In this document: positions 1 to 64,000 of the stretch, in pieces
How positions within the stretch are numbered: the stretch's first letter is position 1
Layout of the letters: the number at the start of each line of letters is the position of its first letter
NCBI GenBank assembly: GCA_009772965.1
Contig: WPAF01000007.1
Coordinates: 14,379 to 78,378 of the forward strand
From: Candidatus Saganbacteria bacterium
Lineage (GTDB): Bacteria; Margulisbacteria; WOR-1; XYC2-FULL-46-14; WPAF01
DNA length: 64,000 nt
Direction of reading: 5' to 3'
The notes under the pieces: model-generated
The model's input: only the letters and a program-made list of their open reading frames with translations
Databases searched by the model: none
What the model was told of the DNA's origin: nothing
Program-made: the position numbers and the translations under genes

Positions 1-825
1 GTGGGGAGTGCGGAAGGGGCGTTTTGTAATCAAGGAATTTTTTTCATTCAATAATCCCGTTACGGAATAAAGCTTTGTCACTTCGAGCGCCTCGTCGATT
101 GTCAAAGGGGGCATAATGCTGGGGATTCTTTTTGCGAGCATGGTTTTGCCTGAACCTGGCGGCCCGATCATTAAAATATTATGTCCGCCGGCGGCGGCAA
201 TTTCTATTGCCCGCTTTGCGTGCTGTTGTCCTTTTACCTCGGAAAAATCAAAATCAAAATCCGGGCTGGTATTAAAAAACTTTAATAGGTCAATCTTATG
301 GGGGGCAAGCGTTGAGTTCCCATTAAGCAGGTCAATTGTTTCTTTCAATGAATTAACGGCAAAAATATCAAGCCCCGAAACGAGCGCCGCCTCATCGGCA
401 TTTTCTTTTGATACTATGATTTTTTTTATTCCCGATTTTTTCGCGGAAATGCAGATTGGTAGAACCCCGGCAATCGGCCTAACATCGCCATTTAAAGAAA
501 GTTCTCCCAAAAGGACGGTTTCGTCAAAAAGGTCGCTTTTTATTTGTTCTGATGATGAGAGAATTCCAACGGCAATCGGCAAATCATAAAGCGGGCCTTC
601 TTTTCGAATATCTCCCGGCGCCAGGTTTATTGTAAAATAGCCGGGAGGAAAATCAAAGCCGGAATTAATAATCGCGAATTTTACCCTATCGCGGCTTTCT
701 CTAACGGAGGTGTCAGGCAGGCCAACGATTGATTGCCCTGGCAGTCCTTTATATGAATCAACTTCTACTTCAACAATACTGCCGTCCAGGCCGTTTAATG
801 CCGAGCTTTTTAATTTAATTAACAT
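1..825 (-). CDS. comM: ComM/YifB-family Mg-chelatase-like AAA+ ATPase; its C-terminus runs off the window edge
   Basis: Minus-strand translation from the ATG at 825 gives [22 protein letters not shown]..., with a Lon-protease-like N-domain followed by the Walker A motif [17 protein letters not shown]. The listed plus-strand ORF 116..589 is its antisense shadow. Confidence 0.8.
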
Positions 826-1183
826 AAAACGCGTCTTTTATATAATCAATATTTGTTTTGCCGCCCGAATCCCTATAAATAGAGATAACATCGAAGCGGC
901 AGTTGATTTGCCGTAAGTTTTTCTTATACAAAAATGTTTGGGCGGCATGGATAATTGACTGGCGTTTGCTCTTCCTGACTGAGCCAAGCGGGGAGCCGTA
1001 AGACCTAAAAGAATAATATTTAACTTCAACAAAAACGATAATATCGCCGTCTTTGGCAATAATATCTATTTCTCCTTGCTGTGAATGGAAGTTTCTATCA
1101 ATAACAGAGAGGCCTTTTTGCGTAAGATATTCAACCGCGATTATTTCTCCGGTGATGCCGATTTGAAAACTTTCTTTTCCCAT
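815..1183 (-). CDS. yraN: YraN family (UPF0102) endonuclease-like protein
   Basis: 122 aa. The core [19 protein letters not shown] is typical of UPF0102/YraN. It overlaps the comM start by ~10 nt. Confidence 0.75.
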
Positions 1184-1270
1184 TTCGAAATGGATAAAGC
1201 AATCTATATGCCAAAAAAGAGAAACCCCGCCTTCAACAGCCTGTTAAATCATGTTGAAAGCGGGGCTGAA

Positions 1271-1543
1271 TTAATTGAGAGTATTGTACAAATGTTCGCT
1301 CATCGAAAACTTTGCCACATTGCGGGCTGGTATGTTTAATGCCTTCCCGGTTTGCGGATTGCGCCCTTTTCTTGCTTTTCTGCGCATCTTTTTCCATGTG
1401 CCAAACCCAATCATCCGGACATGCTGGCCTTTCTTTAAGGCGCCAGTAATCGCATCAAAAGCATTGTCAATCACATTTAAACATTGTGATTTTGGCAATT
1501 TTGTTTTTGACGAAATATAATTGCATAGTTCCTGTTTGTTCAT
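1271..1543 (-). CDS. hup: HU family DNA-binding protein
   Basis: 90 aa with MNKQEL..., GFGTW, RNPQTGK...NIPA, the beta-arm signature of HU/IHF. Confidence 0.9.
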   Translation of the reverse strand: MNKQELCNYISSKTKLPKSQCLNVIDNAFDAITGALKKGQHVRMIGFGTWKKMRRKARKGRNPQTGKALNIPARNVAKFSMSEHLYNTLN

Positions 1544-1575
1544 TTTTTCTCACCTCCATTCAAGTAAAGATTTTA

Positions 1576-2211
1576 TTAAGTATTGCCATTAAAGTCAAGC
1601 GGAATCTGGGCTACGGGGGAATTAAATTTGGGAAGGAACGATTGCCGGTGGATTGGCGACGCCCCATTATTATTAATTGCAAAAAAATGGCCTTTTGTCC
1701 CGTATCCTTTGTTCGCGTTAAATCCATATTCCGGAAATAAAAGGTGATATTTAGCCATGATGTTATCCCTTAAAACTTTCGCGACAATAGATGCGGCCGC
1801 GATGCAATAACATTTAGCGTCGCCCTTGATAATGCTTTTTTGCGGGATATTTGTTTTTATTTTATTCCTGCCGTCAACCAATATGAAATCAGGGGCTACT
1901 TCCAAGGCCTCAAGCGCCAGCCGCATGGCAGCGAGAGACGCTTTGAGGATATTTATTTTATCAATTGTTTTTTCATCAACAATCCCGATGCCGATGCTAA
2001 TTGCATTTTTTAATATTTGTTTATAAAGCTCAAATCTTTTTTTTGGCCTAATTTTTTTAGAATCATCTATCCCTTTGATATGTTTGTTGAGTATTACGGC
2101 GGCGGCTAAAACAGGCCCGGCCAGCGGGCCGACCCCAACTTCGTCAATGCCGGCTATAATTTTACAGCCAATTTTTTTAAAATGATTTTCTGTTTTGCGA
2201 TTGGCAGGCAT
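1576..2211 (-). CDS. rnhB: Ribonuclease HII
   Basis: GIDEVGVGPLAGPVLAAAVIL is the N-terminal catalytic motif of RNase HII. 211 aa. Confidence 0.9.
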   Translation of the reverse strand: MPANRKTENHFKKIGCKIIAGIDEVGVGPLAGPVLAAAVILNKHIKGIDDSKKIRPKKRFELYKQILKNAISIGIGIVDEKTIDKINILKASLAAMRLALEALEVAPDFILVDGRNKIKTNIPQKSIIKGDAKCYCIAAASIVAKVLRDNIMAKYHLLFPEYGFNANKGYGTKGHFFAINNNGASPIHRQSFLPKFNSPVAQIPLDFNGNT

Positions 2212-2226
2212 GCCGCCATTTTAGCA

Positions 2227-2886
2227 TTATTTTGGAACGGCGCCAAAGCTAAAAAGAGGCCAGATCCTGAGGAAGGCCGGACCAATAATATTATTGCGCG
2301 GGAGAAATCCCCAATACCTTGAATCAGCAGAGTTTGGGCGGTTGTCGCCCATGACAAAATATGAGTCCTTTGGTATTACGACGGGGCCAAATGCCGCAGG
2401 CAGCGAATCCAAATCAAAATAATTATTATTGATTGGATGGGGTTCCTTTAATTCTTTTCCGTTTATGTAAACAATGCCTTTTTTCACTTCAAGCTTTTCG
2501 CCCGGCAGGCCGATTAATCTCTTTATCAAATCTTTGCGGTCGTTATTTGTGTCATACATTTTAAATACAATTACATCAAATCTTTTTGGACCCTTGTTGA
2601 AATTAATAAAATAGGGTAGATTTGAAGTGGGCGCCTGGCGCTGGTAAAGGGGGTTTGGGATTATATACAGGAATTTCTTTTCTTTAAATGATTCAAACAA
2701 TGGGTTTTGCAAACCGTAAGCCAGTTTGTTTACAATAATCCGGTCGTTAATATTTAGAGAGGGTTCCATTGATCCGCTGGGGATCCAAAATACCTGTATA
2801 AAAAACGCGCGGATAAAAAGCGCTAAAGCAAGGGCAATTATTATGGTTTCAAACCATTCTTTTGCCCAATGCTTAGTTTTTTGCAT
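2227..2886 (-). CDS. lepB: Signal peptidase I
   Basis: N-terminal TM segment, SGSMEP catalytic Ser box, and the GDNRPNSADSRYWGF box. Confidence 0.9.
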   Translation of the reverse strand: MQKTKHWAKEWFETIIIALALALFIRAFFIQVFWIPSGSMEPSLNINDRIIVNKLAYGLQNPLFESFKEKKFLYIIPNPLYQRQAPTSNLPYFINFNKGPKRFDVIVFKMYDTNNDRKDLIKRLIGLPGEKLEVKKGIVYINGKELKEPHPINNNYFDLDSLPAAFGPVVIPKDSYFVMGDNRPNSADSRYWGFLPRNNIIGPAFLRIWPLFSFGAVPK

Positions 2887-3223
2887 CTTCTTCGATATGG
2901 GTGGCCGCGGAGCCGATTAGCTTTCTCAAATAATAAAGTTTTGCCCTATTTACCTTGCCGGATTTAATAACCTGGATACTGTCAATCGCAGGGGAATAAA
3001 TTGGAAGGATTTTTTCAACCCCAATACCCATCACTATTTTGCGGACTGTGAAAGTTTCCCGCCACTTGTGCCCCTGCCGTTTGATAACTATCCCTTCAAA
3101 CGCCTGAAGCCTTTCTTTGCCGCCTTCAATGATTTTTGATAAAACTTTTATCGTATCCCCAACTTTAAAACTCGGAACATCCTTTTTAATCTGTTTTTTT
3201 TCGATTTCTTCAACTATGTTCAT
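2873..3223 (-). CDS. rplS: 50S ribosomal protein L19
   Basis: 116 aa. FKVGDTIKV and a KRQGHKWRETFTVRKI-type L19 core. Sits in the conserved position downstream of trmD. Confidence 0.9.
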   Translation of the reverse strand: MNIVEEIEKKQIKKDVPSFKVGDTIKVLSKIIEGGKERLQAFEGIVIKRQGHKWRETFTVRKIVMGIGVEKILPIYSPAIDSIQVIKSGKVNRAKLYYLRKLIGSAATHIEEDAKN

Positions 3224-3224
3224 T

Positions 3225-3764
3225 TTATCCCCCTAAAAGCCGATCAAGCACTACTGCGGCCGCTGACCTGACCGATAAATGGTTATACGACAAACTTCCC
3301 TTTATCGGCTCCAAAATATAATCAGCTTTTAGCAGCATTTCATCCGTCATGCCCCAGCCGGTGCCAAAAAGAATGAGTATTGGCCGCCTGCTCCTTTTGA
3401 TTATCGAACGAATTTTGCTAAATTTCAGCGAACCTTTTGAGCGCGCTGAAGTAGCGATAAGGATCGGATTTTTTAGCTTTCTTATAACTTGTTCAAGCGT
3501 TTCCGCCAGCTCAATATTGCGAAAAGCCTCAGCGCGCGTCCAATTGTGCACAAAGCTTTCGTCTTTTCTCCAACAGCTGATTATTCTTTCGGCAAAATCA
3601 AGCTGAGCCTTCATAGGATTGACCACAAAATACTTTTTAACACCGTAGGTCAAAGCCGAGCGGGCTATATCATGAAGATCAACGCCTGTTATACAGGTGC
3701 TAACGATATCTTTCCTCTTATTATACACTGGATGGTGGATTAAGGCAATATTGACGCTAGCCAT
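3225..3764 (-). CDS. Putative SPOUT-class RNA methyltransferase, TM1570-like (PF09936-like)
   Basis: 179 aa located between trmD and rplS, exactly where TM1570 sits in Thermotoga. IALIHHPVYNK...DLHDIAR matches that family from memory only. Confidence 0.45.
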   Translation of the reverse strand: MASVNIALIHHPVYNKRKDIVSTCITGVDLHDIARSALTYGVKKYFVVNPMKAQLDFAERIISCWRKDESFVHNWTRAEAFRNIELAETLEQVIRKLKNPILIATSARSKGSLKFSKIRSIIKRSRRPILILFGTGWGMTDEMLLKADYILEPIKGSLSYNHLSVRSAAAVVLDRLLGG

Positions 3765-4482
3765 TTATAATCTCCGCAATTATTGCCTTATCTGCTTCAG
3801 TTAAGCTCATCTTTGCAATAAGGTCAGGCCTTCTAAAAAAAGTTCGCGTTAAAGCTTCTTTTTTTCTCCATTGCGCGATTTCTTTATGGTGGCCGGATTT
3901 AAGCACATCGGGGAGGCTAAGGCCGGAAAATTCTTCGGGTCTTGTGTAGCTTGGATAATCAAGCAAGCCGTTATAGTAAGATTCATTAGTTAATGATTCT
4001 TCTTCTTTTACCACGCCGGGAATTTGCCTGACAACAGAATCTATAAGAACCATAGCCGGCAATTCGCCGCCGGTTAAGACATAATCGCCAATAGATATTT
4101 CATCTGTTGCGAGATTTTCCCTGACTCTTTCATCAAACCCTTCATAATGTCCGCAAATGATAATCAGATGTTCTTCTTTTGAAAATTCTATAACTTTTTG
4201 TTGGGTTAACGGTTCTCCTGACGGGCACATAAGAATAACTCTGGCTTTTTTGTTGGGGTTTAAGCTATTGACGGCTTCAAAAATTGGCTCTGGTTTCATG
4301 ACCATGCCTGAGCCTCCGCCGTATGGAGAATCATCAGCTGTTTGATGTTTGTCTTGCGTAAAGTCGCGTATATTTGTTAAGTGCAAAGTAAAAAGGCCTT
4401 TTTCCTGCGCCCTGCTCATGAGGCTTTCGGAAAAAGACCCTTCAAACATTTTTGGAAAAAGAGTCAGGACATCAACACGCAT
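3757..4482 (-). CDS. trmD: tRNA (guanine37-N1)-methyltransferase
   Basis: MRVDVLTLFPKMF at the N-terminus, SPYGGGSGMVMKPEP, and IIICGHYEGFDERV. Confidence 0.9.
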   Translation of the reverse strand: MRVDVLTLFPKMFEGSFSESLMSRAQEKGLFTLHLTNIRDFTQDKHQTADDSPYGGGSGMVMKPEPIFEAVNSLNPNKKARVILMCPSGEPLTQQKVIEFSKEEHLIIICGHYEGFDERVRENLATDEISIGDYVLTGGELPAMVLIDSVVRQIPGVVKEEESLTNESYYNGLLDYPSYTRPEEFSGLSLPDVLKSGHHKEIAQWRKKEALTRTFFRRPDLIAKMSLTEADKAIIAEIING

Positions 4483-4901
4483 TATTCAGCGTTGCGAATT
4501 TCCTGGATAATTCCATCTTTCACTAAAATTTCTGCTCCGCCCACCTTTTTATAAAGATTATCGCCAATTCCCACTTTTACCGGCCCTTCAAGGGGTCCCT
4601 GGACAAACTCAGACCCGATTTCCAGCCTTTTTGCTTCTTCAGTTTTTAAAATAAGGTCGGACTTTGAAGCAGTCATCCTGGCTTTTTCATCATCCATCTG
4701 ATGTTTTGACGCGGCGGCTTTTTGCATAAGCCCTTTCTTTTTTAAATCTTCAATATATGCTTTCGCGTGCAGGTCAATCTGGGATGATTGGGAATCGATG
4801 TTCTTAATTGCGCGGTCAAGTTCCTTTACAAGATTTTCTTTAAAAGCCTCAGTGACAATAGCTTTTACCATTACAACTCTTTTTAATTCTATATCATTCA
4901 T
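4482..4901 (-). CDS. ylqD: YlqD-family protein
   Basis: 139 aa, coiled-coil N-terminus and C-terminal VGIGDNLYKKVGGAEILVKDGIIQEIR. This resembles B. subtilis YlqD (IEVGDDW...ATIIVKDGKVAEIR) and sits in the same rpsP/KH/ylqD/trmD context. Confidence 0.55.
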   Translation of the reverse strand: MNDIELKRVVMVKAIVTEAFKENLVKELDRAIKNIDSQSSQIDLHAKAYIEDLKKKGLMQKAAASKHQMDDEKARMTASKSDLILKTEEAKRLEIGSEFVQGPLEGPVKVGIGDNLYKKVGGAEILVKDGIIQEIRNAE

Positions 4902-5145
4902 TTCTATTCTCCTCCTTGGTAATAATTTCTACAGTAATTCTTTTCCTGTCTTTCGCGCCCGCGGCTTTTGCGATAGTCCTTAAGGCGTTTACTATGCGCC
5001 CTTCGCGGCCGATAACTTTACCGGCATCCTCATCCGCCACTTTTACCTCAATAACAGTAACGGATTCACTGCCGGTTTCTTGTATATTTACTTCTTCCGG
5101 CTTGTCAACAAGCGCTTTTACGATATATTCGATTAAATCCTTCAC
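4894..5145 (-). CDS. KH-domain RNA-binding protein (YlqC/UPF0109)
   Basis: 83 aa with KVIGREGRIVNALRTI, the KH GxxG core. Lies immediately downstream of rpsP. Confidence 0.8.
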   Translation of the reverse strand: MKDLIEYIVKALVDKPEEVNIQETGSESVTVIEVKVADEDAGKVIGREGRIVNALRTIAKAAGAKDRKRITVEIITKEENRNE

Positions 5146-5147
5146 CG

Positions 5148-5528
5148 CTATCCCTCCTTTTTTTCTTCTTTTACTTCAGGGGCGGCTGGAGGAGCAACTG
5201 GGGCTTGAGCGGCTGGTTCTTCTTTTTTTACAATTTCTTTTTTTGGTTTTCTTTTTGTCAAATTAGAAGTGTCGACAGGGGGCAAAATGCCGAATTTGCC
5301 CAATAAAATCCTTAATTTTTCCGTTGGCTGGGCTCCTTTTTTAATCCAATCCAATACTTTTTCTTTGTTGACTTCAAAAAGGGTGGGGGTTTGGCGGGGA
5401 TGGTATATCCCCAATATTTCTATTACCAGCCCTCCTAATTTTTGTTTCGCTTCCTGAACAACAATTCGGTACTTGGGCTGTTTGGACGTTCCTACTCTTT
5501 GAATTTTTATCTTTGGCGCCACGTGCAT
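5148..5528 (-). CDS. rpsP: 30S ribosomal protein S16 with a Lys/Ala/Pro-rich C-terminal tail
   Basis: IKIQRVGTSKQPKYRIVV...YHP matches the S16 core. The ~45-aa basic and Pro/Ala tail is an extension. Confidence 0.85.
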   Translation of the reverse strand: MHVAPKIKIQRVGTSKQPKYRIVVQEAKQKLGGLVIEILGIYHPRQTPTLFEVNKEKVLDWIKKGAQPTEKLRILLGKFGILPPVDTSNLTKRKPKKEIVKKEEPAAQAPVAPPAAPEVKEEKKEG

Positions 5529-5552
5529 CTCCTTCCTAGTGTAATGTTGATA

Positions 5553-6584
5553 TTATACCATAGAGATATGTTTTTGATAATAGGTGAAATTGGCCTTAAT
5601 TTCTTCGAGGCTGTCGCCGCCAAATTTTTCAATCATGGCATTTGAGATTTCAAAGGCGGCCATTGCTTCGCCTACCACCGCGGCGGCCTCAACTGCGCAA
5701 ACATCTGAGCGTTCTATATGGGCAAAAGCTGGCTTTTTTGTTTTTAAATCAACTGATTTTAAAGGCTTCATAAGTGTTGAAATTGGTTTCATGGCGGCTC
5801 TTAATACAATAGGTTCGCCATTTGTCATTCCGCCTTCAAGCCCGCCGGCATTATTGGTTTTATGGCTAATTTTTCCGTTTTTTATAATAATTTCGTCATG
5901 TACTTCTGATCCATAAAGCTTTGCCTGGTCAAAGCCCAAGCCAATTTCAATCCCTTTTATCGCGGGGATACTCATTATAACTTGAGCCAATCTTGCCGAA
6001 AGCCTTTTGTCCCATTGGGAGTAGCTTCCAAGTCCAGGCGGGCAATTTAATACTTTTATTTCAAATACTCCGCCAACAGTATCGCCGGCTTGTTTTGCTT
6101 TATCAATTGCGGATTTAAAATTTTTCTGCCCGCCAATGTGGATAATGGAACTTTCAACATTAATATTAAATATAGAAAGGAACTTTTTACAAATTGCCCC
6201 AATTGCGCTTCTGGCGGCGGTTTCTCTGGCAGAGGCTCTTTCTAAAATGTTCCTAAGGTCTTTTTGGTTGTATTTATTCGCTCCGGCAAAATCCGCGTGT
6301 CCAGGCCTGGGAGTGGTAAAAGCAGTATCAAAAAAATCCCTGCTGCGGTTTGGAATTAAAATTGAAACCGGGCTGCCGATAGTTTTACCATTTCTGATTC
6401 CAGAAATTATTTCAGCTTTGTCGGCTTCAATTTTCATCCTATCGCCGCGCCCATAGCCCTGCTGTCTTCTTTGGAGTTCTATATTTATTTCATCTTCTGA
6501 AATGGGAAGGTTGGCAACCATGCCGTCTAATATCGCTACTAATGATTTGCCATGCGATTCGCCGGCAGTTATAAATCTTAGCAT
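5553..6584 (-). CDS. aroC: Chorismate synthase
   Basis: MLRFITAGESHGKSLVAILDG...RRQQGYGRGDRMKIE, 343 aa. Confidence 0.9.
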   Translation of the reverse strand: MLRFITAGESHGKSLVAILDGMVANLPISEDEINIELQRRQQGYGRGDRMKIEADKAEIISGIRNGKTIGSPVSILIPNRSRDFFDTAFTTPRPGHADFAGANKYNQKDLRNILERASARETAARSAIGAICKKFLSIFNINVESSIIHIGGQKNFKSAIDKAKQAGDTVGGVFEIKVLNCPPGLGSYSQWDKRLSARLAQVIMSIPAIKGIEIGLGFDQAKLYGSEVHDEIIIKNGKISHKTNNAGGLEGGMTNGEPIVLRAAMKPISTLMKPLKSVDLKTKKPAFAHIERSDVCAVEAAAVVGEAMAAFEISNAMIEKFGGDSLEEIKANFTYYQKHISMV

Positions 6585-6651
6585 GGTGCGATTATATCAC
6601 GAGGGAAAAATAGGGGCAAATAAAATTTTATTAGTAGAAAGTTTGCTTGCT

Positions 6652-7890
6652 CTACAAAGGATAATTTTTTAAAACTATTGAAGCGTTGCTGCCTCCGAAA
6701 CCAAAAGAATTTTTAAGAACATATTTAATTTTGTCAGTATCAACGGCTTTATTCGGTATATAATTTAAATCACATTCCTCATCCTTTTCAGTATAATTAA
6801 TTGTTGGCAATAATATGTTATGTCGCATCATTTGAATGGCAAATATAGATTCAATTGCTCCTGATGCTCCTATGGTATGTCCTATTTGTGATTTTAATGC
6901 GCTTATAGGTATTTCATATGACCTATCCTTAAAAACCCTTTTAATTGCTTTGGTCTCAGTAGCATCATTAAGTTTGGTTGCCGTACCATGCGCGCTGATA
7001 TAGTCAATATCATTAATTGAAACCCCAGCATCTTTTATGGCTAGACTTATTGCGTTGCTCTGTTCTAAATAATCTGGCGCCGTAACATGTAACGCATCAC
7101 AAGTAGCTCCATAGCCAACAATTTCAGCTAGGATCATGGCTTTTCTTTCTTGGGCTCTCTCATAAGATTCCATGACCATAAAGCCCGCTCCCTCAGATAA
7201 GACAAAACCATCCCGATTTTTACTAAATGGGCAACTTGCTCTTTGGGGATCATCATTTCTTTTTGATAAAACCCTAAGCTTGCTCCAGGCGTCTAAAATA
7301 TGATAAGTAATTGGAGTATCAACACCACCAGCGATTAATGTGTCTTCGTAATTGTCCCTAATAAGCCTAAAAGCTGTTCCAATTGCATTTGTTCCCGAAG
7401 AACATGCCGTAAATAATGACAAATTAATGCCCTTTAAGCCGAAATAAATTGCTGCTTCACTTGCAGGCGCATTATCCATGGCTTTAGGAATAATCAGTGG
7501 ATACATAGGCTTCTTATGTTCTAGAATATTCACATAATTGCCCTCTTTAGCTTGGATGGTTCCAAAGCCTGTGCCTAAAATAATTCCGATTCTAAATAAA
7601 TCTCTTTTTTCCTTTTCATGCAGATCAGCGCTTTTTAACGCCTCGTTTACTGCAATTATTGCAAAAATAGTGGATCTATCCAAGGTCTTTGGGCTCAAAT
7701 CTTTTAGTTCTTCTGGGATTTCTAATAATGTTAATTCGCCCCCAATTTTTATTTTTAGATTGTCAACACCGAAAAGGCCAATTTTTTTAACACCTGATGT
7801 CCCTTTAATTAATTTATTCCAATTATCTATAACTCCTATTGCCAAAGGAGTTATAGCTCCTATCCCGGTAATTACAACCCTTCTCTTCAT
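6652..7890 (-). CDS. fabF: Beta-ketoacyl-ACP synthase II
   Basis: KRRVVITGIGAITPL, the active-site region TACSSG, and HGTAT; 412 aa. Start overlaps the acpP stop (ATGA). Confidence 0.9.
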   Translation of the reverse strand: MKRRVVITGIGAITPLAIGVIDNWNKLIKGTSGVKKIGLFGVDNLKIKIGGELTLLEIPEELKDLSPKTLDRSTIFAIIAVNEALKSADLHEKEKRDLFRIGIILGTGFGTIQAKEGNYVNILEHKKPMYPLIIPKAMDNAPASEAAIYFGLKGINLSLFTACSSGTNAIGTAFRLIRDNYEDTLIAGGVDTPITYHILDAWSKLRVLSKRNDDPQRASCPFSKNRDGFVLSEGAGFMVMESYERAQERKAMILAEIVGYGATCDALHVTAPDYLEQSNAISLAIKDAGVSINDIDYISAHGTATKLNDATETKAIKRVFKDRSYEIPISALKSQIGHTIGASGAIESIFAIQMMRHNILLPTINYTEKDEECDLNYIPNKAVDTDKIKYVLKNSFGFGGSNASIVLKNYPL

Positions 7891-8129
7891 TTATTGTTTA
7901 CCTTTTGTTCTATATAAGCAACTGCTTGCCCAAGATTTAATATTTTAGGGGTATCTTCGTTAGGAATGTCTATGCCAAACTTATTTTCTATCTCAGCTAG
8001 TAGTTCTGCCAGGGTTAAAGATTCAATCCCCAATTCTTGAAGAGAATTAACTTTTCTAATCTCATCTTTTTTTATATTTAATACTTCTGCAAGCACATCC
8101 TCAAGTTCACTTTTTATATCTCTTTCCAT
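7887..8129 (-). CDS. acpP: Acyl carrier protein
   Basis: 80 aa, acidic, with the LGIESL phosphopantetheine-attachment Ser motif. Confidence 0.8.
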   Translation of the reverse strand: MERDIKSELEDVLAEVLNIKKDEIRKVNSLQELGIESLTLAELLAEIENKFGIDIPNEDTPKILNLGQAVAYIEQKVNNK

Positions 8130-8156
8130 AAATTATCCCTCCTTTCTTGTTAAAGA

Positions 8157-8840
8157 TTATTCTACAATTTGCCCATCATGAAGCTTAATTATTCGTTGGG
8201 CCGTTTCCATTACCATTCTATCATGAGTTGAAAAAATAAAAGTTGTCCCCTTTTTTTTGTTTAGATTCAGCATCAATTCCACTATAGTGTTTCCTGTTTT
8301 GGAATCTAAATTTGCCGTGGGCTCATCGGCCAAAACAATTATTGGATCGTTTACCAGTGCCCTGGCAATAGCAACTCGCTGCTGCTGGCCGCCGCTCAAT
8401 TCGTTTGGTTTATGATGGGCATAAGGAGTCAGTCCCACATCTTCCAAGAGCCGGTGAACCTTTTCATGACGAATCTCTGAGCTAATCTTTTCAAATAATA
8501 AGGGAAATTCTATGTTTTCCTGAGCGGATAAAACCGGAATTAAATTGAAATTCTGGAAAATAAAGCCCAATTTACTTTTTCTTATCTTTGCCAGTTGAAC
8601 ATCATTTAAGCTAGAGATGTCCTCATTTTCTAAGAAAATACTACCTTGGGTTGGGACATCTAGGCAACCAATTAAATTGAGCAAACTTGTTTTTCCTGAT
8701 CCCGAAGGTCCCACCAGAGCCAAAAACTCCCCACCATTAACAACGAAAGAAACATTGCGCAAAGCAGGACAGACAACTTTCCCCAAACAATATCCTTTTT
8801 CTATATTTTTTAATTCCACAACTTTAACCATAATCTCCAC
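8157..8840 (-). CDS. ABC transporter ATP-binding protein (LolD/MacB-type)
   Basis: Walker A GPSGSGKTS, signature LSGGQQQRVAIARAL, Walker B IVLADEPT. Confidence 0.85.
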   Translation of the reverse strand: MEIMVKVVELKNIEKGYCLGKVVCPALRNVSFVVNGGEFLALVGPSGSGKTSLLNLIGCLDVPTQGSIFLENEDISSLNDVQLAKIRKSKLGFIFQNFNLIPVLSAQENIEFPLLFEKISSEIRHEKVHRLLEDVGLTPYAHHKPNELSGGQQQRVAIARALVNDPIIVLADEPTANLDSKTGNTIVELMLNLNKKKGTTFIFSTHDRMVMETAQRIIKLHDGQIVE

Positions 8841-8848
8841 ACCCCTCC

Positions 8849-10054
8849 TTAAAAATAAATTTTCAGCACAGACTCTAAAGCTTCTCGAAAAGGCAATTGC
8901 TTAAACTCGCTTAAACTATTGTTTCCGCCAGTCAAATAAAATTTAGTATCAAGATAAATATTATCTTTGATATTATAACTTATTAAAGGGATAATCATGA
9001 AGCTTTGGTCTTTTATATCATAAACCAACAGCCCTTGAAGTTGACACCGGCTTATTAAGTCGTGATTTAATCCAACATAAATGTAGTCAGACATTATTCC
9101 CGCTTGGGGAAGGTTCGCGACGACGGGGTTGGTGGTTGCGCTTATTAAATAATCTTGCCAGCTATTAAAGCCCTCATCATTATGGAAATATTCAACACGG
9201 AACATGGTGTTAGATTCTCCGGGCACACTGTAATTCCAGCCCAATACATAAGAATAATAATTCTTGTCTTGTTCGGTTTTTATATCGCTGCCAGTTTGAC
9301 CTGCTGCTTCAGCGTAAACTATATGGTCTTTTAAATAGGTGAGGGCAAAATCAACCCCATATTTTGAACGGATATTTTCTCCGAAAGTATAAGCTATTGC
9401 GTATTGTGATGCACCCATAATGTTTTTAAATTTAAGTGCGTTTTGATGGTTCTTAAAAAGATTAGTAAAAAGGTTTACCGAAGTAAATGTATAGCTTTCA
9501 ATTTGGTAATCCAATCTTAGGGCGCGAACCCCTGTATCACTGTTTTTTAAATCGAAGATGCTTTTGGCCGGGTCTAAAAAATCAGTTGGGTTCCAAACTA
9601 AGGCTTCGCCCCAGGCGATTCGCTGCTTACCAAGCGCAACGAAAAGATTTTCATTCGCGTTCCCTTCAATATAAAAATTATTGATTTTATAATAGTTGTC
9701 TGCGTTGTCCATGCTGTGTCCAGTGGTGTTATTTGACCAAAAGGCAGTGCCTTTATATTTAATCTCCCAATTATCATCCAAATTATATTTTAACTTCAGC
9801 CGTTGAGTGATCAACTCTTCAGTCTCCGGATATTTATATAAAGTAAAATCAGGGTTCAAGTCATAAAGTCTGAAACCATTTTCAAGACTTCCAGAGATGT
9901 CCAATTTGTCAACCGTGGCAAGGCTATGGTTAGGGTTTGCCACAAAAAACACCCAAAGAATAAGGATAATAAAAGGCCATTTATTCACTTGCTTTTTCCA
10001 TGTATCTAATTGTAAAAACATTGTCGGAAAGGTTCTCCAGGTATTCAATGTCAA
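8849..10054 (-). CDS. Putative outer-membrane beta-barrel protein
   Basis: N-terminal signal/TM segment (WPFIILILWVFFVANPNHSLA). Alternating amphipathic strands rich in Y/N/G/T. C-terminus ends ...LKIYF, a terminal aromatic typical of BAM substrates. The start may be the internal MFLQL. Confidence 0.5.
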   Translation of the reverse strand: MTLNTWRTFPTMFLQLDTWKKQVNKWPFIILILWVFFVANPNHSLATVDKLDISGSLENGFRLYDLNPDFTLYKYPETEELITQRLKLKYNLDDNWEIKYKGTAFWSNNTTGHSMDNADNYYKINNFYIEGNANENLFVALGKQRIAWGEALVWNPTDFLDPAKSIFDLKNSDTGVRALRLDYQIESYTFTSVNLFTNLFKNHQNALKFKNIMGASQYAIAYTFGENIRSKYGVDFALTYLKDHIVYAEAAGQTGSDIKTEQDKNYYSYVLGWNYSVPGESNTMFRVEYFHNDEGFNSWQDYLISATTNPVVANLPQAGIMSDYIYVGLNHDLISRCQLQGLLVYDIKDQSFMIIPLISYNIKDNIYLDTKFYLTGGNNSLSEFKQLPFREALESVLKIYF

Positions 10055-10727
10055 CCAAGTCGTAAATTGTTTGTTGCCCCCGCAAAAGCCTGTTGTCCAT
10101 GGTATATCTTGTGGGTCTAATTTTCCCTTTTAAATCTTTGATCTGGTCTAAGGTCATTATTTTGAGAAGCTCTCCAGAAAGAGTATAATATTCAAATTTC
10201 AAAGGCATATTATTGCTCTTTTCCACCCAGCATTTGATCCTATCATAAGTAATATTGCCCTCTTTAGCCTTTAAATCCAACAAATAGCAGGGTGTTTTGT
10301 TGAGCTTCTCTTCTCCCATTAATCTGATCGTGTAATCTTTTAAAAAATCTATCCCTAAAATATCACTATTAGAAAAATCTGTCCCAGACAAGCTTTGTCG
10401 TCCGGAAACCTTAATGCTTTTTTCAATGTTTGGCAGGTAATACCAAACATTCTCTTTATTTTTTAAGTAGCCAGTCCCCCTTTCTTTGGCTGGAGCCAGG
10501 AATTTAGCCAGAGTTTTTTCTTTGCCCTTTGCCCAGACTTTAAGACGAAACCTTTTATCTTCTTGTCCCGGCTTCTTTGCCAATAGGTCACAAGTAAGAA
10601 TCGCTGCTTGATCAGAGATGATTTTGTCTGCCTCGCGCATAATCGTGTTTGGATCTAAAGCACATACGTAATTTCCTGAAAATAACAAAAATAAAAATAC
10701 TATATGTATTAACATTTTCTTTTTCAC
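9981..10727 (-). CDS. LolA-like periplasmic lipoprotein-carrier fold protein (outer-membrane lipoprotein-sorting protein family)
   Basis: Signal peptide MKKKMLIHIVFLFLLFSGNYVCA. 248 aa. Co-located with FtsX-type ABC permeases as in LolA_like/DUF4367 families. Confidence 0.55.
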   Translation of the reverse strand: MKKKMLIHIVFLFLLFSGNYVCALDPNTIMREADKIISDQAAILTCDLLAKKPGQEDKRFRLKVWAKGKEKTLAKFLAPAKERGTGYLKNKENVWYYLPNIEKSIKVSGRQSLSGTDFSNSDILGIDFLKDYTIRLMGEEKLNKTPCYLLDLKAKEGNITYDRIKCWVEKSNNMPLKFEYYTLSGELLKIMTLDQIKDLKGKIRPTRYTMDNRLLRGQQTIYDLVDIEYLENLSDNVFTIRYMEKASE

Positions 10728-11956
10728 TTCCTTAATAATTTAATCGGGATCCGAGAAAGATATGCCCAGGTCGGATAGAGGGTTGCCAATATCGTTGTTA
10801 GATTAACAAATAGAAAAGTAAAGATCAAATTGCCCGCAGTAAGATGAAACCTAATTTGAGCCCCCCCAAACATATAAGTTAATGCCATGGAATTTAAAGG
10901 GATTCCTTGGAAAGAAAGAAACAGGGAAATAGCGGAGCCAAACAGTATTCCTAGAATAGAAAAGAACACACTGAGCAAAAGAGATTCAAACAATAGCAAG
11001 CCAAGGATTTGTTTTTTGAAGATGCCAATGGCCAGCATTGTTCCAATTTCTGTTTTTTTATATCGAATAGACATTAGAACCGAGTTTATTACAGTCAATG
11101 CCGAAATAAGCACAATAATTATGCATAAGACCCAGATCGACAATTTATTTGCCATAATAATCCCATATTCAAAAGTTCCCAGGGCTTTGTAATCTTTGAT
11201 CAGATAAATATTAGAGTCGAGTTTGGTTTTGAGATATTGGTAAGCGCTGCTAACATCCTTCTCATCACTTAAAGTGATTTGTAGCGCCTGAACCTTGTCA
11301 AAAGTGTTGGCCAATCGTTGTAAAGAGCCGGTATCAGTATATCCAACATTATCTAACCAAGGAATGGGTTCATGGTAAATCCCAGTAACAGTAAAAACGT
11401 CGGCATTGGTTCCCCCTTCTCTCATCTCTGTCATCAATGAAATCTTGTCTTTAGTCTTAACTCGGAGTTTGCTAGCTAATGTTTGACTGAGCACGATTTG
11501 ATTTTTTAAAGGCTGATCAAATATTTTTCCTTCATTAAATTTGAAGAGCTTAACAAATCGATTGGTTTCTTTGAAATCTATATTGCTTAGGTAGCCGACA
11601 AAGGCCTTGTTATATCCATAATATTGAGTAACAATCAGATATTTATATTTAAATAAAATGGTTTTTTTTGGGGGGGGGAGCTTTTTCAGGGTCTTCAGCT
11701 CAATCGCGTCAGATAAGGGGGGTAAAAGGTTAATAGGTGCTTCTAAGTCGTAATTAAGCAATGTTTTTTTTGTAATTTGAATGTGGCCGGTTTGGAGAGA
11801 AATCATATTATCGATAATTTGTCTGGAAAGTCCTGCGCCAAAAGAATTGGCAATAATAATGATGGAAGCGCTTGCAAAAATTGCCAGCCCAGTATATAAA
11901 GATAAATTACGATGGCGAAATATGTTTTTAAATACCAGGTTGAAAAACTTTATCAT
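10724..11956 (-). CDS. ABC transporter permease, FtsX/MacB family
   Basis: 410 aa. N-terminal TM helix, large periplasmic domain, then a C-terminal 3-TM FtsX domain (IRYKKTEIGTMLAIG). Confidence 0.8.
   Translation of the reverse strand: MIKFFNLVFKNIFRHRNLSLYTGLAIFASASIIIIANSFGAGLSRQIIDNMISLQTGHIQITKKTLLNYDLEAPINLLPPLSDAIELKTLKKLPPPKKTILFKYKYLIVTQYYGYNKAFVGYLSNIDFKETNRFVKLFKFNEGKIFDQPLKNQIVLSQTLASKLRVKTKDKISLMTEMREGGTNADVFTVTGIYHEPIPWLDNVGYTDTGSLQRLANTFDKVQALQITLSDEKDVSSAYQYLKTKLDSNIYLIKDYKALGTFEYGIIMANKLSIWVLCIIIVLISALTVINSVLMSIRYKKTEIGTMLAIGIFKKQILGLLLFESLLLSVFFSILGILFGSAISLFLSFQGIPLNSMALTYMFGGAQIRFHLTAGNLIFTFLFVNLTTILATLYPTWAYLSRIPIKLLRK
11662..11680. repeat. Homopolymer tract T9 then G10 inside the FtsX permease coding sequence. 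It encodes KKLPPPKK on the minus strand
   Basis: Read directly: gttttttttt gggggggggg at 11661-11680. Confidence 0.9.
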
Positions 11957-11964
11957 TTTTTTAT

Positions 11965-13194
11965 TTAGTCCGCATATAAAAGATCGATTATTTTGTAACG
12001 ATTAATTTTACGAATGGAATAATAAGCAGTAACAGCAACTAAAAGATTAATGGAGACCACCGGCACAATGATTCCTGAAATTGTTAACATAGGCCTTAAG
12101 CAATCTCCGCCAAATAAGAATTTTAATGCCCCGATATAAGCAGGAATCCCAATATTATAAATAATTAGAGAGAAAAAAAGGCCCGCTAATGCGCCTATAA
12201 CTGAAAATATAAAAGAAATAAAAACTATCTCAAGAGAAAATAAATGTCGTATTGTTTTTTGGGATAGGCCCATTGCTAGCATTATTCCAATTTCATTCTG
12301 GCGTTCATATAGATTCATATTAACATTATTAACAATGCTAAAAATGATAATAATCAATATTATAACAACTCCAATATAACCAATAATTCGATTGGCAACG
12401 GCTAAAACTTCAAACGATCCCCCCAGTTCTTTCCAGGTGTAGGCTCTGGCCTCATGGCCGGTTTGCTCAAATCTTGTGTTTATTGATTTGGCTGTTTGAT
12501 CCAAATTTGTGTGCTTTGGGAATTTTAGCGCTAAACTAAGGGTTTGGTTGTCCAAGCGCATAAGTTCATTAAACCCTTTTTGGTTCATCCAGACATTCCA
12601 TTGTTGGAAAGGGGTTCCGGACGCAAGCCCTACAAACTGGGCTTTAACTGCGGAAATAGAACCATCTGCGGCTTGAGTAAAGAATATAATGGCCTCCCCA
12701 ATCTTAAAATTAAAAAATTTCCTTGCACCTTCAGCAATCATGACCTCCGGCTTCTCTTCATTAAAATAACGCCCTTGCTTCACTTTTATTTCTGGGAAGA
12801 TATTTTGCCCCTTATTCGCCTCAAATGTTTCAATAAAAACCCAATCCAGCCGATCTTTATGGCTAACCATGGAACTTACGTAAGCCTTAGTTGTTATGCC
12901 GACAATGTCTGGGAATAGTGTTTTTAAGCTTTTTATGAGCTCTTTTTTATTGTTCAGGAATTCGAGATTGTTTTGAGGTGATCCAAGGGAAATACCGGCG
13001 GGATTGTTCAGGGAAGAAAAAATAAGGATATCGCCAGTTGATGAATCAATTAATGTCCGAGTGAGGTTTGTTTGAATGGCATGATTATAGGCATTGCTGA
13101 AAATCATTAATGCGCTACAGAGAACAATCGTTAAACCTAAAAGAAAAGACTGTTTTTTATGCCGGAATATATTTGCCCAACTTAACTTTATCAC
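11965..13194 (-). CDS. ABC transporter permease, FtsX/MacB family (second copy)
   Basis: 409 aa, same architecture. C-terminal FtsX motif RQNEIGIMLAMG. Confidence 0.8.
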   Translation of the reverse strand: MIKLSWANIFRHKKQSFLLGLTIVLCSALMIFSNAYNHAIQTNLTRTLIDSSTGDILIFSSLNNPAGISLGSPQNNLEFLNNKKELIKSLKTLFPDIVGITTKAYVSSMVSHKDRLDWVFIETFEANKGQNIFPEIKVKQGRYFNEEKPEVMIAEGARKFFNFKIGEAIIFFTQAADGSISAVKAQFVGLASGTPFQQWNVWMNQKGFNELMRLDNQTLSLALKFPKHTNLDQTAKSINTRFEQTGHEARAYTWKELGGSFEVLAVANRIIGYIGVVIILIIIIFSIVNNVNMNLYERQNEIGIMLAMGLSQKTIRHLFSLEIVFISFIFSVIGALAGLFFSLIIYNIGIPAYIGALKFLFGGDCLRPMLTISGIIVPVVSINLLVAVTAYYSIRKINRYKIIDLLYAD

Positions 13195-14132
13195 GGAGAA
13201 GATAGCTCGCTAACAAATTTTGTAACAATTTGATTGAACTCTGCGGGTTTTTCTTCGTGGGGTAAATGACCGGCGTTTTCGAGTATTTCAAATTGCGCTT
13301 GTGGAAAAAAGACTTGAAACCTTCTAGCCATTTCCATTGGATGCCAAGGATCTTTGTCTCCCCAAACAATAAGTGCCGGCATAGTTATTTTTGCAAGGTC
13401 AATATTACGAGGATCATGTTGCCTAGTTTCGCGCAAAGAAGCGCGGTTAGAACCAGGTAAGGTTAGTGGTTTATAAATGGCCTCTACCATTTCCTCTGTT
13501 ACCAATCTTTTATCATGGAATATTTCTAATAATTGTCGCCTAACCATCCATCGGTTATTTAAGGCCATCATTATTTCGCCTAAAATGGGAACCTTTAAAA
13601 TATCCCAAAGCAGCGGACGATCATGGGAAATTCCACACGAAGAGACAAGAACAATGCCACTTACAAGGTCAGGGCGACTGCTGGCTAAATCAAGGACGAA
13701 GGCTCCTCCGGCAGAACTGCCAATTAAAACTGTTTTTGTAACTTTTCGAGAGGCAAGAAAGGCTTCAATAAAATCAGCCATTGCCCGTATGCTATACCGT
13801 CCTCTTGGTCTCTCACTATAGCCAAAACCTTTAAGATCAAGGGCAAGGGTTCTGAAGTTTTGGGACAAAGGATATAGGTTATTGCGCCACGTATACATCC
13901 AACTTTGAGCGCCGTGAATAAGGGTTATGGGAGAGCCTTGACCAATATCAATATAATGGGTTGCCAGTCCTTTAATAATATCAAATTGCGTAGACAGACT
14001 AATTCTTTGGCCTTGGCTATTAAGAACCGTTAATTCTTTTGGCCGTACTTGCGACAATGCTTTTTGCCGAGGCAGCATAGGAACGGATCCTGGATTATGG
14101 CTAACTATTGCTGGGATATTACCATTTGACAT
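13191..14132 (-). CDS. Alpha/beta-fold hydrolase
   Basis: HGAQSW in the oxyanion region and a GSSAGG nucleophile-elbow-like motif; 313 aa. Confidence 0.75.
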   Translation of the reverse strand: MSNGNIPAIVSHNPGSVPMLPRQKALSQVRPKELTVLNSQGQRISLSTQFDIIKGLATHYIDIGQGSPITLIHGAQSWMYTWRNNLYPLSQNFRTLALDLKGFGYSERPRGRYSIRAMADFIEAFLASRKVTKTVLIGSSAGGAFVLDLASSRPDLVSGIVLVSSCGISHDRPLLWDILKVPILGEIMMALNNRWMVRRQLLEIFHDKRLVTEEMVEAIYKPLTLPGSNRASLRETRQHDPRNIDLAKITMPALIVWGDKDPWHPMEMARRFQVFFPQAQFEILENAGHLPHEEKPAEFNQIVTKFVSELSSP

Positions 14133-14152
14133 TTCTTAACATATACAATATC

Positions 14153-14164
14153 ATTCATATGAAT
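14153..14164. promoter_or_regulatory. Perfect 12-bp palindrome ATTCATATGAAT, candidate ArsR operator
   Basis: Lies in the 73-bp divergent intergenic region directly upstream of arsR. ArsR/SmtB repressors bind dyad-symmetric operators overlapping their own promoters. Confidence 0.35.
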
Positions 14165-14205
14165 GTTTTGTCAACTATTGATCTGAATCTAAATAAAGTA
14201 ACTTT

Positions 14206-14517
14206 ATGAAAAAGTTAAAGCAAAATCAAAATAAAATGCTAGACAAATTGGAGGATATCTTTAAAGTTTTAGCGGATGTCACGCGTATTCAAATAATACT
14301 AGCTTTAGCCGAGCAAAGCCGAAGCGTGAATGCTTTAGTTGAGATTGTAGGCACAAGCCAATCTAATGTTTCCCATCAATTACGCCTATTAAAAAACAAA
14401 AACCTTGTAATAGCTGAACGAAAAGGAAAGAAGATATATTATTCTGTGACTTGCCAACACCTTGTTAACACATTAGATAATCTCCTGGCCCATATTGGCC
14501 ACGAAGGTAAAGACTAA
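14206..14517 (+). CDS. ArsR/SmtB family metalloregulatory transcriptional repressor
   Basis: 103 aa. LKVLADVTRIQIILALAEQSRSVNALVEIVGTSQSNVSHQLRLLK is a winged HTH of the ArsR family. Confidence 0.85.
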   Translation: MKKLKQNQNKMLDKLEDIFKVLADVTRIQIILALAEQSRSVNALVEIVGTSQSNVSHQLRLLKNKNLVIAERKGKKIYYSVTCQHLVNTLDNLLAHIGHEGKD

Positions 14518-16657
14518 AGCTATGTCCCAATGTAGTTGTTCTAGCCGCCAACCCTTATGCTCTTTCCCGCAAACGGAACAATCAGGGGGTAGATTAGAAA
14601 AAATAGTCTTTGAATTACAAAATATCCATTGTTTAGATTGCTCCTCATTTATTGAATCATATCTCCTACATTTTCCAGGTGTAATTGAGGCTAAAGCTAA
14701 TTTTGTTTTAAATAGTATAGCCATTAAATACGACCCTTTACGCATTACTCCAGAGGGATTAAAAAGAGCCTTGCGGCAACCCGGCTTTGAACTTCCGCAA
14801 AATATTTTTATTAAAGGGTTTACATATTATGACCATTACCAAGAGATAATCCATACAATTTTAACTGGTTTGTTTTTACTTTGTTCATTTATGTTCTCTA
14901 AAATAGTTCCCCCAAGCTTATTTGCCGGCCTCTTTTCTATCTTAGCTGTATTTATTGGAGGATTTCCAATATTCTTAAATGCTTTTTTAGCGTTGCGCAT
15001 ATTTAAACTTAATGCCAATAGTTTAGTCTCGCTGGCCTCGGTCAGTGCGCTGCTTCATGGCGATTTTTTCGAAGCAGGTTTGGTCATTTTTATTATGCTG
15101 TTGGGGGAATCTTTAGAAGAGTTTACTTTGACCAAAACTAAGAAGGCAATCTCTTCGATCGTAAAAGGAATGCCGCAATGGGCCATTATCAAAGTAAATG
15201 GAGAAGAAAAAAAAGTTGCTGTTAATTCCCTTAAAAAGGATGATGTTGTTATTATTCGGCCAGGGATATATCTTCCAGCTGATGGAACAATTGTTTCGGG
15301 GGAAGGTTGCTTAAATGAGGCGGCCCTTACCGGGGAATCTCTCCCTATAACCAAAACCATAGGGGATCAAGTCTATGGTGGAACAATTAGTGAAAACGGA
15401 GCCTTTGAAGTGCGGCTTGACAAAGTTGGAGAAGACACCATTTTAGCTAAAGTTAAAAATCTTATTCTTCAGGCGGAAAACAGCCGCGTCCCCAGTGAAA
15501 GGGTTGCTGATCATTTTGCACAATATTTCGTTCCAGTGGTTCTTATTTTAGCCGCGGGGATCTTTTTAATTACCAACGATATTAGCAGGGCTTTAACGGT
15601 ATTGATTGTTGCTTGTCCTTGTGCCCTCATTATTGGAATACCGACTGCAATTATAGCTGGAATTGGCAAAGCGGCGCAAAATGGAATACTTATTAGAGGG
15701 GGAGAATTTTTAGAGAAAATTTCTTCTTGTAATGCTATTTATTTTGATAAAACCGGAACATTAACACATGGAAAATTAGCAATTCATCAGATTGTTGTGA
15801 ACGACGGATACGAAGAAAAAGATGTGGTTGCTTATGCCGCTTTAGCTGAAAAAAGATCAGAACATAAGATTGCTGAAGCCCTTCGTTGTTATGCTGAAAA
15901 AAAACATCTTTCTATCCCTGATCCTGAAAAATTTCAGACTTATGGCGGCAAAGGGGTCAAAGTGGTTTATCAGGGACAAGAAATTGTTAGCGGCAATGAT
16001 CAACTTTTAAAAGAATTAGATATCCAGCTGATAAATTTTAACAATGATCAAAAAATATATGGCACAAAAATTAATGTGGCTATAGATCAGAAACATGTTG
16101 GCAGCCTTTACCTTACCGATCAACCAAAAGATGAGGTGTCAACAGTGTTCAAGCAGCTTAAGGGGCTTGGCATACAGGAAATAGGCGTAATTACTGGAGA
16201 CAGGGTCGAAGCGGCTAGATTTCTAGAAAAAACTCTCCCAGCAAACTATATTCATTCTGACCTTTTGCCTGGCCAAAAACACGCGCTTATTAAGCACTGC
16301 CAAGAACAGGGGAAGAAAGTTATTATGGTTGGTGATGGGATTAATGATGGGTCTTCACTTGCACAGGCTGATGTTGGTATATCAATGGGGCAAATGGGAA
16401 CGGATTTAGCCATTGAGTGCTCAGATATTATTATTTCTTCTGACCGCCTTACAAAAATCCCCCAAGTTATTCAACTAAGCCGAAGAGTGGTTTCTATTAT
16501 CAAACAAAATATCGTTCTTGCGACTATTTTCAATTTGGTTATGATCCTTCTTTCTATGCTGGGCCTTGTTTCAATGATAATGGGGGCTGTTTTTCATCAA
16601 ATTAGTTCATTATTTGTAATATTTAACTCTATGCGAATTTTATTTTCTAGGAGGTAA
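14495..16657 (+). CDS. Heavy-metal translocating P1B-type ATPase
   Basis: N-terminal Cys-rich region with an HMA-like CLDC. TM CPC motif VACPCAL, phosphorylation site DKTGTLT, hinge GDGINDG. The start could be the ATG at ~14522. Confidence 0.9.
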   Translation: MATKVKTKAMSQCSCSSRQPLCSFPQTEQSGGRLEKIVFELQNIHCLDCSSFIESYLLHFPGVIEAKANFVLNSIAIKYDPLRITPEGLKRALRQPGFELPQNIFIKGFTYYDHYQEIIHTILTGLFLLCSFMFSKIVPPSLFAGLFSILAVFIGGFPIFLNAFLALRIFKLNANSLVSLASVSALLHGDFFEAGLVIFIMLLGESLEEFTLTKTKKAISSIVKGMPQWAIIKVNGEEKKVAVNSLKKDDVVIIRPGIYLPADGTIVSGEGCLNEAALTGESLPITKTIGDQVYGGTISENGAFEVRLDKVGEDTILAKVKNLILQAENSRVPSERVADHFAQYFVPVVLILAAGIFLITNDISRALTVLIVACPCALIIGIPTAIIAGIGKAAQNGILIRGGEFLEKISSCNAIYFDKTGTLTHGKLAIHQIVVNDGYEEKDVVAYAALAEKRSEHKIAEALRCYAEKKHLSIPDPEKFQTYGGKGVKVVYQGQEIVSGNDQLLKELDIQLINFNNDQKIYGTKINVAIDQKHVGSLYLTDQPKDEVSTVFKQLKGLGIQEIGVITGDRVEAARFLEKTLPANYIHSDLLPGQKHALIKHCQEQGKKVIMVGDGINDGSSLAQADVGISMGQMGTDLAIECSDIIISSDRLTKIPQVIQLSRRVVSIIKQNIVLATIFNLVMILLSMLGLVSMIMGAVFHQISSLFVIFNSMRILFSRR

Positions 16658-16662
16658 TCAGT

Positions 16663-18132
16663 ATGAACAGCAAAAAAGAAACACCAAAAAGGACAAAAAG
16701 TGACAAAATATTTTACGACCTAACACGAAGTTGCTGCCCCGTATGCCTAAAGCTAATAGATGCCCAGATCTACTTTGAAAATAATTGCGTTTTTTTAGAA
16801 AAACACTGTCCAGCCCATGGCTCAACAAAAGTGTTAGTATCAACAAATATTGAATGGTTTAAATATGTTCGTTCATATAGCGTCCCTTATTCTGTCCCAT
16901 TGCGTCTTACCTCCAAGCTAAACAAAGGCTGTCCAGAAGACTGTGGCCTTTGTTCAGAGCATCGACAACATACTTCAATTGGGGTTATTAGGGTAACAAA
17001 CCGTTGCGACTTGAACTGTCCAGTTTGTTGTGTCCATAATGCAAATAATTGGGATTTGCCGCTTTCCCAAGCTAAATATATGTTTGAGCAACTCCAGAAA
17101 TCTGAAGGAACGACTGAAATTGTTTCCATTTCAGGCGGCGAACCAACCCTGCATCCCCAAATTATTGATATTATTAATTATGCTTACAGCTGTAATGTAA
17201 CTCGTTGTACGCTTAGTAGTAATGGCATAAGAATTGCGGAAGATGAGGCTTTCGTTGAAGAACTGGCGAAGAGTAAGGCTTATATAAACTTATCCTTTGA
17301 TGGTTTTAATGCTAACGCTTACTTACAGTTGAGAGGGAAAGACTTGATTGCGATCAAATTAAAGGCTTTACAAAATCTTGAAAAATATAATATCCCGACC
17401 ACTTTAATCCCGACTATTGCTAAAGATATTAATGAAGATGAAATGGGACCTATTTTTGAATATGGCCTTTCTAAATCTTTTATCCGATCGTTACATATTC
17501 AACCTTTGACCCATATCGGTGCAGGGGGGAGGAATTTTAATGTGGATCTTTTGCAACATGTGACGACCAGTGATATTTTGCGGAAAATTGAAGAATACTT
17601 CAAGGGAAGAATCTCTGCCTATGATTTTGTGCCGGAGCCAAATGAATGTTTTTTAACCGGGCTTTTTTTAAAGGGGAGTCGGAGGGGTTTTATTTCTCTC
17701 TCAAGATTGGGGAATTTACATCCTTATCTTGATAAGTTCTTAAATGAACCAGCGCTTTCAGATAAAGACGTTAAGCGAATAATTATGGAAATATCCATGA
17801 ATATGCTTATGCCAAAAACCGCCATAAACAAGAACACTTCATTGAGAGAAAAAATAACCTATATCTCCCCACTGCTGGCTTTATCCAAGAAAATAGCTCA
17901 AACCTATTTTACTACTCCTAAGAAACAACTTGGTTTTGTTTTGTCAAATTTATTAGAAGAAAAAATGTTACTAGTTAATTTCCATACCATGATGGATAAA
18001 TATAGTTTTGATCAAAAAAGATTAGTTCAATGCTCCCATCATAGTGTTACTACGGATGGCCAATTAATTCCTGAATGTGCTGACACTCTTTTCCATTCAA
18101 AATTTTCAGAAAGAAATTTACTAAAAAAATGA
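16663..18132 (+). CDS. Radical SAM protein with a Cys-rich N-terminal zinc-ribbon-like extension; function unknown
   Basis: Two adjacent CxxxCxxC motifs, CPEDCGLC and CDLNCPVC, then a GGEP-type SAM-binding motif ISGGEPTLHP. N-terminus CCPVC...C...CPAHG. Strong RBS 6 nt after the ATPase stop. Confidence 0.85.
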   Translation: MNSKKETPKRTKSDKIFYDLTRSCCPVCLKLIDAQIYFENNCVFLEKHCPAHGSTKVLVSTNIEWFKYVRSYSVPYSVPLRLTSKLNKGCPEDCGLCSEHRQHTSIGVIRVTNRCDLNCPVCCVHNANNWDLPLSQAKYMFEQLQKSEGTTEIVSISGGEPTLHPQIIDIINYAYSCNVTRCTLSSNGIRIAEDEAFVEELAKSKAYINLSFDGFNANAYLQLRGKDLIAIKLKALQNLEKYNIPTTLIPTIAKDINEDEMGPIFEYGLSKSFIRSLHIQPLTHIGAGGRNFNVDLLQHVTTSDILRKIEEYFKGRISAYDFVPEPNECFLTGLFLKGSRRGFISLSRLGNLHPYLDKFLNEPALSDKDVKRIIMEISMNMLMPKTAINKNTSLREKITYISPLLALSKKIAQTYFTTPKKQLGFVLSNLLEEKMLLVNFHTMMDKYSFDQKRLVQCSHHSVTTDGQLIPECADTLFHSKFSERNLLKK

Positions 18133-19655
18133 AGGCTAACCCAAAAATATTATATTTGCGCTCTGCTTGGCAAGCACTTTATCCGGTGGGGGTCATACAG
18201 TTAATCGATTATTTGCATAAAAAATACCCCTTTTGCCAGCAAAAATTATTAGATTTAACTTTATTCCCCAAAAAAGAGCGCTGGCAACAAATATTCAATG
18301 AGATTAAAGCTTTTCAACCAGATTTTATTTGTTATTCCTGGCGGGACATCCAGATTTTCTTGCCATCTACTGATGATAAAAAAACATTGGAATTAACCTT
18401 TAAAGCGCTCAATCCTCGCAATATAACAGACCTGGTTTTTGTTATTAGGCAATATTTTAGCAATTATTTAGCCTTCAATGGGCTTATTTATGAAAACCTT
18501 TACTATATAAAGAAAATCAGACAATGCTTTCCATCAATCTCTTTTATTCTTGGGGGAACCGCTTTCTCTCTTTTTGGCGAAGCCCTATTAAAAAAATGCC
18601 CAAATGGAACCATTGGCGTTGTTGGTGAAGGTGAGCCGGCTTTAGATAATATTATCTTTAAAGGGGATATTGACATTAACAATGTTCTTGTTAAGAAAAA
18701 TGGGAAGATAGCTCGCGGACAAAAGCCCGCATCCTGTCTAAACTTAGGTCAACAGACAAAAGGAATAGATTTTGAATATATATTTAATGAGGTGTTCCCA
18801 CAATTGGGATATTATTTTCAAAACCCTAATTCTTATATAGGGGTTCAGACAAAACGAGGTTGTTTGCAAAAATGCATCTTTTGTAATAGTAAGACCCTGG
18901 AAGGGGCTACCTTAAGATTTCGCCCAATTCAGGCGGTTATAGAAGATATAACTTGCCTAAATAAGAATTACGGGGTAAAAAATATATGGTTTACTGATTC
19001 CCAATTTATTTCCTCCGACGCCTGTCTAGTTAATAATGCACGACTTTTAGAAGAAATAATAATCCGACAATTAGACATAAAATGGAGCAGTTATATTCGT
19101 CTTGAAAGAATTGATAAAAAATTTGCTGAATTGTTGGTTAAGTCTGGGTTGGATGTTTTTGAGCTTTCTCTTACTTCTGGGTCACAAAGAATGGTAGATT
19201 TTCTAAAGCTCGGATTTTCGCTTAAGGATGTTTATCAAAAAGCAACACTGCTTAAAGAAGCCGGATTTCAGAATCGAGTAATTATTAATTATTCCCTTAA
19301 TGCGCCGGGAGAAACTAAAGCAAGCTTAATGGAAAGCGTGGTAAGCTATCAAAAATTGGTAGAAATTTTTGGATGGGAAAATGTATGGCCGGAAATTTTT
19401 TTTCTGGGGGTAACCAAAGGAAGTGAACTTGAGGAATATTTAATTCGAAATAAGAAAATTCCTCGGGACGGCGTAGAGCCATTAAAGCTAAATCTAAAAT
19501 CAGCCAAATATTCTGTTTATAATCCTCTGCCTTTCAACAAAGTATTTGCTAGACTATTTTTTGAAAGCCTTAAAGAGAAAAAGCTTTCTCCTGGTAAATA
19601 TATTATGGAAAATCTTGAGAAGGCTTTTGAAAGGATGCGAAAGGATCACGCATGA
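18129..19655 (+). CDS. B12-binding-domain (class B) radical SAM protein
   Basis: N-terminal Rossmann-like domain, then RGCLQKCIFC (CxxxCxxC); 508 aa. Start overlaps the upstream stop (ATGA). Confidence 0.75.
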   Translation: MKANPKILYLRSAWQALYPVGVIQLIDYLHKKYPFCQQKLLDLTLFPKKERWQQIFNEIKAFQPDFICYSWRDIQIFLPSTDDKKTLELTFKALNPRNITDLVFVIRQYFSNYLAFNGLIYENLYYIKKIRQCFPSISFILGGTAFSLFGEALLKKCPNGTIGVVGEGEPALDNIIFKGDIDINNVLVKKNGKIARGQKPASCLNLGQQTKGIDFEYIFNEVFPQLGYYFQNPNSYIGVQTKRGCLQKCIFCNSKTLEGATLRFRPIQAVIEDITCLNKNYGVKNIWFTDSQFISSDACLVNNARLLEEIIIRQLDIKWSSYIRLERIDKKFAELLVKSGLDVFELSLTSGSQRMVDFLKLGFSLKDVYQKATLLKEAGFQNRVIINYSLNAPGETKASLMESVVSYQKLVEIFGWENVWPEIFFLGVTKGSELEEYLIRNKKIPRDGVEPLKLNLKSAKYSVYNPLPFNKVFARLFFESLKEKKLSPGKYIMENLEKAFERMRKDHA

Positions 19656-20734
19656 AAATTCTTTTAACCGGCGCCACAGGTTTTGTTGGAAGTAATATTT
19701 TAGAATTTCTGGTCGAAAATCACGAAGTTGATGAAATTTATTTAATTCTTCGGTCTACATCAGAACAAAATGCTTCTTCACGATTTCAAGATATGGTTGC
19801 CGCATCTAATACAATTGCCAGACATTACAACAAGGTGAAGCTTTTTAACGGTGATTTGAGCGTTAGGAATTTTGGCTTAAAGGAAAACGAGTATAAGTTT
19901 CTAACTCAACAAACCAATATTGTCATTCATGCCGCGGCCTCAACGCAATTTGACCTAGAATTGACAGAAGCCATGAAAATTAACTTCGATGGCACCAAGC
20001 ATATCCTCGATTTTTCAGAAGCATGCAAGGAATTCAAGCATCTTTTTTATATTAGCACTGCATATATTGTTGGCAATTACCCCCAGGTTTTTAAAGAAAG
20101 CGATTATAATGTTAATCAAAAGTTTGAAAACTCCTATGAAGAAACAAAGTATTTAGCCGAAGGAGAAGTAAGAAGAGGAATTAGCTCTCTACACTCGACT
20201 ATTATTCGCCCTTCTATCCTCATCGGCGATTCACAAACTGGAAAGGTTCAGGGGTTCAAAGTCTTATATCCATTTATTAAATTGATTGCGCAAAAAGCTC
20301 TTTCTATCATTCCATGCCAATCAGAAGCCTGTCTAAATTTGGTTCCAATTGACTACTTTAATCTGATATTTAGCATTCTTTTTAAATATCAACTATCAAA
20401 GAATAAACCATCCCATCTAAACATTAGTACTTCCACCTTCCATGTTATTAACAATCAAAATGCCATGATTAAAGATTTAATTGAGTACGGGTGTCCAATT
20501 TTAAATATTGAAGCGCCTCTTTTAGTAGATCCGGAAAAATTACCACCTCAAAGAAGAAGGGTTATTAAAAGAATGTTTAATCATTATTTCCCTTATCTCA
20601 ATCGCCCACATTTATTTGACAATAGTAATACATTAAAAGTTGCTCAGCATCAGTGCCCAATTATTGGCAAGGATATTATAAAGAATATGCTTAATTATTG
20701 TTGCGAAGTAGGATATTTAAATAAACATCGATGA
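19652..20734 (+). CDS. NAD(P)-binding thioester-reductase / fatty-acyl-reductase-type SDR (NAD_binding_4-like)
   Basis: LTGATGFVGSNILEFL then LRS, and a YEETKYLAE YxxxK catalytic motif. Matches the male-sterility/thioester-reductase domain family. ATGA overlap on both sides. Confidence 0.75.
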   Translation: MKILLTGATGFVGSNILEFLVENHEVDEIYLILRSTSEQNASSRFQDMVAASNTIARHYNKVKLFNGDLSVRNFGLKENEYKFLTQQTNIVIHAAASTQFDLELTEAMKINFDGTKHILDFSEACKEFKHLFYISTAYIVGNYPQVFKESDYNVNQKFENSYEETKYLAEGEVRRGISSLHSTIIRPSILIGDSQTGKVQGFKVLYPFIKLIAQKALSIIPCQSEACLNLVPIDYFNLIFSILFKYQLSKNKPSHLNISTSTFHVINNQNAMIKDLIEYGCPILNIEAPLLVDPEKLPPQRRRVIKRMFNHYFPYLNRPHLFDNSNTLKVAQHQCPIIGKDIIKNMLNYCCEVGYLNKHR

Positions 20735-21900
20735 CTTCATCTGAGATTAATTTTAGAATTGTAGATACTGTTGAGGCTTGTGGAAAAGATCGATGGGACG
20801 CTCTCGTGGGAGAACATGGGATTTGCAATTGCTATGATTATCTTCTCGCTTTAGAGAAATCCAAAATTAATGATTTCCGATACAAATATATATTAATTTA
20901 TCAAGAGAATACTTTAATCTTTGGCATGGTTGTTTTTGTCACCCAGCAACTCTATTTAGATGTTCCTGTCTCGCAAGAGTTTAAAAAAGTTATTAATTTC
21001 CTTCGTAATGTCTTCCCTAGATTTTTAGTCGCAAAAGCTATTGTTTGTGGTTCTCCGATAGCTGAATGTAATTATTTTTCTTATAAATCCGGCACTAACT
21101 TGCAATTTGTTTTTATGAAAGCCCAAGAAGCCATAGCAAAATTAGAACAAGAAGAAAAGATCAACTTAGTGGTTTTTAAGGATTTTGAAGAAAATCAACA
21201 AGTTGACCCCCACCTAAAAAAGCTTGGTTTTACTAAAGTTTATTGCCTTCCCAGCACTGTTCTAAAAACAAGATATGCCGACTTCAAAAAATACCTCAAA
21301 AGTCTTAAAAATAAATATAGAGCGAATATAGTTAATAAAATAAATAAAATTCACTGCAATCTTGATTCGGAAATTTCCTGGCAAATAAAAGATAAAATTG
21401 AAAGTATTTATTCTTTATATTTACAAACTTATGAGCGAGCGCCAGTAAAGTTTGAAAAATTAAATAAACAGTTTTTTCTGGATCTTTTCTCGAATTTGCC
21501 CGAAAAGAAGCGCTGTCTTTTACTCTTTAAGTATAATCAAAATATTATCGCTTTCGCAGTTCTTCTCATATGCAAAAATAATTGTATTAATTTTCGTATA
21601 GGAATGGATTACAGTGTCAACAAGGAATTGCATGTTTATTTCCATCTTTTATATCACAACATTGAATTTTGTATTAAACAACAGTTGGATAATCTTTATT
21701 TGAGCCAGACCTCATATCGGCCAAAATTAGAGCTTGGTGCAAGACTTTATCCGATCGTTGGTTATTTAAAGCATAGGAATCCTATTTGGCATAGGATATT
21801 ATCATTATTAATGAAAATATTTTTTAGAAGGTATTCTGAGTTAGCACTGTCCGCCAATCCTATAGAAACTTTAAAAAAAATATTTCCGGAGTATTATTAA
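20731..21900 (+). CDS. DUF482/FemAB-like (PF04339-like) GNAT-fold putative acyltransferase
   Basis: 389 aa. N-terminal W..L......CYDYLLALEKS recalls the DUF482 fLsALEeSG signature, recalled from memory and not searched. Confidence 0.55.
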   Translation: MTSSEINFRIVDTVEACGKDRWDALVGEHGICNCYDYLLALEKSKINDFRYKYILIYQENTLIFGMVVFVTQQLYLDVPVSQEFKKVINFLRNVFPRFLVAKAIVCGSPIAECNYFSYKSGTNLQFVFMKAQEAIAKLEQEEKINLVVFKDFEENQQVDPHLKKLGFTKVYCLPSTVLKTRYADFKKYLKSLKNKYRANIVNKINKIHCNLDSEISWQIKDKIESIYSLYLQTYERAPVKFEKLNKQFFLDLFSNLPEKKRCLLLFKYNQNIIAFAVLLICKNNCINFRIGMDYSVNKELHVYFHLLYHNIEFCIKQQLDNLYLSQTSYRPKLELGARLYPIVGYLKHRNPIWHRILSLLMKIFFRRYSELALSANPIETLKKIFPEYY

Positions 21901-21905
21901 TAGAA

Positions 21906-22586
21906 ATGAAATACTTAATAAGTATACTATTCGTATGTTTAACTATTTCAATAATTAGTAGGCCCGCTATCGGAAGCGAAGATAAGATTATAGATATATT
22001 AAGAAAGGCAGAAAAGGCTTACTCTCAAATTGGAAATTACTGCGCTGTTTTGGTTAAAAAGGAAAGAATTAATGATAAATATATTCTCGAGGAAATTTTG
22101 CTTAAATTCAAAAAACCATTTAAAGTTTACCTGAAATGGATTGGAAAAAACCATAAGGGTAGAGAGATAATATTTGACAAAGATAAAAACAATGGAAATA
22201 TGCTTGTAAGAGAAGGCAGTTTTCTACATTTTCTTACACACTCATTAAATCCCAAAAGCGATATGGCAATGGATGGACAGAGGCATTCAATAGATGAAAT
22301 TGGCATCGGAAACTTGATAACGAAAATTAGCATGGAAGTTAATAAAGCAGCGCAAAATAATGATATCGAATTATCATTTTCTGAAGATAATAACCACTAT
22401 GCTCTTTACGGTCATTTTCTGAATGATGAATATTATTCAAAGAAGTTTCATTTATTTGTAAATAAAGACAATTATATGATTAAACGAGCTGTTTTTTATG
22501 ATTCGAAAGGAATTTTTGAGGATTATACTTTTGATCAATTAGAATTAAACCAAAATTTCAGTGAGAAGGATTTCAGGTTTTATTAA
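21906..22586 (+). CDS. Secreted LolA-like/DUF1571-like lipid-carrier fold protein
   Basis: Signal peptide MKYLISILFVCLTISIISRPAIG; 226 aa. The composition is typical of periplasmic LolA-like proteins. Last gene of the co-directional operon. Confidence 0.45.
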   Translation: MKYLISILFVCLTISIISRPAIGSEDKIIDILRKAEKAYSQIGNYCAVLVKKERINDKYILEEILLKFKKPFKVYLKWIGKNHKGREIIFDKDKNNGNMLVREGSFLHFLTHSLNPKSDMAMDGQRHSIDEIGIGNLITKISMEVNKAAQNNDIELSFSEDNNHYALYGHFLNDEYYSKKFHLFVNKDNYMIKRAVFYDSKGIFEDYTFDQLELNQNFSEKDFRFY

Positions 22587-22857
22587 ATTGGATTTTAGAA
22601 AAGTATGCGGATGAGGGGCAAATATTTTTTAATCCGCATTGGGGGCAAAGCGGCTTTTTAGCCTTGCAGATATTTCGGCCGTGTTCAATTAATAAATACG
22701 CGGCATCTCCCCACATCGGCTTTGGAATTATTTTCATTAAATCCTGCTCGATTTTCTCCGGATTTTTATTTTTTGATAATCCCAGCCTTTGCGACAACCG
22801 GATTACATGCGTATCAACCGTTATGCCTTCTATTTTATTAAAAGCGGTATAAAGCAC
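22573..22857 (-). pseudogene. Displaced 3' fragment of endonuclease III (nth), duplicate of nth residues ~122-204
   Basis: The 94-aa ORF is nearly identical to the C-terminal part of the intact nth at 23870..24517 (LYNAFNKIEGITVDTHVIRLSQRLGLSKNKNPEKIEQDLMKIIPKPMWGDAAYLLIEHGRNICKAKKPLCPQCGLKNICP). Confidence 0.7.
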
Positions 22858-22866
22858 AACTGATGC
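22616..22866. repeat. Direct repeat copy A, ~251 bp and ~97 percent identical to 23918..24169
   Basis: Aligned by eye. Runs gggcaaatattttttaatccgcattggggg ... aaagcacaactgatgc, with about 5-6 mismatches or indels. Confidence 0.85.
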
Positions 22867-23041
22867 TACGATCTTATCCGCTTGGGCATTTCATGGCGGG
22901 CTTTGACCAAAGCGTATTTTTTGTGCTATTACTAATTCTAAAGATCCCAAAAATGAAGGAGCTAAAAAAAATAGCCTCTTTGGAAGAAAGCTGAAAAGAT
23001 AAATTGCATTAATAGGTGCTGAGCATTATAATCATTGTATT

Positions 23042-23242
23042 ATGAAACCTTGGGACGTAGAAGAAACACGAAAAAAACTAAATAAATTATCATCAACCAG
23101 AAGCGTACAGATTTTCTTTGATCTTCAACATGCGGCTTTTAAGATAATTAAAGCGTCATTAAAAGATGAAAATCCGCATCTCTCCGCTGCGGAAATAAAA
23201 ATTAAAATAAATCAGTTAGCTGAATCTCTGGGGAAATTATGA
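23042..23242 (+). CDS. Small helical hypothetical protein, upstream partner of the nucleotidyltransferase (antitoxin-like position)
   Basis: 66 aa. Its stop overlaps the next start (ATGA). Confidence 0.4.
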   Translation: MKPWDVEETRKKLNKLSSTRSVQIFFDLQHAAFKIIKASLKDENPHLSAAEIKIKINQLAESLGKL

Positions 23243-23769
23243 ATTTTGAGAAATTACTATCTGGAATAGAAAAAATATTTAAAAAAAGTAAGATTCCTTA
23301 TATGTTAGTTGGTGGATTTGCTATAGCTTATTGGGGATATCCTCGTCAAAGCTTAGACATTGATATTGTTGTTGATCTCAATCTCAAAAATATCTTGACT
23401 TTTTTATCTTTAGCAAAACAATTAGGATTTAAATTTGATCAGCAAGAAATTCAAATGATACTACCGATTGGTAATCGTTTTGTTATGGAGCTCGGTGATT
23501 TTAGGGCAGATATTTGGCTTCCAAAAACTCAATTTGAAATAAATGCGTTAAAAAATAGGAATAGAAAAAAAGTTTTTGGATATAATTTTTCTATTATTAG
23601 TGCTGAAAATTTAATTCTTTCAAAACTGTTAGCAGGACGGCCGAGAGATTTCGAAGATGCAAAGACTGTTATTTTACGTCGAAAAAACAAGTTAAACAGG
23701 GATAATCTAATGCATCAGGCCTTGGCTCTAAATATTGGCGATCTATTAGATAAATTGTTTGCTGAATAG
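23239..23769 (+). CDS. Minimal nucleotidyltransferase-fold protein
   Basis: VGGFAIAYWGYPRQSLDIDIVV fits the NTase GG-x(n)-DhDh signature; 176 aa. Second gene of a 2-gene cassette between the nth repeats. Confidence 0.55.
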   Translation: MNFEKLLSGIEKIFKKSKIPYMLVGGFAIAYWGYPRQSLDIDIVVDLNLKNILTFLSLAKQLGFKFDQQEIQMILPIGNRFVMELGDFRADIWLPKTQFEINALKNRNRKKVFGYNFSIISAENLILSKLLAGRPRDFEDAKTVILRRKNKLNRDNLMHQALALNIGDLLDKLFAE

Positions 23770-23869
23770 TAAATATACTTTATGGGACTGTTACAAAATG
23801 AGATTTTTTGGAAACCCCACACCTGCCTGCCGGACAGGCAGGGCAGGCGAGGCTTTAGTCTGGGGTGTA

Positions 23870-24517
23870 TTATGCAACAGTCCCATTATAAAACTTATTC
23901 ATGAAAGAATCGTAAAACGGGCAAATATTTTTTAATCCGCATTGGGGGCAAAGCGGTTTTTTAGCCTTGCAGATATTTCGGCCGTGTTCAATTAATAAAT
24001 ACGCGGCATCTCCCCACATCGGCTTTGGGATTATTTTCATTAAATCCTGCTCGATTTTCTCAGGATTTTTATTTTTAGACAATCCCAGCCTTTGCGACAA
24101 CCGGATTACATGCGTATCAACCGTTATGCCTTCTATTTTATTAAAAGCGTTATAAAGCACAACTGATGCGGTTTTTCGTGCAACGCCGGGAAATTTGATT
24201 AATTCTTCCATAGAATCGGGAACTTTGCCATGATATTTTTCAACTATTATTTTTGCGGAATTAATGATGCTTTTTGCCTTGTTCCTGAAAAATCCGGTTG
24301 AGCGGATTTCCTGCTCAAAATCTTTAGCGCTTGCATCGGCATAATCTTTTGCGGTTTTGTATTTTTTAAATAAGGCTTCGGTGACAATGTTTACCCTTTT
24401 ATCCGTGCATTGGGCGGAAAGGATAGTGGCAACCAGCAAGTCGATTGGGGTTTTATAGTTTAGCGCGATTTTCGCGTTTGGATAAAACTTTTTTAAAAGT
24501 TTGAATATTTGGTTCAT
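23870..24517 (-). CDS. nth: Endonuclease III (DNA glycosylase/AP lyase)
   Basis: HhH-GPD motif LIKFPGVARKTASVVL, catalytic Lys region, and the C-terminal [4Fe-4S] loop CPQCGLKNICP. Confidence 0.9.
   Translation of the reverse strand: MNQIFKLLKKFYPNAKIALNYKTPIDLLVATILSAQCTDKRVNIVTEALFKKYKTAKDYADASAKDFEQEIRSTGFFRNKAKSIINSAKIIVEKYHGKVPDSMEELIKFPGVARKTASVVLYNAFNKIEGITVDTHVIRLSQRLGLSKNKNPEKIEQDLMKIIPKPMWGDAAYLLIEHGRNICKAKKPLCPQCGLKNICPFYDSFMNKFYNGTVA
23918..24169. repeat. Direct repeat copy B, inside the intact nth gene
   Basis: See copy A. Confidence 0.85.
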
Positions 24518-24529
24518 CGCCGGTAGGCC

Positions 24530-24712
24530 TTACTCGGAGATGTCTATTGCGTCTGACGGGCATTGCGTGGAAATTTCTTCCAAACTGCATGTTTCACAAG
24601 TTTCTTTTATCACTTCAGCCTTGCCTTCCGAATTAAAGCCAAAAACTTCCGGACAGGCATCAACACAAATCCCGCATCCTATGCATAATGATTGATCTAT
24701 AGTCGCGCTCAT
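24530..24712 (-). CDS. Small [4Fe-4S] ferredoxin
   Basis: CIGCGICVDACP cluster motif, with a distal Cys-Pro. Confidence 0.7.
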   Translation of the reverse strand: MSATIDQSLCIGCGICVDACPEVFGFNSEGKAEVIKETCETCSLEEISTQCPSDAIDISE

Positions 24713-24724
24713 TTTTACCTCCCC

Positions 24725-24958
24725 TCAGCTCATTAGGCCCAAGGCCTGCATAATCTTTGTTTTATTAAAACCAATGATAATAGTACCATTGATGTCTATA
24801 ACAGGAACTCCAAGCTGTCCAGACTTTGAAATCATTTCTTCCGCGGCTGATTGGCTGCTTGACACATCGATATTTTCAAACTCAATATTGTTTTCATTGA
24901 AATACCGCTTGGCCATGACGCAATAGGGGCAGGTTGGTGTTGAATATACTTTTATCAT
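24725..24958 (-). CDS. Glutaredoxin-like protein (NrdH/Grx family)
   Basis: 77 aa with the CPYC active site in YSTPTCPYCVMAKRY, and GVPVIDINGTII. Confidence 0.75.
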   Translation of the reverse strand: MIKVYSTPTCPYCVMAKRYFNENNIEFENIDVSSSQSAAEEMISKSGQLGVPVIDINGTIIIGFNKTKIMQALGLMS

Positions 24959-24962
24959 AATT

Positions 24963-25163
24963 TTATCCCTTATTTATCGCTTCAAGTAATTCATCAATGG
25001 GAATCCCATGCACTTCCGCGGCCTGTTCCAATGTTTCCCCCTGGGCTATTACACAGCCCAGGCAGTGCATACCTCGCGACATTAAAACCGCCGCCGCCTT
25101 TGGTTTTATTCTCAATATATCAGCAATAGTTTGGCCTTTGGTAATCTTAGATTCTTCTGCCAT
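24963..25163 (-). CDS. DUF1858-like redox-disulfide domain protein
   Basis: 66 aa. HCLGC motif in a ...TIADIL...GMHCLGC...TLEQAA context. Confidence 0.5.
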   Translation of the reverse strand: MAEESKITKGQTIADILRIKPKAAAVLMSRGMHCLGCVIAQGETLEQAAEVHGIPIDELLEAINKG

Positions 25164-25175
25164 AGGTAAATTATA

Positions 25176-26297
25176 TTATAGTTTGCGGTTCAATTCAATG
25201 TATCCAACAGCCATGATATCGTCGCCGACTTTTTCAACCTGTAAATTTTTTAGTTTAACGGCCTTTGCTAAGAATTTCTCGCCTTCGCCTTCTAATGGGG
25301 TTTTTGCTTTTTCCCCGCCGATTAATTTTGGGGCAATAAAAAACACCACTTTATCTACAATGCCGGAAGCAATTGCCAATGCATTGGTATTGCCTCCACC
25401 CTCAATCAAAATGCTGGTAATTTTTCTTTCGCCCAAATCTTTCAAAAGCAAATCGAGGTTGAAACGGCCTTTTGCGCTTTTTGCGACAATGATATTAGCT
25501 TTTTTTGCTTTCAATTTTTTTATTTTTTGTTTAGGGGCTTTATTGCTGACAACTATTATCGCGTTTTCGGGTTCTATCTTTAATATTTTAGAATTAATAT
25601 TTATCCTTGCCATGGGATCAAGGACGATTTTTTTCGGATTCTTGGTTTTTCCTTCAAATTCCCTTACGGTTAATTCGGGATTATCTTTAATGGCTGAGTT
25701 TACGCCTATAATGATGCCGTCAACAATATTTCTTAAATGATGGGCTTTTTTTCTGGCCTCAATGCTGGTTATCCAGAAGCTTTCTCCTGTTTTTGTGGCG
25801 ATTTTCCCATCCAAGCTCATGGCCGCTTTTAAAATCACATAAGGCCTTTTTGTTGTGATGTATTTGATAAAAACCTCGTTAAGGATTTTTGCTTCTTCTT
25901 CAAGCACCCCGACAACAACTTCAATGCCGGCTTCTTTTAATTCTTTAAATCCCTTTCCCGAGACTGAGGGGTTGGGGTCTTTTATGGCGGCTACTACCCT
26001 TTTTATCCCGGAGTTAATTATGGCTTGGGTGCAGGGAGGATTATTTTTTTCAACAAAAAAACAGCAGGGCTCAAGGTTAACATACATTGTGGCGCCAAAA
26101 GCATATTTCCCTGCTTTTTTTATTGCCCAGGATTCGGCATGGGGGGTAGTTGCTTCGGCGTGGTAGCCGGTTGAGATTATTTTTCTATTTTTAACTATTA
26201 CCGCGCCGACCATGGGGTCGGGAGAAGTTAATCCTCGTGTTTTTTCTGCGAGCTTTAGCGCTTCGCGCATAAATTTTATATCTTCTTCAGCTGGCAT
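25176..26297 (-). CDS. ribD: Bifunctional riboflavin biosynthesis protein RibD (deaminase/reductase)
   Basis: Deaminase zinc motifs HAE and PCxxC, then a C-terminal RibD_C reductase domain. Start is probably the internal Met (MPAEEDIKFMREAL), giving an ~11-nt overlap with relA/spoT. Confidence 0.8.
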   Translation of the reverse strand: MPAEEDIKFMREALKLAEKTRGLTSPDPMVGAVIVKNRKIISTGYHAEATTPHAESWAIKKAGKYAFGATMYVNLEPCCFFVEKNNPPCTQAIINSGIKRVVAAIKDPNPSVSGKGFKELKEAGIEVVVGVLEEEAKILNEVFIKYITTKRPYVILKAAMSLDGKIATKTGESFWITSIEARKKAHHLRNIVDGIIIGVNSAIKDNPELTVREFEGKTKNPKKIVLDPMARININSKILKIEPENAIIVVSNKAPKQKIKKLKAKKANIIVAKSAKGRFNLDLLLKDLGERKITSILIEGGGNTNALAIASGIVDKVVFFIAPKLIGGEKAKTPLEGEGEKFLAKAVKLKNLQVEKVGDDIMAVGYIELNRKL

Positions 26298-28308
26298 ACT
26301 GCATGATTCTATCATATTTTTTCAAAAAATTGTCCAATTGGATGGATTGAAAATTGCAGTAAATAGGAATATCTATTATTATTTTCCCGTTTTTCCTTTG
26401 ATAGCTTTCTATTGGGAAGAGATCAAATAATTTATTTATTATTTCATCTATGTTTGATGACTCTTCCAATTCCAGCTTAACCGTTTTTATAGGACTGCCA
26501 TTCGGGTTTTTAAGAGAATTTTTTAAGTTGCCAGCAATTTCTTCGGCAGACAATTTAGAATCAAACATTTGATCGGCAAGCGAGTCTAAAAAAATAATAG
26601 AATCCTCAGAGCTAAAATTATCGGCATTAATATAAATTCCAGCCAAGCTTTTTGCTAAGATTCCTTTTCCAAGCTTATGCTTAAATTCCAGGCTTTGGGT
26701 TTGGATATATTCATAAAACTTATATCTTGCCAGCGGATTTTTTAGCAGGGAATTATAGTCCCTATATTGAATTTCGTTTGATAGGTGTAGTACAATTACC
26801 CCAATTCCTTCGGAGATCGGCTGGTCGATGGGTTTGCTAATATCATAATGAAAGGCATTAACAAGATGTATTCCCGTTTGCGGGTCCGCGATAATAGCCG
26901 CCTCAAGCGGAGAAATCCCTCGCGGCAAGAGAACATCTCTTAAATGATTGATCCTTTGGCCTTTTTCATTATCTACTATGATATCGGCAAGCCGCGCTTG
27001 TGCCAGGGATTTAGTCAATAAAATTTTATCTCTCCTATCCATTACTGTCAGGATCAATCTCAGCCAATCATTGTTCAACCAAGGCAAATTGGGCTGGATA
27101 AATTTTCCGCCCGCCGTATAGGCCCCGTGCAAAACTCCTTCCTGCGCTACTCCTTGCATTTGCTGGGTTCTAATCTGAAATCTAATCAAAATTCCGTTAT
27201 ATGTAATGGCGGTATGAAGCGATTGGTAGCCGCCTATTTTTGGGTCCTTTATATAATCATGCCAGTAGCGGTCCATTGGCAGCCCAAGCCCATGGATTAA
27301 ATTAATGACCTGATAGCAGTCTTGTTCTGTTTCTACTGTAATTTGAATCATAATAATATCCGAAAAGTTTTTTATCTCAGCATTTTTCATAGTTGTGATT
27401 TGAAAAATTTCATAAGGAGTTCGTGATTTGCTGAATATTCTAAATAGTCTAGTAAAATAACTAGAATAATTAAATTGATTTGCACGCATCGATCTTAAAG
27501 GCAGGGAGGACAATAAACTCTCAAGATAAAGAGTTTTTATGGTTTTAATTAGATCTAATATGAGCTGGTTGTTTTTGTTATATACTTCTTTTATTGTTGA
27601 TTGAATAGCCGCGTGTTGGTTAGGATAAAGAGCCTTAAACGCCACATCCGATAAATGCCTGGCCGCTTTCATCAATCCAACTAAGACGCTAAGCGGAACA
27701 TAAAAATCAAGCGCTTCTTGGGCGTTTCTTATCCTGCTCTCATCCCCCAAGCTTTCTGCATCCAATAGATTAATGGCTCGATCAGTCATTTTAAGCCGGA
27801 GCGTCCTGATGTCTTTTAATAATGCCTGCAAGAATTTGTTGATATTCTCTTCATTAATCAATCTGTCGTTTTCAAATTGTTTTATTTTGGTCAACCCGTC
27901 AACCAGGCCGGCAACCGCTCCGCCAAATTTATCTTCAATAAAAGACAGGTCTATTTCAGTATCTTCGACTGTGTCATGAAGGAGTCCGGCAATCAGCTCG
28001 TCTTCGTCAACAACATGGAGCACCTCAAACTCTTTTTCGGCTAGCGTTATTGGATGGTCGGCGTAGGGGGAATTATTAAATTTACGGAACTGGTTCCTAT
28101 GGGCATAAACACACAAACCTGCGGCCTCAAAAAATCTTTCTCGATTAAAAATGGGTGAAGCTGCTTTTAGTTTATTTGCTAGAGAATAAATCCTATTGGC
28201 AAAAACCGATTTTCTAAGTTCTCTTATAAAAAAATCTCTTCCTGTTGGCACAATAAAAGTTTTCCCGGATTTTTGTATAAGAACGCGGGTTAGGTTAATT
28301 GTTAGCAT
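26287..28308 (-). CDS. RelA/SpoT-family (p)ppGpp synthetase/hydrolase
   Basis: HD hydrolase motif LLHDTVEDT, synthetase motif GYQSLHTAI; 673 aa. Confidence 0.8.
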   Translation of the reverse strand: MLTINLTRVLIQKSGKTFIVPTGRDFFIRELRKSVFANRIYSLANKLKAASPIFNRERFFEAAGLCVYAHRNQFRKFNNSPYADHPITLAEKEFEVLHVVDEDELIAGLLHDTVEDTEIDLSFIEDKFGGAVAGLVDGLTKIKQFENDRLINEENINKFLQALLKDIRTLRLKMTDRAINLLDAESLGDESRIRNAQEALDFYVPLSVLVGLMKAARHLSDVAFKALYPNQHAAIQSTIKEVYNKNNQLILDLIKTIKTLYLESLLSSLPLRSMRANQFNYSSYFTRLFRIFSKSRTPYEIFQITTMKNAEIKNFSDIIMIQITVETEQDCYQVINLIHGLGLPMDRYWHDYIKDPKIGGYQSLHTAITYNGILIRFQIRTQQMQGVAQEGVLHGAYTAGGKFIQPNLPWLNNDWLRLILTVMDRRDKILLTKSLAQARLADIIVDNEKGQRINHLRDVLLPRGISPLEAAIIADPQTGIHLVNAFHYDISKPIDQPISEGIGVIVLHLSNEIQYRDYNSLLKNPLARYKFYEYIQTQSLEFKHKLGKGILAKSLAGIYINADNFSSEDSIIFLDSLADQMFDSKLSAEEIAGNLKNSLKNPNGSPIKTVKLELEESSNIDEIINKLFDLFPIESYQRKNGKIIIDIPIYCNFQSIQLDNFLKKYDRIMQYAS

Positions 28309-28364
28309 GGCTAATTATATGTCCTGCAATAATTGGAAAAATTTCAGGGGGAATTAAACAATAT

Positions 28365-29000
28365 TTATCTTTTCAGTTTATTGATAGCTTCTCTATAATT
28401 GCTGGAATAGAAGATTGCCGAGCCGGCAACTAAAATGTTTGCACCCGCCTTGACTGCTTCTTTTGCGGTTTCGGCATTGATGCCTCCATCCACCTCAATA
28501 TCAAGCGAGTTGCCTGCTTTTTGGCGCAGCGATTTGATTTTTGGAAGGACTTCGGGCAAAAACTTTTGCCCCTCAAACCCGGGGTTGACTGTCATAAGAA
28601 GGATCATTTGCACTTTATCAAGAATATTAAAAACCGATTCAATTGGAGCGCCTGGATTTACCGCAACTCCGGCTTTTGCGTTATTGCGTTTTATCAGTTC
28701 CAGGTCTTCGATAAGATTTTTTGAGGCCTCAACGTGGATTGTAATAATATCGGCGCCGGCTTTTGCAAAGTAGGGGATGTAGCGGTCGGGATTTTCTATC
28801 ATTAAATGGACGTCCAGAGGAAGGTTGGTTATTTTTTTTACCGCTTTTACCACCAGCGGGCCGATAGTTATATTTGGGACAAAGTGCCCATCCATAACGT
28901 CAATATGGATTAAGTCTGCGCCCGCTTTTTCTACTGCTTTTATTTCATCTCCAAGTTTTGAAAAATCAGCTGATAATATGGAAGGGGCAATTTTTATCAT
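28365..29000 (-). CDS. rpe: Ribulose-phosphate 3-epimerase
   Basis: MIKIAPSILSADFSKLGDEI...HIDVMDGHFVPNITIGP. Confidence 0.9.
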   Translation of the reverse strand: MIKIAPSILSADFSKLGDEIKAVEKAGADLIHIDVMDGHFVPNITIGPLVVKAVKKITNLPLDVHLMIENPDRYIPYFAKAGADIITIHVEASKNLIEDLELIKRNNAKAGVAVNPGAPIESVFNILDKVQMILLMTVNPGFEGQKFLPEVLPKIKSLRQKAGNSLDIEVDGGINAETAKEAVKAGANILVAGSAIFYSSNYREAINKLKR

Positions 29001-29428
29001 TGTGCTTCACCTGTGCTTTCTTTTGTTGTTTCATTGCTTTTTATAATGTAGTCGATCGTTTTTGGCTTTCCTATAATAATTGTGACTGCACGGCCTTCTT
29101 TTGCCACTCTTCCCGCTTCCGGCCTTTGAAATGAAACCACATCCTCATTTTCATAATTTTTTTCGACAAAACAAATAAGGCCGATAGATTCAAGCTTTTC
29201 AAACGCTTCCATTTCTGAAAGACCAATTACATACGGCACCACTGTTTCAGGGAGAGGAGAAAAATGGGTTAATACAATATAACTTATAATTACAGGGGCG
29301 GAGATAATAGCCAAAATCATTGCCATAAACCTGAATTTAAACCTAAACTTCAGACGGGAAACAAGAAAGGCGATAAGGAGAGCGATAAAAATAATAAAAA
29401 TTAAATAGTATGTCAATAATTCGCGCAT
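28997..29428 (-). CDS. Membrane-anchored stand-alone PASTA-domain protein
   Basis: N-terminal TM helices, then VPYVIGLSEMEAFEKLESIGL...FQRPEAGRVAKEGRAVTIIIG, a PASTA fold signature. Its start overlaps the kinase stop (TAATG). Confidence 0.6.
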   Translation of the reverse strand: MRELLTYYLIFIIFIALLIAFLVSRLKFRFKFRFMAMILAIISAPVIISYIVLTHFSPLPETVVPYVIGLSEMEAFEKLESIGLICFVEKNYENEDVVSFQRPEAGRVAKEGRAVTIIIGKPKTIDYIIKSNETTKESTGEAQ

Positions 29429-30387
29429 TATTGCCCCGCCAGTATCTGGGAATAAATTATTGAGTAGATAACCCCTGCTAAAACCGCGAGCAGAACCACA
29501 ATAGCTAAAAAGAAACTGCGCTTTTGTTCTTTCCTCTCAACTATAATTACTTTTTCTTCCGGCCGCGGCGCGTTTTCAAGCTCAACCATAGGCACGGCTT
29601 TTTTATTTTCAAAAAGTGTTCGGTTGTTGATGCTTTCTAAAAGTTCATCCATGCTTTTAAATCGCATAAGGCAGTCTTTTTCCAGGCATTTTGAAAGAAG
29701 ATCAGAAATGTGCTTTGGCGCCGGGGGGAGTTTTGCTGTTTGGGATATTTTTTCAAGCGGCAGGCCTTTAAACGGGACACTGCCGGTGAGCATTTCATAT
29801 AATAATATTCCCAGGGAATAAGCGTCTGAAGAAGGACGAGCCGGCATGCCCAAAATTTCTTCAGGGGAGGCGTAATCGCTTTCTGCCAAAATATATTGAG
29901 CTTTTTGGGGCATGGATTCCCTTATATCGCCCTCAATGATAAAGTCTGAAACGACGACTTTGTTATCTGGCTTGATAAAAATATTAGTTGGCTTTAAAGC
30001 TCCGTGGATTATGCCGATTTTATGGGCATCTGATAAAATCCCGGCGATTTTATAAACCAGATCCAAGGCAAATTGCGGATCAGGATTATGGTTTTTTAAA
30101 AAATCCCTGAGATTTTGCCCAACGACAAATTCCCTGACATAGTAAAATCCTTGCCAGCCGTAATCGCCGTCTAAGAGGAGGGCAATCCCTTCGCTTTCAA
30201 TTCCCTGAAGGGCTTTGACTTTTTCTTTCATTGATTTTATCAATACCGAGTTTAGGGTGCCGCGCTTATAGATTTTTATTATTACAGGTTGTTCTCCAGA
30301 AAGGGTGGTTCCCCGGTAGGTGAGGGAAAAAAGGTTTTCGCCGATTTTTTCGCCGATTTTAAACTTGCTTTTTAAAAGCCGTTCCAT
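29428..30387 (-). CDS. Hanks-type Ser/Thr kinase-like protein with degenerate catalytic motifs (predicted pseudokinase); C-terminal TM anchor
   Basis: Kinase fold with the VAIK-like lysine present. The catalytic loop reads HGALKPTN where HRDLKPxN is expected. DFG is replaced by DFI. C-terminal TM FFLAIVVLLAVLAGVIYSIIY. Confidence 0.75.
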   Translation of the reverse strand: MERLLKSKFKIGEKIGENLFSLTYRGTTLSGEQPVIIKIYKRGTLNSVLIKSMKEKVKALQGIESEGIALLLDGDYGWQGFYYVREFVVGQNLRDFLKNHNPDPQFALDLVYKIAGILSDAHKIGIIHGALKPTNIFIKPDNKVVVSDFIIEGDIRESMPQKAQYILAESDYASPEEILGMPARPSSDAYSLGILLYEMLTGSVPFKGLPLEKISQTAKLPPAPKHISDLLSKCLEKDCLMRFKSMDELLESINNRTLFENKKAVPMVELENAPRPEEKVIIVERKEQKRSFFLAIVVLLAVLAGVIYSIIYSQILAGQ

Positions 30388-30528
30388 TGAAAGTGATTAT
30401 ATCATACAAACGTAATGCGTAAAACGCGCAACCATAACTCGTAATGAGTAATGCGGGGCGGCATATTTTGAAGTATTCCAAATCCTACTAAAGTGGGGTA
30501 TAATAATAATTAAGGAGGGGTATTTTTT

Positions 30529-30933
30529 ATGTTAGTTGAAGGATCAGGAGGAAAACCCTGGAAATTTTCGTTTTATTCAATTTTTCGTCCGCCTATAGTA
30601 AGGGAAGGGGCTAGTGTAAGAACAGACCTTAGGGCATTAGATGTTAAATTTTCACCGATAATGTCTAGTATGGTTGATAAGCTTTCCCGCTTGCCGGAAG
30701 AAACTTACAACGGTTTAATTGGCTGTATCAAAAGACTTAAAGAGAGATATTCACTTGACACCCCAACTGAGTTGCTTTTACCAAAACTGGATAGCAAACT
30801 AATGACTTATCCCTTTAAAGAGGTGCCCCCAAAATTATTATGGGATCAATATTACCAGATTGCGTCAGATCTGCCATTTGGGACATTAGACCTTCGAAGG
30901 ATAGAAGACAGCAGATTTCGGTTTGAAAAATAA
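30529..30933 (+). CDS. Hypothetical protein
   Basis: 134-aa ORF preceded by a strong RBS (AAGGAGGGG). No motif recognised. Confidence 0.4.
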   Translation: MLVEGSGGKPWKFSFYSIFRPPIVREGASVRTDLRALDVKFSPIMSSMVDKLSRLPEETYNGLIGCIKRLKERYSLDTPTELLLPKLDSKLMTYPFKEVPPKLLWDQYYQIASDLPFGTLDLRRIEDSRFRFEK

Positions 30934-30972
30934 ACTGAAATTTCCCCTCATTATGTAAGATAAGAAAGCATA

Positions 30973-33219
30973 ATGAGTAGTGTTGCAGTGTCATTAAGAA
31001 TTAAGCTTTCAAGCTTGATTTATCCAGAATACAAAGCCGCAAGAAGAATTGTTAGTGAACAATTTGAGTCAGCAGGATTGCATTTAACTTTTCGCTTGTT
31101 AAGTTGTTTTGAAGCTCTTTATTTGGATCACCGTGAAAAATATTCAACTTGGCTGGAAATACTAAGCCAGATTGCTTTTGAAGGTGATGGGACGATAAGT
31201 CTTTCTGCCCCCCCAATACAATCTATTACTTCATTTGAAATCAATTCGTCTAATAGGGAAGAATTGAAAGATAGCCTTAGAGAGCTGATTGATAACAAGG
31301 GGAGAAGAGGTAGATGGCTTGATTTGGCCAAATTAAATTTTTCTGCTTTAAATAGAAGAGTAAAAGAATCTTCTAATCCAAGCATTGAAGCCGTACCTCC
31401 AACAAACATACACCCCGGATTTCAAATTCTACCAAATGTTATTGGCGACACATTGGATATTATCCAAGATGAAATTGGATATTTTGAGAAAATTGCAAAT
31501 AACCCAAAATCAACCATTGAAAGCGTATTTAAGGCGCTTAAATTGGGGATGTGCAAATTTGGGTTTAGGAATATAACTATTTACTTTCCGCTTCCAGATG
31601 GTAAAAAGTGGACATTATTCCAAAGATTTAAAGCTGAAAATGGAAATAGATCACAACGGGAACAAAAAGTCAGTAAATACGCAAAAGAAGAAGGGGAAGA
31701 TCCAACAACAACGCTAAAAGGAATAATTGAAGGGCAATTGAACGTTTATGACTTAGATCTTAACGATACCTCAACTTTTAGTCAGGCAGGGGTGCCGGTA
31801 GATGAAAGTTCTCTGCAAAATGATTTAACGACATCGGTTGGGCCGGGACGAACTTTATTTTTCCGGTTAGTTTCAAATGAAGGAAGAGTAGAAGCAGTGA
31901 TACAAATTGATAACCGCATTGGAAAAGAAAATAGGTTTGTAAGAAAAGAAGATATCTTGCAAATATTTGGCGCCGACAGTGAACAATTATGGGAGAGATT
32001 CTTCAGGCATTTGAGTGATGGTGAAAAGCTGGAAGCCGAAGCGCGATTTCCAGGTTCCAACACAGAAGATATTTTAATGTTTAAAGAGGATGTAGAAGGG
32101 AATCCAAAACTTAGTGGGCAAATTGCCAAAATGAAAATTACTGATAACCAAAAAACAGCTTTCAAAAAACTTATGCAAAGAGCCCAGGTGAGTGATTATC
32201 TTTTACCGAGCAACTCGGCAGAAGGAGTAAAAACAGCATTAGGACTCTATTTTAGAGAAGTTGTATCAACAATTAATGCTATTAGGGCAAGAGAAGAAAA
32301 AGAAAAATCAAGAGAAAGAGAAATAAGGGACCATAAAACTATCGAAAAATTGCAACAAGCAAGAACTGATGATGAAGTTGTCGCGATTTATGAAAGAGTT
32401 TCTAAGGAAGCTTCAGCAACTCAACCCTCAATAAGCCAGTTTAATGCCGGGAGTGAAGTCTATAACACAGGTGATTATACTACTGAACACGTCATAGAGC
32501 CGGCAAAAAGCCTAGCAATCATGTGGAATACTGTAAAAGAAAAATGCAATCGAGTGATAAAAAGTGCATTGGGTGTTGCGGAAGATATGAAACCTATTGA
32601 ATTGTTTAAGCATGTCATTTTAACAAGCATAGCGCTTTTTGATTGGCATAAAAAAGGCATTGATGAACAAGGTAACGCGGTTAAAGAAGTAACAGGTTTT
32701 GCCGTTTCAGATTATCATCATGATTATGTTGATTCTAAAGGAAAACTAAGAGGATTAGTTTATTACGCGGGGATAATGGTTGAAAAAGAGCATTGGGGTG
32801 GGAGGGCGGCTTATTTAACCTCTTTAATGATGAAAGTAATATTTAAAGGATTGGGTTTCTTTAAGATCTTGAGAGGAAAAGTCCCTCTAATATTTAGGAC
32901 GCAAGATAGGGCGATTTTTGAAAAAGGGGAAAGATATTATTCGGCTAAAAGCGATTATAGGGAATTTATAGAAGAGGATTGGAACGCAGCTAGATTTGTT
33001 GCTCAAAAAAATGGTTGGACATTAAAGGAAGGGACGAATATTTGCGAGAGAGTATATTCTAAAAAAATGGCGAGAAATGATGATTACATGTTGCCTGAAC
33101 TGGGAGAATATGACGGCAAAGTATGTGTTGGATATGTCAGCATAAAAAGCTTATGGCGGCTTTTTGTTGATAAGATTACCGCTAGCTTTAAAAGAAAAAA
33201 GAAGAGGAGTAAAAAATAA
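30973..33219 (+). CDS. Large hypothetical protein (748 aa)
   Basis: Long uninterrupted ORF with a basic KRKKKRSKK tail. I see a possible GAF-like middle region and a C-terminal HWGGRAAYL segment vaguely resembling GNAT motif A. Both are eye-level impressions only. Confidence 0.45.
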   Translation: MSSVAVSLRIKLSSLIYPEYKAARRIVSEQFESAGLHLTFRLLSCFEALYLDHREKYSTWLEILSQIAFEGDGTISLSAPPIQSITSFEINSSNREELKDSLRELIDNKGRRGRWLDLAKLNFSALNRRVKESSNPSIEAVPPTNIHPGFQILPNVIGDTLDIIQDEIGYFEKIANNPKSTIESVFKALKLGMCKFGFRNITIYFPLPDGKKWTLFQRFKAENGNRSQREQKVSKYAKEEGEDPTTTLKGIIEGQLNVYDLDLNDTSTFSQAGVPVDESSLQNDLTTSVGPGRTLFFRLVSNEGRVEAVIQIDNRIGKENRFVRKEDILQIFGADSEQLWERFFRHLSDGEKLEAEARFPGSNTEDILMFKEDVEGNPKLSGQIAKMKITDNQKTAFKKLMQRAQVSDYLLPSNSAEGVKTALGLYFREVVSTINAIRAREEKEKSREREIRDHKTIEKLQQARTDDEVVAIYERVSKEASATQPSISQFNAGSEVYNTGDYTTEHVIEPAKSLAIMWNTVKEKCNRVIKSALGVAEDMKPIELFKHVILTSIALFDWHKKGIDEQGNAVKEVTGFAVSDYHHDYVDSKGKLRGLVYYAGIMVEKEHWGGRAAYLTSLMMKVIFKGLGFFKILRGKVPLIFRTQDRAIFEKGERYYSAKSDYREFIEEDWNAARFVAQKNGWTLKEGTNICERVYSKKMARNDDYMLPELGEYDGKVCVGYVSIKSLWRLFVDKITASFKRKKKRSKK

Positions 33220-33971
33220 TGGCTAGTTTAAGTGCGCAGGGTGTTTTTTGGAAAGCATATTGGGGTATTTATAGTCAGCTTTGTGGTATTCGCTCTTATC
33301 AAAATTCCATAAAAAGGGCAATAACACTGTTGGAGGTTTCAAAAAATAGCGTCGCACTGGATATGGGTTGTGGAATTGGTAGTACTGCTGGTGCCCTTCA
33401 GGAGCAATGCGGAAAAGTTGTTGGAATGGACAATTCGGAATCGGGATTAGAGATTGCAAAACAAAGCTTCCCAGGGCCTGAATATATTTTTGGAGATATC
33501 AATAAGAAACTGCCCCTTGAAAATGAAGTGTTTAATGCCGTTTTAGCGCACAATGTGATGTATTTAGCGGCAAGTCCGGTTCAAACTTTACTAGAAGTTT
33601 ATCGTATACTAAAACCCGGCGGAATATTTGTGATGTCAAGCCCCAAGAACGGGGGAAAACCAATGGAAATATTAAAAGAACACCTGCAGTTGTTTCGTGA
33701 AGAATTATTGGGAACACAAGAAAGCAAATTAGTTGTTTCATTGAAAACTTCTGTTGAAGCAGTCCGCAGTTTTTTATTGTTTTTAGAATTCTTGCCTTTC
33801 CAGATCGCGCTAGAAATGAAATTTGGCGGAGCGTCTAATTTTTGGTCACAGGAACGATGGGAAACAGTCATTCAGGAAGCAGGAGCACAAGGGGCATTAT
33901 TTAATATTTTATCGGTTGAGCCGATATACGGCGGCCAGAATAATATGTTTGCGTTGCAAAAACCCCGCTGA
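33219..33971 (+). CDS. Class I SAM-dependent methyltransferase (type 11-like)
   Basis: Motif I LDMGCGIGSTAGAL and a motif II-like acidic residue downstream; 250 aa. Start overlaps the upstream stop. Confidence 0.75.
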   Translation: MASLSAQGVFWKAYWGIYSQLCGIRSYQNSIKRAITLLEVSKNSVALDMGCGIGSTAGALQEQCGKVVGMDNSESGLEIAKQSFPGPEYIFGDINKKLPLENEVFNAVLAHNVMYLAASPVQTLLEVYRILKPGGIFVMSSPKNGGKPMEILKEHLQLFREELLGTQESKLVVSLKTSVEAVRSFLLFLEFLPFQIALEMKFGGASNFWSQERWETVIQEAGAQGALFNILSVEPIYGGQNNMFALQKPR

Positions 33972-33972
33972 T

Positions 33973-35334
33973 TTAGATTTTCGATAATATTAAATATTTT
34001 AACCTAAATATTAAATAAATGGGGACAGACAAAAGCTTATAGTTAATATTTTCACCGTTAGGCAGTTTTACTGAAAGATTGTCAGATTGTAAAACGCCAT
34101 TATAAAGCCGAATGCCTAGATTTGTTTTACTCCTATAAAGAAATTGGTGCAAGGATTTTAAAGATCCATGTCCTCCGGATTTTACTTCAATAGGAATAAG
34201 CTGGTTATTAATTTGAATTAAAAAGTCCAATTCAGAGGTGGCGCCTTTTTCTTCGCGAATCCAAAAATATAATGTATTTCTATTGTCAAAATTTAAAGCT
34301 AATAATTCTTGGCTTATGAAGGATTCAAACAATGCCCCGCCGTAGACAGGGCTCATAAAATTTTGTTTAACTTGATCCTTAGTAAGTTTAAGGGCATGAG
34401 TGCAAAGCCCGACGTCTAGAAAAGCTAATTTTGGAGCAGCTTTTATTTTTTTTATCAACGGCGGCCTAAAACAAACAGTAGGAAAAATACGTTCGACTAA
34501 CATTGCTTCATGTAGAATATCAAAAGCTTTTGATATATTCTTTGCCGCGGAATATGACCCCGCAAGATTTGAATACTTGATTCGTTTTCCTATTTCTGTT
34601 GGAGCCTTATCCCAAACGAGTTTCATGAATTCAACTTCAGAATGATTTGAATATTTTGCAAAATCTTCTTTAATAGAAAGAATAAGCTCTTCCTGCAGCT
34701 GTCTTATTGAGGTAAAGTTTTTATTAGAAAGATATTCACTTACCATTTCAGGCATGCCGCCCACAATCATATAATCGGCCAATAAATCAAAGGCTTTTTC
34801 CTGTAAGGGGAGAGGCATGGGCTTTTCAAGACTACATTCATTTAATGATTCAAGAAGGATTTTTTCATTTAGGGCAGCTAAAAATTCTTCAAAGGTTACA
34901 GGATACAAATAGAGAAATTCAACTCGGCCAACCGGAAATGACCACCCCTCGGTTTTCATGCGGACTTCCAGAAGGGACCCAGCGCTAATGATATGTAAAT
35001 CCGGCATCTCTTCATAAAAGTAGCGTAGAAGTTTTATGGCAGTAACGGAATTTTGAATTTCATCTAAAAAGAGGAGAGTTTCCTTTGGCATAATTTTACT
35101 ATTGGATAAACCTTCGATACTTTGTACTATATCTTTAATATCTTTAACTTCATTAAAAATTTGGCGGATTGCATCTTTTTCCAGGTTTAGTTCAATAAAG
35201 CTATTAAATTGCTTGGCAAACTTTCTTACTATTGTAGTTTTACCGGTTTGGCGGGCGCCACGCAGTACCAGGGGCTTGCGGTTTTTCTTGTTTTTCCATT
35301 CCAAAAGGTTTTTTTCAACACTTCTGTTAAACAT
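33973..35334 (-). CDS. AAA+ ATPase of the AAA_14/DUF4143 family
   Basis: Walker A LRGARQTGKTT, Walker B LLFLDEIQ, C-terminal DUF4143-like region; 453 aa. Confidence 0.75.
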   Translation of the reverse strand: MFNRSVEKNLLEWKNKKNRKPLVLRGARQTGKTTIVRKFAKQFNSFIELNLEKDAIRQIFNEVKDIKDIVQSIEGLSNSKIMPKETLLFLDEIQNSVTAIKLLRYFYEEMPDLHIISAGSLLEVRMKTEGWSFPVGRVEFLYLYPVTFEEFLAALNEKILLESLNECSLEKPMPLPLQEKAFDLLADYMIVGGMPEMVSEYLSNKNFTSIRQLQEELILSIKEDFAKYSNHSEVEFMKLVWDKAPTEIGKRIKYSNLAGSYSAAKNISKAFDILHEAMLVERIFPTVCFRPPLIKKIKAAPKLAFLDVGLCTHALKLTKDQVKQNFMSPVYGGALFESFISQELLALNFDNRNTLYFWIREEKGATSELDFLIQINNQLIPIEVKSGGHGSLKSLHQFLYRSKTNLGIRLYNGVLQSDNLSVKLPNGENINYKLLSVPIYLIFRLKYLILSKI

Positions 35335-35342
35335 AAGGATAT

Positions 35343-35398
35343 TTTACCAAAAGAATAGGTTCTTTGCAACTACGATTTACCAAAAGAATAGGTTCTTT
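35343..35398. promoter_or_regulatory. Tandem direct repeat 2 x TTTACCAAAAGAATAGGTTCTTT, with centres 33 bp apart
   Basis: Read directly, in the divergent intergenic region between the AAA ATPase and the histidine kinase. A TATAAT follows at 35432..35437. Confidence 0.45.
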
Positions 35399-35446
35399 TA
35401 AAATAGGATTTGCGTTGCAAAAACCATAGGGTATAATTACCCTAAT

Positions 35447-38400
35447 ATGCTTGATTTTCTTATCCAATTGCAGAGCTTCTTTTTATTGTTCGCGTTTATT
35501 ATTAATCTCGCCCTCGCGATATTTATCCTATTCAAAAACCGCCATAGCACCATGAACCGTTCTTTTTTTGCTTTGCTTTTAGGCATAGCATTATGGACAT
35601 TTAGCCTTTTTCTCTTTTTGGTAATAAAAGATACAAATTGGGTTCTATTTATCAGGAGATTAACCCCGATCGGATCTTCTTTAATCGCGGGTTATTTCCT
35701 GTATTTTTCACTACTGTTTCCTGACCAAAACCAGACATTGTCTACTCTTAAAAAAAGCTTAATCCTGCTTCCCGGATACTTGTTTTCGTTATTAACAATT
35801 TTAACTCCCTTTATGGTAGAAAGCATAAGCATCCAAGACCCCTCGTACCCATTTTTAGGGATCCCGAAATTTGGCTTTCTCTATAAGCTCTTTGCTGTTT
35901 ACTTTATCACTTATTTTATCGCGTCAATATCTGTCCTGGTTTATAAATATTTAAAAAGCGAAGGAAGGGTAAAGCTCCAGCTTTGGTATGTGCTTTTTGG
36001 TATGGCTTTGGCGGGGACGGCGGGGATCATATTTAGTTTAATAATGCCTATTTTAAACATGTCGCAGTTCTTTACCATGGGGCCTATATTTACCCTGATT
36101 TTAGCTGGGTTTATTTCTTACGCGATTGTTAAGCATAAGCTTTTGCAGATAGAAGAGTTGTTAACCCGGGGAATTTATCTGCTTCTTGTCTTGTCTGCAA
36201 TAGTTGGAACCTGCACCTTTATCCTCATCGAATTTATACCAATATTTTATCTGATATTGATCCAAGTTGGTTTAGGCGCTGTGATATATTTTCAAAACCG
36301 AAAAAGCGAAATAAATCAGGCATATTCTGCGTTTGTCTTATTTTTTGCCCTATGGAATTTCTTTTCTTTTAAAGTAACCCAGAGAAGCTCGTTTCAGATG
36401 ATAATTGAAGATAAATTAATCTTTATCCCTGCAGCTTTTTTAATAGCGTTTTTTTTATATTTTACTTATGTTTTTCCAAGAACTAGGAAAAGTTTCAATA
36501 ATCTTCGCAGGGGGTTAATTTTTATCCCCCCCGCGATTATGGCCGCGCTTGTTCCATTTGATCTGATTGTAAAAAACGTGGAAGTGATAAACGGTGTCTT
36601 ATCCCCGGTTTTTGGCAAATGCTATTTGCTTTTTGTGGGGTATGCTTTTGTATATATATTCATTGGTTTAAATAATCTCGTTAAGCAATATGTGGCTTCT
36701 TCCGGAATTGAAAAACTTCAGGTTAAATATGTTTTTCTGGGAATATTTTTAAGTTTTTTTGTGTTAATTTTAACAAACTTAATTCTCCCATGGTTTGGTG
36801 AAGCCCGGTTAACCCCGTACGGATCATTTTTTACGTTGTTTTTTACGTGTTTTACGGGCTATGCCATAGTCAAACACCGGCTGATGAGCATAGAATTTAT
36901 CATCCAGCGCAGTTCAGTTTATGCTTTTGCTACCGCGCTGATCATGTCTTTATATGTTGCCGCGATTTTTATTTCAGAGGTTTATTTGCGCAAATTTATC
37001 GGCTATTCTTCGTTTTTAGTTACTGCACTTTCGGTTTTGCTTATTGCTTTTATTTACCATCCGCTGGTCAAATCGTTTCAGGATGTTACGGATAAAATAT
37101 TTTTCCGCAACCGGTATAATTACCAAAAAGTATTAAGGCAAATCATTGATACAATGAAAGTTTCAGAAATATCATTTTTACTGCCGGACAAAGAGCATTT
37201 TCGCTCTACTCCGCTGGTGTTCCCAAGATATAAAAAAATTGAGATTGATATTAAGAGCCCTATTATTAACTGGCTTTCCGGCAGAAGGGATATTTTAATA
37301 AAAGAAGAAATTGAAGAAGAGATTTCAAAATCCTTTTTAGACAAAGAAGAGCTGATACTCAAAAAACAATGCGAAGAACTAAGGGATGCTATTGAAAGGC
37401 TGGGAATACCAGTTTGGGTTCCGATAATATTAAAAGACAAGCTGATCGGCATAATTGCGCTTGGCGACAAGCTTTCCGGAGAAGTTTTTACATCTGAGGA
37501 TATTGAACTCTTAATAACACTTGCCAACCAAACCGCCTTAGCTCTTGATAACTCCCGCCTTTATGAAGAAGTAGTGAATATCAAGGACTACAATGAAGAA
37601 GTTTTGCATTCAATGGTGTCCGGCGTGATAACGGTAGATACGCGGGGAAATATTGTGACCTTTAACCCGATGGCGGAAAAAATTACCGGTAAAAATGCGC
37701 CGGAAATAATCGGCAAAAACTGCAAAGAAATATGGGGAGAAAGAGGGACAATCACAAGCGTCATTGAAAATACTTTGAAAAAAGAAAAGGGATATAAAAA
37801 TTACGAATCCGGCATAATTGTAAAAGACAGGGGGATGGTTCCTGTTTCGCTTTCGTCAATTGTAATCCACGACCACAGCAGAAAAAAAGCCGGAGCGCTG
37901 GTTAATATTATGGATTTGACAGAGGTCAAAGAGCTTGAAGAAAAAGTAAGGCGCGCGGATAAATTGTCCGCGCTGGCAACCATGGCCGCCGGCATGGCGC
38001 ATGAAATCAAAAATCCATTGTCATCCATGAAAGTGCTGTCCCAGCTTTTGCCGATAAGATTCCAAGATGAAGAGTTTAGGAAAAAATGCATAGAAATTCT
38101 GCCCAGGGAAATAGCAAGGATTGACCGCATTGTTGAATCGCTTTTGGGCTTTGCCCGTGCAACATCTCCAAAATATGAAAAAATGAGGATTGAAAGCGTT
38201 ATTGAAGAAAATATTGTTTATTACACCGGCCAGGCAAAAACCTCCGGCGTTGAAATCAGTAAAGAATTTGCCGCGCTTCCTGAAATAATGGGAGATCATG
38301 ACCAGCTGAACCAGGTTTTTTCAAACCTGATGCTAAATGCCATCCAAGCCATGCCGGATGGCGGGAAGCTGGAGATTAAAACCTTTGAAGGGAAAAAGGT

Positions 38401-38641
38401 TGATGACGTATTGCAAAGTATAAAGATCGAAATATCCGACACGGGCCACGGGATACCGCCGCAAAACCTCAAAAAGCTGTTTGACCCGTTTTTTACCACA
38501 AAATATTCCGGCACCGGGCTGGGGCTCACGATAACGCACAACATCATAGAAGGCCATAGAGGGCAGATAGATGTGCAATCAGAGCTTGAAAAAGGGACAA
38601 CTTTTACCATTGCTTTACCGATCAATCAAGAATTGGTATAA
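35447..38641 (+). CDS. Multi-TM sensor histidine kinase (about 12 or more TM helices, PAS, HisKA, HATPase_c)
   Basis: Long hydrophobic N-terminal half, PAS-like region with NPMAEKITGKNAPEIIGKNC, H-box AHEIKNPLSS, N/G boxes with GTGLGLTI; 1064 aa. Confidence 0.85.
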   Translation: MLDFLIQLQSFFLLFAFIINLALAIFILFKNRHSTMNRSFFALLLGIALWTFSLFLFLVIKDTNWVLFIRRLTPIGSSLIAGYFLYFSLLFPDQNQTLSTLKKSLILLPGYLFSLLTILTPFMVESISIQDPSYPFLGIPKFGFLYKLFAVYFITYFIASISVLVYKYLKSEGRVKLQLWYVLFGMALAGTAGIIFSLIMPILNMSQFFTMGPIFTLILAGFISYAIVKHKLLQIEELLTRGIYLLLVLSAIVGTCTFILIEFIPIFYLILIQVGLGAVIYFQNRKSEINQAYSAFVLFFALWNFFSFKVTQRSSFQMIIEDKLIFIPAAFLIAFFLYFTYVFPRTRKSFNNLRRGLIFIPPAIMAALVPFDLIVKNVEVINGVLSPVFGKCYLLFVGYAFVYIFIGLNNLVKQYVASSGIEKLQVKYVFLGIFLSFFVLILTNLILPWFGEARLTPYGSFFTLFFTCFTGYAIVKHRLMSIEFIIQRSSVYAFATALIMSLYVAAIFISEVYLRKFIGYSSFLVTALSVLLIAFIYHPLVKSFQDVTDKIFFRNRYNYQKVLRQIIDTMKVSEISFLLPDKEHFRSTPLVFPRYKKIEIDIKSPIINWLSGRRDILIKEEIEEEISKSFLDKEELILKKQCEELRDAIERLGIPVWVPIILKDKLIGIIALGDKLSGEVFTSEDIELLITLANQTALALDNSRLYEEVVNIKDYNEEVLHSMVSGVITVDTRGNIVTFNPMAEKITGKNAPEIIGKNCKEIWGERGTITSVIENTLKKEKGYKNYESGIIVKDRGMVPVSLSSIVIHDHSRKKAGALVNIMDLTEVKELEEKVRRADKLSALATMAAGMAHEIKNPLSSMKVLSQLLPIRFQDEEFRKKCIEILPREIARIDRIVESLLGFARATSPKYEKMRIESVIEENIVYYTGQAKTSGVEISKEFAALPEIMGDHDQLNQVFSNLMLNAIQAMPDGGKLEIKTFEGKKVDDVLQSIKIEISDTGHGIPPQNLKKLFDPFFTTKYSGTGLGLTITHNIIEGHRGQIDVQSELEKGTTFTIALPINQELV

Positions 38642-38650
38642 TCCTACTAA

Positions 38651-39892
38651 ATGCGAGACCGAATAAAAGTATCAATAATTGAAGACGATCCCAAAATAAC
38701 TGCGCAGCTTGTAGAAGCATTAAAAGATAAATTTAAAGTTGAAACATTTGAAAAGAAAGATGAATTTTTAAAAGCAGCGGATCCCTCCGGCATTGTGATA
38801 ATTGATTTTGACCTGAAAGAAATAGACGGGCTCAGGGTTTTCAGGCTGTTAAAAGAACAAAGCCCCAAAATTCGCGCCGTAATGTTATCTTCCTCAAACA
38901 GCATCCCGCTGGCAGTAACCGCGGCAAAACACGGGGTGTTGGAGTTTTTCAGAAAGCCATTGATTATTGCCGAGTTTAAAGAGGCGCTCATTAAAATCGC
39001 AAACGAGGAAGAAATATTCCTTTTGCCGGATGCTGAAATGGAGGGGACGGAGTGGATGAGGGGGTCAAGCAAGAAGATAATTGAATTAAAAGAATCAATA
39101 ATCGGATGTATTAAATCGCATAAGGATCTGATCTTGTTTGGGGAGAGGGGAATTGATAAGAAAACAGTTGTCAGGATTATCCATAAAGCCGGAGTCAACT
39201 CGGCAAAAAAATTAATTGAAATAGACCTTGCCTCATTTAGCAAAGAATCGCTTGAGGCGCATTTTTGGGCGACATTAAACGAGGTGTTGTCTTCTTCTGA
39301 GGCGGACAGCATCCAGAATTTTGCGGAAAAAACCGGAACAGTTTATATTGAAGGGATTGAATCAATCCCAAAGCATTTTTGGCTGAGCGTAATTGACTTT
39401 TTGAAAAATAAAAAGCCTTCTTACGGAGGGGGAATCAAAGTCATCATCGGCATTGTTGAGCAAACAGAAATTCCTGCAGGGACAACCTTTGATTTAATAA
39501 AAATCCCGCCGCTCAGGGAAAGGAAAGAAGATATTTTTGAAATTGCCGCGGCCTATCTTGAGGGCAAAACCGATTTTACTAATATATCTTTGGAAACGCT
39601 CAAGTTTATTTCACGCTACAATTTTTATGGAAATTATGAGGAGCTTTATAATTTAATCTCATCAACGCCTTTGGCGGGCGGCAAAATGTTAAATATTAAC
39701 AAAAGTATGTTTATTGATTCTATTTTAGAAAACTGCGGGCAAAAAAGCCTTTTGGCCGCAAGAGAGCAGTTTGAAAAAGAATATATCCAGACAGTTCTTT
39801 TAAAAGTAAATAATGAAATTCATTTGGCCGCGAGGTTTTTAAATATACCAAAAACTATCCTTGAGGAAAGGGTTCAAAAATTAGGAATTTAA
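38651..39892 (+). CDS. NtrC-family-like response regulator with a degenerate AAA+ sigma-54 interaction domain and a C-terminal Fis-type HTH
   Basis: Receiver domain (VSIIEDD...IDFDLKEIDGL). Central domain has GERGIDKKTV where the Walker A GESGTGKE is expected, and no GAFTGA motif. C-terminal HTH LAARFLNIPKTILEERVQKL. Confidence 0.6.
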   Translation: MRDRIKVSIIEDDPKITAQLVEALKDKFKVETFEKKDEFLKAADPSGIVIIDFDLKEIDGLRVFRLLKEQSPKIRAVMLSSSNSIPLAVTAAKHGVLEFFRKPLIIAEFKEALIKIANEEEIFLLPDAEMEGTEWMRGSSKKIIELKESIIGCIKSHKDLILFGERGIDKKTVVRIIHKAGVNSAKKLIEIDLASFSKESLEAHFWATLNEVLSSSEADSIQNFAEKTGTVYIEGIESIPKHFWLSVIDFLKNKKPSYGGGIKVIIGIVEQTEIPAGTTFDLIKIPPLRERKEDIFEIAAAYLEGKTDFTNISLETLKFISRYNFYGNYEELYNLISSTPLAGGKMLNINKSMFIDSILENCGQKSLLAAREQFEKEYIQTVLLKVNNEIHLAARFLNIPKTILEERVQKLGI

Positions 39893-41209
39893 AATATTTT
39901 CTGCAAGCTCGTTAGCCTCGTTTGGGCTCTTTGCTTCCGCGATGATCCGTATTATCGGCTCGGTGTTGCTTGGCCGCACATGCACCCATGAATCTTTGAA
40001 TATTACTTTGATACCTTCTGTAAAATCCATAGTTTCTCCGCGGTAACGTTCTTTAATCCTTTCGATCAAATCTTCGCCCTCCTTGACGTTCGCGCATTCC
40101 ATTTTCTTTTTTGAAAAGTAATATTGGGGAAGCGCGTTTACGATTTTTGAGACAGGGGATTTTTGGCGTGCCATATAATCAAGGATTAAAGCGATGCCGC
40201 ATAATGAATCCCGGTTAAAGCCGACTTTGGGATAAATAACGCCGCCGTTTCCTTCCCCTCCGATATCGGCCTTTTCATTTTTTATTTCCTCCGCCACATA
40301 AACTTCGCCGACTTTTGTCCTAATTACAATGCCGCCGAATTCTTTGGCAACTTCATCAATTGCCCTGGTGGTTGAGAGGTTTGCGACTATCAGCTTTCGG
40401 CTTTTTAGCGATGAAGAAAGAACATGTTTAACGCAAAGAGTTAAGGTATATTCTTCCGATATTGCGATTCCTTCTTCTGTGACTATTGCCAGCCGGTCTG
40501 CGTCGGGATCCTGGGCAAAGCCAATGTCGGCTTTTTCTTTGAGCACTGTTTCGCACAGCTGGCTGAGGTTTTCGGGGGTTGGCTCCGCTCCTCTTGGAAA
40601 TGGTTTTTTTATGTCCGTATTTATTTTTATAACCTGGCAGCCCAGTTTTTCAAGCAGTTTTGGGGTAATGATTGAGCCGGCGCCGTTTACAGAGTCAATT
40701 ACAACTTTAAATTTTCTCGACTTGATTTTAGAGCAGTGTACAGCGGCTAGTATTTTTTTTATATGCAGTTCGCTTGCCGCATCATAGGTTTTAGTTTCCC
40801 CGTTTGGTTTTTCAATAAAACCTTTAGACTCGTATATTTGAATTAATTTTTCCGCTTCCTGGCTGTTTAAAAAAATACCGTCGCTCCTGAAAAATTTTAA
40901 TCCATTCCATTCTTTGGGGTTATGCGATGCGGTAATCATGATGCCGCCGCTCAATTTATTTTCTCTAATGGCAATGCCAATGGTGGGGGTGGGAACAATT
41001 CCCAAATCAAGGATATTTGAACCGCAGGAAACCAGTCCGTGTATGACTATCCCTTTGATAAATTCAGAAGATTCGCGCGTGTCGCTGCCAACTGCAAGCA
41101 CCCCGCCGTCAAAATAGGTGCCGGCGGCTTTTGCAAAATCGAGGCAAATCTCAGGAGTAAGGGAATCGCCGTAAATGCCGCGAACCCCGGAAATCGAGAT
41201 CTTGAGCAT
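39881..41209 (-). CDS. Phosphoglucosamine/phosphomanno-mutase (alpha-D-phosphohexomutase family)
   Basis: Active-site Ser loop TASHNPKEWNGLK and a metal-binding DPDADR-type loop; 442 aa. Confidence 0.8.
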   Translation of the reverse strand: MLKISISGVRGIYGDSLTPEICLDFAKAAGTYFDGGVLAVGSDTRESSEFIKGIVIHGLVSCGSNILDLGIVPTPTIGIAIRENKLSGGIMITASHNPKEWNGLKFFRSDGIFLNSQEAEKLIQIYESKGFIEKPNGETKTYDAASELHIKKILAAVHCSKIKSRKFKVVIDSVNGAGSIITPKLLEKLGCQVIKINTDIKKPFPRGAEPTPENLSQLCETVLKEKADIGFAQDPDADRLAIVTEEGIAISEEYTLTLCVKHVLSSSLKSRKLIVANLSTTRAIDEVAKEFGGIVIRTKVGEVYVAEEIKNEKADIGGEGNGGVIYPKVGFNRDSLCGIALILDYMARQKSPVSKIVNALPQYYFSKKKMECANVKEGEDLIERIKERYRGETMDFTEGIKVIFKDSWVHVRPSNTEPIIRIIAEAKSPNEANELAENILNS

Positions 41210-41230
41210 ATTTCATTATAACAAAATTTC

Positions 41231-42055
41231 TTGATGTTTAATAGTTTTTGTTATATTATTTCATCTGTAATGATAAAATTCGGCGCGGTAATGCCGCATC
41301 CGCCGCTTCTGGCTCCCCAAGTGGGAGGGGTAAGGATCAAAGAATGCGAAAGAACCCAAAAAGCCTGCCGCGAAATAGCAAAAAAAATAAAGCTTCTTGA
41401 TATTGATGCAATAATTATGATTTCTCCCCATGGCGCAACCCTTGGCTCGACTGTTCCAATATACGCCAGCCCGGTTTTTGAGGGCGATTTTTCAAACTTT
41501 GGAGCCAGCAAGCCGGCTTATTATTTTAAAGGAGATCCGGAGCTTGCCTCCTGCATTATTAGAGAAAACCCCAGCATGGCTTCCCGTCAGCCAGAGACAA
41601 TTTTAGACCATGGCTCTCTTGTTCCTCTTCTATTTATCAGCGAGGCGGGAATAAAAAAACCGATCCTTCCTACTGCCATCGCGTATCTGCCCGGGAAAAA
41701 ATTATTTGAATTCGGCAAATCTTTAGCCCATGCCGCAGAAAAATTAAAAAGAAAAATCGCGATAATCGCGTCAGCAGACTTGTCGCATCGCTTAACAACA
41801 GATGCTCCCTCCGGCTTTGATCCATCCGGAAAAGTATTTGACGAAAAGCTTGTAGACCTTATGAGAAGGTATGACATTTCAGGAATAATTAATTTTGACG
41901 ACGCATTGGCCGAAAGCGCCGGACAAGATGCCCTGCAGTCAATTTCTATTCTATTGGGCGCGTTTGACGGGATAAAAGCCAAGGCCGAAGTTTTGTCTTA
42001 TGAGGGGCCATTTGGAGTCGGGTACATGGTAGCGGAAATTGCACCCATTAGTTGA
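41231..42055 (+). CDS. Memo-like / AmmeMemoRadiSam system protein B (LigB-type extradiol dioxygenase fold)
   Basis: 274 aa with MPHPPLLAP and ISPHGA motifs. Directly upstream of, and overlapping, an AMMECR1 gene. The true start may be an internal Met. Confidence 0.55.
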   Translation: MMFNSFCYIISSVMIKFGAVMPHPPLLAPQVGGVRIKECERTQKACREIAKKIKLLDIDAIIMISPHGATLGSTVPIYASPVFEGDFSNFGASKPAYYFKGDPELASCIIRENPSMASRQPETILDHGSLVPLLFISEAGIKKPILPTAIAYLPGKKLFEFGKSLAHAAEKLKRKIAIIASADLSHRLTTDAPSGFDPSGKVFDEKLVDLMRRYDISGIINFDDALAESAGQDALQSISILLGAFDGIKAKAEVLSYEGPFGVGYMVAEIAPIS

Positions 42056-42545
42056 GCTGGCCAAACAAGCGATTGAAGCTTATATAACAGAAAAAAAAAT
42101 TATAAAGGCGCCGGAAATATTAACTTCTGAGATGAAGCAAAAGGCGGGAGTTTTTGTCTCATTAAAAAAACATGGGGAACTTAGGGGATGCATCGGCACG
42201 TTTTCCCCGACTTGTGGAAATGCGGCGGAAGAAATTATCAGGAACGCGATTGAAGCCGCGGCGTCTGACCCAAGATTTTCACCGGTAAAAAAAGAGGAGC
42301 TTAACGACCTTGTAATTTCGGTTGATGTCCTTTCTGAACCTCTGCCTTCGCCCTCGATAAAAGAATTAGATGCAAAAAGGTTTGGAATTATAGTAAAATC
42401 AGGACATAGAAGAGGATTGCTCCTGCCAGACCTTGAGGGAGTAGAAACTCCGGAAGACCAAATAGAAATTTGCAGGAGAAAAGGCGGCATCGGGGCAAGC
42501 GAGCCGGTTGAAATTTTTAAATTTGAAGTAAGGAGATATAAATGA
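42039..42545 (+). CDS. AMMECR1-domain protein
   Basis: GVFVSLKKHGELRGCIGTF, the AMMECR1 core with its conserved Cys; 168 aa. Confidence 0.75.
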   Translation: MHPLVELAKQAIEAYITEKKIIKAPEILTSEMKQKAGVFVSLKKHGELRGCIGTFSPTCGNAAEEIIRNAIEAAASDPRFSPVKKEELNDLVISVDVLSEPLPSPSIKELDAKRFGIIVKSGHRRGLLLPDLEGVETPEDQIEICRRKGGIGASEPVEIFKFEVRRYK

Positions 42546-43537
42546 TAAAAGCAGGTATTATTGGCGCGGGCGGTTATGCCGGAGTAAATTTATTGTCGCT
42601 TTTGATTAGGCACCCTGAAGCAAAAGTGGTTTGGCTGGTTTCAGAGGAAGCGCATAAAGGGAAAAAGATTTCAGAATTATATCCGCACCTAAAAGGGATT
42701 AATGATCTTTCGTGCCAAACCCTAAACGAGCTTGATGGATTAATAAAAGATATTGATGTTGTTTTTCTTGCCCTTCCCCACGGCATTGCCATAAACTATG
42801 TCCCGAAAATTTTAAAAGCGGGCAAAAAAGTTATAGACCTTGGCGCGGATTACAGGTTTAGTAAAGAAGCGGTGTTCGGCCTGCCTGAAATTTATAAAGA
42901 AAAAATAAAAGGCGCCAGGTTAATTGCTAATCCCGGCTGTTATCCAACCGCATCAATCCTTGGAATGGCGCCGCTTGTAAAAAACGGGCTGATAGATGTT
43001 AGCTCAATAAATTTGGATGCTAAGTCTGGCGTTTCGGGGGCTGGCCGAGGTGTTTCGCTAAAAGTTCAATTTTGTGAGCGCAACGAAGGCGTTACTGCAT
43101 ATGCCGTGAACAACCATCGCCACATGGGGGAAATAGAATACCAGCTTGGAAGAATTTTGGGGAGCCAAATGAATGTTACCTTTGTCCCGCACCTGATGCC
43201 GATGAACAGGGGGATTCTAGTGACGGGATATTCAAAACTACGCGACACGCATAACGCATTACGCATTACGGATTTAATTAAATTGTATAAAGATTTCTAT
43301 AAAGATGCGGCGTTTGTAAGGATATATGAAACAGGGGAGCCGTGCACGAAAAATGTTTCAGGAACAAATTTCTGCGATATAGGATTATCCATTAACGAAG
43401 CCACCGGAACAGTTATTGTCATGTCCGCGATAGACAATTTAATAAAAGGCGCGGCGGGGCAAGCAGTCCAAAATATGAATTTAGTTTTTGGCAATCCTGA
43501 AAAAATGGGATTAGAAGGGATTTCGATATTTCCATGA
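42542..43537 (+). CDS. argC: N-acetyl-gamma-glutamyl-phosphate reductase
   Basis: IGAGGYAGVNLLSLL NAD-binding N-terminus, catalytic Cys region NPGCYPTA; 331 aa. Confidence 0.9.
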   Translation: MIKAGIIGAGGYAGVNLLSLLIRHPEAKVVWLVSEEAHKGKKISELYPHLKGINDLSCQTLNELDGLIKDIDVVFLALPHGIAINYVPKILKAGKKVIDLGADYRFSKEAVFGLPEIYKEKIKGARLIANPGCYPTASILGMAPLVKNGLIDVSSINLDAKSGVSGAGRGVSLKVQFCERNEGVTAYAVNNHRHMGEIEYQLGRILGSQMNVTFVPHLMPMNRGILVTGYSKLRDTHNALRITDLIKLYKDFYKDAAFVRIYETGEPCTKNVSGTNFCDIGLSINEATGTVIVMSAIDNLIKGAAGQAVQNMNLVFGNPEKMGLEGISIFP

Positions 43538-44631
43538 AACAAACAGGCATAACGGCTCCGGAGGGGTTTTTGGCGGGGGGGATTGCTTGCGGGATAAAAA
43601 AATCAGGCAAACCGGACTTGGCGGTTATATATTCCGAGGTTCCGGCTGTTGCGGCTGGAGTTTTTACCGCGAACCAGTATAAGGCGGCGCCAATAATTGT
43701 ATCAATGGAGCAGATAAAATCAAAATCTTGCCGGGCGATTATTTCAAACGCCGGCAACGCGAACTGCGGCACGGGGAAAAAGGGGATCGAAGACGCGAAG
43801 CTGATGGTAAAAACCGCGGCTGAAGTTTTTAATATTAATTCAAAGCAGATTTTGGTCACATCCACCGGATCAATTGGCAAGCAATTGCCGATGGATAAAA
43901 TAGTTGGCGGGATAAAAAATCTAAAAGCGACAAAAGACGGTGGCAGCGACATGGCGCAAGCAATATTAACAACCGATACCAGAAAAAAAGAAATTGCCTT
44001 AGATATGGGCGGATATACAATTGCCGGAGTGGCAAAGGGATCGGGAATGATTCATCCAAACATGGCGACAATGCATTGTTTTATCACAACCGACGCAAAG
44101 ATTGAAAAATCAACTCTGCAAAAATTATTAAAAAAAGCCGTCGAAAATTCTTTCAATATGATTACCGTTGACCAGTGCATGTCAACAAATGATTGTGTTT
44201 TTGTCCTTGCGAATGGGATGTCTGGGGTAAAGCCAAAGGAAAACGACTTTTATACGGGACTCGAAAAAGTGTGTAAATATTTGGCAATTGAGATAGCGCG
44301 GGATGGAGAGGGCGCGACACAATTGATAATTGTCAATGTATCAGGAGCAAAAAATGAAAAGGAAGCAAAGACCGCGGCGCGTGCAATTGCCGGGTCAGAC
44401 CTTTTAAAATGCGCGGTTTACGGAAAAGATTATAATCTGGGCAGGATATACGCGGCGGTTGGCGCGACTTCGGTAAAAATGGATGCCGGTAAAATTAAAG
44501 CTGATATGAAATTTGGGGAAAAAGAGACGATAATTATTTGTGACCTTGGGGCGGGGTATGCTAGGGCGCAAGCTTGGGGCTGTGACATGACAGAAGGGTA
44601 TGTTAAAATCAATGCCGATTACCATACATAG
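43534..44631 (+). CDS. argJ: Bifunctional glutamate N-acetyltransferase/amino-acid acetyltransferase ArgJ
   Basis: Autoproteolytic site context ATMHCFITTDA; 365 aa. ATGA overlap with argC. Confidence 0.9.
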   Translation: MKQTGITAPEGFLAGGIACGIKKSGKPDLAVIYSEVPAVAAGVFTANQYKAAPIIVSMEQIKSKSCRAIISNAGNANCGTGKKGIEDAKLMVKTAAEVFNINSKQILVTSTGSIGKQLPMDKIVGGIKNLKATKDGGSDMAQAILTTDTRKKEIALDMGGYTIAGVAKGSGMIHPNMATMHCFITTDAKIEKSTLQKLLKKAVENSFNMITVDQCMSTNDCVFVLANGMSGVKPKENDFYTGLEKVCKYLAIEIARDGEGATQLIIVNVSGAKNEKEAKTAARAIAGSDLLKCAVYGKDYNLGRIYAAVGATSVKMDAGKIKADMKFGEKETIIICDLGAGYARAQAWGCDMTEGYVKINADYHT

Positions 44632-44639
44632 GAGAGAAA

Positions 44640-45509
44640 GTGTTTGAACATTTAATAAAAAGGGCTAACGCGGTTATTGAAGCTTTGCCGTATTTAATAA
44701 AGTTTAATGACAAGACAATAGTTATAAAATATGGCGGGGCGGCGATGCAGGATGAAGAGCTTAAAAAGAGTGTTATTGAAGATGTGGTGCTTTTAAAAAT
44801 GGTGGGGATGAATCCTGTTTTGGTTCACGGCGGCGGGCCTGAAATTAATAAAGAACTTATGAAGCGGGGGATTGAGCCGGTATTTATCGGCGGCTACCGG
44901 CTGACTGACAAAGAAACCATGAAAGTTGTCCAAAAGGTGCTTGGAGAAAAAATCAACCAGCAGATAGTTTCACTTATTAAAAAAGCCGGCGGCAAGGCAA
45001 AGGGCTTTTATGGAAAAAAAGGCAGGGTAATCAAGGCTTTTAAATATTTTAAAAAAGATGAAGCAGGCAATAAAATTGATCTTGGCTTTACCGGCCAGGT
45101 TGGCGGGATCCGCTACCGGTTTTTAAACAAGTGGATGAAGCTTGGATATATTCCTGTTTTAACATCCATTGGGGTTGGCAAGAGGGGCGGGGTTTATAAT
45201 ATCAATGCGGATAAGGCGGCGGCGGCGATTGCGGCGTACCTAAAAGCCGAAAAAATGATTATGCTTACTGATGTTCATGGAGTGCTGGATAAAAACAGCA
45301 AGCTTATTTCTGAAATAAACACATATAAAGCGGATAAAATGATAAAACTCGGCCAGTTATCGGGCGGGATGATCCCAAAGGTAAAATCCTGCTTGTACGC
45401 GATAAGAAAAGGCGTAAAAAAGGCGCATATCCTTGACGGCCGGATTCCCCACGCTTTACTGCTTGAGCTTTTTACCGACTGCGGTATTGGGACGATGGTG
45501 GTGAAATAA
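44640..45509 (+). CDS. argB: Acetylglutamate kinase
   Basis: IVIKYGGAAM nucleotide-binding N-terminus, LVHGGGPEI; 289 aa. Confidence 0.9.
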   Translation: MFEHLIKRANAVIEALPYLIKFNDKTIVIKYGGAAMQDEELKKSVIEDVVLLKMVGMNPVLVHGGGPEINKELMKRGIEPVFIGGYRLTDKETMKVVQKVLGEKINQQIVSLIKKAGGKAKGFYGKKGRVIKAFKYFKKDEAGNKIDLGFTGQVGGIRYRFLNKWMKLGYIPVLTSIGVGKRGGVYNINADKAAAAIAAYLKAEKMIMLTDVHGVLDKNSKLISEINTYKADKMIKLGQLSGGMIPKVKSCLYAIRKGVKKAHILDGRIPHALLLELFTDCGIGTMVVK

Positions 45510-45524
45510 GCGTAAAACGTAAAG

Positions 45525-45552
45525 CGTAATTCGTAACGCGTTACGAATTACG
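45525..45552. repeat. Perfect 28-bp palindrome CGTAATTCGTAACG|CGTTACGAATTACG, with more CGTAA/TTACG half-sites on both sides. Member of a dispersed intergenic element family
   Basis: Read directly, 16 nt after the argB stop. Related copies at ~30411-30459, ~50504-50518 and ~55044-55092. Confidence 0.7.
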
Positions 45553-45588
45553 TCCTCCGCATTACGTTCCCGAGCGAAGTTTACTTTT

Positions 45589-45631
45589 CCATGCAAGTTT
45601 TCTCCCCTCTGAAGCGATATATATAATGAAA
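45589..45631 (+). promoter_or_regulatory. Conserved upstream motif pair CCATGCAAGTTTTC ... CGATATATATAATGAAA, 44 nt before the giant ORF start. Also found before the paralog at 51884
   Basis: Identical 14-mer and 17-mer upstream of both paralogous genes. The 17-mer contains TATAAT, and its spacing to the ATG is the same (44-45 nt) in both. Confidence 0.45.
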
Positions 45632-45675
45632 TGCCATATGCCTGTGGATGGTGTATTTTTTTTGAGGGAGGAATA

Positions 45676-48600
45676 ATGACGACTCCGGCAAACAATTTGG
45701 AACAAATAAAATCAGCGTGGAATAATTTTTTCCGCGTGAATATTGCCAAGCAAAATACTGAAATACTAAATAAAATTGTTGAAGTATTAAAAAATAATGA
45801 CAGCAAGCAATGGATTATCTATGTTAAAAAAGACGTACAGGGAAAAATCCAATTATGCAAACAAGGCGATACTGGCGCGATAAAAATTGACCTGCATGAC
45901 GGATTAAGTGTGGCTGAAGCGAAAACTCTTGGCATCGATATTACCCGGGGAATTAATAAAATTGCCGCGCACGGATGGAGATTAGATAAAGAAAAAGGAA
46001 TCCAGCAAGGTCCCGGCGCGCAGGTTATTGATGGCAACGAGGTTGTAAAATTTGACCAGGCGATAAGGGAATATGCCAGCGCGAAGGGCTGGACATTTGA
46101 AGAAGCGCAAAAGGCATACTACTCAAGAGAAATCCAATTCGGCCGGCAGGACCTTGTACTGCAGGCAAAAAACAGAGAAGCCGCTTATAAAACACTGGTT
46201 GAAAAAACAAAAAACTGCAAGAAATATGATGAATTTATCAAAGTAATTAAATCCGAGTTTGGGATTAAAAGCGAGCAAAACCCAATCCTGTTAAATTTAT
46301 ATAATTTGCATGAGCTTAAGAAAATTGGCTTTAAAGACGCAGAACAAAGGGCAAAAGCTGCAGCATTAGTCATAAAATTTGCTTCTGCATCACAAACAAG
46401 CAAGCAATTTCAGGAAGAAGTCTTAGGATTGCCGGCGCCAATAAAGACAAGATATGAGGGCCAAATGGCTTTGCCCTCAATTATTGCCTGGGCAAAAGCT
46501 GCGCAAGAATATGAGCAAGCAAAAGAAGAAGATTCTGCCGCAACAATTCCAGGAGATTCGATTCCGCCAATTGAGCCTCAAGCAGATAATCCTCCCCTAA
46601 GTATGGTTGGAAAAGGAGCCCCTCGCGTTCCTGAAGGCCAAGGTCTTAAAATGCAGCCGCTTAATCGAAGGGAATATGTTCGCGATCTTTCACAACAGAG
46701 TACCAACCTTAGAATTGACAGACAAAATGATGCGTCGCCGGCAGCTCCTAATTCTGCGCCTAAGCCTGACCCGTCAAAGCCAAGCTCAACCCCTGCGGCT
46801 GGCTCAAGACCTGCTTCTCCAGCAGCAGCTCCGCAATTAATTACAACAAATTCAAATGCTGTGCAGAAAATTGTTGAATGTCAAGCCCCAATAAGACAAA
46901 TAGAGGTATTACGCAAAACTTCTGAACAATACCACGCAAGACTTAAAAGGTTAAAAAAGCAAATTCAAAGGGCCGGAAAAAACACAAAAAAACAGAGAAG
47001 ATTAATTCAGCAATATAATCAGAATGTAGATAGATACAGAGCAATTAATGAACGATGGAGGGAGCTTGCGGCTGTATTAGAAAATTCAACTAAGGCGGTT
47101 TTTACTTACATTCAAGAGATATATTTCAATGCATTTATGGCGGCCAGCCCTACCAGAGAAGCGGCAGCTAAATGGAATGCCTTTGTGCGAATGCTCGAAA
47201 GTGCACAGGTAAATTACAGGGAGATAAATTTATTTATCAGATTATCTAATCCAAGACTTTCAAAAGAAGACAGGAACTTACTTTTTAACTTTTACGCGAA
47301 AAAAGATAATAAGCTTGAAGCGGCAGTAAGGCAAAGGATTATCACGGCGTGGCGCGAAAGTGTTGATTCTTATAATGGTTGGCATGGAAGAAATTATCAT
47401 ATCAGCGCTTCAGTATTTCTTGATATTGTTAGTCAGCAAAGCGGCATTCTTAGGAATGAACGAATATTAGGAAAAATTTTTAAAGGTAAGCTAACGGAAG
47501 TATTAACAGTTGTCGGGCCGCAGGAAATGAGGCGATTGCTTGGTCTTTCAAAAGAAGAATTATTTAGGGAAATAGATATTGCATCAAAGGAATCCTCATC
47601 TTATCCCATTGGCTCATCCTCAAAAATATTGGCCATGAAAAGGTTGGGAGATCTTCATGCAATTGCTTATGCGCGGGGATTTTCTCTTTTTGATTATAAC
47701 TACCAGCATTTTATTAAAGAACTGCCGGGCTTAGAAAATCAGGATTATCGTTTGGTTTCGTTTTTTAATGAAGTTGCGGAATCTCATGAAAAAACTGATG
47801 ACGCAAAATATCGGCAGGAATTTTCAAAGTACCTAACTTCGGTCTTTGAAAGATATTTAAAATTACCGGTAAATCAGTACGATAAAAGAATTCTATTTTT
47901 AAAACTTTTAAGCACATTATACGCAATGGCATTAAAGATTGGCATATCAAAAGAAGAATTTAATAAAATATATGCGTCGGCAAAAGATAAAATAAGACCT
48001 CCAGTTTCCGGTGGACAGAATATTAATACGCTTGCAGAACTAAAAACAAGGATCCCAATTTCGGTTGGCTCTAATGGCTTGCCGCAAGAAGTAGTAGCAA
48101 TTTTAAGGGCTACTGGAGATTATGCCTTGGTTGCGAAAAATCTGAATGAGATAATATTTACTAACAATATCCATTCGGGACCATTAGGCATTAAGCCTCA
48201 AGGGCTTGCGTTATCCGCGTTTGGAATAGTTGTTATTGACGCGGTTAATGAGCGAGGCAAAATCAGGTCTGCTTGGGAAATTGCGGCAATATTAGTCCAC
48301 GAAGCGGCGCATGTTTTATGGTTCAAAAATGTCCAAGGATTGCTTTTGAGCTCAACTCCAGATGAAAGAAACGCGTTTTTAGCAACAAAGAATTTCCTGG
48401 ATAAATATTTGCAAAATAATAAATCTATTGATAGAAATACAAAACAAGAAATACTGAGATATATTGCTTTAAACAAATACGCGGTAATGGGGGCAAATTA
48501 TGCTTTGGGATATGAGCAAAATAATATGCAAGTGAATCTTTATCAACAAATGCCTGTTATGAGGGAGGGATTGCCAAAGCCCGAAGATTTGGACTTGGAG

Positions 48601-50496
48601 AATTACCCTGCAAACCTAGCGATGCACTTTGTTGATAAAAACTTTGATGACATTATTAAATACTTGGAAATTAATCATGCCGGAAAGGCATTTATTCAAT
48701 CTTTATTAAAAGGCGAAATATCTCTAAAAGTGTCATATGCCCAGAGCGGCAAAGAGCCAATCAAGGTAAAAATTCAGGTTGTGGGGAGCGATGGAATAAT
48801 TAGGGACATAAACAATGAAGAGTTGAGTGCCCTGCAAGCGATTTATAAAAAATTGTCTCCTACTCAACAGCCAACCCCGGAATATTTAGCGGCATGGTTT
48901 AACGCTTATTCTAAACAAAACTTTCGGACAAAGAGCAAAACAATATGGGGTAAGGCAATTGTTTTAAAAGCTATTAAGCGGGCGAAGAATTACCGAAATG
49001 TACCTAAAAACATACAAACCAAGCATCGACAATTTATTAGAGGATTATATTCAATTTTTAGTTCAAAAAAATTGTCAAGAGCAATTGATTCGGGGAGGAT
49101 CAATGCAATATTTGATGCGGTTTTTGGTTTGTTATTTGGAAAAGTTAATATGAAGGATTTACAAAAATTCTTAAAACTAAACCCAAACAATTTTGACGTT
49201 TGGGCAATTTTAATGATTTATAATCTGGTTAAAAACGAGAAAAATAAAAGAATACAACTTGCATTGATTAACATGGCGACAGGGAGTATGAATCAAACAT
49301 TACAGAAAGCGGGAGGGAGATTTGAATTAAGTATTGAGTTTACAAAATTTGAAGCGTATCAGTTGTTGACTGCGGTATTGCTTTGTCAAGAAGCTGAAAA
49401 AAATATGCCGCCTGTTCCAGCTCCTACTCCTGCGCCTATGCCTAAGGTGTCAAGTCCAGCTCCCGCAGCACCCGTAATGCCAGCTAGGACAGCGCCACCC
49501 ATACCTGCAGAAAAAACTGTACCGGCGGCTCAAGCAAAAGCACTAGTGGATGAAACATGGGGAAATTTTAACCTGTTTGAGAGAGTTGTTGGCAGATTGA
49601 AAACGCAAGAAGCTTTAGATTTAGCTTCCGGCGGAAGAGTTAAAATGGGAGATCAAAATGCGTTGGATGCTTTAGTTTATGGGCAGAGAAGAGAAATTCA
49701 AGCGCTGGTTAGGCCTATTTTGGCATTAACCGCGCAAGGTAAGCCAGTTTCAGAAAAAATGATCCAAGATCTGCAAGCGAAAAAACAACAATTGAATAAT
49801 AGCAGAGAAAAAATTTCAGATGTTTTATCAAATAGATTTGACCAATACTCAAAATTAATCGTTGGGTTAAAAGAGCTATATGTTAGAGTAAAAACTTCGA
49901 ATCCAGAATTGGCAGTACAGCTTAAACAAGCACATGATGAGTATGTTAAACAAGTGAAAAATCCTGAGAGTATAGAAGCTTACAATGAAAAAAGAAAAGC
50001 TCTTGAAAATATTATTAAGAAAGCAAAGATAATTCCCGTTGCAGCGGCTTCCTCGGCATCGCCAACTGTAAAAAAGCCCGCGGTAGCCAAAGCAGCGCTA
50101 AAGCCTGTAGTATCTGGCTCAACACTGAAGATTACGCCAAGTTCTTCAGATGTATCGCCTGCTTCAACGACAGGGCAAGAAAGTTGGCATGCTCGGTTAG
50201 AAAAGCTTGCTAAAGCAAATGAAGAAGTACGGCTAGATTTAGAAGCATATCGAAACCATGAAAGAAAAATCAATGAATTGGACAAACGCATACAAGAAAT
50301 AGAATTGCGATTAAAAACACTTCATGACTTGAAACAAGATTATAAAAATAAGGGAAGAATAACGCCTAAAAGTATTCTTGGAAGAATAGAAAACAATACA
50401 ATAGAAAGAGGCAAGCTTATGCAATCATATCAAACATGGTTTAAAAGCCGCGAAAGACTAAAAAGAAGCCTTGATAGTGTTTTATCAAATCAATAA
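45676..50496 (+). CDS. Very large hypothetical protein (~1606 aa) with an HExxH motif, Pro/Ala-rich linkers and a C-terminal coiled-coil module shared with the downstream 391-aa paralog
   Basis: Continuous ORF. RBS GAGGGAGG before the ATG at 45676 (the track's 45631 start is upstream alternate-frame extension). HEAAH at nt 48298..48312. Pro-rich tracts around 46540-46850 and 49405-49520. The last ~100 aa align with the C-terminus of 51884..53059. Confidence 0.6.
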   Translation: MTTPANNLEQIKSAWNNFFRVNIAKQNTEILNKIVEVLKNNDSKQWIIYVKKDVQGKIQLCKQGDTGAIKIDLHDGLSVAEAKTLGIDITRGINKIAAHGWRLDKEKGIQQGPGAQVIDGNEVVKFDQAIREYASAKGWTFEEAQKAYYSREIQFGRQDLVLQAKNREAAYKTLVEKTKNCKKYDEFIKVIKSEFGIKSEQNPILLNLYNLHELKKIGFKDAEQRAKAAALVIKFASASQTSKQFQEEVLGLPAPIKTRYEGQMALPSIIAWAKAAQEYEQAKEEDSAATIPGDSIPPIEPQADNPPLSMVGKGAPRVPEGQGLKMQPLNRREYVRDLSQQSTNLRIDRQNDASPAAPNSAPKPDPSKPSSTPAAGSRPASPAAAPQLITTNSNAVQKIVECQAPIRQIEVLRKTSEQYHARLKRLKKQIQRAGKNTKKQRRLIQQYNQNVDRYRAINERWRELAAVLENSTKAVFTYIQEIYFNAFMAASPTREAAAKWNAFVRMLESAQVNYREINLFIRLSNPRLSKEDRNLLFNFYAKKDNKLEAAVRQRIITAWRESVDSYNGWHGRNYHISASVFLDIVSQQSGILRNERILGKIFKGKLTEVLTVVGPQEMRRLLGLSKEELFREIDIASKESSSYPIGSSSKILAMKRLGDLHAIAYARGFSLFDYNYQHFIKELPGLENQDYRLVSFFNEVAESHEKTDDAKYRQEFSKYLTSVFERYLKLPVNQYDKRILFLKLLSTLYAMALKIGISKEEFNKIYASAKDKIRPPVSGGQNINTLAELKTRIPISVGSNGLPQEVVAILRATGDYALVAKNLNEIIFTNNIHSGPLGIKPQGLALSAFGIVVIDAVNERGKIRSAWEIAAILVHEAAHVLWFKNVQGLLLSSTPDERNAFLATKNFLDKYLQNNKSIDRNTKQEILRYIALNKYAVMGANYALGYEQNNMQVNLYQQMPVMREGLPKPEDLDLENYPANLAMHFVDKNFDDIIKYLEINHAGKAFIQSLLKGEISLKVSYAQSGKEPIKVKIQVVGSDGIIRDINNEELSALQAIYKKLSPTQQPTPEYLAAWFNAYSKQNFRTKSKTIWGKAIVLKAIKRAKNYRNVPKNIQTKHRQFIRGLYSIFSSKKLSRAIDSGRINAIFDAVFGLLFGKVNMKDLQKFLKLNPNNFDVWAILMIYNLVKNEKNKRIQLALINMATGSMNQTLQKAGGRFELSIEFTKFEAYQLLTAVLLCQEAEKNMPPVPAPTPAPMPKVSSPAPAAPVMPARTAPPIPAEKTVPAAQAKALVDETWGNFNLFERVVGRLKTQEALDLASGGRVKMGDQNALDALVYGQRREIQALVRPILALTAQGKPVSEKMIQDLQAKKQQLNNSREKISDVLSNRFDQYSKLIVGLKELYVRVKTSNPELAVQLKQAHDEYVKQVKNPESIEAYNEKRKALENIIKKAKIIPVAAASSASPTVKKPAVAKAALKPVVSGSTLKITPSSSDVSPASTTGQESWHARLEKLAKANEEVRLDLEAYRNHERKINELDKRIQEIELRLKTLHDLKQDYKNKGRITPKSILGRIENNTIERGKLMQSYQTWFKSRERLKRSLDSVLSNQ

Positions 50497-50526
50497 CTTA
50501 GCATACGCACAATGCGTAAAAATCGG

Positions 50527-50554
50527 TTGACAGTCCAATAATTACGGCTATAAT
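50527..50554 (+). promoter_or_regulatory. Consensus sigma70-like promoter TTGACA-N16-TATAAT, reading rightward and antisense into the transposase gene
   Basis: Read directly. -35 at 50527..50532, -10 at 50549..50554. Confidence 0.5.
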
Positions 50555-50565
50555 TTACCTAGTGA

Positions 50566-51597
50566 TCAGTGAACAACCCCAGACGTAAGTCTGGGGTTGT
50601 TCACTTGCTTGTTGTTTTCTATCTTGTCCTTCCTGGCTCGCTTTGTGGAATATTCATAAATGACACTTTCTTGCTTAAAGATATTTTTGTCCGTTCTCCC
50701 CAACATTGAGGCAATATTACGAACCTCTTCAAGATTAAGCCCTCCCATGCGAGCTCCTACAACGTAATCAATTTTATGGTTTTCAAGCTGAGTTAAATTT
50801 TCAACACTTAACATTGCTGCGTCAGCTATCACTGTAATTTGATCCATATGATATTTTCTCTTAAGTCCTAGGATCACGGGAAGTATTGTTTTGCCTTCGA
50901 AGGTATTTCCTTTGAAAATATCGTAACAAATGGGGAACCCGATTTCATTGACCACCAAGCCGATTAAGATCTGGGGCTGGTTGATCTTATTGTCTTTTGA
51001 AAAACCATTTAACCTAAAATCATCCTCATTATGGGTTTCAAAATAGAGCGTGGTTACGTCATAAAATACCAATGAAAAATTAAAGCCGAGATTGTTTTTG
51101 GCATATTTTGTTGCCAGGTGTTCAACCTTTTCTTTTAGGCTGGGGAGTTTAGCCAGCTTCCTAAACACTGTCGTTCTTTTGTATTCGATATTAAAGTACT
51201 TATTAAGAAGCATGATCGATTTTGTCTTGGAGGCAGGCTCTAAAACCCTGATGATGGCAAAATGTTTAAGCACATCATTTTTTAGGCAATTAAAACCAAG
51301 CTGCTGATATATGTTTTCTAAATATTCGGAAGCTGTTTCAAGGATGCTTTTTTCTACCTTGATTCCACGCTTAAAGAGAATTTCTTTCGATTGGGGGTTA
51401 AAATCAAATCTTAGTTGTGCTGAGTTGGAATTAACGTATTCATTTGTAATCCCAATCAATTCATCGATCTTATGAATATCTTTGGAAGATCCGATATGTT
51501 TTTCAAGGATGAATCTTTTTCCCTTGTAGAACCCGACTTGAATTGCAGTGCTACCGGAGCTGGTTTTTACTTTTCTGACCCTGTAGTGTGGTTTCAC
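50566..51597 (-). mobile_element. IS4/IS1634-family DDE transposase, C-terminally truncated (likely IS remnant)
   Basis: N-terminus MKPHYRVRKVKTSSGSTAIQV resembles IS1634-type transposases. First D in LVFYDVTTLYFE and second D in ITVIADAAMLS are present. The ORF ends at 343 aa before the expected E of the DDE triad. Confidence 0.6.
50569..50604. repeat. Perfect hairpin with a 16-bp stem and 4-nt loop (GTGAACAACCCCAGAC gtaa GTCTGGGGTTGTTCAC), overlapping the transposase C-terminal codons
   Basis: Read directly. Lies ~10 nt downstream of the predicted start site of the outward promoter. Confidence 0.7.
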
Positions 51598-51752
51598 ACT
51601 ACTTTTTTATATCATTTCCCTCGTTAAATCAAGGCTTTTGTCCCTAATCCCGAAAAACGGGAAACTCAGGAATTTTTACCCTGGCAGCAATTCCTCTCGC
51701 AAATTGAACCAACATAACCCCGCAACCCTGCTACCTTGCTACCATGTCTTGT

Positions 51753-51840
51753 CCATGCAAGTTTTCCCCATCTTATGCCGATGATTAATATGTATATGGG
51801 CTGAAATTTTGTCTTAAAACAGCCGATATATATAATGAAA
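51753..51840 (+). promoter_or_regulatory. Second copy of the CCATGCAAGTTTTC ... CGATATATATAATGAAA upstream motif pair, 44 nt before the paralog start
   Basis: See 45589..45631. Here the two boxes are separated by ~57 nt instead of 13. Confidence 0.45.
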
Positions 51841-51883
51841 GGATCCATAAGAGATCTGTACATTCCCTTAGAGGAGGAAAAAA

Positions 51884-53059
51884 ATGAGCGAACCTAATAA
51901 AATTGAATCCAAGCTAACCCCGGTATATGTGCCCCAAAAGCCCAAAACAACTAAAGAAATTGCAAAAGACTACCAACCAAAGGATGTTGTAGATATTGGG
52001 AACGGCGTAACCATGAAAATCCCAAAAGAAGTCCAGAAAAAAATTGATAAAACAGCAGAAAAAATCCAAGAAAATGAAAGACAAGAAATCGAACGAAGAA
52101 GCGATGTAACGGATATGGTTGCCTATGACACTGCACAAATAAGCTCAAAAGCCGCTAAAGCCCTTAAGGCAACTGAGGATTTTATTAATGACAGGAAGCT
52201 TGTTGCCCGACAAACTACAGAAAGTAAACCTGCCGTAAAAAAAGTAAATTGGAAATGGCAGCCTTTTCTTCTTGGTTCAAAAAAGAAAACCGTCCCGGCC
52301 CCGTCAGCGCCGCCGGTAAAAATTAAAGCCCCGCCAGCTTATTCAACATTTACACTGGAAGCCGGCACAAGGGAACGAGAAACAACTGCTTTTGAAAAAG
52401 AAGAAATTCCAACCACAAAAGATACTAGTGTTGATGGAAAGAAACTTACCACAGCTTTATCAAGGCCAACCAACGCAACAATTCCTGGTGGATTAGACAC
52501 AACTAAAACAGATGATATTACTTCACGAGCCGGGAAATTGGCGGCTAAAAAAGTTCCATCCCCGCCAGCTATTGCTCTACCTCCTCTTGATTCAAAAACT
52601 ATAGCGACGCCAGCTCTAAAACCGGCTCCGAAACCTACACTAGCGCCAAAAGTAATTCAACGCGTTGTTGGAAAAAGAGATCAATATCAGGTGCCTGGAC
52701 AGGTGACAGGATCCCTTCTAGGAGTCGAACAATTGAAAAAAACTTGGGATGAAAAAATATTGGAACTTGCCAGGACAAACGGAGAAGTAAAGCTAGATTT
52801 GGAAGCATATCGTAATAATGTAAAAACAGTCAGCGGATTAAGAACGGCTATAAAAGAAAAAGAAAGAAAATTAGAAAACTTTATTGAACTTCAAAATAGG
52901 CGTGAGCAAGAGGGAAAGCGGCCATCTGATGCAATTGGGAGACGAATCGTCCTCCTGAAAAAAGAAATAGCCCAGCTTGCTCAAAGATATGAGGTTTGGG
53001 TAAGAAGCCAGCGGAAATTAAAAGATGCACTTGATAAAGCTCTGGAGGATGGCAACTAA
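51884..53059 (+). CDS. Hypothetical Lys/Pro/Ala-rich protein (391 aa), paralogous at its C-terminus to the giant protein
   Basis: RBS AGAGGAGG. Its C-terminal TWDEKILELARTNGEVKLDLEAYRNN... aligns with ESWHARLEKLAKANEEVRLDLEAYRNH... of the giant protein along ~100 aa. Confidence 0.5.
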   Translation: MSEPNKIESKLTPVYVPQKPKTTKEIAKDYQPKDVVDIGNGVTMKIPKEVQKKIDKTAEKIQENERQEIERRSDVTDMVAYDTAQISSKAAKALKATEDFINDRKLVARQTTESKPAVKKVNWKWQPFLLGSKKKTVPAPSAPPVKIKAPPAYSTFTLEAGTRERETTAFEKEEIPTTKDTSVDGKKLTTALSRPTNATIPGGLDTTKTDDITSRAGKLAAKKVPSPPAIALPPLDSKTIATPALKPAPKPTLAPKVIQRVVGKRDQYQVPGQVTGSLLGVEQLKKTWDEKILELARTNGEVKLDLEAYRNNVKTVSGLRTAIKEKERKLENFIELQNRREQEGKRPSDAIGRRIVLLKKEIAQLAQRYEVWVRSQRKLKDALDKALEDGN

Positions 53060-53108
53060 TACAAATTGCGCAACCCGCGCCTTGCCTGCCGGCAGGTTGC
53101 AAATGTTC

Positions 53109-53978
53109 CTATTTATATCGACTAGCTTCTTCCTGAAGCAGATTGCATGTATTGTAGGGTTGCTTGGGAGTATGAAATTTCCGGTAATGTTCTTCCGCTT
53201 CCCTTATTGTTTGCCTGCATTTTTCGGTTTTATTGTCTTTACAGTCAATCCCAAGCCGGGGAAAATATTGGAAGCACTGGTTTTCCTTGTTATTTCTATC
53301 AATTGCCAAAGCTTTGTTAGCATATTTAAGCGACATTGCATATTCGCCAATTCTTGTGTAGATTAAACCCATAAGACGGTAAAGATCTGAATGCTTAAAA
53401 TATTTCTCAGCTTTATTTAAAATTTTAATTGTTTCCTCATATTTATTTTTATCTGTCTTGAAAGAGGAAAATATAAATAAGATAAATCCTCTTAACCGAT
53501 TTGCAGTAATTTTATAAGGTTGTGTTTTTTTTATTGCTTGGTAACTAAATACATTGGGGCGCTGGTCTGTGCAAGCAATTTTTTTATAACATGCTACCAT
53601 ATGCCTATTGCCCAAATACCCAAAAACCGGCCAATTTAACTCATGAGCTATAAATATATAAATAAGCGCCAAGGAATAACATTCTAAAGTTTTAATGTTA
53701 AGCTGTTTGGCTAAACCTGGTAAGTCAGTGGTATTATAGTTGAGCCTATGCTTGTTTAATATTTCTCTAACTAGGGCGAGTAATTGCGCGGGAGATGGGG
53801 TGATTTTTGCTTTTTTATAAGCCTTGAGCTTTTCTTTGACATCAGAAAGGATAATCCATAATTGCTCGCAGGCCAACCGCATTTCCGCTTTTGGGACTTC
53901 CGTAGCTTCAAGCGTAAAAAGCCGGCCGGTCACCGGATTATTGCTTTTAAAACCTAACACTGGACTGCAAACTGTCAT
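53109..53978 (-). CDS. Hypothetical protein with C-terminal TPR-like helices
   Basis: 289-aa ORF. The YANKALAIDRNN-type helical repeat is a weak impression only. Confidence 0.3.
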   Translation of the reverse strand: MTVCSPVLGFKSNNPVTGRLFTLEATEVPKAEMRLACEQLWIILSDVKEKLKAYKKAKITPSPAQLLALVREILNKHRLNYNTTDLPGLAKQLNIKTLECYSLALIYIFIAHELNWPVFGYLGNRHMVACYKKIACTDQRPNVFSYQAIKKTQPYKITANRLRGFILFIFSSFKTDKNKYEETIKILNKAEKYFKHSDLYRLMGLIYTRIGEYAMSLKYANKALAIDRNNKENQCFQYFPRLGIDCKDNKTEKCRQTIREAEEHYRKFHTPKQPYNTCNLLQEEASRYK

Positions 53979-54116
53979 TTGTTCCCCTTTCTATTTGTTT
54001 GTCCGATAAATAGTAGATAAATTTCACGGAAAATGAAATTTCCGCTGGTTTTTGACGATAATATACTAGAGGGAAATGAATCCCCCTCAATATATGAGTA
54101 GCGAGGTGACTGCCAA

Positions 54117-55052
54117 ATGAATACAACTTTACCATTAGGAAATCTAAAAACACCGCAGCTTGCCTGTCAAGCCCCGCCGCATATTTATCCAGGGCAAAAA
54201 ATTGGCAGTTCTTACATTATCAAAGGAAAAATTGCTGAAGGGGGAATGGGTGTGGTTTATAAAGCTTTTGATGAACAAGGGAATCCGGCAGCCGTAAAAA
54301 TTGCTGTTTTTGGCACGGAATGGTTTAAAAGAGAACAAGAAATCTTAAGAAGACTTGAAGGAAATCCACATGTCCCGCAATTATTAGAAGTGCCAGTTAC
54401 AAACAACAATTATTATGTTATGCAGTTTATTGACGGGATCACATTGCATGATGAGATTGAAATAAACGGGAAAATTTCTTTGCCAAAAGCCATGGATTTA
54501 ATGGCCCAAATTTGTTTCGGTTTAAAACTGGCGGCAGAAAAAAATATATGCCACAGGGACATTAAACCGGAAAATATTATGCTAACAAATGAAGGGAAAT
54601 CTTTTATAATCGACTTTGGCATAGGCAAGATTGGGAACAGCAATGGCGGGAATTACGGTACTGCACTGTTTTCTTCGCCGCAACAGATGAAGGGCGAGCC
54701 TACTGGCCACCGAGATGATATTTATAGCTTGGGAGTCGTTTTTTATTGCATGCTTAGCGGACATTCTCAACCCTTTATCTGCGCAAATAACGATGATGCG
54801 CTTTATATTGAAAAAACTACTACCGATTTACCTCCTATCAAGATTAAATTCCCGACATTGAAAGATCGGGTTAATAGTATGCTTAAAAAAATGCTGGCGG
54901 TATCCAGGGAAGAAAGATGCCAAACTTATGAGGAGATTCTTGAGGCAATTGAAGAAATTAAAGGAGAAATAAAAAAATTAGAGGAACAGGAACAAGCAAT
55001 TAGAAAAGCTTCTATAATAGCAACACTCAGGGAGAAAAAGCGTGACACGTAA
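54117..55052 (+). CDS. Hanks-type Ser/Thr protein kinase (predicted active), cytoplasmic
   Basis: GxGxxG-like loop EGGMGVVYKA, AVKIA lysine, catalytic loop HRDIKPENIML, DFGIGK. No TM segment. Confidence 0.85.
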   Translation: MNTTLPLGNLKTPQLACQAPPHIYPGQKIGSSYIIKGKIAEGGMGVVYKAFDEQGNPAAVKIAVFGTEWFKREQEILRRLEGNPHVPQLLEVPVTNNNYYVMQFIDGITLHDEIEINGKISLPKAMDLMAQICFGLKLAAEKNICHRDIKPENIMLTNEGKSFIIDFGIGKIGNSNGGNYGTALFSSPQQMKGEPTGHRDDIYSLGVVFYCMLSGHSQPFICANNDDALYIEKTTTDLPPIKIKFPTLKDRVNSMLKKMLAVSREERCQTYEEILEAIEEIKGEIKKLEEQEQAIRKASIIATLREKKRDT

Positions 55053-55092
55053 TTCGTAACGCGTTTCGTATTACGCAACCCGTATTACGGAT
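55044..55092. repeat. CGTAATTCGTAACGCGTT-containing imperfect palindromic element, same family as 45525..45552. It overlaps the kinase stop codon
   Basis: Shares the 18-mer cgtaattcgtaacgcgtt with the element after argB. Confidence 0.55.
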
Positions 55093-55140
55093 AATTGAAA
55101 ATACATTGAAATCTACAACAAAATTAGCAGAAAAGATATC

Positions 55141-55893
55141 ATGCAAGCATACAAACTTGGCATGGGGCAGATAATCAGCAGAATTGGGAATATCGCTTTT
55201 TCAAAAAATCCAACCGTACTAAGGGTTAGGGTTGCGGGGAAATGGGATGAATTAACTGAATTATCTTTTGATGACCTTCATAAAACGCTTGGCACAGCAA
55301 GACAAGTAAACCAAGATTTAATAATGGCAGTTGGCGTCGAACATTTACCGCAACAAATCCTGGAGCCCATTAAAACCCTCGGCTTTGAAAATGAATTTAG
55401 GCAATTTTGCCGATGCTTGGCGTTTTGTTCCTCTATATCTATTTCTGCCACACAACAGCCTTTAATAGGGTTTGTTTTTGATAATCAATTCAGGGATTCC
55501 CTATTTACTCTACAGCAAGGAGAAATTGATTTGCTTTCAAAGCCAAATTTTATTCCAGAGATAGAAAGGACGCTTTTCCTAAATGCATTTGATAGTGACG
55601 GCAAGCTTTTGTCTGCTATTGATCAGGTTGTATCAATATTGAATCTTGTCGGTTACTTAAGAAGCTATTCTCTTGGGCAGGAACATGGGATTGAATTAGA
55701 ATATTATCCCAGACGCTATTTGGCCACACTCTATCAAAGCAAAATAATTCGACAATTTATAGAAAACAATAAAAATGCTTTAGCCCAAGAACTACAAAAT
55801 CGGTGGCTCCCCCACATAAGTAATGAATTATATTCTTTAGCAAGTTTGTATTCTGAGCAAGAACAAGCACTTTATAACAGATTAATTGGATAA
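55141..55893 (+). CDS. Hypothetical protein
   Basis: 250-aa ORF, no recognisable motif. Confidence 0.35.
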   Translation: MQAYKLGMGQIISRIGNIAFSKNPTVLRVRVAGKWDELTELSFDDLHKTLGTARQVNQDLIMAVGVEHLPQQILEPIKTLGFENEFRQFCRCLAFCSSISISATQQPLIGFVFDNQFRDSLFTLQQGEIDLLSKPNFIPEIERTLFLNAFDSDGKLLSAIDQVVSILNLVGYLRSYSLGQEHGIELEYYPRRYLATLYQSKIIRQFIENNKNALAQELQNRWLPHISNELYSLASLYSEQEQALYNRLIG

Positions 55894-55923
55894 ACCTGCT
55901 TATTTCGTGCTAGAATAATTCTA

Positions 55924-57144
55924 ATGAAATATCTTGTAATAATCGGCGACGGCATGTCAGATTACCCGTTAAAAGAGTTAAATAACAAAACCCCGCTTGA
56001 GTATGCTAACACCCCAAATATGGATTATTTAGCCCAAAACGGCGAATGCGGATGGGTGCAGAATATCCCTGAAGGCATGAACCCGGGATCAGATGTTGCC
56101 GCAATGTCCATTTTTGGCTATGACCCAAAAAAGTTTTACTCGGGGAGAGGGCCGCTTGAGGCCGCGTCGCTTGGCATAAAACTTGGCAAAGGGGACGTTG
56201 CCTTCCGCTGTAATTTTGTCACTGTAAAAGACGGCAGGATGAAAGATTTTACCTCCGGCCATATTTCAACCAAAGAAGCAATTGAGATAATTAAAACTTT
56301 AAACAAAAAACTGGGTTCAAAAGCGGTAAAATTTTATCCCGGGCTCTCGTATCGGCATATTATTGTTATATCCGGCTGTGATGAGCTTATAAAATCTTAT
56401 TGTGTGCCGCCGCATGATATTACCGGCAAAATGATTGAGGAGTATTTCCCTCTCGGTCCCGGAGCCGATTTGATTAAGTATTTGATGAAAGAATCTATAA
56501 TGCCGTTATTGGAGCATCCGGTAAACATTAAAAGAATTAAAGAAGGGAAAAACCCGGTAAGCATGATTTGGATGTGGGGGCAGGGGGTAGCGCCTAAAAT
56601 AGAGACCTTTAAAAAAAGATATAAAAAAGTTGGAGCAGTAATTACTGCTGTCCATTTGCTCAAAGGTTTGGGCAAGGCGCTGGGATTAGACGTGATAAAT
56701 GTGCCGGGAGCAACCGGATTTTTGGATACGAATTTTAAAGGAAAAGCAGAATACGCGCTAAGGGCTTTAAAAAAGCATGATTTGGTTTTTGTCCATATTG
56801 AAGCGCCGGATGAGGCGGGGCATATGGGCGATGTTAAAGGAAAAATAAAAGCTATCGAAGATATTGATAACCTTGTGCTGGGAACCATTTTAGAAAAAAT
56901 AAGAGGGGATAAAAATATCAGGATACTATTGCTGCCTGACCACCCGACGCCTATTTCACTAATGACCCATTCCTCAGATCCTGTGCCGTTTGTGATATTT
57001 CCCGGTAAAAGAAACAATGAAATCCATGGTTTTAACGAGAGGGAAATTAAAAACTCCAAACTATTGGTTAAGCAAGGGTATAAATTGATTAATAAGCTTT
57101 TAGTCTCTCACTCGCGCTCCCATAAAGGCGCTGCTACGCGATAG
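55924..57144 (+). CDS. apgM: Cofactor-independent phosphoglycerate mutase, archaeal type
   Basis: MKYLVIIGDGMSDYP N-terminus, metal-binding HIEAPDEAGH, C-terminal LLLPDHPTP; 406 aa. Confidence 0.85.
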   Translation: MKYLVIIGDGMSDYPLKELNNKTPLEYANTPNMDYLAQNGECGWVQNIPEGMNPGSDVAAMSIFGYDPKKFYSGRGPLEAASLGIKLGKGDVAFRCNFVTVKDGRMKDFTSGHISTKEAIEIIKTLNKKLGSKAVKFYPGLSYRHIIVISGCDELIKSYCVPPHDITGKMIEEYFPLGPGADLIKYLMKESIMPLLEHPVNIKRIKEGKNPVSMIWMWGQGVAPKIETFKKRYKKVGAVITAVHLLKGLGKALGLDVINVPGATGFLDTNFKGKAEYALRALKKHDLVFVHIEAPDEAGHMGDVKGKIKAIEDIDNLVLGTILEKIRGDKNIRILLLPDHPTPISLMTHSSDPVPFVIFPGKRNNEIHGFNEREIKNSKLLVKQGYKLINKLLVSHSRSHKGAATR

Positions 57145-57334
57145 CTCCAGACGTCTTGCTCTGCATCCACATATCTGGGAGCTGAGTGAAGTCGAAGCGC
57201 AAGCATAAAAAGCCGTGCTTTCAATGCACAATAAATTGTGCTATAATTGATATGTTGTTGATATATTTGTTGTTGTAGCGGTAAATATCTAATTGGAACA
57301 AAACTTGTTATCATTGACTAAAGAGGTGGTAAAT

Positions 57335-57655
57335 ATGGAACAAAAAGTAATTGAATCTACGAGCCAGCCGATTGAAATTCTTCCCTATATGCTGGGCAAG
57401 AGGAAGCTAAAAAATAAAGAAGCCTCAAAAATAGATATTTTTGAAAAAGGGCTTCAAAATGAAATCAAAAAGACAGACACGATAAACAGTGCAATAACTA
57501 AAATTGTGCGCATGGCGCTTGCTTGCGAGTATGGCGCGGCATTGGCTAAGTCAAAAGGGGCTGACCAGATGATTAATGCCATAGTCGCCGGCATTTTATC
57601 GGATCAAGACCTCAGAAAGCAGGCCTTGTTTATTATTGACCGCTTTGCGGCATGA
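57335..57655 (+). CDS. Hypothetical small protein preceding the NtrC-like regulator
   Basis: ATG at 57335 with RBS AGAGGTGG. Stop overlaps the regulator start (ATGA). The track's 57293 start is a TTG extension. Confidence 0.35.
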   Translation: MEQKVIESTSQPIEILPYMLGKRKLKNKEASKIDIFEKGLQNEIKKTDTINSAITKIVRMALACEYGAALAKSKGADQMINAIVAGILSDQDLRKQALFIIDRFAA

Positions 57656-58854
57656 GTTTAGTTTTAGTTGTTGATGACGAACAAAGCATAAGGCAGTCTT
57701 TTGAGCTTATTTTATCAGACAAATATAAAGTCATAACTGCCGCATCCGGCGAAGCCGCGATAAAACACACAACTGACGAAAACCCTGATTTGGTATTTTT
57801 GGATATCCGCATGCCCGGAATGAATGGGCTTGAAACGCTTAAAAAAATCAAAGAAATCAACCCCGACACTATTGTAATAATGGTTACCGCGGTAAATGAA
57901 ATGCAAAAAGCAAATGAAGCGATTAAGCTTGGGGCATTTGATTATATCGTCAAACCTTTTGATGTGGATAATATTTTAAATTTTACCGCTAATTTATTAT
58001 CTAGAAAAAACATGCTGGATGAAAGCAGTAGGCTAAAAGCTGAATCAAGGCGGCCGGCAATTTTGGGAAATTCGGAAAAAATCGAAATAGTTAGGAGCCA
58101 GATAGCTGATGCCGCGAAATTAAAAGGCGGAGTTATTATAATCGGGCCTGATGGAGTAGAAAAAGAAGCGGTTGCTTTTGCAATTGGAGCCAATGCCGCG
58201 TATGACTGCCGCCAGCCGCTACCCCTGCTGTTTGGCAAAAGCGGAGGATCTACCGTCGCGGATATCAATAGAGTTTTTGGCGCGGTTGACTTGGCTTCCG
58301 GGGGAGTGCTTTTTATCGATCATGCCGAGCTTTTGCCTGCGTGGGCGCAGGAACAGCTATTGCAATATAAGGATGTCCGTTTTATTTTGGGGATTGCCCA
58401 AGATTTAAAAGAAACTGGATTTAACCAGGAATTGCAGTCTTCTGAAAAAATTATTGAGATACCTCCGCTTAAAGACAGGGCAACCGATATTCCTTTAATA
58501 ATTGATTATTATTTAAATGAGGCGAACATAAAATATTATAGAAATGTAAAAAGCTTGTCCAATGAGGCAATTAACCTGCTTTCTTCATATGATTGGCCGG
58601 GAAATGTGTCTCAGCTAAGGGCGGTAGTTTGCAACATGGTAATGCTTTCAGAAAAACCAATTATTGAAGCCGATCAGCTGCCGTTTGATATTTTATTAGA
58701 TGAGAAGTCGTTTTATTCAATATCATTTGAAGACATTTATTCCGAATTTGAAAAAAGATATATCCATGATGTGTTCAAAAAGTCAGGGCAAAACAAAGAA
58801 ATTACGTCTAAAATATTAGGGGTTTCAAGCAAGGTTTTAGAGGCAAAGCTATAA
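57652..58854 (+). CDS. NtrC-family-like response regulator with a degenerate AAA+ domain (second copy)
   Basis: Canonical receiver (VLVVDDE...LVFLDIRMPGMNGLE...GAFDYIVKPF). The central domain has IIGPDGVEKE where GESGTGKE is expected, and LLFGKSGGSTVA where the ELFGHEKGAFTGA is expected. C-terminal Fis-like HTH. Confidence 0.6.
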   Translation: MSLVLVVDDEQSIRQSFELILSDKYKVITAASGEAAIKHTTDENPDLVFLDIRMPGMNGLETLKKIKEINPDTIVIMVTAVNEMQKANEAIKLGAFDYIVKPFDVDNILNFTANLLSRKNMLDESSRLKAESRRPAILGNSEKIEIVRSQIADAAKLKGGVIIIGPDGVEKEAVAFAIGANAAYDCRQPLPLLFGKSGGSTVADINRVFGAVDLASGGVLFIDHAELLPAWAQEQLLQYKDVRFILGIAQDLKETGFNQELQSSEKIIEIPPLKDRATDIPLIIDYYLNEANIKYYRNVKSLSNEAINLLSSYDWPGNVSQLRAVVCNMVMLSEKPIIEADQLPFDILLDEKSFYSISFEDIYSEFEKRYIHDVFKKSGQNKEITSKILGVSSKVLEAKL

Positions 58855-58857
58855 GTT

Positions 58858-58942
58858 TGCCGCGGGCCGGAATCGAACCGGCATGGCTTATGCAGCCAAG
58901 GGATTTTAAGTCCCTCGTGTCTACCAATTCCACCACCGCGGC
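58858..58942 (-). tRNA. tRNA-Leu (anticodon UAA), type II with a long variable arm; CCA not encoded
   Basis: The reverse complement folds by eye into a cloverleaf: acceptor GCCGCGG/CCGCGGC, D-arm GTGGAATTGGTAGACAC, anticodon loop CTTAAAA, long variable arm, T-loop GGTTCGATTCC. Confidence 0.85.
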
Positions 58943-58948
58943 GGGGGG

Positions 58949-59347
58949 TTATTTTTTCCGGGAACGGACTCCTTGTTTTTCCTCGAGGTTTTTCTTGCAG
59001 TCCAACAAACGCTCTTCGCTGTCTTTTAAAAACCTATTAATTTTATCTTCAAAAGATCCGGGGATTGCTTTTTCTTTTTGGGAGGGCCTTTTGTGGTAGG
59101 TTGGGACATATACTTTGCCGGCTTGTTTAATTGAAAGGTCGTATTTGCCGGGCTTTACCAGGCTCATTACCCGAACCTTGACCACATCAGAAACCTTAAT
59201 GAATTGGTTAATGTCTGTCACATACGAATCAGAGATTTGGCTAATGTGCACAAGGCCTGTTTTACCTTCGCCGAGGTCTATAAATGCTCCGTACTTTGTG
59301 ATTCCTGTAACTTTTCCGTCTACATCTTGTCCGATTTCAACCGGCAT
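58949..59347 (-). CDS. S1 RNA-binding domain protein (general stress protein 13/YabR-like)
   Basis: GKVTGITKYGAFIDLGEGKTGLVHISQIS is an S1 domain core. Basic C-terminal tail. Confidence 0.75.
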   Translation of the reverse strand: MPVEIGQDVDGKVTGITKYGAFIDLGEGKTGLVHISQISDSYVTDINQFIKVSDVVKVRVMSLVKPGKYDLSIKQAGKVYVPTYHKRPSQKEKAIPGSFEDKINRFLKDSEERLLDCKKNLEEKQGVRSRKK

Positions 59348-59601
59348 ATTTTAAACGCTTTCTCCCCTTTCTTAACATAAATCAATCTCTCGCGAGCTAA
59401 ACACTCTATAAATTGCCCGTCATCTAAAGACGCTATCCTTGATTTCAATGATTGGTTCTTAAGAACAGTTTCTTTGATAACAGCTTCAAGTTTTCGGCAT
59501 CCTGAAACGAGACCATTATATCTTAACACATCTTCGCGGATTTGAAAAACTAAATATAAAATAATAAACGCGAACAAAACGCCGTATAAATTTATTTTCA
59601 T
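59320..59601 (-). CDS. FtsB/DivIC-like septum formation initiator
   Basis: 93 aa, N-terminal TM helix then a coiled coil (ETVLKNQSLKSRIASL). Confidence 0.45.
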   Translation of the reverse strand: MKINLYGVLFAFIILYLVFQIREDVLRYNGLVSGCRKLEAVIKETVLKNQSLKSRIASLDDGQFIECLARERLIYVKKGEKAFKICRLKSDKM

Positions 59602-59602
59602 T

Positions 59603-60370
59603 TTAATTAAAACACCGCGCGAGATAAAAATTGATAATCGCGCCGCCCCAAAAAAGGGAAATTATCGCGCCAATTGACAAGCCCGGACCAAAGGGGATGG
59701 TGTCGCCGAATTTTTTAATTTTAAAAACCATTAGAAAAACAACCCAAACAGCGGCTAACGCGTAGCCCAAAAAGAGGGCAAGTAAAAGCTTGTCGGGCAA
59801 AAGCCAGGCTCCCATAAGCGCGGCAAGCTTAACGTCGCCAAAGCCGAGCGCTTCTTTTTTATACGCGAATTTTCCAATTTGGCCTATTAAGTAAAGCGAT
59901 AAAAAGCCGGCCAAACAGCCGATTATGGATGATGCCAGATTATTTGAAAAATAATTAAAAAGAAAACCCGCGGGAATGCCGATAAAAATCAATTCGTCCG
60001 GTATGATGCCGTGTTCGATATCAGAAAAAGAAGCCGCGATTAGTGAGGAAATAAAAAAAGCAAACGCGTAAAATCCCAGTTCATTAAAACCATAATATGT
60101 GGAGAGCAGGGAAAAAAATAAGCCGGTTAAAATTTCTATAAATATGTAGCGGGGAGAAATATTATTTTTGCAGGATCGGCATTTGCCGCCAAGCATGATA
60201 AAGCTGATTATTGGGATGTTGTCAAACCAGGCGATATTTTTTTTGCAATGAGGGCAATGGGACTGGGGAAAAATAACGGATTCTTCCCTTGGGAGGCGAT
60301 GGATAAGCACGTTTAAAAAGCTTCCTATTATGGAGCCAAACGCGAAGGAAATTATAATATTGACAACCAT
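59603..60370 (-). CDS. pilD: Prepilin peptidase (A24 family)
   Basis: N-terminal Zn-binding CPHC...CRSC tetrad, multiple TM helices, catalytic Asp regions; 255 aa. Confidence 0.85.
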   Translation of the reverse strand: MVVNIIISFAFGSIIGSFLNVLIHRLPREESVIFPQSHCPHCKKNIAWFDNIPIISFIMLGGKCRSCKNNISPRYIFIEILTGLFFSLLSTYYGFNELGFYAFAFFISSLIAASFSDIEHGIIPDELIFIGIPAGFLFNYFSNNLASSIIGCLAGFLSLYLIGQIGKFAYKKEALGFGDVKLAALMGAWLLPDKLLLALFLGYALAAVWVVFLMVFKIKKFGDTIPFGPGLSIGAIISLFWGGAIINFYLARCFN

Positions 60371-60386
60371 TCTGCTAAATTATATA

Positions 60387-61454
60387 GTAAGCGGTATGGA
60401 AATACAAACACTGCTCAAGCTAATGACCGATCAAAACGCTTCTGACCTTCATCTGGTTGTTGGTTCGCCGCCAATATTAAGGATTACCGGAGTGTTAACA
60501 CCCACTTCATATGCCAGCCTTGCTCCGGAATCGGTAAAAAGCCTGATAACCCCCCTGCTAAATGAAGAACAAAAAACATTTTTTGAGAGAGAAAAAGAAC
60601 TTGACCTGGGCTACGAGCATGGGGATTCCCGCTTCCGTATAAATGTGCATTATTCTAAGGGAGCAATGGGTGTCGCGATAAGGCGCATACCTAAAAAAAT
60701 CCCAACATTAACCGAACTGCGGATGCCTAAGATAGTTGAAAGTTTTTGTTCTGAAATAAGGGGGCTGGTTTTGGTAACAGGGCCCACCGGCTGCGGCAAA
60801 AGCACCACCCAGGCGAGCATGATTGATTTAATAAATACTACCAGGGGCTGCCACATAATAACAGTTGAAGATCCAATCGAATACGTGCATGCCCACAAAA
60901 AATCAATTATTGAACAGCGCGAAGTGGGTCTTGATACGCTAACCTTTGGGCGCGCCTTAAAGCGCGTATTAAGGCAAGATCCCGATGTAATATTGGTCGG
61001 GGAAATGAGAGATTTAGAAACTATCCAAACGGCAATTACCGCGGCAGAAACCGGGCATCTTGTTATTTCAACGCTCCATACCCCCGATGCTCCGGGTTCA
61101 ATTGACAGGATGATTGATGTTTTTCCCCCGCACCAGCAGGCGCAGGTGCGGCTTCAGCTCAGCATGGTGCTAAAGGGGATTATTGCCCAGCAGCTTATTC
61201 CCCGCAAAGATAAAAAAGGCATGATCGCGGCGGTAGAAGTATTGGTTGGGATTCCGGCGGTTAAAAATATTATACGCAAGGCAACTACGCAGGAGCTTTA
61301 TACCACAATTGAAATCAGCTTAAAATACGGCATGCAGGGCATGGATACCTCGCTAAAAGAGCTGTATCAAGGCGGGGTAATTACTTATGAAGAAGCAATA
61401 ACCAATGCGCAAAATGCTGAACAGCTGACAAAAAGCATAAAACAGGTAGTATAG
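60387..61454 (+). CDS. pilT: Type IV pilus retraction ATPase PilT
   Basis: MEIQTLLKLMTDQNASDLHLVVGSPP N-terminus, Walker A GPTGCGKSTT, Asp and His boxes. The track start at 60330 overlaps pilD, so the ATG at 60387 is preferred. Confidence 0.85.
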   Translation, partial: VSGMEIQTLLKLMTDQNASDLHLVVGSPPILRITGVLTPTSYASLAPESVKSLITPLLNEEQKTFFEREKELDLGYEHGDSRFRINVHYSKGAMGVAIRRIPKKIPTLTELRMPKIVESFCSEIRGLVLVTGPTGCGKSTTQASMIDLINTTRGCHIITVEDPIEYVHAHKKSIIEQREVGLDTLTFGRALKRVLRQDPDVILVGEMRDLETIQTAITAAETGHLVISTLHTPDAPGSIDRMIDVFPPHQQAQVRLQLSMVLKGIIAQQLIPRKDKKGMIAAVEVLVGIPAVKNIIRKATTQELYTTIEISLKYGMQGMDTSLKELYQGGVITYEEAITNAQNAEQLTKSIKQVV

Positions 61455-61455
61455 G

Positions 61456-62277
61456 TTGGCGCTTCCGCTATTTTTAAAAAAGAAAATTCCAAAAGCAAGT
61501 AATATTGGCCGCTTGAGAAAAATCATCAACGATTCAGAAATAATTACCGTTTGCGAAACTTTAAAATGCCCAAATATCGGCGAATGCTACTCCGGCAACA
61601 CTTTGACATTTATGATAATGGGAAATAACTGCACCAGAAACTGCTCATTTTGCGCTTCTTTAAATGGAAAGCCGGCTCCCCTGGACATAAATGAGCCGGA
61701 GAGAATCCTCAAAACCGCAAAAACATTAAAATTAAAATATGTGGTAGTTACCTCCGTGGCAAGGGATGATTTAAAAGACGGCGGAGCCAGCCATTTCGCA
61801 AAAGTGATAAAAACGCTTAAGGAAAACAGCTTAAAAGTTGAAGTATTAATCCCGGATTATATTGGGGAAGATTTGGATATCATTATTAGTGAAAAACCGG
61901 ATGTGATTAACCACAACATTGAGTGCGTATCGAGGCTTTATCCCCAAATCAGGCCGCAGGCGGGTTACCAGCGCTCCCTGAGTATACTAAGCAAAGTAAA
62001 AGAAAGCGGTATTTACACTAAGTCGGGTTTTATGGTAGGATTGGGAGAGTCCGACAGTGAAGTGATAGCACTGCTTTTTGACTTAAAAAAAGCCGGTTGC
62101 GATATTGCGACTGTTGGGCAATATATTTCTCCATCAAATGGCCATCAAAAGGTTGAAAGATACGTTGAGCCGGAAAGATTTGATTGGTACCGCAGGGTTG
62201 GAGAAAAATTAGGTTTTATGAAAGTGTTTTCCGGATCATTTGTCAGAAGCTCATACAAAGCAAGCGAAATAATATGA
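61456..62277 (+). CDS. lipA: Lipoyl synthase
   Basis: Auxiliary cluster CETLKCPNIGEC and radical SAM CTRNCSFC. A non-ATG (TTG) start is implied. Confidence 0.85.
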   Translation: MALPLFLKKKIPKASNIGRLRKIINDSEIITVCETLKCPNIGECYSGNTLTFMIMGNNCTRNCSFCASLNGKPAPLDINEPERILKTAKTLKLKYVVVTSVARDDLKDGGASHFAKVIKTLKENSLKVEVLIPDYIGEDLDIIISEKPDVINHNIECVSRLYPQIRPQAGYQRSLSILSKVKESGIYTKSGFMVGLGESDSEVIALLFDLKKAGCDIATVGQYISPSNGHQKVERYVEPERFDWYRRVGEKLGFMKVFSGSFVRSSYKASEII

Positions 62278-63452
62278 TTATAGAAGAAGCCAAACGTTTA
62301 AAAAAACTCCCGGTTTATGTTTTTGCCAGGCTGGATGAATTAAAAGAAATCGAGAGAAAAAAGGGCGCGGATTTAATCGACCTGGGAATGGGCAACCCTG
62401 ACGTGCCGCCGCCTGCCGGCGTCATTAAAAAAATCAAGGAAGCGGTAGATGACCCTGAAGTTTCGCGCTACCCGCTTTCCCAGGGAGCGGAAGACTTTCG
62501 CACGGCTGTTTCCAAATGGGTAAAAAAACAGTACCAGCTTAATATTTCCCCCCAAGATGAAGTTGCCACGCTCATCGGCTCCAAGGAAGGGCTGATCCAT
62601 TTTTCTTTTGCTTTTGTAGATGCCGGCGACCTGGTCATGTATGTTGAGCCGGCATATCCTGCGCATTTTAACGCAACGATTTTATCCGGCGGCACGCCTT
62701 TTGCCATGCCAACAACCAGTAAAGATTCATATTTGCCTGATTTTGATAAAATCAGCGCCGAGGATTTCAAAAAAACAAAAATCATGGTTTTAAGCTATCC
62801 GACAAATCCCACGGCGGCCTTTGCTCCCAGGGAAATATTTGAAAAAGCCGTGAGCCTGGCTAAAAAATATAATTTTATCCTTTTGCATGATTTTGCTTAC
62901 GCGGAGATTTACTTTGACGGCAACAAGCCCATTTCGTGCTTATCTATTCCAGGGGCAAAAGAAGTCTGCATAGAGTTCCACTCCCTGTCAAAAACCTTTG
63001 GCATGGCGGGATGGAGGTGTGGGTTTGCGGTGGGGAATGAAAGTTTGATTAAAACCCTCCGCCGCATAAAAACAAATTTGGATTACGGGCTTTTCCGCGG
63101 GGTGCAGATCGCGGCAATTGAAGCATTGTCAACCCCAAAAGAATACATTGATAATACTCGCGCGACCTATCAAAAACGCCGGGATATTTTTGTCGAAGGT
63201 ATAAATTCTTTGGGCTCAAAGGTTGAAAAACCCAAAGGCAGTATGTATGTTTGGATTCCGGTGCCGCGGGGAACTGATTCGACCAAATTTTCAATTGAAG
63301 TATTAGGAAAAACCGGGATTGTCCTTTCGCCCGGCACAGCATTTGGAGCTCTTGGCGAGGGATATGTCCGAGCCGCGCTGGTAACAAGCGACGCCCGCAT
63401 AAAAGAAGCCATTGACCGCCTCAAAAAAGCCAATATCAGGTTTGATGCGTAA
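62274..63452 (+). CDS. Class I/II PLP-dependent aminotransferase (AlaT/AspB/DapL-like)
   Basis: DLGMGNPDVPPP N-terminal motif, SYPTNPTAAF, and the PLP-lysine region SLSKTFGMAGWRCG. ATG at 62274 overlaps the lipA stop; the track's 62184 TTG start lies inside lipA. Confidence 0.85.
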   Translation: MIIEEAKRLKKLPVYVFARLDELKEIERKKGADLIDLGMGNPDVPPPAGVIKKIKEAVDDPEVSRYPLSQGAEDFRTAVSKWVKKQYQLNISPQDEVATLIGSKEGLIHFSFAFVDAGDLVMYVEPAYPAHFNATILSGGTPFAMPTTSKDSYLPDFDKISAEDFKKTKIMVLSYPTNPTAAFAPREIFEKAVSLAKKYNFILLHDFAYAEIYFDGNKPISCLSIPGAKEVCIEFHSLSKTFGMAGWRCGFAVGNESLIKTLRRIKTNLDYGLFRGVQIAAIEALSTPKEYIDNTRATYQKRRDIFVEGINSLGSKVEKPKGSMYVWIPVPRGTDSTKFSIEVLGKTGIVLSPGTAFGALGEGYVRAALVTSDARIKEAIDRLKKANIRFDA

Positions 63453-64000
63453 GCCGATTATCGGTCTGACCATGGGGGATCCGGCGGGGATAGGATCCGA
63501 GGTTTGTGTTAAAGCCCTTGCTGATCCTCAAATTAGCCATATTGCAAATTGTCTTATAATCGGCGAAACCAATTCAATAAAATACGCCCTTAAAATTTCA
63601 AAACTGCCCGAAATAAAAATTAATCCGATAAAAAAAGTAAGCGATGCGAAATTTATTTCCGGCACAATCGATGTTATTGACCTTGAAAATATTAAAAAAG
63701 TAAAAATGGGAAGACTTTCTTCTGCCTGCGGAAAAGCAAGCATTGAGTATGTTGAAAAGGCGATAGATCTGGCAATTGAAAAAAAGATAGACGCGATTGT
63801 TACCGCGCCGATTAACAAAGAGGCGATACAAAAAGCGGGATTTAAATATCAAGGCCATACTGAAATTCTCGCGGAAAGAACAAAGACAAAAGATTTTGGG
63901 ATGATGTTTGTCGCGGATAAATTCTGGCTGATGCTGGCGACAACCCATATCGCATTAAAGGATGTTTCGCAAGCTCTTGATAAAAAAAAGATACTGGAGA
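63444..64000 (+). CDS. pdxA: 4-hydroxythreonine-4-phosphate dehydrogenase PdxA (N-terminal part, continues beyond the window)
   Basis: MRKPIIGLTMGDPAGIGSEV N-terminus characteristic of PdxA. Start overlaps the aminotransferase stop. Coordinates near this junction may be off by 1. Confidence 0.85.

Follow-up and report, generated by a model that had tools for sequence, protein, structure and literature searches.

Why should a metal sensor and a heavy-metal pump be encoded in one tightly packed run of genes with two radical SAM enzymes, a thioester reductase and a FemAB-like transferase? This arrangement is found in a 64,000-nucleotide stretch of Candidatus Saganbacteria DNA (the window). The initial annotation had read it as a seven-gene lipid or cofactor modification operon, an interpretation that is partly supported as a whole and whose family calls were mostly right. 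The explanation favored here, to which an even chance is given, is that the island responds to metal by making and exporting a lipid-like molecule that is methylated, radical-modified and (amino)acylated; both product and chemistry are predictions. No description of this gene island was found in the literature searched.

Two divergent operons with a shared control region

The coordinates of all features are collected in Table 1. The seven co-directional, tightly coupled ORFs first noted (14206-22586) were confirmed. Reading of the junctions base by base revealed three 4-nt ATGA overlaps (18129-18132, 19652-19655 and 20731-20734) and 5-nt gaps at 16657/16663, between the ATPase and first radical SAM genes, and at 21900/21906, between the FemAB_like and DUF1571 genes. 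Translation of the ATPase probably begins at ATG 14522, 4 nt after the ArsR stop codon (14517); with the mechanically assigned start (TTG 14495), the two genes would share 23 nt. The sequence AGGAGG is present immediately 5' of the first radical SAM gene. No convincing terminator was found inside 14.2-22.6 kb, and terminator-like sites over 7.8-24.6 kb numbered 11, compared with 13.9 expected from shuffles.

The unit is, however, larger than the seven genes originally described, and takes in a second operon, divergently oriented (8157-14132), with genes for an alpha/beta-hydrolase and a Lol-like ABC exporter. Here, 4-nt overlaps join the hydrolase gene to the second permease gene and the LolA_like gene to the permease gene upstream of it, and 8 nt separate the ABC ATPase gene from the preceding gene, the mechanical ORF of which overlaps the LolA_like gene by 74 nt. 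The region 8157-22586 is best explained as a single accessory island, probably acquired by horizontal transfer, in which two closely packed operons diverge from a common control region of 73 bp.

Table 1. Features of the island
Feature	Coordinates	Strand	Supporting match
ABC transporter ATPase, last gene of divergent operon	8157..8840	-	ABC_tran (Pfam), E=1.3e-34
Putative secreted/outer-membrane protein, weakly DUF1302-like, start codon uncertain	8849..10054	-	DUF1302
Periplasmic LolA_like carrier (PF17131)	9981..10727	-	E=4.1e-52, 177 bits
FtsX/MacB-type ABC permease with periplasmic core domain	10724..11956	-	FtsX E=1.4e-12, MacB_PCD E=9e-8
Second FtsX-type ABC permease	11965..13194	-	FtsX E=1.4e-14
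Alpha/beta-fold hydrolase, first gene of divergent operon	13191..14132	-	Abhydrolase_1 E=3.6e-30
Shared control region, 73 bp	14133..14205	.	Back-to-back promoter-like sites, perfect 14-bp palindrome
Candidate ArsR operator (predicted function)	14152-14165		Perfect 14-bp palindrome CATTCATATGAATG
ArsR/SmtB-family metal-sensing repressor, alpha5-type site	14206..14517	+	HTH_5 (Pfam), E=8e-13
P1B-type heavy-metal ATPase, CopA-like	14522..16657 (alternative start TTG 14495)	+	TIGR01525
Tes/GDGT-MAS-superfamily radical SAM enzyme, rare divergent clade	16663..18132	+	7TOL match, AF2 model
Class-B-like (B12-type) radical SAM enzyme, slr0320 family	18129..19655	+	rSAM_slr0320
Stand-alone thioester/fatty-acyl reductase	19652..20734	+	NAD_binding_4 (Pfam), E=1.8e-55
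FemAB_like (PF04339) tandem-GNAT transferase	20731..21900	+	44.7 bits (cut-off 27), E=1.4e-11
Secreted DUF1571 protein (PF07608)	21906..22586	+	DUF1571 (Pfam), E=2.5e-31

Promoter-like sites face both operons: TTGACA(14126)-17-TATCAT(14154) on the plus strand (11/12 matches) and TTGACA(14174)-16-GATATT on the minus strand (10/12). The palindrome overlaps the plus-strand -10 element. The ArsR protein exceeded the NCBIfam HTH_metalloreg cut-off (82.8 bits; cut-off 55) and scored 58.5 bits against TsoR (cut-off 115). Its only cysteine forms part of C83-x-H85-x10-H96-x2-H99, the canonical spacing of the SmtB/CzrA alpha5 site. The pump scored 536 bits against TIGR01525 (cut-off 346), matched the Pfam E1-E2_ATPase, Hydrolase and HMA families, and is closer to CopA (349 bits) than to ZntA (281) or CadA (258) among solved relatives. 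It contains the motifs CLDC (HMA domain), CPC, DKTGT and GDGxND, together with unusual "IFN" and "HQISS" motifs in its last two helices. The earlier idea of metal-responsive control is strengthened, at the level of sequence, by the alpha5-type site of ArsR, the palindrome in the shared promoter and the presence of a P1B pump in a related Bacillota cluster.

Related loci in other phyla

For five window enzymes, the closest homologs are encoded in that single Bacillota cluster (of which L001 and L012 are the representatives), with identities of 50% for the first radical SAM enzyme, 49% for the B12-type enzyme (in L012), 35% each for FemAB_like and the hydrolase, and 33% for the reductase. The same cluster also has a heavy-metal P1B ATPase, in addition to MacB-type ABC genes, and the set is therefore a transferable functional unit. 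The neighborhood is conserved across phyla, a point the initial annotation had marked for checking, and neither radical SAM protein fell into a characterized family with an unrelated substrate, such as it had named as grounds for rejection.

The hydrolase homolog in L001 likewise precedes an FtsX gene, and in L005 an alpha/beta-hydrolase gene lies between the radical SAM and FemAB_like genes. A FemAB_like gene adjoins the clade of the first radical SAM enzyme in four of four lineages, and is absent from ~16 loci of ~35% identical radical SAM homologs. The reductase and FemAB_like genes are direct neighbors not only in the window but also in L001 (reductase identity 33%) and L040 (32%); in the latter, an ABC transporter and a large permease accompany the pair. 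The ABC ATPase is 37-45% identical to those of L001, L005, L004 and L040. The B12-type enzyme and DUF1571 are not universal among versions of the cluster, and no DUF1571 homolog was found in the related clusters. Only five clusters at 90% identity represent the clade in a set of 5.8 billion proteins; a survey of 185,579 species genomes gave one match, and a JGI metagenome scan gave none. The known independent lineages number only about four to six, mostly on short contigs. Its members are always found with exporters and once in a mobile-element context, and the Bacillota relatives have LytTR-type regulators (LytTR two-component systems) and HlyD/MacB or BceAB-like transporters.

ArsR-P1B pairs are a classic stand-alone unit, and two unrelated modules might simply abut here: a resistance pair in the style of cadCA, czr or copA, and an independent biosynthesis and export cluster to whose product metal is irrelevant. 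Consistent with this, the pumps of the window and of L001/L012 are not orthologous, being of different subtypes (29-33% identity; CopA-like versus ZntA-type K...DxG motifs), and none was found in the available flanks of L005 or of L004, the contig of which ends ~350 nt past the radical SAM gene. Chance abutment is nevertheless rather unlikely. The short, terminator-free gap between the pump and radical SAM genes, with its AGGAGG, argues against it, as does the placement of ArsR beside the intergenic region from which the exporter operon also starts. Moreover, the cluster is accompanied by a P1B pump in a second phylum as well (the chance per locus is roughly estimated at a few percent), and the wider radical SAM family is often accompanied by ArsR-type and metalloid genes.

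A divergent relative of the tetraether lipid synthase

The enzyme set had been likened to radical-SAM lipid pathways such as those of membrane-spanning lipid synthases, and for the first radical SAM enzyme this likeness was borne out by both sequence and structure. The enzyme matched 7TOL, the archaeal tetraether lipid synthase (Tes/GDGT-MAS), over its full length (E=7.7e-58), and its AF2 model (pLDDT 89.4) gave TM scores of 0.78-0.80 with 7TOL/7TOM. This lipid-binding enzyme, matched over four domains, was the only full-length structural match. Pfam assigned Zn_ribbon_HMPTM (E=1.4e-17) and Radical_SAM (E=1e-20) domains. The motifs originally quoted for this protein are all present, as are those of the ATPase (CPC) and reductase: CPEDCGLC (C90x3C94x2C97), CDLNCPVC (C115x3C119x2C122) and a zinc ribbon, C25x2C28x20C49x2H52.

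Three of the four metal sites (rubredoxin-type, N-terminal auxiliary and RS) are kept in 120/120 homologs. The C-terminal Fe-S site is clade-specific (C329, H441, C457-x-H459 and C472), and the Tes "CC" ligand pair, Met439 and Tyr459 are missing. The NCBIfam equivalog cut-offs were not reached for TrsS, the top match (271/490 bits), or for Tes (245/450 bits). Given these failed cut-offs and the absence of the C-terminal ligands and Tyr459, Tes-type tail-to-tail coupling cannot be assumed. The island is a compact test case for the role of bacterial relatives of the archaeal tetraether-lipid synthase.

Instead of coupling chains, the enzyme might act in a TrsS-like manner, using its auxiliary cluster to add sulfur, selenium or a metalloid to an alkyl carbon, with methylation by a partner methyltransferase, which would be the B12-type enzyme here and a class-I enzyme elsewhere; an organo-chalcogen or metal-binding amphiphile so formed would account for the sensor and the pump. 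The Tes reaction itself runs via a carbon-sulfur(cluster) intermediate (PMC9433317; PMC13459092), and the C-terminal cluster site is altered in this clade. TrsS is the best NCBIfam match of the enzyme and TsoR the best specific model for ArsR, and a methyltransferase is translationally coupled to the radical SAM gene in L005, L009 and L043, as the B12 enzyme is here. The nearest relatives outside the clade occur in metalloid, sulfur or selenium-type contexts, not lipid ones, beside genes for ArsP, Acr3-like (SBF), LMWPc, DsbD/CcdA, thioredoxin-like, Se/S-carrier and ArsR proteins. Such a product is nonetheless improbable: genes for sulfur, selenium or arsenic handling are absent from the window cluster, L001 and L005, the TrsS score falls short, and none of 13 cluster proteins matched TsoA, B, C, X or Y in NCBIfam or Pfam scans.

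Companion enzymes and the predicted pathway

A B12-binding function had been claimed for the second radical SAM protein. The Pfam B12-binding match was sub-threshold (21.5 versus 32.1 bits), although end-to-end alignments were obtained with three NCBIfam B12-radical-SAM families. Scores were 343 bits over the full length for rSAM_slr0320 (cut-off 775), 150 bits for BzaD and 145 bits for rSAM_ladder_B12. The protein has a Radical_SAM domain (E=1.8e-11) and CX3CX2C at residue 245, and is a probable C-methyltransferase. The reductase, as anticipated, is of the thioester/fatty-acyl type (Thioester-redct, 128 bits; motifs GATGFVG and YEETK), and among solved structures it is nearest to the terminal reductase domain of MxaA and to a fatty acyl-CoA reductase.

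A Tes homolog, a B12-type enzyme related to a lipid B12-radical-SAM family and a fatty-acyl-type reductase resemble the set predicted for a bacterial core pathway to membrane-spanning, methyl-branched or ether lipids (brGDGT-like), in which these enzymes would couple tails, add methyl branches and supply ether precursors, respectively. Bacterial Tes homologs have been proposed as putative brGDGT markers (PMC11868695). The extreme rarity of the clade, its constant association with exporters and the single mobile-element context argue against such a core pathway, which is very doubtful given also the accessory nature of the cluster, the LytTR-type regulators in Bacillota, the missing Tes ligands and Tyr459, and the lack of any Ger/PlsA-like enzyme of the glycerol or plasmalogen type.

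The next protein had been called a DUF482/FemAB-like GNAT acyltransferase. Family and fold were upheld (AF2 model with pLDDT 95.8, tandem-GNAT), but the structurally nearest proteins are aminoacyl-tRNA-dependent transferases: FemX (TM 0.59-0.68), the Sbb17/Sba18 aminoacyl-tRNA peptide synthases and MprF domains. A distant homolog lies in an ACP/AMP-ligase/KAS/B12-rSAM/PigE-like reductase-aminotransferase cluster beside an FtsX exporter, and in other proteins the domain is fused to BioF/SPT-type alpha-oxoamine synthases, which links this subfamily to acyl-chain-derived amines. The modeled fold points to a probable (amino)acyl transferase.

This fold is also what a peptide (RiPP-like) cluster might contain, with the radical SAM enzymes modifying a ribosomal peptide, FemAB_like attaching an aminoacyl-tRNA-derived amino acid and the ABC proteins conferring export or immunity; bacteriocin loci typically have the LytTR systems, transporters and mobile-element context that the Bacillota relatives show. 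By contrast, the only small ORFs conserved between loci are shadow frames of known genes; SPASM, twitch and RRE domains are missing from the first radical SAM enzyme, which structurally resembles only GDGT-MAS over its full length; and acyl chemistry is indicated by the thioester reductase and by the acyl-ACP surroundings of the distant FemAB_like homolog. A peptide product thus appears extremely unlikely.

Of the profiles suggested at the outset, Radical_SAM, NAD_binding_4 and FemAB_like were matched, the Tes cut-off was not reached, and LolA was sub-threshold for the last gene (17.6 bits; cut-off 23.6). That gene, first described as LolA-like, encodes a DUF1571 protein with an N-terminal signal-like hydrophobic segment, judged from sequence to be possibly a periplasmic carrier of LolA-like fold; the true LolA_like gene lies on the minus strand, and its product also has an N-terminal hydrophobic signal-like segment. 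Both permeases scored far under the NCBIfam lolCE cut-off of 362 bits (58 bits for the second, 67 bits for the MacB-type). The DUF1302-like protein (21.7 bits, E=1.2e-4; cut-off 23.2) has a hydrophobic segment at residues 28-46.

Several points speak against the favored model of a metal-responsive lipid-like product: genes for acyl activation, an ACP, an aminotransferase or a glycerol-linked enzyme are lacking in the cluster, the first radical SAM enzyme scores under both curated cut-offs and has relatives outside the clade in non-lipid surroundings, the pumps differ in subtype between phyla, the B12-type enzyme and DUF1571 are not found in every version, and the lineages are few. In this model, the ArsR/SmtB-type sensor would bind the palindrome and, in the presence of its metal, free both operons. 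The reductase would reductively release an acyl thioester, yielding an aldehyde or alcohol, and FemAB_like, translationally coupled to it, would place an aminoacyl or acyl group on the resulting amine or alcohol. In this tentative order, the Tes-like enzyme would then remove hydrogen from an unactivated alkyl carbon and, by means of its altered C-terminal Fe-S site, form a C-C cross-link or C-S bond, and the B12-type enzyme would C-methylate the chain, a step that a class-I methyltransferase may perform in relatives. The hydrolase may trim or transfer an ester. The two-permease FtsX/MacB-type ABC machine would pull the amphiphilic product out of the inner membrane and hand it to the LolA_like and DUF1571 carriers and then to the outer-envelope protein, with envelope remodeling under metal or cation stress as the presumed physiological role.

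Divergent operons, putative metal sensor and pump

All seven co-directional plus-strand open reading frames described in the initial annotation, from the ArsR-type regulator to the DUF1571 gene, were present at the coordinates claimed, together with every motif quoted for them. The tight coupling claimed for these genes was borne out by a base-by-base check of the junctions. Three of these are 4-nt ATGA overlaps, located between the genes for the radical SAM enzyme (rSAM) and the B12-type radical SAM enzyme (B12-rSAM), between B12-rSAM and the thioester reductase, and between the reductase and the FemAB_like protein. Two are 5-nt gaps (P1B ATPase/rSAM and FemAB_like/DUF1571). The mechanically called ATPase frame begins at a TTG codon and overlaps arsR by 23 nt; the likely start is an ATG located 4 nt past the arsR stop. 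No credible terminator was observed inside the seven-gene block, and terminator-like sites over 7.8-24.6 kb were fewer than in shuffled sequence. The G+C fraction of the plus-strand enzyme block is 0.338, compared with 0.389 for the whole window. The host is a Candidatus Saganbacteria metagenome-assembled genome, a name also borne by database proteins of 100% identity.

The extent originally proposed for the operon holds for the seven genes, but the unit is larger, given that a second operon diverges from arsR across a 73-bp gap. This operon is as tightly packed (junctions, in order, of −4, 8, −4, −74 and 8 nt) and encodes, in order, an alpha/beta-hydrolase, two FtsX/MacB-type permeases, a LolA_like protein (PF17131), a weakly DUF1302-like protein and an ABC ATPase. 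Within the 73-bp region lie back-to-back promoter-like sites with 11/12 and 10/12 consensus matches, and CATTCATATGAATG, a perfect palindrome of 14 bp overlapping the −10 element of the plus-strand site, is a candidate operator. With respect to riboswitches or other RNA control elements, an Rfam scan of the whole window at gathering thresholds returned one tRNA and nothing else.

Coordinates of the features discussed, in the window and in related loci
Feature	Sequence	Coordinates (nt)	Strand	Remark
Proposed island	window	8157-22586		both operons
Exporter operon	window	8157-14132	−	
Palindrome	window	14152-14165		candidate operator
Seven-gene operon	window	14206-22586	+	
ATPase frame, mechanical start	window	14495	+	TTG
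ATPase, likely start	window	14522	+	ATG
rSAM gene	window	16663-18132	+	
DUF1571 gene	window	21906-22586	+	
ORF at first repeat copy	window	22573-22857	−	
Direct repeat, first copy	window	22616-22866		251 nt
DUF6036 gene	window	23239-23769		nucleotidyltransferase-like
ORF at second repeat copy	window	23870-24517	−	
Direct repeat, second copy	window	23919-24169		251 nt
ORF antisense to ribD	window	24997-25740	+	247 aa
ribD	window	25176-26315	−	
ORF	window	30973-33219	+	748 aa
ORF	window	45631-50496	+	1,621 aa
ORF	window	51884-53059	+	391 aa
Class-I methyltransferase	L001	3291-3977		
Class-I methyltransferase	L005	9316-9990		
FemAB_like/PigE-like cluster	L039 (JGI 3300077675, Ga0634848_0000569)	~400-11160		

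The ArsR protein matched HTH_5 (E = 8e-13) and HTH_metalloreg (82.8 bits, above the cut-off of 55). It has one Cys in the whole protein and carries the motif C83-x-H85-x10-H96-x2-H99. The spacing of this motif is exactly that of D-x-H-x10-H-x2-E/H, the alpha5 metal site of SmtB and CzrA, with Cys standing where these have Asp as first ligand. ArsR thus resembles a genuine metal sensor, so placed that both operons would fall under its regulation.

The P1B ATPase contains the sequences CLDC (HMA domain, residue 37), CPC (residue 365) and DKTGT (residue 409), and scored 536 bits against TIGR01525 (cut-off 346). Among pumps of this type, Cu(I) transporters carry YN and MxxSS signatures, and Zn/Cd/Pb transporters carry K and DxG. 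Unlike the Cu(I) pumps, the window pump has FN (within IFN) and HQISS. By sequence it is nearest to CopA (349 bits versus 281 for ZntA); the Cu model TIGR01511 is barely above its cut-off (403 versus 397), and the Cd model gave 443 versus 313. The regulatory end of the operon resembles ArsR/SmtB-P1B operons (cadCA, czr and copA types): the winged-helix ArsR has an alpha5-type site, a CPC-type pump with an HMA domain is encoded 4 nt after it, and a palindrome, here a candidate operator, lies in the promoter. Unlike those operons, it runs unbroken into five further genes.

In Saganbacteria the metal sensor appears to govern the whole set, which a CopA-like pump seems to accompany in expression. 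A related cluster from Bacillota (loci L001 and L012) has a ZntA-type pump with a LytTR two-component system alongside. Given that the pump subtypes differ, the link to a pump, if real, was made or remade independently and not inherited. Such an independent origin might reflect selection for the link, or it might be coincidental. The latter reading would make pump and sensor on the one hand, and biosynthesis and export on the other, two unrelated modules. We regard this as a doubtful but appreciable alternative, to which the difference in subtypes lends itself. If the link is real, it would connect metal stress to envelope lipid remodelling.

The Tes-like radical SAM enzyme and its relatives

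The rSAM protein aligned over its full length (residues 21-481) with GDGT-MAS, the archaeal tetraether synthase MJ0619, in its structure 7TOL (phmmer E = 7.7e-58), at ∼26% identity. An AF2 model of rSAM (pLDDT 89.4, pTM 0.90) matched the GDGT-MAS structures 7TOL and 7TOM with TM scores of 0.78-0.80; the next structures, at TM ∼0.40, matched the radical SAM core only. The four-domain architecture is that of GDGT-MAS: a rubredoxin-like ribbon, an N-terminal auxiliary-cluster domain, the radical SAM core and a C-terminal auxiliary-cluster domain, and in Pfam both Zn_ribbon_HMPTM and Radical_SAM matched. The site motifs described for Tes (PMC9433317) are present as the rubredoxin-type site CX2CX20CX2H (C25, C28, C49 and H52), the [4Fe-4S]N site CX3CX2C plus His (C90, C94 and C97 with H100/H103) and the RS cluster CX3CX2C (C115, C119 and C122). 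These three sites were invariant in 120/120 homologs and spaced as in GDGT-MAS.

The suggested likeness to membrane-spanning lipid synthases is thus borne out for rSAM by the full-length match to GDGT-MAS in sequence and fold, but the protein lies below the cut-offs for both Tes and TrsS. It scored 245.4 bits against the NCBIfam Tes model NF045702 (cut-off 450), with relatives in its own five-member clade at 236-276 bits. Its best-scoring NCBIfam model, TrsS, gave 271.4 bits against a cut-off of 490. Because of these scores, rSAM is not a Tes by curated criteria, as judged from sequence models.

The C-terminal residues were mapped through the phmmer alignment to 7TOL and the residue numbers of the structure paper (PMC9433317). 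In GDGT-MAS, Met439 is a labile ligand and Tyr459 is strictly conserved in 1,000 archaeal homologs (PMC9433317); the Cys ligands of its [4Fe-4S]C cluster were assigned, putatively, from conservation together with the published Met439. In rSAM, Met439 is replaced by His441, and Tyr459 by Ser461 (Trp in the four closest relatives). The "CC" pair becomes C457-S458, the second position being Ser, Val or Thr in all five clade members. The distal C-terminal Cys is kept as C472, and C329 and H459 are clade-invariant. At least three types of C-terminal site occur across the superfamily: of the 120 hits, 66 had "EC…S", 44 had "CC…C" and 5, the clade of rSAM, had "C-x-H…C"; the remainder had "SC" (3 hits) or were gapped at this site (2 hits). 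Chemistry of the ArsS/ArsL arsenic type was considered for the cluster and rejected, since ArsL belongs to another family, matching the B12 enzyme only (E = 6.5e-6), and the cluster is without ars genes.

The clade is very rare: 5.8 billion proteins contain five clusters of it at 90% identity, and 185,579 species genomes contain one member. A search of genome contigs for further members recovered the Bacillota contig already known and, besides it, only a gammaproteobacterial match at 23%. A JGI metagenome scan yielded none at ≥45% identity, only relatives at ∼30-42%, and PLSDB plasmids held only relatives at ≤33%. The four non-self members give three lineages with readable context. In L001, a Bacillota metagenome-assembled genome, the order is P1B ATPase, MacB, ABC, class-I methyltransferase, HlyD, histidine kinase, LytTR regulator, NAD_binding_4 reductase, FemAB_like and rSAM, with FtsX and alpha/beta-hydrolase genes on the opposite strand. 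In L012 the B12-rSAM gene is divergent from the ATPase; this locus was rejected as an independent lineage, being 79-91% identical to L001. The order in L005 is methyltransferase, rSAM, alpha/beta-hydrolase, FemAB_like, ABC and large FtsX; the surroundings, which include relaxase and serine recombinase genes, resemble a mobile element. In L004 the genes are ABC, large FtsX and rSAM, followed by a FemAB_like gene that the contig end truncates. L040, a further lineage, encodes a histidine kinase, LytTR regulator, reductase, FemAB_like protein, ABC and large permease. All of these loci are metagenome assemblies, several of them short, and their independence amounts to four to six lineages.

The neighborhood-conservation check suggested at annotation found the enzyme set in a second phylum, Bacillota, and parts of it in further lineages. 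For rSAM (50% identity), B12-rSAM (49%), the hydrolase (35%) and the reductase (33%), the best homologs of the window proteins all belong to the L001/L012 lineage. For FemAB_like the value is 35%, a closer relative (41%) being found in L040. By contrast, none of the clade partner genes was present at ∼16 loci of ∼35% rSAM homologs. These carry ArsP-type permeases, class-I methyltransferases, ArsR, Acr3-like, LMWPc and DsbD/CcdA genes, as well as thioredoxin-like, Se/S-carrier, Lgt-family and ICMT/PEMT-family genes. The partner set thus goes together with the clade whose cluster site is altered, and the variable order with retained content is as expected of a functionally linked, horizontally moving cassette. 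Across the wider family a methyltransferase is translationally coupled to rSAM, of class I in L005, L009 and L043 and the B12 enzyme in the window.

Two further observations concern these loci. Those of ∼30-37% rSAM homologs (L008-L011, L042 and L043) mix lipid-type with metalloid/chalcogen-type context across a bacterial and archaeal Tes/TrsS-like family, a mixture that seems uncharacterized. Recurrent neighbors there are membrane enzymes of the Lgt and ICMT/PEMT families, ArsP-type permeases, DsbD/CcdA, thioredoxin-like and Se/S-carrier genes, and class-I methyltransferases, many of them translationally coupled. The class-I methyltransferases of L001 and L005 had the corrinoid protein-associated methyltransferase CpaM as best model (98 and 81 bits, respectively, versus a cut-off of 180), and a corrinoid link is possible in clusters with (L012) or without (L005) a B12-radical SAM gene.

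Bacterial Tes homologs are widespread and already serve as markers for producers of branched tetraether lipids, although none has been experimentally tied to a function or to such lipids (PMC11868695, PMC9433317). That the island is itself a core pathway for a brGDGT-like membrane lipid is very unlikely, because the clade is rare, its distribution is accessory and mobile, exporters are linked to it and the Tes catalytic residues are missing. Unlike Tes, rSAM is encoded in a bacterial host without the archaeal lipid pathway, embedded among FemAB_like, reductase and exporter genes. Pathways to brGDGTs have reportedly been proposed by Sahonero-Canavesi et al. in 2022. The likeness to the Mss/Ger lipid enzymes is one of concept, namely radical SAM chemistry on fatty-acyl tails with possible methylation or reduction (PMC13459092). 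Unlike the Mss, Ger and brGDGT pathways, the cluster is accessory, exporter-linked and without a Ger/PlsA-type enzyme.

A further alternative is that the clade, like its TrsS-type relatives, would attach a heteroatom instead of coupling two chains. This is favored by the passage of Tes itself through a carbon-sulfur(cluster) intermediate (PMC9433317, PMC13459092), and we consider it quite improbable. One theme links the cluster to TrsS/Tso (NF045646, NF045707), whose features are taken here from the names of NCBIfam models and a table in a review: an ArsR-type regulator is paired with a Tes-related radical SAM enzyme. The TrsS/Tso system is said to have been defined by Haft and Tolstoy in 2025 through a Tes-related radical SAM (seleno)protein and the ArsR-type regulator TsoR. 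TsoR was the best specific model for the window ArsR, at 58.5 bits far below the cut-off of 115. Unlike TrsS/Tso, the partner genes are entirely different: 13 cluster proteins scanned with NCBIfam or Pfam gave no TsoA, TsoB, TsoC, TsoX or TsoY match. Nor did the cluster show a selenocysteine signal.

Partner enzymes, exporter and proposed product

The family calls of the initial annotation agree with Pfam and NCBIfam, with qualifications for the B12-binding domain and the last gene. The B12-rSAM protein matched Radical_SAM (E = 1.8e-11) with CX3CX2C at residue 245, but its match to B12-binding PF02310 was sub-threshold (21.5 bits, cut-off 32.1); close homologs have precomputed PF02310 hits. 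It aligned through residues 6-503 with positions 3-501 of the 511 in the slr0320 model. It has CX3CX2C and a putative B12-type N-terminal region in common with that family but, at 342.8 bits, is below the equivalog cut-off of 775; the Bacillota homolog scored 378.7 bits. The BzaD and ladder_B12 ("ladderane-type lipid") models also cover a large part of the protein. Whereas slr0320 is a cyanobacterial high-light acclimation protein, the closest homologs of B12-rSAM are from Bacillota; no reaction has been assigned to slr0320 itself (PMC8065906).

The reductase is nearest to the MxaA terminal thioester reductase and a fatty acyl-CoA reductase. The adjacent FemAB_like protein scored 44.7 bits against PF04339 (cut-off 27), and no solved sequence relative was found. 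An exhaustive HMMER search recovered ∼1,020 representative clusters of homologs at E < 1e-10, whereas a word-indexed search gave only one match. With these homologs as alignment, a model of pLDDT 95.8 with a tandem-GNAT fold was obtained. Its fold matches were FemX (TM 0.59-0.68), Sbb17/Sba18 (0.55-0.75) and MprF domains (0.46-0.57), with N-myristoyltransferase and other acyl-CoA tandem GNATs ranking behind (0.44-0.54), the TM values being normalized by query or target. The GNAT fold first proposed for this putative acyltransferase is thus supported, but the nearest structures are all aminoacyl-tRNA-dependent transferases; aminoacyl-tRNA may be the donor, as judged from fold similarity only. 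MprF is often paired with an alpha/beta-hydrolase. As with the aminoacyl transferases, FemAB_like is associated with an alpha/beta-hydrolase and envelope-directed functions. Unlike FemX, Sbb17 and MprF, to which it is 9-12% identical, it belongs to PF04339 and not PF02388 or PF09924 and is paired with a thioester reductase; unlike MprF, it is without a membrane flippase domain.

No characterized member of PF04339 (DUF482) was found in the literature searched. The FemAB_like gene directly follows the thioester reductase gene in the window, L001 and L040, and the two overlap in the window and L001. In L039, a metagenome locus, a PigE-like reductase/aminotransferase gene (801 bits versus a cut-off of 850) runs at its end into the gene for a 27% FemAB_like homolog. 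The order there is large FtsX, ACP, AMP-ligase, HpnR-like B12-rSAM, ACP, KAS, KAS-like, PigE-like, FemAB_like and rSAM/SPASM. L039 looks like a separate uncharacterized cluster, a pathway for a methylated fatty-amine-derived natural product. In addition, several PF04339 members are fused to BioF/serine-palmitoyltransferase-type alpha-oxoamine synthase domains. Given these two independent observations, the L039 context and the fusions, the FemAB_like subfamily can be tied to amines on acyl-derived chains. The PF04339 fusion proteins (P0251, P0291, P0332, P0257 and P0315) comprise BioF/SPT-type aminotransferase-class-I/II, PilZ and histidine-kinase modules and EamA transporter halves, and may help function assignment in this uncharacterized family.

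FtsX-type ABC exporters accompany FemAB_like genes in every lineage. The diderm-type Saganbacteria genome adds to the exporter two signal-bearing candidate carriers, among them the PF17131 LolA_like protein with its signal-like N terminus, and a putative outer-membrane protein. Like LolCDE-LolA and MacB extractors, the exporter combines a pair of FtsX-type permeases with a single ABC ATPase; a MacB periplasmic core domain is present, and the operon also encodes a LolA_like protein. Since the permeases scored 58 and 67 bits against the LolC/LolE model TIGR02212 (cut-off 362), they are not LolCDE orthologs, the FtsX/MacB_PCD architecture being all that they have in common with them. Unlike LolCDE, the operon begins with an alpha/beta-hydrolase, includes the DUF1302-like protein and is divergent from a biosynthetic operon. 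The last gene of the plus-strand operon, initially called LolA-like, is instead DUF1571 (109 bits), the LolA match being sub-threshold (17.6 bits, cut-off 23.6), and BLASTP detected no significant similarity between its product and the LolA_like protein of the window.

Taken together, the island may make an exported, modified amphiphile derived from an acyl chain, an overall picture in which our confidence is evenly balanced and lower for each single step. Here, a thioester-bound acyl chain would be released reductively and (amino)acylated by the tandem-GNAT FemAB_like enzyme; the Tes-like enzyme would modify an unactivated carbon of it, and it would be C-methylated. An ABC machine of the Lol/MacB kind would then pull the amphiphile from the membrane for outer-envelope delivery. 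A bolder and unlikely version is a new bacterial class of envelope lipid, in which a fatty alcohol or amine chain would be aminoacylated from aminoacyl-tRNA, cross-linked tail to tail or functionalized with a heteroatom by a Tes subfamily with a His-containing auxiliary cluster, C-methylated, delivered by the Lol-like system and induced with the pump by the metal sensor. If true, it would represent a metal-inducible "bola-lipid armor" and a first function for a bacterial Tes homolog. A RiPP product was also considered and rejected: among all 20-120-aa ORFs in five loci, cross-locus matches were shadow frames of known genes only, and no peptide-recognition domain was found.

The gene order had been noted as matching no recognized pathway, and no description of the gene combination was found in the literature searched. 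The exported-amphiphile reading concerns an uncharacterized radical SAM biosynthetic/export cluster around a new Tes subfamily, with all parts drawn from known superfamilies. Several of these parts fall outside the named families (Tes, TrsS, slr0320 and LolCE). The island, compact, present in two phyla and with its own exporter, is a good experimental lead and not yet evidence of a new principle. It offers an operon-sized test case for a Tes subfamily with an altered catalytic cluster and defined partner enzymes, and a first genomic context for PF04339 (∼1,000 representative clusters), slr0320-type B12 radical SAM enzymes and DUF1571. A lipid product would take Tes-type radical chemistry beyond glycerol tetraethers and would show that homology to Tes is, on its own, a poor guide to brGDGT synthesis.

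Other features of the window

Three long plus-strand ORFs, encoding 1,621, 748 and 391 residues, had no Pfam match at E ≤ 1e-5. The 247-residue frame antisense to ribD translates into a hydrophobic sequence of low complexity; it is probably no gene but a shadow ORF. The 3′ part of the endonuclease III gene (nth) is present twice, as a 251-nt direct repeat whose copies are 98% identical, and the truncated gene copy adjoins the DUF1571 gene at its end. This repeat may be a recombination scar at the island border. The 1.3-kb unit between its copies, containing the DUF6036 nucleotidyltransferase-like gene and a small upstream ORF, resembles a toxin-antitoxin-type insertion with target duplication.

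What the first reader, a model, noticed from the sequence alone, without database searches (positions are those of the whole stretch)
22573..24200. Duplicated 3' end of nth (~250-bp direct repeats, ~97 percent identity) bracketing a 2-gene nucleotidyltransferase cassette
The C-terminal ~83 codons of endonuclease III occur twice. One copy is in the intact gene (23918..24169). The other is a displaced fragment ~1 kb downstream (22616..22866) with about 5-6 nt differences. Between them, on the opposite strand, lie a 66-aa helical protein and a 176-aa minimal NTase (GG...DIDI), coupled by an ATGA overlap, and a GC-rich hairpin (CCTGCCTGCCGGACAGGCAGG at ~23823). This is the footprint of an element that integrated into the 3' end of nth while carrying a replacement 3' end. 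Alternatively it reflects recombination between nth alleles. The cargo looks like a small toxin-antitoxin or defence-type NTase pair. No integrase remains.
Basis: seen in the sequence. Interest (0 to 1): 0.6.

Follow-up and report, generated by a model that had tools for sequence, protein, structure and literature searches.

The report
Toxin-antitoxin cassette with displaced nth end
A small two-gene toxin-antitoxin cassette sits at the end of a DNA-repair gene (nth) in a Saganbacteria genome and is bracketed by two slightly different copies of that gene's end; relatives of the cassette show the same footprint at other housekeeping genes, which points to spread without any integrase.

Summary
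A 251-nt direct repeat (22616-22866 and 23919-24169; 6 mismatches, no gaps) brackets 1052 nt that carry a 66-aa gene and a 176-aa nucleotidyltransferase gene joined by an ATGA overlap, plus a strongly folding GC-rich hairpin.

The NTase models confidently. Its best structural match is the tRNA-modifying toxin MenT1 of M. tuberculosis, whose antitoxin MenA1 is a 68-aa helical protein. The pair is conserved as a pair in other genomes.

Five of the six repeat differences are synonymous third-position changes in the nth frame. Both copies therefore evolved as working nth alleles. Both C-terminal tails beyond the repeat look like genuine nth tails.

Homologous cassettes elsewhere are also bracketed by 32-87-nt copies of a neighbouring host gene end (secA, relA/spoT, rpoC and others). 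Those differences are again almost all synonymous, and the repeats share no motif.

Best reading: an integrase-free addiction cassette moved by recombination that is homologous in the conserved host gene and illegitimate at the other end, or by single crossover of a circle, which displaced the old gene end. This combines two known patterns, "insertion with long target duplication" and "C-terminal displacement". No empty site was found and no function was tested.

The parts
22573..22615 (-). Divergent C-terminal tail (SSAYFSKIQFNKT) and stop codon of the displaced nth fragment. It overlaps the 3' end of the convergent DUF1571 gene by 14 nt.
   Evidence: ORF 22573-22857. The tail scores -2 bits on a profile of 118 nth tails, against a null of -39 +/- 12 (P about 4e-4).
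22616..22866 (-). Displaced nth fragment (repeat copy 1). It covers codons 117-199 and carries the Fe-S cysteine cluster, but lacks the N-terminal two-thirds of the HhH-GPD domain.
   Evidence: It differs from the working copy by 5 synonymous changes and 1 non-synonymous change (N123T).
22867..23041 (+). 175-nt spacer upstream of the cassette. Its left edge (22866|22867) is the inferred illegitimate junction. It contains a perfect TATAAT at 23027-23032, 9 nt before the ATG.
   Evidence: Sequence. No similarity to any fetched locus. GC 35%.
23042..23242 (+). 66-aa helical protein, the putative antitoxin.
   Evidence: Conserved upstream partner with a 4-nt overlap in other genomes. 44-53% identity with 21 invariant positions. 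Three helices predicted. No Pfam, NCBIfam or PDB match.
23239..23769 (+). 176-aa Pol-beta-fold nucleotidyltransferase, the putative MenT1-like toxin.
   Evidence: AF2 pLDDT 90.5. Foldseek best hits are MenT1 8an4/8an5, TM 0.71-0.75, E 8e-9. PDB profile hit to MenT1 over the GG...S.D.D motif. Pfam DUF6036 at 23.3 bits against a cut-off of 23.6.
23782..23887 (.). GC-rich compound hairpin between the convergent NTase and nth genes. Its outer stem overlaps the last nth codons and the stop. It is probably a bidirectional terminator.
   Evidence: The core palindrome recurs in contigs of related bacteria.
23870..23918 (-). Canonical nth C-terminal tail (FYDSFMNKFYNGTVA) and stop codon of the working gene, lying between repeat copy 2 and the cassette.
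   Evidence: Homologue tails. Profile score +29 bits; 0 of 11,039 random peptides reach it.
23919..24169 (-). Repeat copy 2, inside the intact nth (codons 117-199).
23870..24517 (-). Intact endonuclease III gene (215 aa).
   Evidence: TIGR01083 259 bits. Pfam HhH-GPD. Upstream synteny RibD-DUF1858-Grx-Fdx-nth is conserved in Saganbacteria.

Best explanation
The 1052 nt between the repeats carry a MenAT1-like toxin-antitoxin module. The 176-aa NTase is the toxin. By analogy with MenT1 it would add nucleotides to tRNA 3' ends and block aminoacylation. The 66-aa helical protein encoded just upstream, and translationally coupled to it, is the antitoxin.

The module has no recombinase. It reached, or was retained at, the nth locus through recombination between two nth haplotypes, one carrying the cassette next to nth and one not. 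One end of the exchange was homologous, inside nth. The other end was an illegitimate join at 22866|22867. This is either homology-facilitated illegitimate recombination of a linear fragment or single crossover of a circularised fragment.

The result is a working nth whose last 99 codons lie next to the cassette, plus the other allele's 3' end (codons 117-199, tail and stop) displaced to the far side. The 251-nt repeat is a by-product of that event, not a recombinase site.

The same process has happened repeatedly in this cassette family at other conserved genes.

Shown: the anatomy, the fold, the conserved pairing, the synonymous bias and the recurrence of the footprint. Inferred: toxin activity, the direction of transfer and the recombination pathway.
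For: Repeat anatomy.

Synonymous bias in the window: 5 of 6 differences are third-position synonymous, P(<=1 non-synonymous) = 0.002. The one replacement, N123T, is in the fragment at a position that is N in the homologues shown.

Tails: both resemble nth C-termini, at +29 and -2 bits against a null of -39 +/- 12.

Fold and motifs: MenT1 is the best structural match. A profile hit covers the catalytic GG...S38-x-D40-x-D42 region. Family invariants include D91, K129, R134, D137 and D140.

Conserved pairing: the small ORF plus NTase, with a 4-nt overlap, lies at unrelated loci in other genomes.

Family footprint: direct repeats made of the neighbouring host gene end bracket the pair in L013 (relA/spoT end, 79 nt), L102/L103 (secA end, 67 nt), L066 (rpoC end, 53 nt), L054 (5' start of the downstream gene), L084 and L014. 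At protein level the same holds in L028 and L031.

Statistics: 6 of 41 independent loci have such a repeat, against 2 of 153 shifted control positions and 0 inverted repeats (Fisher P = 0.0013).

Family-wide synonymous bias: pooled Sd 63, Nd 19, pN/pS about 0.09. Relic copies keep the reading frame and the stop codon.

No shared core: no 8-mer is shared by three or more of the repeats.

No mobility genes: none within 6 kb.

Variable boundary: the nth 3' end is a synteny breakpoint, and in another Saganbacteria genome a different TA pair sits just downstream of it.

Published mechanisms: HFIR and circularisation with single crossover (PMC3240628); displaced 3' ends in T6SS and Rhs loci (PMC5361080); long target duplications around R-M systems (PMC2853133); MenAT1 (PMC10435456).
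Against: No cassette-free haplotype of this locus was found, so the direction of transfer and the ancestral state are inferred.

The two nth copies are 97.6% identical in the repeat but unalignable in the 16-codon tails. That requires at least one earlier recombination breakpoint at the repeat/tail boundary.

In several family members the repeat copies share exact runs of only 8-23 nt. A crossover inside the repeat is therefore unlikely there, and the homologous anchor must lie elsewhere in the host gene. This was not demonstrated.

Pairs found by tblastx are biased towards low pN. The blastn-found pairs alone give Sd 21.5, Nd 3.5.

Only about 15-25% of family loci show repeats.

The window NTase is just below the Pfam DUF6036 threshold, and the 66-aa protein has no detectable similarity to MenA1.

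No experiment supports toxicity.
Confidence: 0.6

Rival explanations
1. [quoted passage not shown] The cassette inserted inside nth and 251 nt of target were copied on both sides, as described for restriction-modification genes. The copies later diverged in place.
For: The structure matches the published class: repeats longer than 30 bp, often overlapping gene 3' ends, and no mobility genes (PMC2853133). Some family members have identical repeats (L102 67/67; L014 53/53), as expected just after a duplication.
Against: Decay in place should give mostly non-synonymous changes in the dead copy. Observed are 5 synonymous and 1 non-synonymous (P about 0.02 even if the working copy contributes only synonymous changes, by my own calculation). 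A simple duplication of codons 117-199 would leave the working gene fused to insert sequence, yet its tail is a canonical nth tail. Relic copies in other loci differ from the working copies at near-saturated synonymous sites while the peptide is conserved.
Confidence: 0.15
2. Scar of a failed curing event. DNA from a cassette-free relative, with DUF1571 and nth adjacent, recombined into a cassette-bearing chromosome. Clean replacement would remove the addiction module and kill the cell. Only an aberrant event survived, homologous on the DUF1571 side and illegitimate at 22866|22867, which added the incoming nth end without deleting the cassette.
For: It yields the same final structure as the best explanation. 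The displaced fragment is contiguous with the DUF1571 block, and its tail overlaps that gene's end as a native arrangement would. It would also explain why such repeats are enriched around addiction modules, both R-M (PMC2853133) and this TA family.
Against: Nothing here distinguishes which haplotype was the recipient. Post-segregational killing by this module is untested. Relics from very divergent orthologues (pS 0.75-0.98) would require uptake of distant DNA.
Confidence: 0.15
3. Site-specific integrative element. A small satellite element whose attachment site contains the nth 3' end was integrated by an integrase supplied in trans, as genomic islands integrate into tRNA genes.
For: Direct repeats made of a gene's 3' end, with the working gene restored by element-borne sequence, are the classical signature (discussed in PMC2853133).
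Against: There is no integrase or transposase within 6 kb. The repeats around related cassettes range from 32 to 251 nt, are made of unrelated host genes (secA, relA, rpoC, a gene's 5' start) and share no 8-mer. In several loci the NTase C-terminus is fused into the repeat, as expected of a random junction rather than a defined element end.
Confidence: 0.07
4. Assembly artefact. Two nth strain variants in a metagenome were stitched into one contig.
For: The window comes from a metagenome-assembled genome, and the two copies differ as strain alleles would.
Against: An independent assembly gives the same 12.5 kb at 99.98% identity. Contig L002 runs from inside copy 1, through the insert and copy 2, into unique nth sequence. 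The k=31 contigs end exactly k-1 bases from the first copy-specific base, as expected of a true repeat. The unique junction sequences on both sides are each covered.
Confidence: 0.03

Closest known systems
MenAT1 (Rv0078A/Rv0078B) toxin-antitoxin system of Mycobacterium tuberculosis, within the MenT/AbiEii (DUF1814-like) NTase toxins
   Same: The toxin is a Pol-beta-fold NTase of about 180-196 aa and is the best structural match here (TM 0.71-0.75). The GG...[ST]-x-D-x-D active-site region is shared. The partner is a very short helical protein (68 aa in MenA1, 66 aa here) encoded next to the toxin (PMC10435456).
   Different: Sequence identity is only 17-21%. The window protein does not reach the Pfam AbiEii or DUF6036 thresholds. 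The small protein shows no detectable similarity to MenA1. Activity on tRNA and neutralisation are untested.
Insertion with long target duplication of restriction-modification gene complexes (Nobusato et al. 2000; Furuta et al. 2010, PMC2853133)
   Same: An addiction-type gene pair is bracketed by long direct repeats of variable length, made of host sequence that often overlaps a gene's 3' end. There are no mobility genes.
   Different: The cargo is a toxin-antitoxin pair rather than R-M genes. The repeat copies here are different functional alleles or orthologues (synonymous differences), not a fresh duplication. No empty site is available for this locus.
C-terminal displacement in Rhs, CDI and T6SS effector-immunity loci, explained by homology-facilitated illegitimate recombination (Jackson 2009 and Kirchberger 2017, as cited in PMC5361080)
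   Same: The conserved 5' part of a gene serves as a homologous anchor. A new 3' end plus linked cargo is installed, and the old 3' end is pushed downstream as an orphan. Serial events build arrays, as seen in L031.
   Different: The anchor gene here is a housekeeping gene (nth, secA, relA, rpoC), not a polymorphic toxin. The cargo is an independent TA module rather than the gene's own toxic tip and its immunity gene.
Genomic islands and satellites that integrate into the 3' end of tRNA or protein genes using an integrase
   Same: The working gene is restored by sequence that travels with the insert, and a displaced partial copy marks the far end.
   Different: There is no integrase, no conserved attachment core, variable repeat length and many different target genes.

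Membership tests
MenT/AbiEii-type NTase toxins | Pol-beta NTase fold with an hG[GS] motif and a D-x-D catalytic motif | tested here: met
   G25 G26 and D40-I-D42 are invariant in 18 homologues. The AF2 model has pLDDT 90.5. Top Foldseek hits are MenT1, then ANT(2'')-Ia, LnuA and TM1012.
MenT/AbiEii-type NTase toxins | Match to the family HMM (Pfam PF08843 AbiEii/DUF1814 or the related PF19502 DUF6036) above the curated threshold | tested here: inconclusive
   The window protein scores 23.3 bits on DUF6036 against a cut-off of 23.6, and PADLOC AbiEii gives E 0.007. More distant members of the same homologous set pass PF08843, PF19502 and PF09970. Precomputed PF19502 hits cover most close homologues.
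MenT/AbiEii-type NTase toxins | C-terminal helix motif K-L-x-A-x-x-R...R-D-x-x-D and a conserved [ST] before the D-x-D (the auto-phosphorylation site in MenT1). The motif definition is from memory and from PMC10435456. | tested here: met
   K129-L-L-A-G-R134-P-R-D137-F-E-D140, with K129, R134, D137 and D140 invariant. S38 is invariant and aligns with the Thr of MenT1 'FTRDVD'.
MenT/AbiEii-type NTase toxins | Growth inhibition by nucleotide addition to tRNA 3' ends, neutralised by the cognate partner | not testable with these tools
   Requires expression and tRNA 3'-end sequencing.
MenAT1 subtype | Antitoxin homologous to MenA1 | tested here: not met
   A profile of four small-protein homologues finds nothing in the PDB at E <= 10. 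Foldseek with the 3-helix model has no hit with E < 1. Only size, helicity and adjacency are shared.
Type II/IV-style TA operon | Two small genes conserved as a pair, translationally coupled and found at unrelated genomic positions | tested here: met
   ATGA overlap in the window. A 63-66-aa gene plus a 174-177-aa gene with a 4-nt overlap lies next to nadB-like, relA, tsaD/gatC and other genes.
Insertion with long target duplication (R-M class of Furuta et al. 2010) | Insert under 20 kb flanked by direct repeats over 30 bp, with no mobility genes | tested here: met
   251-nt repeats and a 1052-nt insert. No integrase or transposase among the genes within 6 kb.
Insertion with long target duplication (R-M class of Furuta et al. 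2010) | The repeat sequence is present once at the same place in a related genome that lacks the insert | tested here: inconclusive
   The closest other nth proteins are at most 78% identical. All contigs encoding the identical DUF1571 or ferredoxin proteins belong to the same population and either carry the cassette or end at the repeat.
C-terminal displacement by one-sided homologous recombination | The displaced 3' fragment derives from a different functional allele than the working copy | tested here: met
   Window: 5 synonymous and 1 non-synonymous difference. Family pooled: Sd 63, Nd 19, with frames and stops kept.
Integrase-driven integrative element | A recombinase gene and a conserved attachment core | tested here: not met
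   No recombinase nearby. The repeats of seven loci share no 8-mer in three or more loci.
Integron gene cassette | An attC site with conserved inverse-core and core sites at the cassette end, and an array next to intI | tested here: not met
   The hairpin occurs only once in the 64-kb window. The sequences flanking related cassettes are host gene ends, not a shared attC. No intI lies near.

The most novel reading that the evidence does not exclude
A family of MenT1-like toxin-antitoxin cassettes spreads between bacteria, including distantly related ones, with no recombinase of its own. It stays physically linked to the end of a conserved housekeeping gene. That gene end serves as a portable homology arm for integration next to the orthologue in a new host, and each transfer leaves a displaced, still codon-intact copy of the other allele's end. 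In the mirror-image version, the repeats are scars of failed attempts to cure the cassette by recombination with cassette-free DNA. Either way, addiction modules would generate a recognisable and datable footprint at core genes, and would import foreign 3' ends into essential genes.
Probability: 0.35. Interest if true: 0.7.

Novelty: new variant of a known kind. Interest (0 to 1): 0.55.

Why it matters
How small chromosomal toxin-antitoxin modules move without transposases or integrases is poorly documented. This locus and its relatives give a concrete sequence signature: host-gene-end repeats whose differences are synonymous. The signature links TA mobility to two phenomena described for other selfish or antagonistic genes, namely long target duplications around restriction-modification systems and C-terminal displacement in Rhs and T6SS loci.

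If the pattern is general, it offers three things:
- a way to detect and date horizontal arrivals of addiction modules in uncultured genomes;
- a route by which core genes such as nth, secA, relA and rpoC acquire foreign 3' ends;
- a testable prediction that addiction selects for aberrant, one-sided recombinants.

It also extends the MenT1-like NTase toxins to Margulisbacteria/Saganbacteria and to other uncultured bacteria in environmental metagenomes.

Tried and rejected
- Rfam. A scan of the whole window found only one tRNA. The hairpin matches no known RNA family.
- Family libraries. NCBIfam and PADLOC gave nothing significant for either cassette protein. Pfam gave only a sub-threshold DUF6036 hit.
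- MNT/HEPN reading (NTase as antitoxin). Rejected, because the partner is a 66-aa non-HEPN protein and the fold match is to the MenT1 toxin.
- Antibiotic NTase reading (ANT(2'')/Lnu). These are weaker fold matches and do not explain the conserved, coupled small partner.
- Integron attC reading of the hairpin. Rejected.
- Empty-site search. I looked through nth homologues, through the exact DUF1571 and ferredoxin proteins, and in the GTDB and JGI collections. No close cassette-free relative turned up.
- Relatives' nth loci. L010, L012, L108 and L110 have no nth duplication.
- Origin of the 175-nt spacer and the hairpin. blastn and tblastx against all fetched loci found nothing for the spacer. 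For the hairpin only the short palindrome core matched.
- Control hits in the repeat test. The strongest one proved to be a DGR template/variable repeat pair around a bAvd gene.
- L055 repeat. It reflects paralogous flanking genes, not a target copy.
- L052 repeat. It is low-complexity sequence.
- MenA1 similarity of the small protein. Not detected.
- DUF6036 in the literature. No paper in the searched library mentions it.
Full report
WHAT IS THERE

The window comes from a Candidatus Saganbacteria (Margulisbacteria/WOR-1) metagenome-assembled genome, according to the source names of the identical proteins.

A 251-nt direct repeat lies at 22616-22866 and 23919-24169. It has 6 mismatches and no gaps, and similarity stops abruptly at both ends. 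Copy 2 is codons 117-199 of an intact endonuclease III gene (23870-24517, minus strand, 215 aa; TIGR01083 259 bits). Copy 1 is a fragment that lacks the N-terminal two-thirds of the HhH-GPD domain.

Between the copies lie 1052 nt at 33% GC, against 38.9% for the window. In order they are:
- a 175-nt spacer;
- a 66-aa ORF (23042-23242);
- a 176-aa ORF (23239-23769), which overlaps the first by ATGA;
- a compound GC-rich hairpin (about 23782-23887; z = -4.2 and -6.2);
- the last 16 codons of the working nth gene, whose stop lies in the outer stem of the hairpin.

The arrangement is reproduced in an independent 80.7-kb assembly at 99.98% identity. Shorter contigs either span it or break exactly where a k=31 graph must break at a true repeat. 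It is not an assembly artefact.

THE CARGO

The 176-aa protein has the minimal Pol-beta NTase signature (G25 G26 ... S38-L-D40-I-D42). It also has an invariant D91 and a C-terminal K129-L-L-A-G-R134-P-R-D137-F-E-D140 helix.

Pfam places it just under the DUF6036 threshold (23.3 against 23.6 bits). More distant members of the same homologous set pass the AbiEii, DUF6036 and DUF2204 models.

With an 18-sequence alignment, AlphaFold gives pLDDT 90.5. Foldseek against the PDB puts the M. tuberculosis toxin MenT1, alone and in the MenAT1 complex, first (TM 0.71-0.75, E 8e-9). Antibiotic NTases and TM1012 follow. A sequence profile also finds MenT1 over the catalytic region.

MenT1 adds CMP to tRNA 3' ends, and MenA1, a 68-aa helical protein, blocks it (PMC10435456).

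The 66-aa protein here is predicted as three helices. It has no detectable similarity to MenA1 or to anything else. It is nevertheless conserved as the upstream, 4-nt-overlapping partner of the NTase at unrelated positions in other genomes.

I therefore read the pair as a MenAT1-like toxin-antitoxin module. The fold and the architecture are shown. The activity is inferred.

THE TWO nth COPIES ARE TWO FUNCTIONAL ALLELES

In the nth frame, five of the six differences are third-position synonymous changes. The sixth (N123T) is in the fragment, at a position that is N in the homologues shown. Under unconstrained change 79% of substitutions would be non-synonymous, so P(<=1 of 6) = 0.002. The copies did not diverge by decay after an in-situ duplication. 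Each was part of a working nth until recently.

Beyond the repeat, the working gene ends in FYDSFMNKFYNGTVA. This matches the family consensus PSYxxFMKKFY at +29 bits, a score that none of 11,039 random peptides from the window reaches. The fragment ends in SSAYFSKIQFNKT and a stop that overlaps the convergent DUF1571 gene. It scores -2 bits, still far above the null of -39 +/- 12 (P about 4e-4).

Both therefore look like real nth termini of different ancestry. One is attached to the cassette side and the other to the DUF1571 side.

Across Saganbacteria the block RibD-DUF1858-Grx-Fdx-nth is conserved, but whatever follows nth varies. In one genome a different TA pair (MNT-HepT) sits there. The nth 3' end is thus a recurrent boundary of rearrangement.

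THE FOOTPRINT IS A FAMILY TRAIT

I fetched about 100 loci that encode relatives of the NTase and compared the sequence upstream of the pair with the sequence downstream. In many independent loci the pair is tightly bracketed by direct repeats made of the neighbouring host gene:
- L102/L103: the last 66 nt of secA;
- L013: the relA/spoT end plus the spacer and start of holB;
- L066: the rpoC end;
- L054: the first 17 codons of the downstream gene;
- L084 and L014: gene ends with terminator hairpins;
- L028 and L031: convergent gene ends, detected at protein level.

L031 has three copies of one gene end. They separate the NTase pair from a second small cassette.

The unique DNA between the repeats is 719-785 nt in five of these loci, which is essentially the two ORFs alone. 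In several loci the NTase C-terminus is fused into the repeat, as expected of a random junction.

Among 41 independent loci with adequate flanks, 6 have a direct repeat of at least 30 nt in this geometry and none has an inverted one. Shifted control positions give 2 of 153, one of which is a DGR repeat pair (Fisher P = 0.0013).

The repeats of different loci share no 8-mer.

Read in the host gene's frame, the relic copies keep the frame and the stop codon, and they differ from the working copies almost only at synonymous sites. Pooled counts are Sd 63 and Nd 19, with pS 0.44 and pN 0.038. For the pairs found by nucleotide search alone the counts are Sd 21.5 and Nd 3.5. In L103 the relic secA end carries three synonymous changes and a different stop codon, while in the sister contig L102 it is identical to the working copy.

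HOW IT MOST LIKELY HAPPENED

The common denominator is recombination between a haplotype that carries the cassette next to a conserved gene and a haplotype of the same gene that does not. One junction is homologous, inside the gene. The other is illegitimate.

In the window the illegitimate junction is 22866|22867. The outcome is: nth (5' part), repeat copy 2, canonical tail, hairpin, cassette, spacer, then repeat copy 1, the other tail and DUF1571.

Two documented routes give this structure. The first is homology-facilitated illegitimate recombination of a linear fragment. The second is circularisation followed by a single crossover (PMC3240628). HFIR has been invoked for the displaced 3' ends and orphan immunity genes of T6SS and Rhs loci (PMC5361080).

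The end product is also what Kobayashi's group described as 'insertion with long target duplication' around restriction-modification genes. For that pattern no mechanism was established (PMC2853133).

I cannot tell which haplotype was the recipient. The cassette may have arrived with its own nth end. Alternatively, cassette-free DNA may have recombined in without managing to delete the addiction module. The abrupt change from 97.6% identity to unalignable tails needs one earlier breakpoint at that boundary.

Several alternatives are disfavoured:
- A site-specific integrase, because of the variable, unrelated repeats and the absence of any recombinase within 6 kb.
- A plain in-situ duplication, because of the synonymous bias and the canonical tail.
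- An assembly artefact, because of the independent assemblies.

THE HAIRPIN

The hairpin sits between two convergent genes and overlaps the nth stop. It is most simply a bidirectional terminator. Its palindromic core CCTGCCTGCCGG(A)CAGGCAGG recurs in unrelated contigs of related bacteria. It matches no Rfam family.

LIMITS

- No empty site was found, and the closest other nth is 78% identical.
- No function was tested.
- Repeats were detected in only a minority of family loci.
- The protein-level detections are biased towards conserved peptides.
- In the most divergent pairs the exact matches (8-23 nt) are too short for a crossover inside the repeat, so the homologous anchor elsewhere in the gene is assumed, not shown.

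VERDICT

The locus itself is a new member of known kinds: a MenT-type TA module, and a long-repeat-bracketed addiction cassette. The family-wide pattern is the part worth following up, and I found no report of it in the papers I searched. That pattern is host-gene-end repeats whose copies are different functional alleles or orthologues.

Noticed in passing
L004/L006 7550-7633 and 8681-8764 (WOR-1 contigs fetched for the NTase homologue P0015): An 84-nt direct repeat flanks a bAvd gene, and one copy is rich in AAC. This looks like a diversity-generating retroelement variable/template repeat pair at the 3' end of a 195-aa gene. It was the only strong hit among the control positions of the repeat test.
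   Followed up: partly
window 23822-23842; L004/L009 3491-3509; L032 167-189; L033 214-239; L092 about 4926: The GC-rich palindrome CCTGCCTGCCGG(A)CAGGCAGG of the hairpin recurs, up to 19/19 identical, in unrelated contigs of related bacteria. It may be a clade-wide REP-like or terminator motif.
   Followed up: partly
L010 6074-6773 (Saganbacteria GCA_016223245.1): In another Saganbacteria genome with the same Grx-Fdx-nth synteny, a different TA pair (MNT/Polbeta plus HepT) sits about 420 nt downstream of nth, with no nth duplication. The nth 3' flank seems to be a landing spot for TA modules.
   Followed up: partly
L031 3733-3765, 4500-4532, 5329-5361: Three copies of the last 10 codons and stop of a convergent 356-aa gene (R[SK]HIKEPIAI*) separate the NTase pair from a 126-aa 23S-rRNA-IVP-like (four-helix bundle) gene. 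This is a small array built by serial insertions at one gene end.
   Followed up: partly
L102 versus L103, 4539-4605: In two variants of the same secA-end locus, the relic repeat is identical to the working copy in one. In the other it carries three synonymous changes plus TAG to TGA. This suggests either gene conversion between repeat copies or two alleles in the population.
   Followed up: partly
L014 versus L032: The NTases are only 55% identical, yet both lie upstream of an epimerase gene that is 84% identical between the two contigs. Different cassette variants may have been exchanged at one conserved site.
   Followed up: no
window 23027-23041; L013 about 3798-3812; L102 about 3818-3831: A perfect TATAAT lies 8-9 nt before the start codon of the small gene in several cassettes, with no Shine-Dalgarno sequence, which suggests leaderless transcripts. 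In L013 this TATAAT lies inside the repeat and is shared with the upstream region of holB.
   Followed up: no
window 50206-50279 and 52766-52839: A 74-nt direct repeat at 74% identity with 2.56-kb spacing, probably from paralogous genes.
   Followed up: no
L002 (window 22788-24383) and L116 (ends at window about 24221): Contigs from a k=139 assembly break at positions that the 251-nt repeat cannot explain, because its longest exact run is 71 nt. This hints at haplotype heterogeneity at this locus in the sampled population.
   Followed up: no

Follow-up and report, generated by a model that had tools for sequence, protein, structure and literature searches.

A conserved two-gene relative of the PASTA kinases with a predicted pseudokinase in the Saganbacteria lineage

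Introduction

Two adjacent genes in a genome of Candidatus Saganbacteria, one encoding a kinase-like protein with altered catalytic motifs and the other a small PASTA protein, raise the question of whether a single PASTA kinase gene has been cut by an error or whether the two parts form a naturally split receptor, and of what such a receptor could do without phosphotransfer. The textbook case of a link between monoderm cell-wall status and cytoplasmic phosphorylation is provided by the PASTA kinases, which are also targets of antibiotic adjuvants. These Hanks kinases include PknB of M. tuberculosis, PrkC of B. subtilis, StkP and Stk1/PknB of S. aureus, and correspond to NF033483 and to the family 'KAPD' in the bacterial STK atlas. 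The locus was analysed within a stretch of 64,000 nucleotides of contig WPAF01000007.1 (the window), and its features are listed in Table 1.

Table 1 Features of the pseudokinase-PASTA locus, in coordinates of the window
Feature	Position	Strand	Description or basis
Promoter-like site	30396..30423	-	TTTACG, 16-nt spacer, TGATATAAT (extended -10); 10/12 match with TG
Membrane-anchored predicted pseudokinase, 319 aa	29428..30387	-	Hanks fold in the cytoplasm, then a disordered juxtamembrane linker and a TM anchor at the C terminus
Hanks-type kinase fold, aa 10-249	29641..30360	-	Pfam PF00069, AF2, Foldseek
β3 lysine K38, kept (VIIKIY)	30274..30276	-	K in 119/120 best family members
Catalytic loop HGALKPTN, aa 128-135	29983..30006	-	HRD Arg to Gly, catalytic Asp to Ala; read from the sequence
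DFI for DFG, aa 148-150	29938..29946	-	Metal-binding Asp kept, Gly lost; read from the sequence
C-terminal TM anchor of the pseudokinase, aa ~290-316	29440..29520	-	AF2 helix 280-318
PASTA partner, 143 aa	28997..29428	-	2-TM hairpin and one predicted periplasmic PASTA domain; TAATG overlap of its start with the pseudokinase stop
TM1 of the PASTA partner, aa ~5-24	29357..29416	-	Homologue alignment A2, hydropathy
TM2 of the PASTA partner, aa ~35-57, invariant Pro45	29258..29326	-	Corresponds in alignment to the one TM helix of Stk1-family kinases
PASTA domain, aa ~60-129, predicted periplasmic	29042..29251	-	Pfam PF03793, family domain HMM
rpe (ribulose-phosphate 3-epimerase)	28365..29000	-	Pfam 4e-82; overlaps the PASTA gene stop

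Results

Overall fold of the kinase-like protein

The coordinates and strand of the open reading frames in the initial annotation, and their TAATG overlap at 29428-29432, were all exact on re-reading. The larger product matches the Pfam Pkinase model (PF00069) with an E-value of 1.5e-24 and 87.2 bits (cut-off 31.7), indicating a Hanks-type fold. The AF2 model contains the whole kinase fold with a pLDDT of 84.9 and a long C-terminal helix of residues 280-318, and the earlier claim that the protein ends in a transmembrane (TM) helix is thereby borne out. Structural comparisons with Foldseek gave Stk1 (9ymt), PknA (4ow8) and PknB as the top matches (TM-score up to 0.84), and the top PDB sequence matches of the family are Stk1 (4eqm), StkP, PknA and PknB. 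About three residues remain C-terminal of the TM anchor. Across the family, the ten residues preceding this helix carry a net charge of +2.6 and a median of two residues lie beyond it. Neither the alignment nor the AF2 model shows a deletion in the activation loop or the αG region, and the activation segment has its full length.

Degenerate catalytic motifs

Direct reading agrees with the retained ATP-binding lysine and the HGALKPTN and DFI motifs reported initially. The degeneration is wider than the HRD and DFG changes noted at that time. The G-loop reads GENLFS and has lost its glycines, the αC-Glu is replaced by Lys and the gatekeeper by Arg, and the conserved activation-loop Thr is absent. 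The SPEE motif is kept.

Motifs were counted in the best 120 family members and in a separate set of divergent representatives. The position of the HRD Arg (R137) is Gly or Ala in 120/120 of the best members, and that of the HRD Asp (D138) is Ala, Gly or Ser in 119/120, with the Asp also missing in all divergent representatives; HGx is found even in representatives at 38% identity. In all 120 (the crown group) the DFG Asp is kept and the Gly is replaced by Val, Ile or Thr, and a few divergent members retain DFG. The αC-Glu (E59) is Lys or Arg in all 119 best members aligned there, the remaining one being gapped, and an acidic residue survives at this position in a few divergent representatives. 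The catalytic-loop Asn135 is kept and the gatekeeper is Arg (Arg85) in every one of the best 120, and the positions of T171 and T173 are occupied in the family by Gln and by Ala or Val, respectively. Of the motifs required of a catalytically competent Hanks kinase, only Lys38, Asn135 and Asp148 are kept, and by sequence the protein falls under the operational definition of a pseudokinase, in which at least one of the VAIK-Lys, HRD-Asp and DFG-Asp is missing. The family-wide degenerate motifs support the loss of phosphotransfer that had been predicted from the single sequence.

The alignment of the pseudokinases (A1) has 48 invariant columns, showing purifying selection. The N-lobe is the most conserved part, with a conservation of 0.90 in β4-β5 vs. 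0.40 in the αG region, and the segments that line the cleft (β3, β4-β5 and DFx-EG) are the most conserved. The residue pair R10/D76 of the PknB back-to-back dimer is kept as K/R8 and D73. Back-to-back dimerisation is uncertain, since the position of L33 in the PknB interface is variable in the family (T/G/S/N).

The retention of Lys38, Asn135 and Asp148 in all members (119-120 of the best 120) leaves room for nucleotide binding or even unconventional activity. The protein might then not be dead, and could carry out phosphotransfer with another base or a different reaction that depends on a nucleotide, e.g. AMPylation, or sense a nucleotide or alarmone. The strong conservation of the cleft-lining segments points in this direction, as do a Rel/SpoT gene that shares the operon in 6/55 loci and the atypical activity known for 'pseudokinases' such as SidJ (cited in PMC12599244). 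However, losses of the catalytic Asp, of the Arg in HRD, of the G-loop glycines and of the αC-Glu (crown group) coincide with an invariant Arg as gatekeeper, which speaks against normal binding of ATP and catalysis, and a surviving activity of this kind is unlikely.

The PASTA partner

The 143-residue protein matches the Pfam PASTA model (PF03793) at 3e-5 with 24.3 bits against a cut-off of 23.2, a marginal value for a single sequence. The profile of the partner family matches the ectodomains of Stk1 (3py9, 9e-31) and PknB (2kui, 8e-24), and the domain is assigned to the PASTA domains by the Pfam threshold together with this likeness to solved structures. The profile matches kinase ectodomains only, with no PBP among its matches. 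A word-indexed search with the PASTA protein alone gave six relatives, and the family was instead recovered via synteny.

The initial annotation had described one TM segment followed by one PASTA domain. The single PASTA domain stands, but the alignment and the hydropathy show two TM helices. TM1 is conserved in all homologues, and the NCBI gene model of the partner (109 aa, P0121), which begins at M35, omits it. The loop between TM1 and TM2 is basic (on average in the family, K+R 2.76 vs. D+E 0.04), and a predicted extracytoplasmic location of the PASTA domain is supported by the positive-inside rule.

Two separate genes across the lineage

Homologous loci (55 including the window, plus L057, from 51 species-representative genomes) were compared. 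All 56 evaluable loci have a separate kinase-like gene for ~320-345 residues, followed by a separate gene for a 2-TM PASTA protein. The host genomes all belong to Margulisiibacteriota/Saganbacteria/WOR-1 except two, labelled Omnitrophota and Falkowbacteria. The adjacency holds across loci at 34-66% identity. The junctions span -17 to +54 nt, and the frame of the PASTA gene relative to the kinase gene is 0, +1 and +2 in 14, 16 and 25 loci, respectively; at the present locus it is -1 relative to the kinase frame. Fused orthologues with intact HRD and DFG, which would have implied an error at this locus, were searched for and not found: none of the best 120 homologues is a fused kinase-PASTA protein (all are 251-365 residues without PASTA), and the fused form is also absent among 1.84 billion representatives, in which the family representatives are all 326-354 residues.

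The TAATG overlap and the colinearity of both reading frames with a single-chain PASTA kinase gave reason to ask whether a sequencing or assembly frameshift at 29428 had artificially cut one PknB-like gene, the alternative raised at first. The chance of this is negligible, since the same split recurs independently in 56 loci, sequenced in different studies and put together with different assemblers, with varied junctions and all three frames, no fused relative was found among the sequences searched, and the partner carries an extra TM helix of its own that is missing from single-chain kinases. The split is conserved lineage-wide and is therefore a real variant rather than a sequencing error; the other initial proposal, a naturally split pair of pseudokinase and PASTA protein, is strongly supported.

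The two genes could also be functionally unrelated, the PASTA protein acting alone (e.g. as partner of a PBP or a hydrolase) and the pseudokinase being an independent membrane scaffold. PASTA domains can work without kinase activity; for instance, the over-expressed PASTA portion of PknB alone perturbs growth (PMC4632501). However, the genes are adjacent in 56/56 loci with an intergenic distance near zero, neither was seen without the other among the loci examined, and both proteins are jointly colinear with the single-chain PASTA kinases, which makes unrelated functions very unlikely.

A conserved programmed frameshift or read-through at the junction was considered separately and is ruled out by the use of all three frame relations among the orthologues.

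Operon and gene neighbours

The promoter-like site ends 8 nt upstream of the pseudokinase ATG. A TAnAAT box ending 6-11 nt upstream of the start codon is present in 34 of 51 distinct homologous loci, 29 of which also have TGn. The predicted promoter is likely the start of the operon, and the mRNA predicted from it is probably leaderless. Downstream of the pair, rpe is found in 45/55 loci and ribD in 40/55, and rpe is also present in L057. In B. subtilis, rpe lies near prpC-prkC-cpgA, an operon triad conserved in Firmicutes (PMC6449344). The rpe gene is a synteny marker rather than a functional part of the pair. A LolA-like/LolCDE-like cluster is present, and the organism is therefore probably diderm.

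Relationship to the PASTA kinases

Both proteins are colinear on NCBIfam NF033483, with model positions 338-432 corresponding to residues 35-125 of the partner. The scores of 128 bits for the pseudokinase and 27 bits for the PASTA partner lie far below the 450-bit cut-off of this Stk1-family equivalog, and the one polypeptide of kinase, single TM and PASTA repeats that it describes is represented by two genes in 56/56 loci. Among 120 kinases ranked against the pseudokinase family HMM, nine PASTA-bearing ones take ranks 1, 2, 4 and 6-11 (p = 6e-7); PASTA-bearing kinases were flagged by Pfam for this test, and the HMM from the one-repeat subfamily detected PASTA in 0/253 outgroup kinases.

The pair has the part order of the PASTA kinases, namely a cytoplasmic Hanks fold, a juxtamembrane linker, a TM helix and an extracytoplasmic PASTA domain. 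Judged from sequence and synteny, it looks like a PASTA kinase gene after fission and loss of catalysis, since both halves find their closest sequence and fold matches in the Stk1/PknB type and rpe follows as it does near prkC of Firmicutes. The pair differs from the PASTA kinases, which are single chains with a single TM helix, in its two polypeptides and three TM helices, in the losses of the catalytic Asp and Arg, the G-loop glycines, the αC-Glu (crown group) and the activation-loop Thr, and in lacking an adjacent PP2C phosphatase gene. The host also differs, as it belongs not to the Firmicutes or Actinobacteria but to the sister lineage of the Cyanobacteria and is probably diderm.

The active-looking kinase in the window

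The open reading frame at 54117..55052 has intact G-loop, VAIK, HRD and DFG motifs and no TM helix, in agreement with its initial description as an apparently active cytoplasmic Hanks kinase. The link to the pair that this description implied is unsupported. No orthologue above 38% identity was found in 5.8 billion proteins, a DDE transposase lies ~2.5 kb away, and the kinase ranks last of the 120 kinases against the pseudokinase family HMM.

Pseudokinase-to-kinase allostery is common in eukaryotes, e.g. in HER3 with EGFR. The pseudokinase could likewise be an allosteric membrane tether of a separate active Hanks kinase, this one or another, with phosphorylation as the output. Consistent with such a tether, the N-lobe is the most conserved part, the residue pair of the PknB dimer is kept, an apparently active TM-less kinase lies within the window, and allostery of this type is discussed in bioRxiv 10.1101/2025.01.12.632604. 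However, the pseudokinase family occurs in >50 species whereas the kinase at 54117 lacks an orthologue above 38% identity, and it therefore cannot be the conserved partner; its low rank and the nearby transposase tell against it as well. Moreover, the annotated flanks of the homologous loci contain no kinase, PP2C or FHA gene, and the activation loop of the pseudokinase has no conserved Thr. An allosteric tether is thus unlikely. As a general partner of the pair, the kinase at 54117 is ruled out by the homologue search as a strain-specific orphan.

Discussion

We consider it probable that the pair descends from a PASTA-type Ser/Thr kinase of the PknB/PrkC/Stk1 kind by a natural split and the loss of catalysis, that it is fixed across Margulisbacteria/Saganbacteria, and that it rebuilds a PknB-like receptor. 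The pseudokinase would contribute its tail-anchor TM, and the partner its 2-TM hairpin, to a three-helix membrane bundle, an interaction suggested only by the gene context. Such a bundle would leave the pseudokinase on the cytoplasmic side of the membrane and the PASTA domain(s) on the periplasmic side. An AF2 prediction of an artificial kinase and PASTA fusion without alignment has a mean pLDDT of 42 and a pTM of 0.23; it renders nothing but the three TM helices as helical and has no bearing on the interaction. The PASTA domain may bind peptidoglycan precursors or muropeptides, and the output would not be phosphorylation but ligand-dependent localisation, oligomerisation or a change in the conformation of the pseudokinase. 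The pseudokinase may have kept the ability to bind nucleotide and metal, and would serve as a scaffold or switch via its conserved N-lobe surface. As read from the sequences, the pair would likely function as a membrane scaffold or switch that senses peptidoglycan in the periplasm and does not phosphorylate.

The pseudokinase was compared with the seven published bacterial pseudokinase families (ActPs1, ActPs2, ActPs3, GLW, DLHK, CP1 and DYD) by their stated features only. In ActPs1, ActPs2, ActPs3, GLW and DLHK, the VAIK-Lys is substituted throughout, the taxa are restricted (Actinobacteria/others) and the indels are family-specific (PMC12599244; bioRxiv 10.1101/2025.01.12.632604), whereas here the Lys is kept in 119/120 without a deletion in the activation loop or αG. 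CP1 is cytosolic and linked to COG3899, and DYD has DYD for DFG, a β3 Lys to Arg change and a distribution in Actinobacteria and Firmicutes. In contrast, the present protein is TM-anchored without a COG3899-type extension, and has DF[VI] rather than DYD and a retained Lys. None of the seven families fits, and the pseudokinase is set apart from them by the family descriptions.

The C-terminal pseudokinase of MviN/MurJ in M. tuberculosis (ActPs3) is likewise a membrane-associated, peptidoglycan-linked regulatory scaffold rather than an enzyme (PMC12599244), a role that we infer for the present protein. However, ActPs3 has lost all three catalytic residues, has a 40-residue deletion in the activation loop, is fused to the flippase, and is regulated by PknB phosphorylation and FhaA recruitment (PMC12599244). 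The pseudokinase described here keeps the Lys and the DFG-Asp, has an activation segment of full length and a PASTA partner, and shows no conserved phospho-acceptor. EssB/YukC of type VIIb secretion is also a monotopic membrane pseudokinase, and EssB acts non-catalytically, by dimerisation and recruitment (PMC12599244; PMC9600267). EssB differs in having its own extracellular domain, degraded K/HRD/DFG motifs, membership of a secretion machine and no link to PASTA. A Cache_heme-HAMP receptor with a separate Ser/Thr kinase resembles the pair in that the sensor and the Hanks-fold output are adjacently encoded membrane proteins (bioRxiv 10.64898/2026.05.25.727664). There, HAMP domains provide the coupling to an active kinase, whereas coupling to the pseudokinase here is presumed to occur via the TM helices.

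The pattern of losses is that of the HER3/ILK-type pseudokinases. These have lost the catalytic base and the αC-Glu and keep the β3-Lys and DFG-Asp, a combination that would allow a nucleotide to be bound but not turned over and would suit an allosteric or scaffold role. The likeness is an analogy only; there is no specific sequence kinship, and here the receptor part sits on a polypeptide of its own. Nothing relevant emerged from literature searches on Saganbacteria kinases or on pseudokinases linked to PASTA, and a split, kinase-dead PASTA pair is apparently undescribed.

The position of rpe after the kinase locus is an evolutionary marker and suggests that the PASTA-kinase locus already existed when the Firmicutes and the cyanobacterial group separated. 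The pair could, at low probability, be an ancient, vertically inherited receptor that predates the split of the Firmicutes and the Cyanobacteria lineage, in which the PASTA signal crosses the membrane through a non-covalent three-helix bundle to a Hanks fold that has exchanged phosphotransfer for a new chemistry or a new ligand. Its candidate outputs would be nucleotide or alarmone sensing, or a SelO/SidJ-like reaction via Lys38/Asn135/Asp148, the gatekeeper Arg85 and Glu152. If true, it would be the first PASTA-linked signalling system without protein phosphorylation.

The analysis corrects the truncated gene model of the PASTA partner, and shows that the annotation 'serine/threonine protein kinase' is misleading. 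In a lineage sister to Cyanobacteria, and probably diderm, the receptor architecture and the genomic position of a PASTA kinase have been kept while the gene was split in two and the catalytic residues were removed, with purifying selection acting strongly. If the split, catalytically dead pair is a functional sensor, the pseudokinase would bring the number of conserved bacterial pseudokinase families to eight, with a pattern of retained Lys and lost HRD-Asp that is not among the seven catalogued (as compared by description), and the pair would be a natural separation of the non-catalytic roles of PASTA kinases, i.e. localisation, scaffolding and dimerisation, from phosphorylation.

Separate genes for the pseudokinase and the PASTA protein

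On the minus strand, the pseudokinase gene, the PASTA ORF, rpe, a Rel/SpoT-type gene and ribD lie consecutively. The final A of the pseudokinase TAA stop codon is also the A of the PASTA ORF ATG, and the near-zero spacing suggests translational coupling. The window pseudokinase is 100% identical to the deposited protein P0001, from a Candidatus Saganbacteria MAG. The Rel/SpoT-type gene separates rpe from ribD in the window, as it does in five of the 54 other loci (L004, L011, L019, L023 and L033).

The initial annotation proposed either a naturally split pseudokinase/PASTA pair or a frameshift dividing one gene. For three distant homologues, sharing 51%, 47% and 41% identity, the locus holds a kinase gene of 314-340 aa and then a distinct PASTA gene. 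Scanning GTDB with one genome for each species gave 51 loci, all labelled Margulisiibacteriota, Saganbacteria, WOR-1 or unclassified except for two (Omnitrophota and Falkowbacteria), whose genomes are probably mis-binned. Where the kinase ORF is complete (55 loci, the window among them), it always ends at the same point and a PASTA-like ORF follows directly. Given sensible start codons, the junctions range from -17 to +54 nt, with the PASTA frame at 0 relative to the kinase frame in 14 loci, +1 in 16 and +2 in 25. The order kinase, PASTA, rpe, ribD is kept at the locus of P0279, the most divergent representative tested (38% identity), where the two genes are also separate. A fused orthologue, which the initial annotation had taken (with intact HRD/DFG) as the sign of an error, was looked for in an exhaustive HMMER scan over 1.84 billion representatives, and no fused kinase-PASTA form was found; family members were solely of 326-354 aa, plus fragments, before an abrupt fall to generic kinases at 26-33% identity. 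Recurrence of the split in all three relative frames and absence of the fused form exclude a sequencing error as well as a conserved programmed frameshift, and the chance that a sequencing or assembly artefact produced the split is vanishingly small. Thus, the pair is very probably a natural split.

Just upstream of the kinase start (surveyed in loci L002-L046), 34 of 51 distinct homologous loci have a TAnAAT box that stops 6-11 nt short of the start codon, 29 of these with an extended TGn, giving an extended -10 promoter element (TGnTATAAT). The closeness of this conserved -10-like box to the start codon suggests that the operon probably starts at the pseudokinase, with a leaderless or near-leaderless mRNA. 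An AATTTCA motif lies further upstream at variable distance in 19/51 loci and is missing in the window.

Features of the window, and aromatic-tailed PASTA partners at homologous loci
Feature	Position	Strand	Remarks
LolA-like/LolCDE-like cluster	8157..13194	-	ABC ATPase, LolA-like protein, two FtsX/MacB-type permeases
Radical-SAM cluster	16663-22586	+	two radical-SAM proteins (one with HMPTM zinc ribbon, one B12-binding-like), NAD_binding_4 reductase, FemAB-like protein, DUF1571
ribD	25176..26315	-	after Rel/SpoT-type gene
Rel/SpoT-type gene	26287..28308	-	HD_4 + RelA_SpoT; between rpe and ribD, same operon
rpe	28365..29000	-	4-nt overlap with PASTA ORF
PASTA ORF	28997..29428	-	143 aa; PF03793, 24.3 bits, barely above the 23.2-bit cut-off
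Pseudokinase ORF	29428..30387	-	319 aa; Pfam protein kinase domain PF00069, 1.5e-24
Promoter-like site	30396-30423	-	TTTACG, 16-nt spacer, TGATATAAT; ends 8 nt upstream of pseudokinase ATG
Divergent ORF	30529-30933	+	134 aa; no Pfam match
Divergent ORF	30973-33219	+	748 aa; no Pfam match
Histidine kinase and response regulator	35447-39892	+	1064-aa kinase (N-terminal 7TM, GAF, PAS), then sigma-54-type regulator
Giant ORF	45631-50496	+	1621 aa; no Pfam match at E <= 1e-3; adjoins transposase
DDE transposase	50566-51597		~2.5 kb from Hanks kinase
Hanks kinase	54117..55052	+	intact G-loop, VAIK, HRD, DFG; no TM; charged C-terminal helix
PASTA partner, L004	7029-7739		aromatic tail
PASTA partner, L013	6029-6715		aromatic tail
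PASTA partner, L019	6030-6656		aromatic tail
PASTA partner, L022	6005-6637		aromatic tail
PASTA partner, L042	5734-6462		aromatic tail

Degenerate motifs of the kinase domain

Comparison with M. tuberculosis PknB showed that the window protein retains the β3 lysine (K38), the catalytic-loop asparagine (N135) and the DFG aspartate (D148). HGA and DFI replace HRD and DFG, as the initial annotation correctly described, and the degeneracy is even greater: the G-loop reads GENLFS, Lys replaces the αC glutamate, the gatekeeper is Arg, and both PknB activation-loop phosphosites lack Thr. By its sequence motifs, the module falls outside the active Hanks kinases. An AF2 model from a 20-sequence alignment shows, with confidence, a complete kinase fold (pLDDT 84.9, pTM 0.76), with disorder at residues 263-287 and a long terminal helix (residues 280-318) that is the predicted membrane anchor, followed by only ~3 residues.

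In 119 of the 120 closest clusters the HRD Asp has given way to A, G or S; in all 120 the HRD Arg is G or A, the DFG Gly is V, I or T and the gatekeeper is Arg. At the αC Glu position, one cluster has a gap and the other 119 have K or R. K38, N135 and D148 are retained in 119-120 of the 120. Judging from these alignments, the degenerate motifs are the conserved state of the family. All divergent representatives carry HG[A/S/T/H] and the signature DGDYGWQGFY[YF][VI]RE; some retain the DFG Gly and an acidic αC residue, which suggests that loss of the catalytic Asp came first, with the remainder decaying later.

Conservation peaks in the N-lobe (β4-β5, 0.90; β3, 0.88) and is lowest in the αG region (0.40) and the juxtamembrane linker (0.45), a profile indicating strong selection that spares the surface where PknB-type kinases dock substrates. 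Among the PknB back-to-back dimer contacts, R10 corresponds to K/R8 and D76 to the invariant D73, and the position of L33 is not conserved in the family.

Topology of the PASTA partner

The initial annotation assigned one TM segment to the PASTA protein; hydropathy and homologue alignment revealed two, TM1 (residues ~5-24) and TM2 (residues ~35-57), separated by a short basic loop. TM2 carries an invariant Pro, and a conserved PExxVPD leads from it into the PASTA domain. Among 45 distinct homologues, K+R average 2.76 and D+E 0.04 in the loop, and the stretch of 20 residues past TM2 is net acidic; the positive-inside rule thus predicts that the loop faces the cytoplasm and the PASTA domain lies outside. 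In the deposited protein P0121 (109 aa), the first residue is Met35 and TM1 is missing. Conservation of TM1 among homologues argues that this model is truncated and that the true protein is the 143-aa form starting at 29428.

The window's clade has one PASTA repeat and other clades two or three. Some two-repeat partners have a charged low-complexity spacer and then a C-terminal aromatic tail (GGFWPWW, GFKLWPW, GFWFW), which could serve as a signal for sorting or anchoring; the window protein has no such tail.

Ancestry from PASTA kinases

By sequence and fold, S. aureus Stk1/PknB, StkP, PknA and PknB are the solved structures closest to the kinase half. The only matches to the partner profile are ectodomains, those of Stk1 (9e-31) and PknB (8e-24); no penicillin-binding protein came up in that search. 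The Stk1-family PASTA kinase model of NCBIfam is the best match of both proteins, which align colinearly (kinase residues 2-275 to model positions 2-284; partner residues 35-125 to positions 338-432, the TM and first PASTA), both far under the 450-bit cut-off and thus outside that equivalog. When 120 diverse bacterial kinases retrieved for another purpose were scored against the family HMM, the nine PASTA-bearing kinases ranked 1, 2, 4 and 6-11 (Mann-Whitney p = 6e-7). Moreover, rpe lies downstream of the pair in 45/55 loci; Firmicutes conserve the prpC-prkC-cpgA triad, which in B. subtilis has rpe and thiN as neighbours (PMC6449344). Together, these results point to fission of a PASTA-kinase gene and loss of its catalysis, probably at its ancestral locus, and the module clearly derives from the PASTA kinases. 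That the two genes are functionally unrelated neighbours is very improbable beside their colinearity with single-chain kinases.

The apparently active kinase and other genes of the window

The kinase at 54117..55052 is apparently active and cytoplasmic, as initially annotated. Its best non-self relatives, from Bacteroidota and similar, share 35-38% identity, and it ranks last of the 120 against the family HMM. As an orphan with a transposase nearby, it was probably acquired recently and is excluded as the conserved partner of the pseudokinases, a family spanning more than 50 species. The pseudokinase might allosterically activate some other active kinase, which we consider unlikely.

The two divergent ORFs directly upstream of the pseudokinase are missing from all 54 other homologous loci and look like a strain-specific insertion. 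The radical-SAM cluster may serve lipid or peptide modification.

Proposed function

Architecture, conservation and ancestry are established by the analysis, and we infer the mechanism beyond them. The LolA-like/LolCDE-like cluster indicates a diderm envelope. Given that the two genes are invariably adjacent, with near-zero spacing, and colinear with single-chain kinases, the tail-anchor of the pseudokinase and the TM hairpin of its partner would assemble as a three-helix bundle. The PASTA repeats would bind peptidoglycan-derived ligands in the periplasm, and the output would be an altered localisation, oligomeric state or conformation of the non-phosphorylating Hanks module, with its N-lobe as interaction surface. 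Since Lys38, Asn135 and Asp148 never vary, binding of nucleotide and metal without turnover is plausible by analogy with HER3 and ILK. Unconventional catalysis or ligand sensing by the pseudokinase is slightly less likely than activation of another kinase. A split, kinase-dead PASTA receptor working as proposed is, taken whole, moderately favoured; the natural split and the loss of kinase activity are highly probable, and the mechanism stands at roughly even chances.

Seven conserved bacterial pseudokinase families are described in the bacterial STK atlas and its companion review (ActPs1-3, GLW, CP1, DYD and DLHK), and PASTA kinases appear in these two works solely as the canonical 'KAPD' family (PMC12599244; bioRxiv 10.1101/2025.01.12.632604). 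Compared through these published descriptions, each of the seven has the VAIK Lys substituted in some or all members, and none is PASTA-linked or from the Saganbacteria lineage. Full-text literature searches returned neither a pseudokinase associated with PASTA nor any work on Saganbacteria kinases. On this sequence evidence, the pair would represent a clean, lineage-wide natural experiment in which the PASTA-receptor architecture has been separated from phosphotransfer.
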